Origin: Chrysomallon squamiferum
Lineage: Eukaryota > Animalia > Mollusca
NCBI GenBank assembly: GCA_012295275.1
Contig: CM022671.1
Location: 15,996,001 to 16,060,000 of the forward strand
Direction: 5' to 3'
Length of the DNA: 64,000 nt
The translations under genes were made by a program, and so were the position numbers. Shown piece after piece: positions 1 to 64,000 of this stretch (the first letter of the stretch is position 1; every line of letters begins with the position of its first letter). The notes beneath the pieces were generated by a model, which did no database searches, was not told where the DNA came from, and saw nothing but the letters and a program-made list of their open reading frames with translations.

Positions 1-428
1 TAAATAAATAAATAAATAAAAATTAAAATTAAATAAAGTATTGATAATAGTTATATACTAGAATCCTGAAACAGGTTAGTTAATAAATAACTCTGACTCT
101 GTATTAGTTCAGAAATTTGACAAACTTCAAACTGAAAAGGAGGGAAATGATGTGTCCTGTGTATCCCTGCCATTTACAGGTGAGGAGGGTATAAAGCATT
201 ATTTATAAATTTAAAATTAAATGGTAGAGGTAGACACTAACATCATTCATTTGTAATGTATAACTATTGCTGGTTTAATAAATTTTTCCCTTTGCACAGT
301 TTTTTACTTCATTGTCTTCTTTACTTTATAATTTATTATATTTCTGACGTAGTTTTATTTTAACAGCAAAGAATTAATTATCATAAATATTATATGTTAT
401 ATTACTGTTTGTGTGTATGTATAGTAAG

Positions 429-430
<2 letters not shown>

Positions 431-470
<40 letters not shown>
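431..470. repeat. (TG)20 microsatellite
   Basis: Read directly. Similar (TG/CA)n tracts occur near 6491, 12697, 12795, 13259, 37810, 51227, 57695 and 62207. Confidence 0.97.
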
Positions 471-471
<1 letters not shown>

Positions 472-762
472 TTCTATATATATATATAGATAAAAAACAT
501 TAATTAGTATCAAAGAGAATTGTAAACTGATGGATAATAATTCTATGAAGAAGGAATAGGTTACACACTAAGTGAATTAAACAACAATTTTCCTATCAAT
601 AAACAATAGAAACAACAAGAAAAGCAAGAATTAAAGAATATAATACCAAAAAAGTGAGAAATCAAATACCCTAAAACTGTATAAATAGTATTCAGAAACG
701 TATGTTAAATATAAAATTATGTAAGAGTTAAAAATTAACATTTTTGATTTGTGCATTTTGTT

Positions 763-772
763 GTCACGTGAT
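763..772. promoter_or_regulatory. Extended E-box GTCACGTGAT upstream of the USP gene
   Basis: Lies 186 nt upstream of the ATG, at the edge of a CpG-containing patch in otherwise CpG-poor DNA. Matches the bHLH-ZIP (USF/MiT-TFE/SREBP) consensus. Function is inferred. Confidence 0.4.
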
Positions 773-957
773 ATATGATATTACTATTTAAAAAACAAAC
801 TTAAAACACGGGTGAGACTTGAGCCGGTCCGCTCTATTTAGGGAACGAACGTCCTTAGCAGAGGTCAAAGAGGAGTTCGCCAAATCATACATCCGTTTTA
901 ACTAGTAGTTGTTTTATTTTTACGTCCATCCAGATATCCTTGATTTTGACGATCATC

Positions 958-3900
958 ATGTCCCAGAGCCAGCGACAGTCAGTATCAGCAGATGGAAAAC
1001 GCATAATTGGAGTGGCTATAGATGGAAGTAAAGAATCAGAATCGGCATTTCAACGTAAGTATTAGTATATGGATCAATGAAGGGGGAAATAAGAAGTAAA
1101 TCGTTGAGAATGCTTCGCTTTGCGTTGATTGTAACTTCTATAACTTCGTTGATTTGTAAGACTTTAAGTAAATGAATAATTTCATGCTGTTATGGAATCT
1201 GTACACCACTCATACCCTTGTTCATAACAAAAAGAAGAAGAAGAAAAAAAACTTTTGAAGTATTCAATTAGCACTTTCAGAGTTTCGGTCTTGTCGGCTG
1301 AAGTACTACTCAACATTAGTCTGATTTGTTGTTCTGCTGCTAGTGCATGTATATAAAAATGTCATAACATTTTTTGAAGTTGACCTTCGCATGTTAAATT
1401 GTTAAAATGTTTCCTGAAAACAGTGATATTTTTTAACTTGTGTTGATTCAAATAATTCCTCCTTTATTAAAACGCAGAAATATCTAGGAAAAAAAAAAAA
1501 AAAAAAAAAAAATTGTATTAACTTGGCCAAACTTTCAGTTCCATTAAACAAATAACAAAATGATACCAAGATGATGAAAAAAACCCATTAATAAATAAGG
1601 AAATTATGGATATTTAATTACATTAAAAATTTTTTTTTTTTTTCCCTGTTATTTTAGCCTTTAATTTATCTAACCTCTGGAATTTAGCAATGACAGAATC
1701 TTATCCCTACATCTTATTAAGAAAACACTGATAAATAATTATGCTGAACTGACAAACAAACCTGCATTTTGAGGTACAATAACAATCAGGGAAAAAAAGA
1801 CATCACCAAAATTCTGGTTTGTAAAATACCTAAAAATATAAGCAAACTACAATTACAACAACAAAATAGTTGAATAGAAATTAGAAAAAATATAATGTTA
1901 AAAACTTTGCATTTAAATGTAAAATTTGATACACTCCATTGTTTAATTTATAGATGAAAATATAATTTCAGCACTTACAGGGATGAGTTTAAATTTTTTT
2001 TAATAATCTCCCAATTAACTGTCTGCATCAGAAGAAAGAGCATGGAAATAATATGATAGTTTTACATTCTGAAAATTCCTCTAATTTTGATCTGTTGTTT
2101 CAAGCTTTATCGAAACAAAAACTCTAATCAAAGTTTGTTAAATTCTGTTATTCTGACATCCCCCTCAAAAAGCAAGATAACTTAGCTTTAGAAGTAAAAG
2201 GTACTCACAGTTTTATTTATTTATTTTTATTTTTTGTCTGTATGAGTTTTTGGGGGGAATTTTCATAAGAAAATTAGCAAAAAGAAAATAGCAATATGAA
2301 AATAAAAAGGTTTTTAGACCAGAAATTTAAAAAAATCACATATAAACACAGAAAATCTACTATACAAGTTTTGGAGGCGATGCATGTCATTTGAATAAAA
2401 CCACTAATACAGACATTTTAAACTTAGGTAATAGCGAATAATACGATGTTGTCATGTACCTAACTTCATTATTAATGAGAAGAAAAGAGATTATTAATTT
2501 GATTAGGCAAGGACAGTTTTATATAAGCTTTTTGTATAAGAACAAATTGTAGTGACATGTTTAAATAAAACCTCTTGTTGCACAGCAGATGACATTTCTT
2601 TATTAGTAGCAATTATTTTAAAGTAGAGCATATATGCGTGAGTTTTTAGGTGAAATACAATGGACAGATTTTGAAAAATTAAAGAAAATTTTCGTGGTCT
2701 TTTAAATATTGGCACAATTAATACTTAATTATGAAGATGAGTCGGTAGAGGTATTCTTCAAAATAGCAACTAATTAAAATTTAAGTATTTGTTTTAGTTT
2801 TGTAGTTCATGAAATACAGTTTGATCATAATTTATATTCTTATAAAAATATTAGAAAAATAGGACCTTACAGATATTAAATTTACCTAAAACTGAAATAC
2901 ATTTACATGTGATTAAAAAGGTCCATCATGTCTTCTATATATTTGTAACAGTTAGTGCAAAGCAGTTATGCATTAGTTGGATGTTTCTGTGTTTAAATTA
3001 TGACTAACAAAATTTTATATTGATTTGTTTTGTTATTTTTAAACTGCTATAGCCAGAACTAATTAGTTCTTACATGGAAATTAAATATTAATTATGGATT
3101 GCTTATTGTACATTTTTGTTTGCTGTGGTTGTTTTGTTTGTTTTACTTCTAGTTTCCTCATCTGTATCATTTAACAAGAATGTTTATTTATTGTAAACAT
3201 CAATGGCCTTAGGTCACTTCAGAAATCCCTTTGTAAACACTACTGTCAACAACATATTTATGGCTTTCAACCTTTATTTATTTTTTCTTATTTTTTTCTT
3301 CTTTAGTATGAAAATGATATCCTGAGGTTTGTTGACTCATGGCCTTAGCCATGAAATTAACTGTAGTTTTTCTTGTGATTCAGTTTTTTAAATCCACTTC
3401 AACTTAATCCAGTGTTTTTAATGATCTTAATGAATTATTTCAAACAACATTGAATGTCTGACATTATGCATGGCAGTGTTTATGAGTCATATGTTGGGAC
3501 ATTTAATTGTTTTGTTTTTTCCACAGCTGATTACGATAGATGTAGATTTTTCAGTAGAGGGAGGGTGTTGTCAACTATACCATCTGGATCTGGATATCTA
3601 AACTGAACCCATATTTTAACACGTTTTATTGCATCTTTTTCATTCCTGTCGTTTATACCTCTCTGTAAGAAATAATCTACCCATGTGACCTACATTTGTG
3701 ATGATTGCTCATTCGGGATAACCAAGGTAATCTATCTGTACTGTCCGATGACTGCAGCTGACATTGCTAGAGAGTGGTCAAGGACAGAGTGATACATTCA
3801 TAACATTGCTTTTGTCGCCCCACAGTTTAGCTTTATTTTTTAATATTAATTTTATGTTTTCTTCATTAATATAGAAACAGTAATAAACTTAATTAAATAA

Positions 3901-6490
3901 TTTCTTTAAACCTGATTACTTTTTCTATAACTATTTTATTTATTTATTTTAATAATGTTATTTTTATCCCTCCACTGAATAGAATTTACACAAATAAAAT
4001 TGGTAATATACACTGGACATAATTTAAAAATATATTCAACAAACACACTACATGCATACATACACAAATTTAATATTAGTGGAATTTTAAAACATCACTG
4101 ACTTTGAAATAATCGCCACAGTATAATCAGTAGAATCATGAACAACATATGACATTTTGATGTTACAATCATAAAAGTTTATTTATTATTTTTTCTCTTT
4201 TAGCATTTAAAGGAAGAAAAAAAATCCTGGTCCAGTTAATTTACTTTTCTGATAAAACAATGAAAACAGTAATATTATCACTGCTTTTGAAATAAATGAT
4301 AAATTAAACAATATTCCAGAATACATTTAAACATTCTTTTTTCTTCCCAGTAAGACATTGATATAAAAATATACACAGAAGGTAACACAGAGTTCATCAG
4401 AAAAATTAAGAGTTAATCCACTGTTTAGTTCAGGTTTGGTCATTTTAAAAACATTCAGCATTTATATATTATAAATGTCAGCATATACTTGCATTTAAAA
4501 CATTGATATATGAAACTAAGGAATTCATTTCAGATGTAAATGTGTTGAAAATAAAGATCATTTGTTTATTTTAAATATGTTTTTTCACCTGAAATCCTAG
4601 TTTAATAAATGGATGTTTATTTGGATTTGACAGGTAACATTTTCTTTTTTCGTTTTTTGTTTGGCTTCCCTCTAACTACATACAGCAAAGCAAGCACCTC
4701 AGGGCATTCTTTCATATTTTTTTATTTTTTGACAGTATCCCTTTGTTTTCTCTCCTAGCTGGAATGTTAGTACAATGTCTTCAGTGTACTTTATATGTAT
4801 AAATATTGCTACAGTGTCATAAGTGTATTTTGTATATTTAAATGCTATTACAATGTAATTAAAAAAAAAAAAAAAAAAAAAAATCATCAACAAATTTTAA
4901 ATAGTCTAGTCTTTTTTTTTCTTTTTTTTAAAAATTTATATGTACTTATTTATTCATTCATCCATTCTAAAAAAATATGTAAATTAAATAAATAAATAAT
5001 ATACTAATTAAAAAATACATATTTATTGTTTCTGATGCAGCAAATGCAATTTTAAATTTTGTTTTTTTGAGTGAATATATATTTTCCAGATGCAGGGTGT
5101 CCCAGAAGTCAAATGAAGATTTTTATTTAGATACAATTTTAGTGAAATATTTTTATAAAGAGAATTGATGTTTTTTTGAGCATTTGTTAATATAATAAAA
5201 TTTTCATATGTATCTAAATAAAAATCAGATATATATATATATTTTTATATAAATGATATTTTTTTTAAATGATTTGTAGCCACATACTAGTATAACATAT
5301 ATCTTGTGCATAGTAATAATATGTACTTTACATTTCAGATGCACTTGATCTAGTTTACAGGGAAGGCAAAGACTATATTCTTCTAATACACTGTTGTGAT
5401 TATCACATTTCTATTCCACTGCGTAAGTTGGACTGTCAGGTTTCTTTTTTCATTCTATTTGAGATGTTGTGTTTTTCAGACACGTTGGACTATATGTACA
5501 AGGAAGGAAGGGACTTCATAGTTTTAATCCATTGTTCTGAATACAATGTTGCACCTAGGATGCGTAAGTTCCAAATACCCTGACCATATAATTTCATGAA
5601 TCTCATCTATTATTTGTAGTGTCATAAATTTGTGGGGTTAATATATGTATGTATATATGTATAATATATATATATATATATATAAATTAATTATATTTTT
5701 TTTTGTCATTTTATAATATCCATCATGTTTACCTCATAATCCCGTATATCTATAAATTTCTGCATGCTTGGTAACCTTTCCCAATAAAACAATATTTATA
5801 TATAATTGCAGTATATTTAGTTACATATATTTGGATTAAAACATTGGTTTGTATTACATTTTCCTTCCTTTGACCAAGCAATTTTGTTTTAATTTGAAAT
5901 GCTTTATTTATTTAGTTTGCTTTTTATTCTTGCAGTTTATAATATCAAATGATGATCAACACACATTCACAACAAACCATAACCTGTGATAATACTGATA
6001 TGAGTAATGTTAACATTTACATGAAATGTTTGAAAACTTCACTGATGTTTCTGTGTAAATGTGAAATTTTAAAATTATTTTTGATTCAGCTGGACTGTTT
6101 CTGCACTTGCTACATTGTATATGTTCATATTTTGGTACATGCATGTGTGTTTCATCATTCATTGGTTGTGGGATTTCCTACAAGAGACAAAAAAGCTAAT
6201 TAAGAACTATTTTTTTTTCATTAGCTTTCTTGTCTGTAACTGTTTTAAATGAATTAATGATTAATAATTTTTGTGAATTAATGAACATACACTGTTCATA
6301 TTAATTTTATGGGAAAATTAACTTTATGACTTATTCATGCTTTATGTATGTAGCTGTTTAAAATATTTTAAAACATCTTGCAATTACAATTTTTTTTATT
6401 TAAAATTATTTCCTCATAGGAACAAAATAACAAAGAAAAGAGAGGCAGTTTAAATATTTAGTGTCATACATGAACTCATTAGAATATATT

Positions 6491-6541
<51 letters not shown>

Positions 6542-8100
6542 TTTATTAAAAATTACTTTACAATTTACACATTTCAATAGCAGTTAATTAGATAATTCTG
6601 AGCAGTATAAATAATATTAATACTAACTGGTTAAAGTTTCTTTAAATTGATGTTGTAACTAACAGACCATGTTATTTTGATTAAAAACTATTTTTACTTA
6701 CTTATTTGCTAACATCAACATGTATTTTTAAAATTAATTATTATTATTATTATTTTTTACAATATTGTATTATATTTTAAAACCAACAGTAAATGAAAAT
6801 GAAATAGAATGAACTAACTATAATTGAATTTAAATTGTTTTAATGTTAAAATGTAAATACGGCTGTGCTGACATTTTCTCTTCTTTTTTAAATATTTTGT
6901 TAAAATGACTTCAAAAAGCATAGTTATGGAAATTAATATAATATTCATGTATTTGTTACATTTGAAAACATGTGTTTTGTTGATTATGATGTATGATTAT
7001 GATGTAAAACCACAGGTAAGCAGAGATAATAATTGATTAAATGTTGTTAAGATTTTCAGGTAGATAAATTAAGTAACCAGTACAGCTTTTTTTTCTTCAG
7101 AAAAAAAAACAAACAAATAAATTATATTATTAGCATAAATTAAAATTAATTTGAAATGTATGCAAAAAATAATTACATATATTTGAATATTTATTTCAAA
7201 TTCTTCATTTGCAACTTAAATGTTCTTTTTAAAAAATCACAAGCAAAAAAAATTAAAAAATTAACTTAAAAAACAAAATACATTGTTTTAATTTAGCTGG
7301 AGCATTCTCCAATGTGGATGAAATATGTGCTCAGATGAAGAAGAAAGAGGATGAAATTCATGCATTGGTATCAAAATACACACAGATGCTTCGAGAGAGA
7401 GGTGTAAGTATTTTTTTTATGTTGTGTAGAAAAATCTTAAACCTGTCTGGAATTGTAACAAGTTTTCCACCTGTTAGGCCAAAACTGTCAGTGAAAGTAG
7501 ATAAATTCCAGATAGTGCATTTGTGATTGATTCATGAGCAGTATGAACTGATGTAGATTTTTATATTTCGTACCTTACAACTGAATAACTGAGCAGTCTA
7601 CTACTAATAGATCAGACTTTACAAAAATGAAAAAATGAAGCAAATATGACATCAGAAGAATGCCACTTAACTAAAAATGTTCTAATATGACAATAGACAT
7701 TCATTACTCAGTAGATACATTTTCAGTTTTAGTATTTTCTTACAACTCATTCCTGAGAGAGGTGTAACCTTTCAGTTTCCATTTTTCTACTGACAAAAGA
7801 CTAGACATGGTTTAAAAAACATTAACTGTCTCAGGTATTTTTTTTTTTTTTTTTAATCTTGTTTCTCCCTGCCACACTTGTGCATGAAGTTTCTAATATT
7901 TGTAGATTCCAGGCCGAGTTTACAAGTGTGGTGGAAAACCAGGAGAAGAAATCATCAAAGCATGTCAAAGTGAACGTGTTGCTGCACTGGTAATGGGTAC
8001 CAGGGGTCTTAGCACATTACGCCGCACCTTCCTGGGCAGTGTTAGTGAATACTGTGCACATCATACCAATATACCAATAACCATTGTTCCTATGAATTAA
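958..8100 (+). CDS. Universal stress protein (USP/UspA-like, ATP-binding type), 160 aa; exons 958-1054, [5339-5422 OR 5480-5563], 7297-7403, 7906-8100
   Basis: Spliced translation MSQSQRQSVSADGKRIIGVAIDGSKESESAFQ-HALDLVYREGKDYILLIHCCDYHISIPL-PGAFSNVDEICAQMKKKEDEIHALVSKYTQMLRERG-IPGRVYKCGGKPGEEIIKACQSERVAALVMGTRGLSTLRRTFLGSVSEYCAHHTNIPITIVPMN*. Has the USP hallmarks: beta1 'VAIDGS', beta2 'LIH', G-2x-G-9x-GS (GTRGLSTLRRTFLGS) and a terminal 'PITIVP'. All introns GT-AG, phases 1/1/0. Confidence 0.93.
5480..5563 (+). CDS. Alternative USP exon 2b (paralog of exon 2a at 5339-5422)
   Basis: ttttcag|AC...ATGC|gtaagt; 84 nt, phase 1-1. Encodes HTLDYMYKEGRDFIVLIHCSEYNVAPRM, 13/28 identical to exon 2a. 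No stops. Confidence 0.88.
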
Positions 8101-10113
8101 GAAAAACTGTACTTTGTCAACGTCTCTCAAGTAGAGATGTTGACTGGATCTGCATGGTGAAAGCATAAATTTAAATTGTATAATAAAACACATCTAATTG
8201 ATTTTTAATAATTTGTAAAAAAAAATAAGAAATATTTTTAAATTGGATTGTTCATACCATTAAGAGGTTAGTTTTTAAAAGGAACAGACATGGTGTTTCA
8301 TTTGTATTAGTCAGAGGCTTGTAGAGATAAATCATGACTGTATGGTGGTTATAAAGGATTGAAATGTAATCGGAATATAATCTCCATGAAAGAAATTAAA
8401 ATAAATGATTATTCAGTTACACTGTATTGTTTTAAAAACAATTATTATTCTTAGAATTTAAATCTTTGTTTTAAAACAAATTACTGACGTATATAATAAA
8501 CACATCCTGAAGAACCTTAAATACATTCCACAATATTGAAAGCTAAATTATTTTTTTCTTATCAGATAGTGGATTCAAACAAGCAAGTATATTTACGTTT
8601 GGTGAAATGATAATTTAATGCAATCTTAAAAGCTACCATTTATTTTTCTTTTTTTCCCCTTCTGCTTTTTTTTTTTTTTAATACTCTAATTTGAAATGCC
8701 AGAAAAAAAAAGAAATAGATTGCTGGAAAAAAAAAATCATATTGTAGAAAACTTCAATAGTATTTACTTTAAAAACATATTTGTGCTTTGTATTATTTCA
8801 GATTTTGTTAAATATTTTTTAACCTAGTAAATTTGTCTTTTTTTATCTTTTCAAAATAAAAAAATAAAATTCCAACCCAAATTGGCTTTAGACTGTACCA
8901 ACTGATATCTTCTGCCTCATGTCTAAGACACTTTCTTTGTAAATACAATCTTTTCAACCAGATTCTTTTATAAAGATTTTTAAAGACATCTATTTCTACA
9001 TACATAATAAGCTTAGTCCATTCCACTGAATAACAGAAGAATCAGTTATTGGAAACATATCTTTTTTGAAACCCATACAGGGTCCCATTTCTTATTTTGT
9101 TACATTAATTCATAAAAATTATTTTTTGTTCTTCATTTTTTTTTTTTCTGTCTCTGAAGGTCTTTAATTTGTGCACTTCCACACTGCCATTCATGCATTC
9201 ATTTGCAACTGCAAGTTGATAATTAAATTTGCAATAATTGTTATCTTTTGAAATAAATAATTTTTTGAGACTACTGCAATATTAAGCTGTTTTATTATGC
9301 ATAGCATATGGTAAATGCACCCTGGCATGTTCAGTTTTGAGTTCTAGTGCTAGTTTTGTTTTTTTATATATATATATATTAGAAATTTTAAAAAGTGACT
9401 GCTTTAATATTTGAGTCGCATATCATTAGGTTATTTGGATGAATTTGTTACCCATTAGTTTGAAATTGTGACATGCAGTAAGTCACTTATTGCTTAGGTT
9501 ATTTTGATTAATTTGTTACTCATTGATTGATTTGTTTGAAATTTATATCAACAGATGTATGACAGTAACAGAAAATTACTGAACTTTTTACATTTCTTAT
9601 TTTTCTAAGTTCTTTTACTTCAATGTTAATTTGAATTAAAATTATTTTCGTTTTCTTTCAGTTGTAGTAGATAGTAAAATTTTAATGTTATTTGCTAGTC
9701 AGAGGATTAAATATTTACCTTGTTGAGAATCCTCCTGTTTATTATATATAGTTTATATTTGTCTGCATGTTAAACATTGGTGGAGGTTTAACCCAACTTA
9801 GAGGTTTTTTTTAAAGTAATGAAAATGATATCAGTCATCAGTTGACTTTAAAAATAAAAGCAATAATAAAATTAAAAATAATATTTCTTTTTTGTTTTTA
9901 TTTTTTTTCGTTGTTTTTTTTTTGCACAAAAACACAAAACATTTACTAAATATTTCAAAACCTGTTCAGGCTGAAGCTCAGATAAAATTATATGTTGAAC
10001 TTTTAAATTAATTAATTAACATGTTTTTTTTTTCTTCTGAATTAATTACATGTCAAAGAATGAAAATGTTCAAATGCTGAGCATTACCAATTCAAGTCTG
10101 TCTGAAGTAAAAA

Positions 10114-10338
10114 TGCAGGTTGATGATCACTTAACAAAAATATGTTTTTCAGATTTTTATATTTTTTTGATTTCTGTATATAAGAAGACAAACCAAGAAT
10201 TTGCACATGAAATAAAGTTTATGTATGCTAAATCATCTGGAAATTATGCCATAACACAGTTTAATGGCATCAAAAATGTTTTTGGATTTCAGAGCTTTTT
10301 GAATTTTTGAATTTCAGATAAGGGATCTGAAACCTGTA
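10114..10338. mobile_element. Degraded pogo/Tigger-type MITE (Tigger4/MER46-like ends)
   Basis: Left end TGCAGGTTGATGATCACTTAACAAAAAT against the reverse complement of the right end TACAGGTTTCAGATCCCTTATCTGAAAT matches 20/28. The right end finishes in TA, and subterminal GGATTT/GAATTT repeats are present. Confidence 0.6.
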
Positions 10339-12682
10339 CAAGTCTGTCTTCCATTTTATTCTGAAACTATCATTACATTATCATAAAATACTTGAAATAA
10401 AATTCCCCAAATAAACTCATTGAATATATATATATATATTAAATGAATTTTATCAACTCTGACAAGTGAATTGATAGCTTTTCAAGTGACCTTTGTTTTA
10501 ATTAATGCTGGGAATTTTTTTTTTTTTTTTCTTCTAAAAAGTGATGCATGAACATGTTGTTATTTCTGATCTCTTCTTTAACTATAATGTTTTATTCTGT
10601 TGAATTATTTCATATATTATTTTATACAGTTCTGAAATATTATTTTTATTATCAGTGCACCAAACACAATTATGCAAATCATCTAATTTTCAGGAAAATG
10701 ATTTTATTGTAAATATTATTCATTATATAATAATAATGTTAAATGAATTACTGGTTATATTTGTTGAAACTGTAGTTAGTTACTGTCTTAGTAAGAATAA
10801 TAAAATAAACATATACAAGAATATATTTTTTAGTAAATGTTAGTTTTATAACTGATAAGAATTACACAAAAATGAAGTAGAAGAATTACTAGTGTTTATT
10901 ACATTTTAACTGAATAAAATTTTAGAATCAAAAATTTTTGGTTGTGTTTTATAAATTTTGTTAAACTGACCATCAGTGTTCAGTGGCTTTGCAACAACTG
11001 ATATGAATTTATATTATTATTTTGATGATATACCAGCTATGGAATCACCTTGTTGCCGATGAAAGTAGTAATCTAGTAGAGTAACTACATTATAGTTAGA
11101 AAGCCAAGAAGTCACAAATGTCAGCAAAAGAAATCATAACTTGTATAAGAATTATAATCTAACTTTAGCTAAAGTAATATAATTAGTGATATTATTTTTC
11201 CTAAATTTTAAATAAAATTTAATTAGCTGATCACAACAAACAAAAAAATAAAAAAAAAATAAAAAAAATTTACATTACGCAGTTTACAGATGAATTAATA
11301 ATAATCATTACATTAATTCATGCATAATTAATTTTAATAATAATCATTTCTGTAACATAATCACTCTTGTGAAGCCTTGTGTATAATAAACCTGATAATT
11401 CAACCTTGTGACATTTACATCTGTGACCACTCATTTTAAAATATTAAAACAGAAATAGAAGTCGGCCTCCATTTAATTGTTTATTCTTGTTTGACATTGC
11501 ACCCAAATGACACTTGACATAACTTTAACTTGGTTTGTTGTGGATTTGCAGATTCGTCATAATAAAGAATTGTAACCAGTATATTAAAAAAAGGAATATT
11601 TGTTTTTTTAGTTCCAAAAACAATGTACTGGTGTTGGTATAAATATCCTTTTTATTATTTTTAATTTTTATAAAACTACAATGAGGATAAAATAAATAAT
11701 AATTAAAAGAAAACGTAAAACCGTCTACACACAAACCAAATTGTGCTACTTCTCAAATATTACTTCCAGTTGAGAGATTTATTACCAAGTATATAGAAAG
11801 GTGACATTGACTGTGATTTTATTTCTCATTAGATGTGTATTATTTTTTCAGTTATGCTTCAGTAATCAGCGTTGATTTAGATTACATAACTAGGTCAGTT
11901 ACTCAGTTATAAATATATTGACAGTAAATTTGTGTGTAAGAATTTAATGTTTTTTGTTGTTTTTTATCAGTATACAGGGGGGGGGCCTTTATATATATAT
12001 GTGTAGTCCGCTGTATGTTGATAAAAAAAAAAAAAAAAAAAAAAACGAAAAATAAATAAATAACAAATAAGCCCTGTAAATTTAATAAATTCTTACACAC
12101 CAGTTCTATATATTAGGCCCCTACTGTAGAAAAATGTTTCCAGTGATATATATTTTTTAATCCTGTAATAAAAAGATGTGACAAAAGACACCATTCCCAT
12201 GAGTTTATCTATGTTATAACTGAAACAAAAGGGAAACAGCTCTTTAAAAAGTCTAAAGAAGTTATTTGGCTCTTGTAATACTAATAGTGTCAAAATATTG
12301 TTACTGACTTCATCTATCTTTACCTAAAATGAGTTTTTCAAAGTTTTCTGACTCAGAAACCTTCTTAGATCTCAGCTATCACCCATGAAATATTGCTTTT
12401 ACAGAATTTTTAATTTAATAGGATACATATATACTCATTCATTAATCAAGATGTGAACAGATTTCTGTATTGAAATAGAAAATATGTTCATGCTTCATAG
12501 TTCTGTTGTATCGAAGAAAATCATAACTGAAAAAACATCTGAACGGCAGGTGTTTTTGATGTTTATAAATTATAGCCTACAGTTAAAATAGGTTTGTTGA
12601 AATATAGACATAGAACTGCACAAGAAAAAAAAAAAAAAAAAATAATATTTAGTCAATATGTGAAATTAACTTGAATAAATAA

Positions 12683-12731
<49 letters not shown>

Positions 12732-13661
12732 AAACATGTAAAATCTAAATAACTATCTACCATAGTATTTTCATGCATAATTCATATATGTGTATGTGTG
12801 TGTGTGTGTGTGTGTGTGTAATTGGCAAAAGATATAACAAAATCTTTGACAATTTCTATTACTTTTAAATGATGTAGCAATGATATTAAAAATGATATGA
12901 TATTAATTCTAAATGGACAAATTAAAGAAACAACACAAGTTTATAAACTTTGCAATTTTTATTATTAAAATCCAGGCCATATTGGATCCTTCAATAATAA
13001 CATAGAAAAATAATAATGTTTAACAAAGGTATTTATCACAGACTTGTAACTGCTGTCTAACTAAATGTGTTAGATGTAAACAAAAGTAAATAACATTAAA
13101 ACATAATTGATAAAAGCAGATAAAATTTATCTGCTGTTTTTATAAAGTATTTTAAAGCAAATAATTGTTTTGATTTGGTTATGTGCACATGCACATATAC
13201 ATGTACATGTGTCTGTGTATGAATAATCAGAACTATATAAATATATAAATATATAAATTGTGTGTGTGTGTGTGTGTGTGTGTTTGTGTATGGCAAGGGT
13301 CCAGCCCACATTTTGTATTACCGGCATACATATCAGATTATAAATTAATATTATTATAACTTAGCAATATCAAAAACAGCAGTAAGAGAAATCTAACTAA
13401 ATATATTAACTATATTATTGTTACACAATGAAAAAAACACATGAAATATAAACCCTATAACCATGCAGTCTCTTTTGAGTTTTGTCAGATGATGGTAATT
13501 TCAAAAAAATAAATTTCAAAATCAGATAAATAAAGATAGATAACTGATAGTCTTTTTCAGTCATGTTTTTTCTCTTTTCAGTTGACATAACTTCCTTGTT
13601 AGAAATATGTTATATTTTTAGTTATGAAAACTTTTGTTCTTTAACAACAACTGTCCATATT

Positions 13662-16600
13662 TCAGTTCACTAATATTCCATCAACAATGCGAATTTTCCC
13701 TCGATTTCCTGCTTTTCGACAACTCACAGAAACAACCTTCAAAAAGGAAATAGACATTTTATAGTAAAGTATGCTCTCAATACCACAATTATGTTAATTT
13801 TCTAAAAAATAAACAAAAAGTTTTGTATATAATAAGCAATTTCAAATCCTAACAATGGACTTTTCAAAGACCAAACATTATATTGATGAAAACAAATATA
13901 TTGATGACTCACTGTAGTAATAAAGTTAAACAGTTAATTTTCTTTTGTCTAAAAAGATCATCTGTTGATTTAAAAAATAATAAACATCAAAGTTCACAAG
14001 TGAAAAAAACCCTATTGATATTAGAATTTTTTGATCTTCCATTCTCAAATCCAAAAATCTAAGATTCATAGTATTCATATGTTTCATTTTACAAAAACAA
14101 AATACTGAATTTATTGAATAAAAATTTCACCATTTCTAACAACAAACCTTTTTGCCTGTCTGTTTCTGGAACAAGAAGTTTGGATTTCGAGTAGCAGCAT
14201 GAGCCAAAAATGATTCTCTGAATTCCTGAGCGGCTTGACTTTGAAAGATCAAACTCCGATCACGTTCACAATTTTTCTGAATTAAATAATAATTCTTTTA
14301 AATATCTTAAAATGATATACAGTAAATTTTATACACCAGTTGTTTTTTTTTACTGATAAAAAATTTAAATAACTGTATATTTAGAAGAAAACATTTTCTT
14401 AAAAAAACAAATTCTAGATTTTTTTTAGCCTAATTACCAATGAGCAAAAATTACAAAATATGTTTATATTCTTTTTTGTTATTTATTTATATGCAATAAC
14501 TTTAGTTAAAAATTTAAAATGTCATAAATTTTTATTTCAACATATGGATGGAAACTCTTTATCCTGGACATCAGAGTTCACACAGGTATAAAGATATTTA
14601 ATGTTTTAAGATACTGAACTGATAAAAGCTGCTTGTTAATGAATGTTTGTGGTGAACATTACAAAGTTCCTACCAAATCAGACAGTCGGTGTGTTTGATG
14701 ATAACCTTTGTCTGGGTCAAATGTATCAAGGTCTATAATCACTTGACCCAGAGATTCATTTCCATACTGGTGACTTTCATCAATTATGTGTAGAATTATG
14801 TATCTGGAAGAAAAAAATCACATATAAATAAATAAATTATAAAATTGCATAAAATACCCTATCTGTAAACCTTTACTATATAAAATTATATGTATTTAAA
14901 AATAATGTTTTAAAAATGTATTTAGACTTGAATGTAGCATAAATGTTTATGGTCTCAAATTATAATACAGTCTAAGACTAGTTTTAAAATGTGTATCCTG
15001 GATTAAAACTTGAAAAATGATTTAAATCAAAAGTATTGAAAATACTTCATTGTGTAGAATTTTTTTATTAGATATCATTCAGTATAAATCTCACCGAAAT
15101 GTTAATTCTTCCACTGGAACCAAAAATTCAAAAGTTTCGTGCCAAACTGGATCCAATGTGTTCTTCTTCACCTAAAGCAGTATTTTACCAAACTGAATGT
15201 TAGCAGGTAAATTAAGTTACATGCAGACCTTTTTAACTTAGTGTAATTATGTAGTAACCAATTAAACATATTAAAAATTTTAAAATCTACAATAAATTCA
15301 TCTTAGATATTTATTTATTATTATCACAAATTCTAATAAATAAAAATCATTTTCTAGATAAACACATTTTAAAATGAAATTTAGTTTCTATTAATGCTAA
15401 CTGTTTTTAAATAAATTTGTAATCTCATTGTATTAAATAGTTGCTATAATAATTTTAAAAAATCAATAGTTAACACATTTTATAACTTTCAGTACTATTT
15501 GGTTTAAATATTAAATTCATAATTGTATTTTTTTTTACTTATAATATTTACCTGTGTTCTGTGAAAACTCTGGTGCTTGAGACAGTATGTTTAACACATT
15601 TTAAGATTACTTTTGATTACAATGTCACTTGGTTTATATATAATTTGTATCTGTATTTGTTTTTGTGTTAAAATGTTTACCTGTGTTCTGTGAATGACTC
15701 CAGTGCCTGGAATGGTAAGTTTAACAAAGGGATCAGCTTTTATTTTGTTGTCTGGTGGAGACAGACCACTGGCACTCAGCACAGACACAAACAGGCGATT
15801 TGTTGATTCTTGAAAGGCAAGACTCACTTCTACTTCTCCACTAACACTCAGATCAGTCTAAATAAATTTAAATGTTTTAAAAATAACAAGCCCCTACTTA
15901 TAGAGAATAATAATACAAATGCACAAACACATACACACACCCAGAACAGACAGACATACAAGCACAATAATTATAAAGAAAATTCAAAGAATTACCTGAT
16001 TATGTTTTATTCTAAATTAGCTGTTCTACCTGTTGCATGTTTCAGTTAGGTAATAAACGTTGGCATATTTTTTTCTCACATATATTCTAATGTATGTTTG
16101 TCATTCATATTAAAAATATAGAAAAAGATTTCATAAATTTTCAAAGGTATGCATTTAGTCAGTGTTTTACAATTTTTTTTTATTTTATACCAGTAACAGT
16201 GTTCCTATCACTTGTTATGCTCAAAATCTTGATTCATATTTTATAATTAATGTTTTTCTTTTTCACCTATAAGCCACATTTAGTTTGATTGATATAAAAC
16301 AGTTTGTAAAATTACTGTCAAAGCTCATTTTTGACTGGTAAAATTTATTCTGTGCCTTTATTTAATTTATGCATTTAAACATTTAATCGTTCAGTAAATT
16401 AAACATTAAAAGTGCATGAAATGTTGTTAATGGCTTTCCATATTATTCTTGATACAGAATACCTTTAAACATGAAAATTTACATGAAACGTAGAATAGCG
16501 TCAAAATGTCATACCTGCATTCTAAGTGTGTACCAAGCAGTATGTACTGGGTTTTCCTTGAAGTTAAATGAATTCATGTTGACAATGACTTCTCCTAGAA

Positions 16601-17973
16601 AGTCATCATGACTTGTAACGTCATAGTCCCACACCTGAGCAATGAGTTTGGCGTCCATCAGTTCAAGTTCACTCAGAGTGAATGAAAATATTTCATTGTA
16701 GACAGGACTGTTAGTTTCAATAACTATCTGTGTTGTTCGACCTCCTTCTCCATGGGTGTCAGGGTACATTTCAAGCTGGAAATAAAAAAATAAAAATAAA
16801 AGAATGCTTTAATTAATAAAGATATGTTTAATATTTTTTGACAATCACCAGTATTAATTTACATTTTATATATGTAATACTTCCCAGGAATAAACCAAAA
16901 TGTGAGAGGAAATGACTTATGTAGTTTTGTACACTTTTCAAAACTTTGATGTGAATATCTTATAGGTGTGCACATACACAGACTCTTTCACACACACACA
17001 CACACACACAGCCAAAAATGTATAAAACATGTTGATTTAAAGTGAACATAAAAAGCAAATGAAACCATTTTTTCTATAAATTCTGTTTTAACTTGGTATT
17101 TATTCATGCCAGTATGATATTCCAGACTACTTATTTATTCAAATATCAACAAAGTGTAATATAGACTTATTTTTAATAGTAAATTAAATGGTAAATATAG
17201 ACAAAAATATTTTTGGAAAGATACTGAAAATTTGTAATACCTTGACATATGGATCTGAGGCTTTTGCTCTGATCTCTCTGTTTCTGAGGTCGTGACACTT
17301 CAACACTTTGACAAGAAGGAGATTTGATGATGAGTTGTACTTGAAAGATAACTGAATTTCACCATTGTTGTCTCCCATTGTTGATGTTACTGATGGGTCT
17401 AGTTGCTTAAAAACACTTTTCAACAGCTGCATACTTTGCTGTAAAATATAATTTAATATTTACAGAATTATTTAAATATGTAGGCGAAGCATTAAAAGAA
17501 TTAAACAGTTTTGCAGATAACTGAAAGACAATTCTGAGACTAATGTGATACAAAAATACTAACATTAATATTGTTTTGGTAAATCACTGTTTGCCTAAAT
17601 ACATGTATTGAGATTAATTTGTATGTTACAAATTTCATTTAATGTTTTTCTTACAAATACATATAATAACACTGAAAAAGGGATATAGCTGATTTGCAAT
17701 TATTTGTTTATAACAACAAAAATCTACCTTGGAGGATAATGTCATGGGAACACACAATGATATGTTACATCTCTGACTGTAATTTAGAATAAATATATAT
17801 ATTTGTCAAACCTTGTCTTGTTCATGTTGACTCCATTCAACAAGTTCACCAGTTTGTGTCTTCTCTTTTTCAGCCTGACTGTTAAGATACCTCGCTATTC
17901 TCAAAATCTTATCTGGGTCCTGTCTCAGTTTTCTTCCTTCTGGAGATATTTCATGTGACTGACTTAGACCCAT
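13662..17973 (-). CDS. Tandem C2-domain (synaptotagmin-like) protein without TM helix, 402 aa; coding exons 17973-17812, 17438-17241, 16775-16515, 15857-15681, 15171-15095, 14803-14674, 14276-14148, 13736-13662
   Basis: Starts MGLSQSHEISPEGRKL. C2A: GEIQLSFKY...LLVKVLKCHDL...SDPYVK...PVYNEIFSF...VWDYDVTSHDDFLGEV. C2B: GEVEVSLAF...ADPFVK...KKNTLDPVWHETFEF...SLGQVIIDL. Ends GKIRIVDGILVN*. Exons sum to 1209 nt in frame. The last acceptor is AAG. Confidence 0.88.
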
Positions 17974-18699
17974 ATTTCTATTTTAAACCTGAAGTAAAAT
18001 TTATACATTAAATATTACCAGAAACATGTTAGAAACATAGAAGGTTTTAAATAAGAGGTTTGAAATAAATTATTATTCTAAGTTGGGTTTTGATATGGTC
18101 AGGTTTTGTTGCTATGGGCTTCAGACAGTGATGCAGCATTAATAAAAAAAGATAACATTACGACTTCTATGAGCAATTTCTGAATTAATATTAATGTTAC
18201 AAAAATACTTTATTATATACTGCATACATGTACAGTTAATATAAATCTTTTTCTTTTCTTTTCTTTTTTAACCTGTATTAAAATCTTTAATTTCTCCACC
18301 ATCCGCCAGTCAACAAATGTAAATATTAATTTAGTTGTATAATCAATAATGTTATTAACAAAACAAATACTTAACTTATGAAATAAATAACAATAATAAA
18401 AACGTACCAAAAGAAACCCCACAAAAACCAAACCAAATCAACGAACTATATTTGCTAGCAACTGAGATGATGTCAAAAAAGTAAATAACTTAATTTCATT
18501 TAATGATTTTATTTTCAACATTAAAATTTAAGATTTAGGATTATTAATAATCAGAGAACTGGCATTTATCATAATTAAAAATTATTACCAATATCAACAA
18601 ATATTAAGTCAAAGAAAACACCAACTGTTACAATAAACTATTAAAAAAGTTAATTCGGTTCCATCAAATATATCAATAACAACTGTTTCTGTTACAATG

Positions 18700-19022
18700 A
18701 CTTCTTTCTCTGTTCGCCGCCATATTGTTTACCTTGGATGTGACCGTAACATTAAAATATTGTAACATTAACATTTTCATAATAAATATTACTATTATAA
18801 GTTTATGGTTTATATTGTTAATAGTATATTGTCTAGAAATGTTTTAAATACCAATATATTTTAACATAAATGAAAACTCGAACTATAGTCACGTGATCGA
18901 TCTTTTTCAGGAGACGCAATCATTCTGACACGGTGTCAGTATTCAACTTTCCGACTGTTTCACACATGTATGGTCAATAATCAAAATAAGAAGTAGTAAG
19001 GAGGAACTACAGCTAATTTAAG
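18700..19022. promoter_or_regulatory. Compact divergent promoter between the C2 gene (-) and Sec61 alpha (+)
   Basis: ATGs are 1050 nt apart, head to head. The C2 ATG exon has an upstream acceptor (17989-17990), so a non-coding first exon lies nearer Sec61 (candidate donor caag|gtaaac at 18733). Contains YY1-like AATATGGCGGCG (-, 18715-18726), GTCACGTGAT (18888-18897), palindrome CTGACAC-G-GTGTCAG (18925-18939) and GGAACTACA (19003-19011). Confidence 0.6.
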
Positions 19023-24880
<5,858 letters not shown>

Positions 24881-26611
24881 TTCATCAAAAGTTTATAGTG
24901 AAAAAATATCTTACTGTATTGTTGGCAACAGCCCAGGTCTCACCTGAAATAAACTGAAATTGTATTTGTTTAGAATATTTATTTTCAAACACACACATCA
25001 GAATATCAAATATTATTATATAGAAGACTGCAAAGGTATTTGGTGAACCAGTTTTTCTTTAAAAAGATCTTTCCAGCGAAAAAAATAAAACATCTATGGA
25101 TAAGCATCTTTGTTATTGTTGAAGAATGCATATAATGATTCATAATAATGTCATACAAATCATAGCCATTAGCCATGTTGTCTGTTTAGTTTTTACCTTC
25201 ATGAAAACAAATTGTTTGTATACTTAACGAACCCATTTCAAAAATTTATCTTTGTTTTAAATGAACCAAGTTATGTTAGTTTTTAAGTCTCAAATATTTT
25301 AATATAATTACAGTATCACTGTATGTTCTTTGTGTTGGGAGGTATGAAAGTGAAGTTTGTGAGGTTCACAAATTGTCTTAATGTGTATGAAGACAAAATA
25401 AAATTTATTTAAATTCAGGCTGTGTTGGTTTTGACATTATTGGATAAAAATGGAACACCAGTTCAGTTGCACATGTAGATATAAAAACTTGTTAGAAAAT
25501 ATTGTTATAAGTAATCAGCAGATTGTTAATTTTAATGGTTTTCCCACGATATTGTCATGTATATATAACAATAGAACTTAAAAACAATTATGGTACCTTA
25601 AAAAAAAAGATCTTTAAGAACTGGCTGTTTTATCGTTTTGACAGTAGGTGTGAAAACAACATGGTCTGCATGCAAAAAATTTGACTGTTATATACTGAAA
25701 CTTTTCTTGAACTGATGTGAAACATTTTAATATTAACTTCAGCATTTAAAGAAGCTGAAATTCTACAAGGTTTATTCAATGTATGAACAATTTAATGATT
25801 AGCATTTTCTCAGTAACTGAAGAAATAAATCTTACATTAATGTCATCAAGAAGTCAAAATACAAATTCAACAATATATTTAGTGTTGTGTTTTGGGTTGG
25901 ACAAAAAAAAAAAAAAAAAATGTAAAATGCATACAACATTAAATGTTTTATTGTTTTTTAACCAATTGATGAATTAAAAATAGCAGCATGTGGAGACCAC
26001 TCTAAAAATTACAATTTAAATTTATATGAGGAGTAGCTATGATAAGGATCAGCTTAGGTCTCTAAATGAATGTCAACATACATGTATTTTTATGTATATA
26101 TGGCTCCTAGTAAAGAATATAATTGGATTTTATTTTTTATTTATTTTTATTTCATCTATTATAGGAAGTTAAATAAATGAGGCCTTAAATGGGAGGCTGA
26201 TAATCTTTAAAAAAAAAAAAAAAAAAACCCACCAAAAAACAACAACAAAACGAGAACAAGCCATAATGATAACAAGATTATTATTCTGATAAATTAAGAA
26301 AGAAACATGAGTTTAGATCTTTCAATCATCAAAGTGCAAGTTCAAAAATACAACAGTTAATAGAAAACGGCTTTTGAAGTATTTGGTTTATCTTGTGTCA
26401 TTTTCACATTAACATATGTTCAAATTTGGCCAATGTAAAAAAGGAACAAGGATAAAAATATGGAAAAAGGAAACCTTTAAATGTATGTTTCTTATGTTAT
26501 ATAACATCAAAATTGTCTTTTAGAAGTCAAGATAACAGATAAAATGAATAAAAATCATTACTATTTTATTGTCATACTTTGTCTTTTAAAACTCACGGTT
26601 ATAGAAAAAGA

Positions 26612-26631
26612 TTAATAATAATAATAATAAT

Positions 26632-26667
<36 letters not shown>

Positions 26668-26773
26668 TTATATTTATTTATATTTATATTTATATTTTTA
26701 TTTTTATTTTTATTTTTATTTTTATTTTTATTTTTATTTTTATTTTTATTTTTATTTTTATTTTTATTTTTAT
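26612..26773. repeat. Compound microsatellite (AAT)n-(TA)n-(TTTATA)n-(TTTTTA)n
   Basis: Read directly. Explains the spurious YFYFYF ORF at 26579-26851. Confidence 0.9.
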
Positions 26774-29001
26774 CTTCTGCATGAAGTAAAACTATGTGGT
26801 CATCGTAACTGTTATATAGTAAAGATTGATATTTCTTTTAGATTTCTATAGTTATTTTTGTATATATATATTTTTTTGAATTTTTTTTTTTATGCAAAGA
26901 TTTTATTTAAAAAATATAAAATATAAATATCTATTTCAATAGAAACAATATCCACTGAATTAATTCAGTTTCCCAGATCCTTTTGGCCAAATTGTTTTGG
27001 GTGATTTGCCTAATTTCATAAATAGTCTAGTTGTGGTATTCAAAATGATTATATTTGGTTTCTTTCCTATTTCAATGCCAGCTACCAACCAAGTCACTGC
27101 ACGTCACATACAGAAATTTCTGCCTATAAGACTTTTTCACTGCCATCATACTTTCTTTTTACAATTTATTTCGAGTGGCAGTCAGTCTATATTTTGAAGT
27201 TATAAATATTTAAAAAAATAAATGTCAGTTTGATTCAGCAAATTATGTACATAAATACATATATTTCTCTGAGTATCCATATGTGTCTGTCTTTACATCT
27301 AACCTTCCATCGATCAATCAGTCTATCCATCTAGGTAAGTAGATAGGTAGAGACCCAGACATACAGGGAAAGAAATAGATAGGCATGTAGATATATGGAG
27401 GGTCAGAGAGACAGACATAGATAATAAGTGATAGACTGACAGACAGAAAGGTATATAGGTAAATGATGTATGAAATCGGTATGTAAACCATTAAGTTTGG
27501 CTACATAATAATAATAATAATAATTAACCTTTATTTTCACACAGTAGTTATATTATCTTATTATTTTATTTAAAAATATATATGTACTAATAAATAATGA
27601 AGACCTTTGTAATTTCCAGCTGTAACTTTTAAAGTCAAATTGTGTTTTTAATTTTGTCATTTTACTGGGGACTTCAAACAGATTTTTATTGCACCTAATC
27701 CTTTTTTTTTAAAGCATCTAATCAGACAAAAAACTTATAATTTCTATGTATTTTCAAGAACATTAATATGCACAGAATTTCTTGAATTACTCAGGTTTTG
27801 CATTAAATGAGAAAAGCTGATTTTTTATACACCAATGTTCACTTTGCAGTCAATTATTGATACCTTTATTAATTTTTTTTTAAGACAATCTTCAGATGCA
27901 TTTAAATAATGAAAATGTTAGTGATGCTGATAAGTGGCCTTGAAATGGGAACAGGTGATTTTTTGTTCTGGAGCACAGCATGTTTAGGAAAGAAAATACA
28001 GATACCATATCCACTGTTTGTAATGAAAATAACAACTGAACCTCTATCAAATTTATTTGTGTACTGATTTGGAATGCCATACAAAAATTGCCAGTATTGG
28101 TTAATTCATCTGGAGATATTTTAATTATTCCACAACTTGAAATGAAAAGTGCAACAGACATTTTAATACCAAACTATTTGTTTTTTGGAAGTCAGTCTTT
28201 GTTTATATTAATGACAAAATATTGAATAAATGCAAAATTTTTGCTGGGCTATTTGTTTTCACAAATCATTTCACAGATTCCAAAATAGCTATTGTTTATT
28301 GTGTGTGTGAAGCACTAAAACCAAAAATAAACCATGTTGTGGTGATCAGTTATTTTATTATGAGATGCTGCAATGTTGTAATTATTTCATGAAGTTCTAT
28401 TACAAGCTCAGTTACATGAGAATCAGACAAGATACAGGGGAATTTACAAATGTGACTGATAAAGTTGATGAATAAATTGTATTTAATGTAAGAAAATGGA
28501 TCATTTAAAAACTATTTTTCACTTCTCATTTACATGTTTTTAGTATTTAATTTCAATAAATTGTTTGTGCATGAAATGTCTCGTTATGACAAACACATCC
28601 AAATGCTGAATGAACCTTTCTGCATAGAAATAACCTGAACACAGTATGAAATAAAATAACCATCCCATTATGAAAATGAATCTCTTTTAAGACAATATTG
28701 CTGTCATTTTTCAAATGCAGAGAGAAATAAGACATTAGAATGCAACAAGTAGAACAATTATGGAAAAAATATTCTTTATTATATGCAAAGTTTGCTGTCC
28801 AAAGGTCTTAAAAAAAAAAAAAAAAAAAACTGAAAGAAATGGAAGAGAACAAAATGTATTTAGGCCACTTGTTTATACTATCAAAGATACACTTTAAACA
28901 ATGCTGATGAAATAAGTTTTCTGATTTGATGAATTATGTGTACATCATAATACAAATATAATAAACCATGATCATTCTGTACATCAGATCTGTATTCTAA
29001 T

Positions 29002-33574
<4,573 letters not shown>

Positions 33575-34450
33575 TCAAGTGATCAAAAAACAACACGCTC
33601 CCCAATAGTTACTTGATGTTTCGCTCCAACCACTTCTGTTTCTGGATAGTTCGACCCTTATCGTTTCGTCCGCGGTTCGAATTCCTTTATTTTAATGGCT
33701 ATACAACCGGTCACTGTTAAATAATAACAACAACAAGGCTAGAATAAATATTATTGGGAAGGCAATGCAGTAAACGCAAAATCTCTCTAACTGAATTTGT
33801 CTTAATTACAGCAAATTGTTTTAATTTACACTTACTTTTTCATTTTCCTAAATATATATTTACTGATTATTAGCGAAGCATTTTAAAAATATAATTGAAC
33901 TGCGCATTACACACATATTTTTCATTAGAGTTATAACTGATGATGAAACTGGAGTTTTTGAAAACATCTACTGTTATTATTTAACTATTGTTAATATGTC
34001 TTAATATTATTAAACAATTCTTTATTTTAAATAAAAACTAAAAATAATTTAAAAAAAAACGAACGAAAACAACAACATATATATATATATATGTATGTAT
34101 GTATATATGTATGTATGTATGTAAAAAAAAAAAAAAATAAAAAATAAACATTATTTATATCAACTTTTTTGTTACAAATAATGAAATGTTATAAAATTAT
34201 TTATTTATTACTTTACAGTTGACCGTTTATCTCTTGGTGTGTATGTGTAACAAATACTCTAAAAAAAACCCACAAAACAACAACAACAACAAAAAACATC
34301 CTACAACAATAACAACACTATTAAATATTACTCTTTATTATTCATTCTTTTTATCATATGTTGGTTTTTAACCAAAGAAATTACAGTTTGCGTTCGGTTA
34401 AATAGTATAAATTCATTTAGTATCAAGTCTTTTAGATTTCTAAAACATTA

Positions 34451-34488
<38 letters not shown>

Positions 34489-34573
34489 AATATAGTAAAA
34501 TTTACTGTGGTAAGAATGGCTCATAAATGATACAAAGTACTAAGATATTAGTAAACGAAAGTAATTTCAGCGG

Positions 34574-34606
<33 letters not shown>

Positions 34607-36481
34607 ACCGACATAATTTAGTTATAAGGCGTAAAAGTATGCAATATTTTATATTGCTAATTTATAGTGACTATTAACGGTTATTCTGAATTGTAATGTT
34701 AGAAATAACAGTAAATCATTAAATTTAATTAAAAAGTAATGAATTCCTATTTTGCGACATTATTCAAAGCAGACATGCGTAGAACGACATAGTTACGGTT
34801 GTTATTGTAATCTAGCCTTTTGCGTTTTCGAGAACAGGAATTATTGATGAAGAGAAGAAAATGTTAACTCAACTTCCTAATTGGTGCAAGCAGACTGTGA
34901 TACGTAGAACATTGTAATCAATACACCCCAAGATTAAGGTGGCTATAAATATTTAATTTTTTGGATAATTACGATTACTTAAGCAAGATATATTGGTTAC
35001 AACCACTATCTAGTAGTAGTAGCATCAAGTTGATCAACCTTCGAATCAGTTTTCATTTCTTTCTCTTTATTTTATCGCTGTTTTATTAAAAAAAAATTAT
35101 TATTATTCCTGCAGATATTAAATTTAGATGTTAACAATTATTATTATTATTTTTTGTTTTGTTGATGTAGAATTAAACCAAATTAAGAAAAGTAATGCTA
35201 GGGGTGCTTAATTATGCATATGTTGAGCCAGTTAAGCAAAGGCATTGATTTATAAATGCTGTTCTGTTTGCCATTATTAGGATATTCTGCAATTATACTC
35301 ATATGAAACCATTTAAATGTTATTACATAAAGTATTAAGCAATGATAATAATAAAAAATAATTTAAAAAATTAAATAAAAGCATAATTACCTTTTTTTGT
35401 TAAGCACTACATCATTATTCATTCAGTTAAGTTCATTTTTAAAATTTGATGATACAGTAAATAAAATTTTCAAGCTTTATTTCATTATCAAAAACAACAA
35501 ACAACCCTCCCTTATGCAATTATTTATTAAACATGTGAGGTACAAAAAGTAAAAAGTAAAAGAGCCATTTAAAGTATAATGTATTGAACTGAAACATTTC
35601 AAGGGAAGAAAAATCTATAATACTTCATTATATAATGGAAAAAAACAAAACAACCCCCCCAAAAAAAAAAAAAAAAAAACCCAAAACAACAACAACAACA
35701 ACAAAAAAAACAACAATAATAATAATAATTTAAAAAATTCATTAGTTATTTTGTATCTTAATATTTAAAATAAAAATAGCTTTATAAACACTTTAAAGGG
35801 TTTGTGACATCTGTACATGGAGCAATAAAATAAACTTCTTTTTCCTAAAAGCTTATATATTCCATAATAATTCATAGTTACTAATAAAAATTCTTAGGTG
35901 GTGAAATATTAAATTATTAACAATTATGTTTACAATTCAAGTAATTATTATGTTTACAGATTTCTGAACGCATTGTAATTTTCTTTTTCTGCCTTGTATG
36001 TTGGTTTGGATGAAACAATATACACACCGACCAAAATATAATATATATCTACATGAAGGAACAGTGAAAAGATACACTGTTTTCCAATACAAACAACAAC
36101 AAACACAAACAACAACAACAACAACAATAACAACAAGTATAACAATAACAATAACAATAACAATAACAATCAACAACAACAACAACAACAACAACAATAA
36201 TAATAATTTAGTATATTGTCTAGTTAAATTAATATTTGTCATATTCTGTCCCATTCTGTAAAACAAATATACACTGTAATTCAGGAATACAGAGAAGGGA
36301 GGGTTGCCATTTAATGGAAATAAGTTTTTAAATCCTTTAATTATAGAAAATATAAATTGTTTTGAACAAAATCGTCTTTCAAATAAATTTATAATTATAA
36401 TGTTAATAACAAACAATGCCTGTTGAATTTCAGATATAATGTAAAGGTTTGGCACAAAAAAGAAATCAGCAAAATACGATA

Positions 36482-36734
36482 ATGAGTGATCAAGATCAAG
36501 ATGAAGATAAATTCTATTCAGGGTACACCCCTGCAATATCAGCACAACCACCGAAAATTATCAAGCAGGAAGAGAACCAGGTTGAAGTATCGGCTAGTCC
36601 AGCCTTTCAGTGCCTTGATGAGGTGATCAAAGACTCTTTGTTTATATCTATGTATTTACATCTATATATATATATATATATATCTAAACATCTATATATC
36701 TATGTCTGTATGTATATATCTATATATATATATA

Positions 36735-36793
<59 letters not shown>

Positions 36794-37362
36794 ATTTACG
36801 TTTTTAAAAATAGCAATTATATATTTTCTCTGAAAATTATCAGTGAGATGCTGGTCTAATGCAATAAATAAGGAAAATAAAATCATTCTTGAATGTAATA
36901 ATTTTAAAGCAGAATACAAAATAATATACTAGTATACTTATTGATCTTTAAATGTTTGAATCACACATGATAACTGAAATACATAAAATAAATCATAAAA
37001 ATAATATACTAGTATACTTGTTTATCTTGAATGTTTGAATCACATGTTAATTTCCACACTTAAAATAAATCATAAAAATAAATATGCTGGTATACTTATT
37101 TATCTTGAATGTTTGAAACACACAGGTATGATAATTTCCATACATAAATATAGCTCTTGTGTTCTGAGTCCTTTGAATGAGTGAATATTAAATTTTCTGC
37201 ATTTTTCTCATCTTATGTTAATCAATAATATACCTGAGGTCATTCTGTTGATCCTGTTTCTAAGGACATAAGTCCCCTGTGGTGCCATAAGAGTTAAATG
37301 ATAATAAAATTATTATGAAATAAATCAGAAAATTTTTTAGAAAACAACTCCAAAACAAACTG

Positions 37363-37399
<37 letters not shown>

Positions 37400-37799
37400 A
37401 AGAAAAGAAAAAAATGTTTCTCCCAAACATTCTTTAATATTATTATTATTGTTGTTGTTGTTTTATATATTCTTTTTTATTATTATTATTATCAATATTG
37501 AATTCAGTTTCAGATTCTATATATATTAATTCTTTTATTTTCAGTTATTTTCAGCAGGGAAACTGAGTGGAACAAAGGTCTCATTGTTAAAAGCAAAATA
37601 CACAGAACTGCATGAAACACTTAAAAGGTTTATGTCATATGAAAATTAAATATATTTATTATAATAACATTTATATATTAATAAATCTATTAAATTATTT
37701 TGAGAATGTTTCTAATAATGTATGCTGTCAGAATTCTTAAAGATTGATTTAATATCTTCTGACTTTTTTAACACATTCTTTAAGTTTTTATCTTCATTT

Positions 37800-37857
<58 letters not shown>

Positions 37858-40800
37858 ACTACTACTAATAATTAAAAATATTAATAAAGATAAGAAATAA
37901 AAGAAACTGAAACGTAATTTTCTAAGTTATTAAATATAACAAATATATATTCAGTGCTGTAATGCTGACATTTGTTCTGTGTCCCTAGCAACTTTTTAGC
38001 TTGAAACAGTTTTTCTCTAGCATAACATTAATAATATTGAATTTTCTTTTCATGTAATAATAACAGCTTAATTAATAAGATGTTTTTGTAAAATCTTTAG
38101 TTCTCGCGAAAATGAAGCCAAGCTCATCACTAATGCCAAAAATTTCACAAACACTCTGGAGAAACAAAGAGCTGAATTAGAGAAGGGAGATAATTTTCCT
38201 GAAAGTTACAATACTGAGGTGTCCAAGCTGAGAGAGCAGTATCTGAAACACACGAATGAACTGGCTGAGGCTGAGGAGAGGCAATATCAACTAGCCTATA
38301 AAATAGAATGGTAACACACTGGTTTTTATTTAGTTAAACTAGCTCTTTATATAAAAATGTTCATTTTGAAAGTTTAGTCTAATGTTTCTTTAATATAATT
38401 AATTTGTTATTATTTTTTTTTGTAAAAGTCTATCATTTCTGATATTTCTAAGTAAAATGAGATATTTAAGTGTTGTTGTATCCTTATATGATTATTCTTT
38501 TTAATGACTTCTTCTTTATAACCATATGAGATATTTTTCTCATTCTAATACTGTTGACATCATATTTTTTTACCAGTTTAACTGAAGAAAAGAAACTTCT
38601 GGAAAAGGAATATGCCCGAATGCCAAATCAGACTGTAAGTGTGAAATAAATTACACAAAACATAAAACCATAATTTATAATTGATTTAAAAAGAAACTGG
38701 CAAAGTAATATCCATATGATAGGAATTTTACTATTTTATGATAAAATAGCTTTAAGATTTAAAAAATGGAAAATGAGAATAAAAATTAATTCTTTACAAC
38801 TGTCATTTCAAATACTAGAATATTTATATATACTTTTTTAAAACATTTTTCTAAAAAGTTTTGAAATGTTTTGCTTTTTAATAATAGCATTAGAGTAACA
38901 ATTATTAACTTGGTAAATATTGTTAAAATTTATTAAATTACTGTATGTAATAATTCTACATTTAGATGTATTGTTTTATTTTGTATTGTTATAGAAAATA
39001 GAAAAAGAAATTAAAGACTTGCAGACTTCTTGTGATGAAATGAAAAAAGAAATTGCACAAAGAATTAATGAAGCCAAAAATCTGCGTGAAGACGTAGAGG
39101 TTGCCCAGAGACAGGTTTCTCTCGAAAACAAAGAATACGAACAAATTGCAACAAAAATAGAAGAGCTTAAGGTTAGTAAATACAAAAGAATATTATTATT
39201 TTTTATTTATTTCATAACCTTAAGACACATATGCTCATAATTTTCTAAAAGGTACACACACAACCCATATACATTTTGCACTGAAATACAATTCTTACTA
39301 CCAATTTAATTAATTTAAAAAATAAATATTTACTGGACACACTTGCATGATGTGCATATACCTATATGTGCCATTGTATATAATGTAAAATTATTTTTAT
39401 TTTCCTATATGTATTATTTTAAACATTAATATTCTTTTTTTTAGTTGATAATGTTGCTGTTTATCTAGCCAGTTTAGTTTCTAATGAAAACAAGTAAAAT
39501 ATACACATTGCTGAAATTTGTTATTTTAATTTCAGAATGAGTTGGCTCAGCTTAACATGGTTCCTGGACAAATAGCCAAAGAAGCTGACAAAATAGCACG
39601 AAAGAAAAAGTAAGAGACAATTTTCTGAATATGACAAAATATGGCTAAATTTATTTATTAAATTATTGACTTTCATTATATGGTAATTATTCAGCTTATT
39701 GATCTGTTAGTAAACCCCACCAAAAAAAAAAAAAAAAAAAAAACAATTCAACAGCAAAAAAAAAAAAAGGCATGTAGACAAAATGACAAGATAAAAAAAA
39801 AAAAAAAAGTTAAAAACAATCACCAAATCTAACATAAAATTAATCATGAACTCAACTGTAAGTACAAATATGAAAAATGTATGAAAATAAGTGTATTTGT
39901 GTCTACACTTGTGTTTTTAATAGTTAATTTTATTTTCAGTGATTTGGAAAATAAACTAAAACAGCTGAATTCACATCTTGAAACACTTCAAGAAGATGTT
40001 AAAATTCTTGAAGCAAAACACAGTCACCTCGACGAAGAAAAGTTCATGAATGATTCTGAACTCGACAGACAACGTGCGAAGTTAAACGAAAGTGAAAGAG
40101 AATTTGATTCTTTACTGAAGAGATTTGAAATGGAAAAAGATAGAGAAGCATCTTTAATGGCTGACAGGTAAGACTTACATTACACCAAAGTTATTTCTTT
40201 TCACTGTTAATAATGTATTAAGATTCCTTTCACTGCAGTATCCTCAGTTGTAGTTAAACAGATCTTTTGTTTTCTTGCTTTAGAAAAAGAAAGATGGTGT
40301 CAGTAATGTAATTATCAACATGACATGAGTTTTATAGAGAAACATCCCGTAGATCAACAACCCATATACCAAAATAAGCAAAAACAAAAATAAAATGCAT
40401 ACAAAATAATAAATGTGTTGTGAATATGGATTTCAAATATTTATTTTGGTCATTTTATTACTTATAATAATAAAACTTGTCATGGATATGTTTTTGGTAT
40501 TTATTTTTCACTGATCATGAACCACAATTTAAATGGATGCACATTTAAGAGTTTCAATAATTTATTCCCCTTTGGTAGATTTCTCAATTTTGTTTCCTGA
40601 ATAACTTGTACATTTTAAATTTTGTTAACAATTTTCACAGGGATGTAGCTCAACCGTTTCAGTTTTAAATCTTACATGTGATAGGTCACATGATCTCATA
40701 ATGCTTCTTTTTGAACCATAAGTGTACCATAACTATAGTAAAGTACCAATCTAAAAAACATAAAATAATTTCTATCATTGACTAATGTTAGCAATATCTT

Positions 40801-43800
40801 ATATTATTTTTGTTTCAGACATCAAATAACTATTTATAATAAAATGTGTACTAGTAAACAAATATTCAATTATTTCACAAACTACTATTTTTTTTTTTTT
40901 TTCAAATTTCTGTACTTCACTGTCTGAATTATTTTTATAACTGTCATTTATTTCACAGGGCTGGAGTGGATTTAAATTTGAGACACATTCACCTGGAGAA
41001 GAAAAATCAACATGATGTACTGTCAAGAAAAAGTCGAGAGAAAGACCGAGACATGCGTAACTTGAAGAAAGCTGAACTTCAGCTCAAAGTGGCTGAAGAA
41101 TCACTCAACCATACAAAGTCTATATATGATAAAATCAAATCACAGGTATGTTATATTTACTTTTAGTCAACTGTACAAAGTCTGTATATGATAAAATCAA
41201 ATTACAGGTATGTTATATTAACTCAATCATTCAAAGTCTATGTAAAGTAAAATCAAATCACATACATGTACTCTTGAAAAATAACAAATTTTGAATATTT
41301 ATTTTAAATTATCATATGGATATACATTTCTTAGGTTTGGTAATAAATAAACAGTTCATTGTGAAATGAGTCATATGTTGAAATAATAATATACAAGTAT
41401 TTTTCATAAACTGTATTTACTAGTTGAGAGAATAAATAATTTGTCTGATATTTAAAATGCTCAGTCTGTAAATACTTTTTGTTTCTGATTTCAGGTTGAT
41501 GGTTTGCCTAGAGATGATGGTACACTGGCAAAAAAGAAAGGAGATCTGCAAAGAGAAGTGGAACAAGCAAAAAGATCTTTAGCTCAGCAGGTAGATACAA
41601 CTTCATATTAGTTTGCCTGAGAAACAAGACAATTTAATTTCAAATTTTATTATTTTTTTTCACAAGTCTTGAACTTAATATTAAATGTAAAAATGAAAAT
41701 ATTTGATTTTTATTTGTTCTTAGTACAGTATCAAAGTTTCCAATTTGACATTCAGTGATTAATCTCAAAGGATCTGTGTAGGAACAGACATTTGCTGTCA
41801 AGGTCTAGATGTTACAAAAATCACAGTAAAAGTTAGATTAAATAAATTAGTGATATTAATATGAACAGTTTTTTTCAAAACTATAAAATTATTGTGTGCA
41901 AGAATAAGCAAGTGTGAATAATAGCTAACATGAAAACAAGATGTCTGCAACATGTTATATTTCTCTTTATTAATAATTTATGACTTTTTATCAAATATTT
42001 GATTATTTTCACAGCTTACAGATATCTAACAGCTGTAGAACTTGAATAATTTATGACTTTTTGTAAAATTTTGATATATCATTTTAATATAATATTTGAT
42101 TGTTTTCAATAGATTTCTGACAGAACATGATTTTCTCTTTAATTAATAAAACTTTATTACTTTTTATCAATTATCAATGTAATATTTGATTGTTTTCAGA
42201 CTTTACATTAATTAGACAGCTGTAAAAGAGGTTAAATGTCTCTTTAATTAATACAAATGTATGACTTTATTTCAATAATCAGTGTAATATTTGATTGTTT
42301 TCAGAACTCACTGACAGCTGTAGAACATGTGAAACTGGAGGCTAGTGCTGCTGATGAACAGAATCTGCTGTATCAACAAAGTGATCTGCGAATTGAAGTA
42401 GTGGAGCTTACTAGACTGGCAGCTATAAAGGTAAAATTATCTGGACATCTCAGTAACAAACAGTTCCTTTTTTTTTTTTTCAAAGAATATCACAGTATAA
42501 ATTTAAAATTTAAAATGATTCTTTCTTCCTAGTTAGGCACCACTTGAAAATTACAAAAAAGGAAAAAAATTTTAGTTGGGTAAATTTTAAACAAAATTTA
42601 AATAGAGGCAATTATCTATTATAATATTAAAATAGTTTTCAAAGATATTGTCCATTGCTTTTGTGTTTGAATTAATTATGTTATATTAACTTGTTGTTAT
42701 AATTTTTACATAGGCAGATGAAAGAGAGCAGAAGGCGAGAGATTTCATGCGAGCAGAGATGCGTTTTCATCGTGCTGTGGAAGATCTGAAAACAAAACAG
42801 CTACAAATAACTGATCATCAGAAGAAATATCATGAGATGCAGATAAAGTAAACATAGAGAATTTTAAACAACTTCTTTGCATCAGTAGCAGAAACTACAG
42901 ACAGTATTCTTAAAATTATTTTAATTAAACCAGTTGCATATATAAAATTGACAAATAATATTTTACCATTATTTTAATTAAATCTTTTGTAGAAAGAAAT
43001 AATTAATATTATTTACAGTTATTTTAATCAGTTTGTATAGATTAATAAAACCTACAGATAGTATTTTTAAAATTATTTTTTAGCCTTCTTTTTTTTCGTC
43101 TTTTAAACATTTACATACTATGTATTGTTTTAAGTTTTTTTGTAAAAATCGATAGATCATAGAAATAAGTCAAATACCATCCACTATATTCAAAGTTTTA
43201 TATTTATATATATATTATTGTTACATTAAAATTGTTTTAATATTAGAATTATAATTGCTTTTTAAATATCATTTGTTACTGTTTTGCCACATTAATACTG
43301 TAATAGGTAATACTGAAATATTAATTCTATTAAGAATTGCTTTACAAAATCATGTCTCATTGTTTTTACTAGATTGAAGGAGTTTGCCAAGCTGTATGAT
43401 GTGATCAAGAATGAAAGAAACAAATGTGTGAATCTAATTCAGACCAGCACCCAGAAAGCTGCCGAAATGAAAGAAAAAATAAAAATACTCCAGAATGAAA
43501 TTGAAATATTGAGAACATCGGTTATGCAGAAAGACAGGTTAATAGCATTTGAAAATATCTCAAATTGCACATTATATATTATTATATCAACTAGCTGAAA
43601 AAAGGTTAAAAGTTATTTTTTAAATTAAAAAATAATAAGAAAATTGAAATACATATTTAACAATTGTGAGTGAAACAAAAAGAAGCTAAAACTCACACAC
43701 ACACACACAGAGATACTTTCTAAAAAATTATTATTGGTAAAATTTTATATTGAAACAATTTAACATTTAATAAAAATTGTAGATATCTTTATCTTTTTTC

Positions 43801-46800
43801 ATTACTAAACTCCAAAACTAAAAAACAATTTCAAAAAATCTTTTCATTGATGTTTTTAAAACTGACTTCTCTCTCAACAAGATTATCTTAGAATCTATTA
43901 TTCTATCTTTTTTTAACTGTTACATGTTTTGTTCCAGACAACTTCAGAAGCATCGACTACGGCAGCGTGCCAGTATTGAGCTGCGAGACAGTTTGAGGAA
44001 GGAGGTGGCCAAGCAGCAGAGCATTGAAGAAAGCATGCGTGACAAGCGTGAACAGCAGAAAATGGACATTGCCAAGCTGAACCTGATGATAAACCAAGCA
44101 GAGGAACAGATGGTCAAACTGAGGAAGAGATATGAAGAGGCTGTCAAACACAGAAATAACAGGTGTTTGTCAGTGCTGAGTGGTGGATGTGTGGTTCAGG
44201 GTGTTCTGAGAATGCTGTTCACACTTATTTTTCTTGCCCACTCTTTGTCCCACAGTCTGCCTCCCATGTCATGTCATGTCATACAAGAAGCTTTAAAGTA
44301 TGCAGTGCTGTCTCAGAACTACTGTCATTATACTTCTTAATGTGACAGAAAAACTAGTTTCACCTGATGATACATGGTTATGTTATTGACTGAACTTAAT
44401 AGTTTTCTGTTTCTTCTTGGGTATGAAGCACTTGCAGAGCAAACTCAGAATATATAACCCTGGTGTTTTTTCACAAACAAGCAGATTGTTTATATATAAA
44501 ACCCGGTTTTATTTAAAATAAAATAATCTGAAGGTTTGTCAAAATCTGATAAAGAACTGAACAAATAAAATATTAATATTTGATTTATAATATACTCTGT
44601 TCAGTACTTTGACTTAAGATGTGAGTTAACAAACAGAATTCTCATTGAAACATACTGCATAAAATTAGCATATTATTATTATCTAAGTTAAAAGTATTTA
44701 AGAAAGTAAATTTTGTATGAAACATTTATATTTTATTCGGTCCATTTTTTATCTGATAAGTACTTATTAGATAATTTATATAAAATATTTCCAAACCTTC
44801 TTTTGCACCATGTTTTAATTTTATTAAAAAATATATTTCTTTTCTGCTTTTAGGGGCATTAAACTAATAGAAAGAAATGAAGAAGTGTGTATATTTTATG
44901 AAAAGGTCAACATACAAGGTGAGGAATGTTTTATACTCTTCATTATATTGTTTCTGAATGATAACCTTGAGAATGGTGTAGGAATGAAATTGACCTGTGT
45001 TCCGAATTCCAGACTAAAATTTTTTATATTTTTAAAGTTAATGTGAATTTACTTTAGATCAAATGGTAAGAACTGGAGAGGTTGAACTAAAGGGAAGAGA
45101 AGAAGAAATCAGATTTCTAGAACTGCAGTTGAATGAAGAGAAAAGAAATCTAGAACTTCTGAGAAAATCTTTGCCAAGTAAAAGAGCTTTTGAACAAGAG
45201 CTTGTCACACTACAGATTCAGGTGATTTGATATTATAAATAATAATTAATAGATAATATAATAATATAATGGTACTACAGCAATATAATATTTGCTATAC
45301 TATTTTAAAAAGTACCAAAAATTAAGTTATAGCTAATATAATGTTTTCTATTACAGATCATAAGTTATAAATCTGAAATATTACTAAGCAAATAATTCAT
45401 AATCCTATAAAATAATAGACAATGTTAGACAATATAATATTTTTCTATAACTGGAAGACTGACACTCACGTTTTTCTTTTTCAAATGATTTAATTTTGCA
45501 GCTTCAACAATGTCAAGACCGAATGCTGGATCTGGAGAAAAATCTAGAGAATCCTTACGATGAAACAAGAGTTCGCTATCTTGAGGGGAAAGACCCTTCA
45601 CTATCAGAAATACAGAACAAAGTGGAAGATGTAAGTAATATTAGTAATATTTTCTTGTAGTTGTAGCAGATTTTGACATATTTATCGAAGCAGGAGTCAC
45701 TATAAACATGGAATTATAATGGAAAATTTTATATATTTAATATAATGTTATTTTGCGTACCAAATAAATAATTATTTTATTATCTGAACAAACTATTTCA
45801 TCTGTCATTTTAATAGAAGTGTCTAATATCATCAGTTATCGCATAGAAAGGACCTGAAGTTTTCTAAGATTGTTTTTGTATCTGGAACAGTGAAGTATTA
45901 TAATATTAAATGTGTTATTGTTGAAAATCTACAGTGTGAAGAAAACAGAGACTTTAATCTGAAATTTCTTTTTTTTTCAGCTTGAGATGCGTCTTGCAGA
46001 GAAAGAGGAACAACTTTTGGAGAAGGATCTCATCTTCGAGCAGGTACAGAGAATGGCTGATCGAATACGACACAAAGCTGAAGTTGGCAAAGAAGATACG
46101 TTAGAACTGGCCAAGAAAGTAAGTGTTAAAACATGTGTTTGTATATCTCACCAGATTAATGTATTTATAAACCTGATATTTTAAATAAGAAGATATCCAT
46201 GCTATTAATCATATGTCATGGCTAAAAACTCATATATAAATCAATTATATTTTCTTCTACTTTTAACGTTAAAAGATCAGAAATTAATTTGTATGTTAAA
46301 TAAGACTAATTATGACAATGTACTTGTTTGTTTTTTTTAAATTGTTTTTAAACCATAAGTGCCTGCTCATTCTGTTTTGTGCGTCTAGCTAAATAACAGA
46401 TTAGTAAATATAATTATACAATTGTATTAAATACTACAGCTGAATGATGTCCAAGCAAAAAAAAATCAAATAGACCACTGGGATTTGCCTCCTCAGTCTG
46501 TCTCCTTTGTATGTGTAGCTAAAAAAAAAAGATTTATAAATAAACACAAATATAACACTGTATTAAAATATTACAGGTTAATGACGTCCAGGCAAAAATC
46601 AAAGAGACCACTCGCAAGATGATGGCCATAGTGTCAGAGCTGTCAATGAATCAGGCGAATGCGATGAAACTGCAGCAGGATCTGAAGAGCCAGGAGTCGG
46701 TGCTAGAACAGTGTTACATCAGAATGGAGAAGGGAGAACCTCCTAGTGATGATATTTACAGAGACTGGCTGCGACACTGCAGAGAGGAAGAGAGGAAGGC

Positions 46801-48186
46801 TTTTGAGAGAGAAGAACAAAAAGCTGTAAGATTCTTTTTTTTTTTTTACACTACACAACTAAATGAAATAACAGTCCTAAAATTCCAGTTTGAAAAGAGT
46901 AAACTAACAAAAAAAAATAATCTTGATAGTGAACTGTTATATCAGCTAAATCAAAAAATAATCTAAAAATAAAATAAAAATTCAAACATTCATATTTAAA
47001 AATAATAAATAAGAAAACTTGATAATGAAGTGTAATTGCAGTATTGATAATGAACTGTAATTGCAGTATTAATATCCACTAAATAAAATAGTAATCCAAA
47101 CATTTAGCTTTAAAAACAGCAAAAATAACAAAACTTGAAGAGAATTCTAGATATTTGACCTTTTGTTTTTTTGAAACATTTGCATAACATAGAGTACACA
47201 GAAAGGTTATCAGCAATATTGTTATCCATGGTGTGACTTATCTTACACAAAATGGTGTTAGTTATTGGTCAAATAATACATATATATTTATATATATATA
47301 TATATATATTTTTTATTCTTGTAAGAATTGTTTTCCCATTATATAAATTTCATTTATTTTTCTTCCCAGTCAATACTTTCGTCTTTCTTGTTTTAAAAAT
47401 TCACATAGTTATCTCCCTTCTCCAATGTTTATTTTTTTCTTGTTTTTAATTTTTAATTTTTTTTTGTTATTGTTTATTTTTGTTATGTTCATTCTGCACA
47501 GTCTCTTGAGTTGATTTTAATGATTTTGTTTATGCCTGTAAATATGGAGATGTATAATACTTTTAAAAACAGCTACTTCCTTGTTGTTTTTGGTAGTTGT
47601 CAGATATTTAAATTATTATTATCAAGAAAGAAACTTTCCATTTAGAAATTGTATTTTAATGCCAGAAAAATTGATTGTTAAAAAACAATTACATTAGTTC
47701 TAACTGTAATTTTATGTTTTATATAAGAACAATAACAACAACAACATAATAATAATAACAAAACAGCACAACCACCACTACCACCACTAAATGCAATCAC
47801 TACCAGCAATAACAGCAACCACAATGTCACAAATATGATAAAAACAACAACAGCAATAAAAAACACAACAGGAACAAAGATAACAAAGTATTAATCAAAA
47901 TAATAATAAAGTTGATGATGATGAAAATAACGAATAACTAACTAACTAAATATAAATAATTTACCTGTTACGTAAATTACAGATTGAGGAGGATGAAGAA
48001 CACTACAAACTGCCTGGTGGCCTTGTGACAACTGCTGAGCCACGCCCCAATGCCTACATCCCCGATGATGACACCGAGCTGCCTATTCCACGACCATACG
48101 GCTCTCATGCTCCATACAAACCCAGCGAGGCCGGCTCGACTATGCGACATATTCGCAAACCCATACCCAAACCCATTGAAATATAG
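36482..48186 (+). CDS. CCDC146: Coiled-coil domain-containing protein 146 (MBO2 ortholog, axonemal), 950 aa; 19 exons: 36482-36622, 37545-37627, 38101-38310, 38577-38634, 38995-39171, 39536-39609, 39940-40167, 40959-41145, 41495-41590, 42305-42430, 42714-42847, 43373-43537, 43938-44162, 44854-44918, 45058-45221, 45502-45630, 45981-46118, 46577-46825, 47983-48186
   Basis: Long coiled coil colinear with CCDC146 as I recall it: [65 protein letters not shown]-terminal [12 protein letters not shown]...LPIPRPYG...[22 protein letters not shown]. 2853 nt in frame. Confidence 0.95.
36917..37150. repeat. Three imperfect ~78-bp tandem copies in CCDC146 intron 1
   Basis: Unit AAAATAATATACTAGTATACTT..TATCTT..AATGTTTGAATCACA...AAAATAAATCAT, repeated three times. 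Confidence 0.8.
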
Positions 48187-51100
48187 AAAAAACAGCAGCA
48201 AAACAAACACACGTGAAGTGAAAATAAAATCAAAATTGAGCCTAATTAGTCGTTCTAAAATGAGTAACCTGTCAGTTTTATTGTAAAGGCAGTGTTATAT
48301 GGTTATTAAACGTATTCGAATAATACATTTTTTTTTTCAGACCTCAGTGTTAAAAAAGTTCATAGCACCAAACTCCAGTTTCTTATTAATTGTAGACAAG
48401 TGATGTGTTAATTAGAAGCGTCATTATGTTTTTCATACTGAACAAAAATGTTATGGGTCATTACATAACTGACGTGCATAAAAAAAAAAAAGACAGGAAA
48501 AGAAAGATTATTTTATAGACCAAAATACAGCGTCGATTGTGAATTTGATGTCCCATCAAAGAAACATGAACAGATACTCCCAGATTACTAAATTCTTTTG
48601 TTCAGTATGGACATGTTGAACAGTATTATGCCTGGTTTAGAAATTTAAAAGGACTGAAGATGTCAGTTAAATGTGTGTTATTATTTTTATTATTATTATT
48701 AGTAACATTTATATAATGTTGACAAATGATGATGCTTAAGTTCATAGACAAACCAAAAAGAGATATTCCTTTGAAACCATAATTTTCTTTTAACTTGTTT
48801 AAAATATGTATTTTAAAAGTATTTTTTAATTTAATCTCCTGATACTTTTAATTATAGCTTTTTACAATCAGTCTGTTGGTTATATGTTGTCATTATTTTA
48901 ATATTTGATTGTTATCTTTATGTAATTTTATATGTGTTTAATAACAATGTGTGTTGCCCCTTTTCTTTGCCAAACAGCTGTCTTCCCCTCTTTGTCGTTT
49001 CAGGCCAAATTGAATACCTTTAGTGCCCTTTTATTTTATAGAGTTACAAATGAAAATATGTATACACACCTGTCTAATCCTTTCCACAGCTGTTTTTAAG
49101 AACCGTTTTTACAGTTGTTTCTGAGGAGAAAATAAAACAACCATTGTTAAGTCTTGCTTATGTATTGTTATCTTCTTTTATAATCCTAGTTTGTAAAAAA
49201 AAAAATTTAATTATTATTTTTTATTATTATTCTTTTTGTAGTTATTAAAAGTTTAAAAACCGTTTTTATTATTTTTCTGTTATAATTATGTATATAATAG
49301 TATCATTTGTTCTGCCTGATATATAATTTTATAATCATTCTGTATCACAGGGCATAAACAATATTTTTATATCTAATCAGACATACACACACACACGCAT
49401 ATAATTTTTAGATCTGGTACAAAAACGTGATGTTAGTCATAGCTGTTTGTATGAAATAAACAGCGGCAATGGTCTGTATTCTTCAAAAATCGGTTCAAAG
49501 ACTAATTATTAGATAGTTGTAAATGTCTTCTGAAACGCAAAATCATTATTTTACAACTAAAGCAGTGTCGTAAGTCATACATGAAACATGAGCATAAGGT
49601 TGTGAGATTTCTATATCGACTTCTGTTTTTATTACACATTAGTTTCTGCACTTGTAGAATATTCCATACAAGTTCGACAAGGAAATTTTCTTCTAATCAT
49701 CATGCTTATTTCCAGCCGTTAACATAAACATGTCACTGACATGTCACAAACAGCATTCTGATATAATTTATTATTGTTAAAATCAACTTTTAACGTTCAA
49801 AGTTATTTCAGGAAACTTGTTATGAGAAACGAAAATGATGCTCGATTTAAAATATTGGTGTAAAATATTGCGAAAAGAATCATAGTTGGCACGTTTCGCA
49901 CGTGCTCAGAAATACATCGTAACGTAAAGAAGACTGTTTACTTGAAGAAATTCAAATGTATTGCGAAAAAATACAGTAAAGAAATTCAACATAATGCAAA
50001 TTCAACTAGGATGTATGGAGTGAAATTTCTGTGCTGTATAGCATTGCTGTATTACATCCTGTGGATTAATTCTGTCGCGAAAAGTAGGGCCTATACTAAG
50101 TCTTTTTTCGTGACTATTTTACATCCAAAATTTCTGAATGGGACGAATATGATTACTGTGAAATAACTTTCAATATACTTGATCTTGTTCCTATTCTTTC
50201 TTCACCTTTTTTTTTCATTTTTTTTTTCATTTTTTAAAATTTATTTTAATATTTACTAATTGAAGTTAATTGAAATAAAATATTTTAAAAACATTAAGAA
50301 TCTTTGACCTTTTTTTGTTGATGTGAGATAGTTGCTTTTCGGTCATCTTTTATCTATTTCTGTGTATCGAAATGTAATCTTGAAATGTCATTACTGGTTG
50401 AAGCCATTTTGAGATTACCAGTCTTTCCTTCTTTGTGTACAATTAATTATTTTAAAATAATTTGATCTACACTTATATGGAATTAGATATATGGTTAAGT
50501 CCATGCAGACAAAAAAAATCTTCCGTCGCTACTCGATGGGATTGTGCATTTGTTGGTGTTTGTATATATAATAAGTGCTTGATCACTTAGGCTGCCTGTT
50601 AATTAGTTTGGACATGCACGCAGAAAAACAAAATTAAGAATTAGCTTCTTCCCTCTGGGAGTCAGTAACCGTCTGTTAATTTTATACATACGTCAACAGT
50701 TATCTTTATTAGGTGTGTATCTCTGTTTTCAAACGAATGACGTTTTCCTTCTTGTTATTTTTCATTTCAGGTTGAACAAATAGGAAGATTCTGTCAGTAT
50801 CACAGACATCTTTAATGATTTATTAGCAATATTGAAATAATACTTACTTGATATTTGCTGGTGAATTTGAGAAGTGCTGCGTCATATCTGAATACAATGT
50901 ATTTGATGCCATATTGGAATTACACGTGAGTGTGTGCGTGCGTGCGTGTGCTTGTGTGTTTATCTGAAAGTAGTTTTATTCTAGAGAGATGAATCCTTAT
51001 TTTCTTCCAATATTTTTATGTTAAGTCGATCCTGGGAATCGGTGACTTGAAAAACATTTCATTCGTAATAATAATTTTTCCCTGACTTCTTTATGCATTA

Positions 51101-51205
51101 CTTTATTTTAACGTTTATTATATAAACTATATAAACTATATATATAAAATATTCGTGAGTATTTTATTGTCTCTAAATTTATGAGTTTTTGCAACCATAT
51201 TTTTA

Positions 51206-51251
<46 letters not shown>

Positions 51252-51296
51252 GTTTTTTTTTAACATTTTGTTTTGTTTTTGTTTTTTTACATAAGT

Positions 51297-51660
51297 ATAT
51301 AACACATAAAACTTAATTATTATTTATTACTATTATTATAATAATGTGCTTTTACAAAGGCATATAACTCATAAAATCTAATTGTTATTTATCTTTATTA
51401 TTATAATACTTATCTTTTACGTTGGCATATAACACGTAAAATCTAATTATTATTTATTACTAGTATTATGATAGTGTACTTTTACACAGGCATATAACAC
51501 ATACAATCTAATTATTATTTGTTACTATGTCCTTGTACGTTGGAATATAACACACAATAATACAACATGTATAACATGTAATAATGTTCTTTTACGTAGG
51601 CGTATAAGACAGAATTTAATTATTATTTATTACTATTATTACAAAGACGTAGACATAAAA
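51297..51660. repeat. AT-rich minisatellite, ~64-bp unit, about 6 degenerate copies
   Basis: Recurring GGCATATAACAC.TAAAATCTAATTATTATTTATTACTA...CTTTTAC near 51359, 51424, 51489, 51542 and 51599. Confidence 0.85.
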
Positions 51661-52295
51661 TATATCAACGATTATGATCTAATAGATGACGCATGAAGCG
51701 TTGCAGTGTGGGTCAAGGTCATCTTAATCCATTTCTTTTCTAGTGGATTAATGGTTACAGATTAACGCCTGACAGAACAAATAAGGATTAACTGAGGGTG
51801 CCCAAAGTTTTAGATATCAGAATGTACGTGAACTTGGATGGCAGAGATTTTATAAACGAACATTATTCTGATCTTAGACGTAAACAAGTAAGTATTGTTG
51901 TTGTTGTGTTGTTGTTGTTGCTGTCGTTGTTATTTTGTTGTTGTTTTTGTTGATGATGATGATGACGATGAGGTTACATTGTCTGAATTAAGCTAAACCA
52001 ACAGTTGTCATGATAAATGGTAAATAATATTTTGAAATAAGATCATTCCACTATACGTATTTCTCGTTTTGAAAATTAGTCATTTCTGCTGACAGATTTT
52101 ACTGTAATCACGAGTTAATGGTGTTCCTCTCAGAAACCTGCTATCAAATGAAATGTCTAATTAAAAACCGCTGCTTCATAAAACAAAATAATATTTGTAT
52201 CGTGGTAAGAGAAGGTGATATGCGAAGACGATCCAACACCAAAAACCTAATAATGTTTAATACAGAAACATCATAGAAACAAATATATTTAGACA

Positions 52296-52357
<62 letters not shown>

Positions 52358-55300
52358 CAACAACAGCAACAACAATAATAATAGTAATAACAAGAAGAAG
52401 AAAAAGAAGAAAAGTAAAAACAACACCAACACAATAACATTATTCCTCTTTTTTGGGGGTTGATTTTAAGGTTAATTCCATCTAGCATCACAATTTGTTT
52501 TAGAAAGTATATTACGTTAATACCTGTTAATTAAATGTGATGTTAGTCATGAAATATGACATCATTTATCGTGTGTCGTTGTAGCGGATCTAGCTACTGT
52601 CAAAGTATTGTGACAAAAAAAAAAAGCATATAACTCTCCGGATTGGTAAATAATACTAACATAGTAAACAAACATTTCTGAAAGGCATTAAAGAACCAGA
52701 ACATTATTATTATTATTATTTTTATTGTTATTGTTATTATTATTATTATTATTATTGTTATTATATAATTCTTTTATTATCTGTAAAAATGTTACAGTCA
52801 CATATACACACAGATATATACACATCAGTCTATCGTATAATAAATTTATGTTTTCTATAACTCAGTTTTCACGTCTTGCAAGAAAACTGCTAAATCCATT
52901 TATGCGAGACAGAACACACTATACTCAGAGGTTATGAGTAAGCAGCCGTTGTCAGATTATTTCTACTTTAAACCAAACTTGACACAAAATGGAGAAAACG
53001 GCTGAAACAAATTGCTTATTGACCGATATTCTTGGAGATGTTAATGGCATCTCAGAACATTATGACGCTTGACAAAGCCACGCTAATTTTTCATTTGACA
53101 AAAACGTGTGGTAAGTAAGAGATAGGTTTTCATTTTGATTTTGTGAATGTGTAATTAGCCACAGGTGTTTGAATCTACGGATACGTTAAAGATAAATTTG
53201 AGGTGTTATATTACATGTAGTAGAATTGGCAGATTTAAAACAAAATATATGTTTTTACTGATTTTTGACAGAATTATTTATTGATGCTAGGCATATTTTT
53301 CTATAAACAGTTTTAAACTGTCAAAAATATATTGGTATTTTCCTTTTTTTATCTTTTTTCGGTTCTTTCTTTCTTTTCCCACGCCTTTTTTTAATATATA
53401 TATATATATATTTAATTTTGTTATTATTTTTTATTTTGTTTTTAATTGCTCTTGCCAGCTCTTTATGAACTAAAACTGTTATCGATTTGCAGCAATCGAA
53501 TTTTTATTTTTGCATTCCACACTTTGGAGAAAAATGATAATCCACTTACAGAGTGTTAATGGCAAGAACTAATGCGGTAATGATGAGTATCCAATCTTCC
53601 ACCTTCATGTCTCAAGTCAAAGTCCTAAACACTGAGTTTCTCTCTTTAAATGTATGATTTTTATTTTTTATAATTACAATATTTTAAACACGTCCATGAA
53701 ATGTAAACATAGAAGACAAAAATCAGTTGGTTATAACAATATATGTTTGAAAATTGCGTTGAAGTTTATCACAGCTAAATAGCATACTTTATAGGAGGTA
53801 ATAACTGCATTAAAGAAAGAAAGAAAAATAATAATCAATAAAACCCTATACAAAACAGTTAATAATTTTAAATAGTTTATAGTCTGTAATACTTCCTGCT
53901 TCTTAATAATATTTAGTGTCAAATATCAGCGTTGATAAAATATTACGATGTTATACCCATATAATCTATTGTAATCCTTCCCAGGTAGGCTCATTAGACA
54001 TTGCTGTCTTAATAGGAATAATTTCATCAAGGATATGGAGAAAACGGCTTAGAGTCTGTGAAAAAGATCGTCCATCATCAAATTATTATTACTTTTTCTT
54101 CTTCTTAATTGATAATTTTCTCCCAGTTTCGGTAGTGTGTAAAAACTAACTCTATTTTTGGAAGACGACAGATACTTCTTTTAAAAAAAAAACACATCAT
54201 TTTCTTCTAGCTTCCCCAAGGACATACTGATCTTGTAGAATGCAAAATGTAAGCCCGCTGTCTGAGTGAAATAAATATTTGTTTGGCACAGACAAATAGC
54301 TAAAGAATAGCCATCGATTGTTTGACTGTTACTGTCATTCTGCATTTCTTTATTTTTACGTTGCCTACGCATATTGTTATATGGGCTAGAAACAACAAAC
54401 TGCTCGGTGTTAAAAAAAAGCCGATACCAATGTTTGTAGCAATTGGTAATCTATAGAGTTCTGCTGAGCAGAATGTTTAACACACATTTTGTTTCTGCAA
54501 CGCAAATCCTTTTATTCCATCTCATTGATCACAAGGGAATAAATGAATGGATTTATCATTAGCACTCGCTGTAACAATCTATAACAAATATGGTAAAATA
54601 CCAATACTAAATCAAGCAACTTGCTTGGGTCTGTCGTTACAGCTAGGAAAGCTAATTAAGTTATTTTATTGTATTTCTTCGCTGTACACTGGGAAATTAA
54701 ATCCCAGTAATTTCTTTTCCACGGGGAGGTTATCTGGCTCCGTAAATTGCGAGGGATCATGGAATCGATTTTATGTTTTGCTTATAGCACTATCTGTTTA
54801 AGTATTATTATTATTAGTAGCAGCAGCAATAGTAGCAGTCCTCAGAATGTGGCAGTCCTCCCATGACTTTTATAGAGCATTGATCAGCCGTAATAAAACA
54901 AATCACCACTACACGTATACAAAGCGAATGAATCCAAAATATGTTGTTTCACATCAGAGACTGTTATTCTCTCATTCAGCTAAATATCAGATATTGACAG
55001 TTTAACTGTCGCCGATTTTACAACATGTCAGGTATGTTAATCTTTTTAAATGTGTGGATTTTGGATTATATTTTGTTTGTTTGTTTGTTTTAACACTGCT
55101 TTCATATAGTTTGATGAAATCAGTTATAAAACACTTCTGTCTCCGTTCTCTCTCCGTTTATCCAAAACAAAAAGCATAAACAATTAACACTCATTTTCAC
55201 TATCATCGTCTTCGTCGTCTCTACTGTATACCCTTTCTGACATATATACACACACATTTATAACAAATAACCGGTGCTGATTAATACATCGAATCTTTTT

Positions 55301-55545
55301 TTGGGGTGAATAGAAGTAGAAGAAAGTGTTAAATATAATTATATATGTTTTAAATCGATATAAAACAGAATTAATATTTAACAACGGTTCAGAAGTATTA
55401 TTATTATTTTTTTGATCCCAGCTCTGCTATAAAATAATGCCGTAAACCTCACGTATAATTAAGTCCAAATGTCAAGCGGGTTATTTATTCTGTTTTCGTT
55501 TTAATGTACTTTATCTGAATAGAAATGTAAATTACTTTTTACAGG

Positions 55546-56730
55546 ATGCCACAAGCGCACAGAAAAGTGGATCTAGGCGAAAACTCGAGAATGATGGCAG
55601 CTGGGAAATATTCAGACAATACCCTGAGGAATGTAAATGTCATCAATGGTTTAGAAGCTCAACTGTCCAAAGTTCGACTGAACGTCTTACAGCGAAACGC
55701 TAACGAAAGTTTGCACAAAATGAAAACATACGAAGATAAAATCAAGGACTTGAGAGTAAAAACAATAGCTTATCAGAAAGTTGTGGCTAATCATCCAATC
55801 ACTGCAGCTCCAGATTATCATAAAGCGCTTGACGAAAAATACACACTGCACAGTTTCAGACACGAGATTAAAGACATGTTGCACAAACTTCACCCGGACA
55901 CGATCAGGAAGAAAAAGGCGCAGACGTTGATTGAAGCGAGCAGAGAACGTTACCAGGCTGCGATACAGAGCAGTCAGCAATACTTCAACTCCTTACTACC
56001 TCCTAAACCATTGCTAAAACCACACATGCGTTTAGACAGGAAACCCGAGTTCAGACCGTCATGGCATCAGGAGCCAGTTTTCGAACATAAATCGCATAAA
56101 GACACCAACAAACATCCCGTTACAGCAACCGTCAGTAAACAACAGCCCGACGGCAAAAATATACAACGTAAAGAAAATAACGTACGTGATGCCATAAGTA
56201 ACGTACAGGCGTCTAATCAGGCACAGTACTGTAACAGCAGAACTAGGAAGGTTCTTGCAGCCACAAGAAGTGATAAGAAAAGCATTCGACTACCAGAAAT
56301 CGGTTCTCAGGAAGAGAATATCAAGCAGTGGGTTAACACACTGCCTAACACACACGTTAGAAGAAGACGAAGAGACACGGATGATTTATCAGATACTGCA
56401 TCAAAGACTAGTGAATTCCATCAAGATGGAAATGACAGGTTTGTTTCAAAGACTCGTATTCTGGATAGATACACTAATGATCCATACAGCACCAGTGATG
56501 AAGAAAATTGTTGGAATAAAGACACAACCAAAAAATCGGACATTCGTCGTCGAAAACCGGATAAAGCCAAATCGCTTTCAAAAACGACTAACAGGCTGGA
56601 AAATCAAGTGCAAGAAATTCGAAATGATTCCGGATATGGGACTGCAGAATCAGATTTCGAAGTAACACCTCGCCTGAAGGACGGAAAAGAGTGGAAAGCG
56701 ATGCTCAGTTCCACCAAAACTAAGGAGTAG
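55546..56730 (+). CDS. Uncharacterised 394-aa protein (N-terminal helical/coiled-coil region, basic low-complexity C-terminal half), single large coding exon
   Basis: 1185-nt ORF, GC- and CpG-richer than its flanks. A splice acceptor tttttacag|G lies 1 nt before the ATG, and AATAAA is at 56793-56798. No family recognised. Confidence 0.8.
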   Translation: MPQAHRKVDLGENSRMMAAGKYSDNTLRNVNVINGLEAQLSKVRLNVLQRNANESLHKMKTYEDKIKDLRVKTIAYQKVVANHPITAAPDYHKALDEKYTLHSFRHEIKDMLHKLHPDTIRKKKAQTLIEASRERYQAAIQSSQQYFNSLLPPKPLLKPHMRLDRKPEFRPSWHQEPVFEHKSHKDTNKHPVTATVSKQQPDGKNIQRKENNVRDAISNVQASNQAQYCNSRTRKVLAATRSDKKSIRLPEIGSQEENIKQWVNTLPNTHVRRRRRDTDDLSDTASKTSEFHQDGNDRFVSKTRILDRYTNDPYSTSDEENCWNKDTTKKSDIRRRKPDKAKSLSKTTNRLENQVQEIRNDSGYGTAESDFEVTPRLKDGKEWKAMLSSTKTKE

Positions 56731-57174
56731 AAATTACTATTAATTTTTCCAATGAAAATTTATTTCTTTTAAAAGTTCAGTATACACAGATTAATAAAGA
56801 AATGTTTTGCCATGTTTTGTTTTGAACTTTTAAAGAGATTATTTAAATGAGATGAAACCATGAAATATTATGAATGAATCAAATACTGCCGAATTTACCA
56901 AGCATGTCATACAAGTCTAGAGATAAATATCGCATAGTGTTTTCAAATAATTTCGTTTAAGAAAAAGAATACAAAATAATGAAGACAGACTTAATATATC
57001 TGACTCTTATTTTTTCATTGTTTTGTGAAGATGTATAAAGCTGTAGGCAAAATTCAATTTTTGAAAATGTTTTTATATTTTTATATATAAATACACACTG
57101 ATGGTGTAAAGGCCGCTATTCTTTTATTTAAATAATATAAAATGTAAATTTGAAAAGTTTACCAAAATAAAAAC

Positions 57175-57373
57175 TACAGGGTGTCCCGCGAAAGTAACGC
57201 TTCTTCTTCTTTTTGTTTTTGATTTATTCGCTTTTATTGAAAGATACATAAATTAGAAGAATTTTAAGTTCTGATTATAAAATACTTTAAAAAGTATATA
57301 ACATAAAACAAAAATAACTATATAGAAAGTTATACAGTATTAAAAAAGGATATTACTTTTGCAGCACCATGCA
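57175..57373. mobile_element. Degraded Tc1/mariner-type MITE
   Basis: Left end TACAGGGTGTCCCGCGAAAGTAA; reverse complement of the right end TGCATGGTG--CTGCAAAAGTAA. A similar solo end, TGCAGGGTGTCCCAGAAGT, is at 5091-5109. Confidence 0.5.
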
Positions 57374-57692
57374 CATTAAATCGGTGGCTGTCTGCTGCTT
57401 ATAAGGATCTTTCTATGATTTCTGAAAGAGAAAAGCCATTGTTATAATTAGCAGAACGTTCAAAGTGAAATGTTTCCTTAAAAAAAAAAAAAAAAAAAAA
57501 AAATAAAAATAAAATAAAATCTTTGGTTTAATACAATGTTCGTTCAACATAAATGAGAAGGGCATGGGTGAACGAAATGCATATATTGAAAAAATCTTTC
57601 TCAGTCGAATGGATAGCTGGTGAAAAATAACGGGTATATGTATGTATTTCATGTATGCGAAATGATATTGAATGAAATACGAGAAACCCCCC

Positions 57693-57747
<55 letters not shown>

Positions 57748-59487
57748 AGTTTCTTATACTTTGATTAAAGATCATTTGGATAATTCATCTTATTCTCACA
57801 GTATTCCGAATGAAATAAATAAATGACATTCTTATTTTCTTCTTCTTTTTGTTTTTTTTAATAAATCGAAAAAAATGCGATTTCAGATAGCAGTGTGAAA
57901 CGTTAAAAGAAAAACAGTAATACCTAGAAAACAAATAATTTTATTTTTATAAACAAATAAATACATAACAAATAAAACAGTTTCCATCACTGAGTTCTTG
58001 AATAACAAATACAAGAACAAAATAAATAATTTTTTAAAACAATTTTATAAATTTTGTTTTCACTGAATTTAAAGTGAATAATTTTGACTAATGCAGAAAT
58101 AAACTAATCAGCTAAAGATTCTAAGCTCATATTTAAAACAGACTAAATGGCAATAAAATGACACGATGAAATGTTAATGTTAAAATAAAAATGTAAATTA
58201 CGTAGAAATAAAAACATATTTGAAAAAGTAACAACGCCATCTCTGTTTTGTTTTTTTAAGAATAATTGAACAGTAAAATAACAGATATCACAGATTTTTA
58301 AAAACTTTTACACAATCACATAGTCACGTACGCACATACAGACATATATATTGTAACAGCAATAAAATATTGAATAAAGAATACATAACAATAATTTAGT
58401 GTCATTTAAAATCACCAAATCACGAAGATTATTGAATAACAGAAAGAAAAAAATTATGCTACCAAACTATTTTATATTTATATATTAGTCTCTGTATATA
58501 TAAACATATATCAAGATTGCTACTTAACTACAACAATTAAGTAGAAAGATAGAAATAATCATCATTATAATGACATTTATATTGGAATGTGAATTTGATG
58601 TGAAACAAATGGCTAACAAAGCTTTGAGAGTTAATAATACCGGTTTTTTTTTTTTTTTTTTTAATGATAATTCTAGGCTGTTAAAAAGAAAATGAGGTAG
58701 TCTGATTATTTTTGGTTTCTATAACGATGTGATTAGGTAAAAAAGTTTGTAACAGACAGAAAAAGATAATTCTAGTAGAATCAACAGAGTACCTGGCGGA
58801 GTTAGATCTAGGATCTGAAAAAATCTTTGGTTGGTAGAAAATAAGGTTTGACGCCATGGGGCATGTAATAAAATATATGTATAATATTATTATAGAAATA
58901 TTTTTTTTTATTATTATTACAAACTGATCGAAAGCTAATTAAAATACAAACTGATAAGCTGAATTAACATTTAACAAGTTCTTTTTAATATTTATAAGAA
59001 TTTAATTATTTAAAATAAATAATATTTGATAAAACCAAATTTGGATTATTAATTTTTACAAATCGTCTTTCCAGTAATAAATTTCAACGATATAAATCTA
59101 AATTATTTACAACATTTTATAACAACTAATTTTGGATTATATTTTTTTTTTTACAAATTACCTGAATCTTAATGATCTAAATGATTGTCCGATTCATTAT
59201 ATATACACACATATAAAAAATTATACAAAATGGCACAAGAGAATTACAAAATAAAACAATGATAATTATAAATGAATTAAATCCGTTGAAGTAGTTTTGT
59301 TGCTGGGAACATGGTGATAACGGAATAATAATTATTTAATTTAAAGATAATCTATTGTTGTTTATAATAATAATTATTTTTATTAGTCATTGTTCTAAAT
59401 ATTAAAAAAAATTAATAATATCCGTCCACAAAAATTATATTAAAACTTTTTGTAAAGTATTATATTGTAATGGAAACTGAAAAAAAG

Positions 59488-59519
<32 letters not shown>

Positions 59520-60857
59520 AAAAAAGAAATCAAAATCTGTTCCAAATATATATACTCTTTCTTTGTTTCCATGATTTAATTATTGAAATTTAAAATTAAC
59601 AGTTTGAATCATATTATAAATAAAATAATTATTTGTTTGACATAAATATAAATTGTTGAAAAACGTACATTTTTAAAATACTTTTGGAATACTTTTATAT
59701 ATAAATATATTGATAAAAGAGAAATATGCAGTATTTAAAACGTTATTTATGAATAATATAACCCATTTAAAAACCCATAAAACAACTTCACACTGAAAGA
59801 TAATAACAAGTTCAACATAATAACTAAAACATACTAAACTAAAAATAAACAAGTAAAATATTTATACATACTTTAAAAAACACAAACAAAACGTGTGAAA
59901 AGAAAAGTTTAGAAAATTGTAGTTCCGCAACTTCCTCTGTATTATGTCACTGAGTGCACAGCCGTGACACCTGTCAATCAAATGTCGTCTGGGAATGTCG
60001 TCTGGCTGGTGTGAAAACAGATCAAAATGATATAAGCCATTTTAGTTTTGTTTTTCATCAAATTAAATCCAAGATGGTAGACTCCAGTTGGCATAAGAAC
60101 GTAACTGCATCTTGTTTCACTGACAAATCATAAAGGAATTTTTCGTAAAGAAACGGGATACATTATTAGTAATAAAAGACTGTACTAAGAATAATGTGGG
60201 AAGAAGCCTATAGACAAGATAAAGTTCAATATGTGGAAGAAACTGTGTGAAGTATACGATGGTCGAATGGATGAGTTCATTGAGGAGGACCTAAGACTAA
60301 AATCAAGAAAAGATAAGAAAAAATAACCTTTTGGAAGATTCAGAGCTGAATTTCATCTTACAGAACGTCTCTAGAGGGAATATGGAGGATCGACTGATCA
60401 TTTCTTCAAGAAGAGTAATGGTAAGATTACATTCTTTCATTCCGGAATTTCTATTTTTTCGATAATTAATTTTGATTTTGGCATCACATAACAACTAAAG
60501 TCGTTAACTTGCCAGTAAAGGACAATATCCATATCTCTAGTCATGTAAATTCTTATAAACTTTCATAATATGGTTTTTGAAATATGAATTATTTAAGTTC
60601 AGTGGTGTTTTTATTTTTTTTTTATATATTTTTTTTTTATTGGCCCATATATATGTGTGTCTGTGTGTATACACATACAATACACATACACACACTCATA
60701 CACACAATTGTGTATGCATGCAAAACAACAAGAACACTAAAAACATTCTCATATAATTAAAGAAAATTAAAGAAATAAAATATATGTAAATATCAATAGT
60801 ACTGATATCGATTTGCCATTTTCATGTAAAAAAAGCAATTAATTATCAGTTTTTCTT

Positions 60858-63701
<2,844 letters not shown>

Positions 63702-63937
63702 GTCACCTTTTTACAATTGTCACTTCATCAGAAGGATAACGGCATGACCACCCATGTTGACTGAAAAAGATAAAATACTGAATATCATTAGCAATCACTT
63801 TGGTTAGAAAAAGAATACAAAACCGTGACGAAAAAGCAAAATCAAAAACAATATAATAAAAACGAAAATATAGTAGAGTAAAATAAAACAATAGGTATAA
63901 TGAACGAACAGTAGTTATGGTAGCAGTAGATGAGAAT

Positions 63938-63975
<38 letters not shown>

Positions 63976-64000
63976 TATTATAATGGTCATTTTTACCATT

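What the first reader, a model, noticed from the sequence alone, without database searches (positions are those of the whole stretch)
5339..5563. Putative mutually exclusive exon pair giving two isoforms of an animal universal stress protein
Seen: two adjacent exons, both 84 nt and phase 1-1, both ttcag|A...TGC|gtaagt, encoding HALDLVYREGKDYILLIHCCDYHISIPL and HTLDYMYKEGRDFIVLIHCSEYNVAPRM (13/28 identical, most other changes conservative, no stops or indels). The intron between them is 57 nt, whereas the shortest other intron I assembled here is about 138 nt. Known: very short donor-to-branchpoint spacing enforces mutual exclusion sterically, and this segment covers the end of helix 1, strand beta2 and the following loop, next to the adenine pocket in ATP-binding USPs. 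Inference: a maintained splice switch changing ligand or redox properties (CC vs CS). Animal USPs are barely characterised, and I know of no described mutually exclusive exon switch in them.
Basis: partly seen in the sequence, partly recalled or inferred. Interest (0 to 1): 0.8.

Follow-up and report, generated by a model that had tools for sequence, protein, structure and literature searches.

The report
Either-or exons in snail stress protein
A universal stress protein gene of a snail related to the vent snail Gigantopelta aegis carries two copies of one exon; RNA shows each copy spliced in alone and Gigantopelta's annotation holds the same pair, so the gene makes two versions of the protein that likely differ at a surface patch rather than in the nucleotide pocket.

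Summary
Confirmed. Exons A (5339-5422) and B (5480-5563) are 84-nt, phase 1-1 duplicates in a four-exon USP gene. RNA contigs from four runs of one study show exon1-B-exon3 in 4 of 4 and exon1-A-exon3 in 2 of 4, with no A-B joint and no cover on the 57-nt intron. Gigantopelta aegis RefSeq holds both isoform types, A pairing with A and B with B, so the pair predates that split. Both exons share a one-codon insertion absent from 267 of 268 other USPs, and Haliotis and Patella orthologues show one segment, so the duplication is likely lineage-restricted. Frameshift/NMD and U12 incompatibility are excluded; steric blocking by the short intron (other introns here 138 nt or more) is likely but unshown. 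The CC/CS redox idea fails: Gigantopelta has CS/CG. The ATP motif is constitutive and the adenine-positioning residue is the same in all four exons; differences fall in the helix1-beta2 patch (dimer interface in plant USP 2GM3) and the mobile loop after beta2. A new member of a well-known splicing class; I found no USP case described.

The parts
958..1054 (+). Coding part of exon 1 (ATG to phase-1 donor): beta1 with Asp22 and most of helix 1. RNA contigs reach at least 176 nt upstream of the junction, so the exon starts at or before about 879.
1055..5338 (+). Intron 1 (4284 nt to exon A; 4425 nt to exon B), GT-AG
5339..5422 (+). Exon 2A, 84 nt, phase 1-1, residues 33-60; the more derived copy (Asp53, Leu60)
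   Evidence: RNA contigs in X2 and X3; orthologous to G. aegis isoforms X1/X3
5423..5479 (+). 57-nt intervening intron, GTAAGT...CAG; its only YTNAY branch-like motif has the A 30 nt from the donor and 27 nt before the acceptor; open in frame
   Evidence: no depth and no A-B joint in 4 of 4 runs
5480..5563 (+). Exon 2B, 84 nt, phase 1-1, residues 33-60; the copy closer to the family profile (Glu53, Met60); synonymous variant at 5520 in two runs
   Evidence: RNA contigs in 4 of 4 runs; orthologous to G. aegis isoforms X2/X4
5564..7296 (+). Intron to exon 3 (1733 nt from B; 1874 nt from A)
7297..7403 (+). Exon 3, 107 nt: long helix 2
7906..8100 (+). Coding part of exon 4 to the stop: beta3-beta5 and the ATP-binding motif G127-x2-G130-x9-G140-S141 (about 7996-8040), shared by both isoforms
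   Evidence: (Pfam Usp 59.4 bits, cut-off 24)

Best explanation
A duplicated 84-nt exon of a snail USP gene is spliced in one copy at a time, giving two 160-residue isoforms; the 57-nt intron between the copies likely blocks their joining sterically, and the swap likely tunes a surface patch (dimer or partner contact, and the mobile loop at the pocket rim) while the nucleotide pocket is predicted to stay the same. Shown: both single-inclusion junction sets in RNA; no double inclusion in the contigs seen; both isoform types annotated in Gigantopelta aegis; frame and splice-site class cannot enforce exclusion. Inferred: the duplicated unit was the ancestral symmetric phase-1 exon (81 nt in locus L008) after a one-codon insertion; it doubled after the split from Haliotis and before the split from Gigantopelta; B kept the ancestral role and A diverged. 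My odds per step: real mutually exclusive pair 0.93; older than the Gigantopelta split 0.9; steric enforcement 0.6; isoforms differ functionally at the surface patch or loop 0.5.
For: RNA: exon1-B-exon3 in 4 of 4 runs, exon1-A-exon3 in 2 of 4, no joints, no intron cover. G. aegis XP_041349856/57/58/61 = two first exons x two segments, identical elsewhere. Cross-species identity A-A 16/27, B-B 19/27, other pairings 12-14/27; exon tree A+A 98/91*, B+B 93/84. A vs B: pS 0.83 (saturated), pN 0.31. Insertion absent from 52 of 52 nearest and 267 of 268 wider USPs; single 81-nt phase 1-1 exon in L008. Double inclusion and skipping are both in frame without a stop, and all donors are GTAAGT. 57 nt vs 138-1808 nt for 29 other introns; branch-like A at nt 30, under the ~50-nt threshold quoted in PMC5740500 and PMC7969005 (passages). 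Segment = end of helix 1, beta2, low-confidence loop; it aligns with 5 of the 10 dimer-interface residues named for plant USP 2GM3 and with its disordered loop 56-65.
Against: RNA is from one study, as assembled contigs that drop rare forms; the A contigs carry flanks of 29 and 27 letters, just under the tool's 31-letter rule for bridging; skipping was not testable on the stretch laid. A species-wise pairing of the exons is not rejected (p-AU 0.086 and 0.084). The steric threshold comes from vertebrates; C. elegans splices introns from about 40 nt (PMC4165533), the minimum in this snail is unknown, the branch point is not mapped and the G. aegis intron length could not be seen. Only two sites (53, 60) are fixed differences between A and B in both species, and Asp at site 53 occurs in 25 of 268 wider USPs. 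No function or regulation was tested.
Confidence: 0.6

Rival explanations
1. The pair is real but exon A is a tolerated, nearly redundant copy under relaxed constraint; the short intron merely makes the duplication harmless and the isoforms do the same job.
For: A is seen in only 2 of 4 runs, scores lower against the family profile (13.2 and 10.7 bits vs 29.4 and 26.7 for B) and is less conserved than the downstream exons (16/27 vs 83/100, p=0.016; B 19/27, p=0.17). Few fixed A/B differences.
Against: A has kept length, frame, splice sites and the D, Y, G, D, I, L, I, H, C core in two species, with saturated synonymous sites against B. Exon 1 is as divergent as A (17/27). Absence from contigs is no evidence of absence.
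Confidence: 0.25
2. Exclusion is enforced by splicing regulators or competing RNA pairings (docking site and selector) rather than by intron geometry.
For: Most human clusters are not steric (57 of 629, 9%; PMC5740500 passage). The 60 nt upstream of exon A paired with the flanking introns better than most shuffles (1 and 2 of 30 as good).
Against: Those duplexes are long and gappy, from 6 tests against simple shuffles; the 57-nt intron itself does no better than shuffles (10 and 21 of 30); the 25 longest of 572 inverted repeats are AT-rich or simple-sequence matches. The intron is far shorter than every other one measured. The choice between A and B still needs a regulator under either model.
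Confidence: 0.25
3. The swap changes nucleotide preference or redox behaviour.
For: The segment holds the end of beta2, which lines the adenine site in solved USPs (PMC3673472 section 15), and the Glu53 to Asp change two residues further on is shared by both A exons, where 52 of the 52 nearest proteins have Glu.
Against: CC/CS is not conserved (CS/CG in G. aegis). The aligned adenine-positioning residue is Cys in all four exons, contacts in 2GM3 are mainly main-chain, and the G-2x-G-9x-G-S motif is in constitutive exon 4.
Confidence: 0.13
4. The exons are independent cassettes; double inclusion, skipping or intron retention occur at levels that the assemblies dropped.
For: All three forms are in frame without a stop; contigs drop rare variants.
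Against: No joint or intron cover in 4 of 4 runs; none of the 4 G. aegis isoforms has both or neither; none of 329 proteins held has a tandem segment; either form would double or delete a core strand.
Confidence: 0.06
5. Assembly artefact, pseudoexon or a pair of alleles.
For: No DNA run was laid on the stretch.
Against: 57% nucleotide identity, both exons in spliced RNA, both in another species' annotation.
Confidence: 0.01

Closest known systems
Homologous mutually exclusive exons from tandem exon duplication (class surveyed in PMC7954323 and PMC5740500)
   Same: Equal length, same phase, homologous, one included at a time, mapped to one domain, fold kept, changes near a functional surface.
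   Different: Host family and lineage: the main text of PMC7954323 has no occurrence of 'universal stress', 'USP' or 'PF00582' (supplements and web resource not seen).
Sterically enforced pairs: alpha-tropomyosin exons 2/3 (exon numbers recalled), OGDH 4a/4b (PMC7969005), C. elegans egl-15, let-2, bet-2, gly-5, gly-6 (PMC4165533)
   Same: Donor-to-branch distance under about 50 nt; in the five worm clusters the exons are 3n long, so NMD cannot police them, as here.
   Different: Tropomyosin and OGDH use a distant branch point in a longer intron; the worm introns are under 40 nt. Here the whole intron is 57 nt and neither the branch point nor the species minimum is measured.
ATP-binding single-domain USPs MJ0577 (1MJH) and Arabidopsis At3g01520 (2GM3); Pfam PF00582
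   Same: Fold (VIA Z 16.6, rmsd 3.1 over 138 residues, and Z 15.9, rmsd 3.6 over 130; Foldseek E 3e-9 to 1MJH for the A model), intact G-2x-G-9x-G-S motif, mobile loop after beta2.
   Different: 20-26% identity; two splice isoforms of one gene; nucleotide binding and dimer formation not tested here.
Animal USP families of flatworms and Hydra (PMC5793430, passages)
   Same: Same Pfam family, diversified into many variants.
   Different: Those diversify by gene duplication and retrocopies and are mostly intronless ('splic' and 'isoform' occur 0 times); here the variant arises inside one four-exon gene.

Membership tests
Homologous mutually exclusive exons | Adjacent homologous exons of like length and phase with intact splice sites | tested here: met
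   84/84 nt, phase 1-1, 13/28 identical
Homologous mutually exclusive exons | Each exon is included alone between the same flanking exons | tested here: met
   B in 4 of 4 runs, A in 2 of 4 (A flanks 29 and 27 letters); both types in G. aegis RefSeq
Homologous mutually exclusive exons | Double inclusion absent or negligible | tested here: inconclusive
   No joint in 4 of 4 runs, but contigs drop rare forms and the runs are one study
Homologous mutually exclusive exons | Skipping of both exons absent or negligible | not tested
   The stretch laid did not include exons 1 and 3; none of 4 G. aegis isoforms skips both
Sterically enforced pair | Donor-to-branch-point distance under about 50 nt | tested here: inconclusive
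   Only YTNAY motif at nt 30 of a 57-nt intron; predicted, not mapped
Sterically enforced pair | Intron below the species' minimum spliceable size; lengthening it allows double inclusion | not testable with these tools
   29 other introns are 138 nt or more, but no genome is held and no minigene can be run
NMD-enforced pair | Double inclusion shifts the frame or adds a premature stop | tested here: not met
   In frame, no stop
U2/U12-incompatible pair | One flanking intron has U12-type sites | tested here: not met
   All four donors are GTAAGT, all acceptors YAG
Docking-site/selector pair | Conserved competing base pairings with covariation | tested here: inconclusive
   No convincing pairing in one species; no orthologous intron DNA
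Universal stress protein, PF00582 | Pfam Usp score above the gathering cut-off (24 bits) | tested here: met
   Window exon 4 alone 59.4; G. aegis isoforms 83.6 and 87.7
Universal stress protein, PF00582 | USP alpha/beta fold | tested here: met
   Models of the G. aegis isoforms as stand-ins, pLDDT 83.6/83.7; top matches are USPs
ATP-binding USP subgroup | G-2x-G-9x-G-(S/T) motif | tested here: met
   G127, G130, G140, S141 in exon 4 (motif as in PMC3673472 section 15)
ATP-binding USP subgroup | Measured nucleotide binding and beta5-beta5 dimer | not testable with these tools
   Needs biochemistry; the complex-prediction queue was full

The most novel reading that the evidence does not exclude
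A regulated splice switch, kept for tens of millions of years in the lineage of vent snails, that lets one USP gene make A/A, A/B and B/B dimers with different partner or nucleotide behaviour in different tissues or states (for example symbiont-bearing tissue versus other tissue). It would be the first described splice switch in an animal USP and a natural paired experiment on what these proteins do.
Probability: 0.2. Interest if true: 0.65.

Novelty: new member of a known kind. Interest (0 to 1): 0.42.

Why it matters
Animal USPs have little known biochemistry. Two natural isoforms that share the nucleotide pocket and differ in 15 of 28 residues of one module point to that module (helix1-beta2 patch and the loop after beta2) as the part that evolution tunes, and give a controlled pair for binding, oligomer and pull-down assays. 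The pair also adds a mollusc candidate for steric mutual exclusion and could bound the minimum intron size in gastropods. Its reach is limited: the splicing class is well known, the pair seems confined to one snail lineage, and both isoform types already sit, unremarked, in an automatic RefSeq annotation.

Tried and rejected
No genome is held for the window, so no genome-wide intron sizes. Search for orthologous genomic DNA in metagenome contigs gave 8 loci, none an orthologue with both exons; L008 gave only a distant single-exon state. Search for the same signature elsewhere: among 329 proteins held (246 with a segment hit) only the G. aegis set has the same C-terminus with a wholly different segment; two other pairs differ by one residue; Mya X1/X2 differ by an insertion elsewhere. 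This is weak evidence of absence: 22 clusters were expanded and only 120 of 1100 hits were listed. The G. aegis alternative first exon has no match in the window (best E 0.2). Contig depths (A 4.6 and 13.5; B 6.8, 9.2, 19.1, 29.4) cannot rank the exons and the lack of A in X1 and X4 is not evidence of a switch. A splice-site matrix from 27 local introns was too noisy to use; the A and B donors are the same 9-mer. RNA pairing tests gave nothing convincing. The two structure models have the same secondary structure but shared one set of aligned sequences, so they do not compare the isoforms independently. An A/B dimer prediction with ATP could not be run: the queue was full. Earlier findings of the scan: nothing returned. 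The 2011 paper on USP distribution in animals is not held.

Full report
Observation. The sequence is as described. The gene has coding exons at 958-1054, 5339-5422 (A) or 5480-5563 (B), 7297-7403 and 7906-8100, giving 160 residues with either middle exon. A and B are 84 nt, phase 1-1, have the same border letters, and are 13/28 identical as protein and 48/84 as DNA (by codon position 16, 21 and 11 of 28). Synonymous sites are saturated (pS 0.83) while pN is 0.31. Of 7 equal-length open pairs bounded by splice sites within 3 kb anywhere in the window, this one is 44% identical and the next 13%. Exon 4 alone passes the Pfam Usp cut-off (59.4 vs 24 bits).

RNA. Five public runs hold the stretch, four on record as RNA and from one study. 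I laid those four (4 of 5) on 5285-5630. All four have a contig that covers exactly 5480-5563 and goes on with the end of exon 1 before it and the start of exon 3 behind it; two (X2, X3) also have a contig that covers exactly 5339-5422 with the same two flanks. No joint is listed and the bins inside the 57-nt intron have no depth. Limits: these are assembled contigs, which show presence and drop rare forms; the A contigs carry flanks of 29 and 27 letters, under the tool's 31-letter rule for bridging (these lengths are what a 31-mer assembly bubble would give, since A and B share their first base and last three: my inference); depth cannot rank the exons; skipping of both exons could not be seen on this stretch.

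Conservation. The closest protein is from Gigantopelta aegis, whose cluster holds four RefSeq isoforms, XP_041349856/57/58/61. They are two first exons combined with two versions of exactly this segment and are identical elsewhere. Window A is 16/27 identical to one version and window B 19/27 to the other; the four other pairings give 12-14/27. On a tree of the segment (56 rows, 26 columns) A+A has 98/91*, B+B 93/84 and all four together 95/71; with 12 rows support is lower (69/84, 81/75, 59/58), and holding the window's A and B together is not rejected (p-AU 0.084 and 0.086). A tree of the constitutive part (54 rows) gives window + G. aegis 100/95*, then Haliotis asinina 99/87*, then Patella 99/93*, so the organism is likely a neomphaline, perhaps peltospirid, snail; I did not establish the species. 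For scale only: the two sequenced peltospirids are dated 66.3 Ma apart (PMC7736800, passages) or 116 Ma, 71-184 (PMC7895826, passages).

Origin. All four exons carry one extra residue after the conserved glycine of the helix1-beta2 loop, absent from 52 of 52 nearest proteins and 267 of 268 in a wider set. A distant animal USP gene in locus L008 has the same intron position after exon 1 and one 81-nt phase 1-1 exon at 3425-3505, with no second copy found in the remaining 2 kb. The orthologues of H. asinina and H. rubra carry no isoform label. So the ancestral symmetric exon likely gained a codon and then doubled, after the split from Haliotis and before the split from Gigantopelta; conversion between the copies or an unannotated exon in Haliotis would upset this dating. 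B scores nearer the family profile than A (29.4 and 26.7 vs 13.2 and 10.7 bits). A is less conserved than the downstream exons (16/27 vs 83/100, p=0.016; B p=0.17) and than the same segment in 4 control pairs of like divergence, picked from 10 (86/103, p=0.016), but exon 1 is as divergent (17/27).

How exclusion works. Double inclusion, skipping and even retention of the 57-nt intron are in frame without a stop, so NMD cannot enforce it; all donors are GTAAGT, so U2/U12 incompatibility is out. The intron is 57 nt against 138-1808 nt for 29 other introns assembled in the window (30 junctions tried, two approximate) and 502-4284 nt for the gene's other three; its only YTNAY motif puts the branch A 30 nt from the donor. 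Passages of PMC5740500 and PMC7969005 give about 50 nt as the steric limit and 57 of 629 human clusters as candidates; PMC4165533 (abstract, passages) describes five worm clusters with 3n exons and introns too short to excise, but also a worm minimum near 40 nt. Steric blocking is therefore my choice at about 0.6. RNA pairings: nothing convincing, not excluded. What chooses between A and B is unknown; their donors are identical.

What the swap does. Models of the two G. aegis isoforms, used as stand-ins, put the segment on the end of helix 1, beta2 and a low-confidence loop and match solved USPs best (1MJH Z 16.6, rmsd 3.1, 138 residues; 2GM3 Z 15.9, rmsd 3.6, 130). The ATP motif G127-x2-G130-x9-G140-S141 is in exon 4 and Asp22 in exon 1. 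Cys51, which aligns with the valine after the beta2 histidine in 1MJH and 2GM3, is by inference the position that PMC3673472 (section 15) names as positioning the adenine; it is the same in all four exons. Differences that hold in both species are Asp/Glu53 and Leu/Met60 strictly, and positions 38, 43, 45, 47, 55 and 58 loosely; Glu53 is in 52 of 52 nearest proteins but Asp occurs in 25 of 268 wider ones. In 2GM3 (PMC4624624, section 5 read whole) Ile38, Arg40, Asn42, Asp45 and Phe46, five of the ten named dimer-interface residues, and the disordered loop 56-65 align with this segment (the register at 45-47 is uncertain). I infer tuning of a dimer or partner surface and of the loop, in line with the general finding that such exons alter exposed residues near functional sites (PMC7954323, abstract and passages). 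This is untested; a dimer prediction could not be run because the queue was full.

Novelty. Searches of the held library: 'universal stress protein' with 'mutually exclusive exon', 4 papers, all on plants (listing only); with 'Gigantopelta', 0; with 'hydrothermal vent' and 'gastropod', 2, unrelated by title; with 'alternatively spliced', 'isoforms', 'invertebrate', 1 (listing only); two searches listed nothing on USP splicing. PMC5793430 and PMC8509486 (passages) have 0 occurrences of 'splic'; PMC7895826 has 0 of 'universal stress'. Subscription journals, supplements and exon databases were not seen and may list the pair. Both isoform types are already in RefSeq as automatic models.

Verdict. 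A real, expressed, conserved mutually exclusive exon pair in a snail USP: a new member of a known kind. Interest 0.42; 0.65 if it proves a regulated switch with distinct dimers or partners (probability 0.2).

Noticed in passing
window 5423-5479: The 57-nt intron is 19 codons without a stop, so retention of A + intron + B would give an open 207-residue frame; no RNA cover was seen.
   Followed up: partly
window 1054 + 5339/5480 (residue 33): The split codon gives His here and Tyr in G. aegis and H. asinina, where most other mollusc USPs aligned have Trp.
   Followed up: no
window 5520: A>T variant in runs X1 and X4, synonymous (Ile) in exon B.
   Followed up: yes
P0003, P0007 (G. aegis X1, X2): An alternative first exon replaces beta1 and most of helix 1; no match in the window. 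It may be a mis-modelled or non-productive start.
   Followed up: partly
P0227, P0233 (Patella caerulea SNE40_014028, 014029): The Patella orthologue appears as two genes with consecutive locus tags, a whole-gene duplication where this lineage duplicated one exon.
   Followed up: no
window 29640-33553, - strand: RuvB-like gene (Pfam TIP49), at least nine exons; holds the 138-nt intron 29735-29872.
   Followed up: partly
window about 20800-24880, + strand: Nine exons that read like Sec61 alpha (name recalled, not tested); used only for intron sizes.
   Followed up: partly
window about 14140-17460, - strand: Gene with C2 domains (Pfam PF00168), synaptotagmin-like by recall.
   Followed up: partly
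window about 36480-48180, + strand: Multi-exon coiled-coil gene, CCDC146-like by recall; no Pfam match above cut-off in the exons tested.
   Followed up: no
window 55531-56730, + strand: 399-residue open frame with no Pfam match.
   Followed up: no
window about 61360-63460, - strand: Exons of a likely single-pass membrane protein (extracellular part, hydrophobic stretch near 62350-62420, long cytoplasmic exon); no Pfam match.
   Followed up: no
L007 1288-1363 and L008 2478-2535, 3425-3505: Intron-containing animal USP genes inside metagenome assemblies, with the same phase-1 intron after exon 1.
   Followed up: partly
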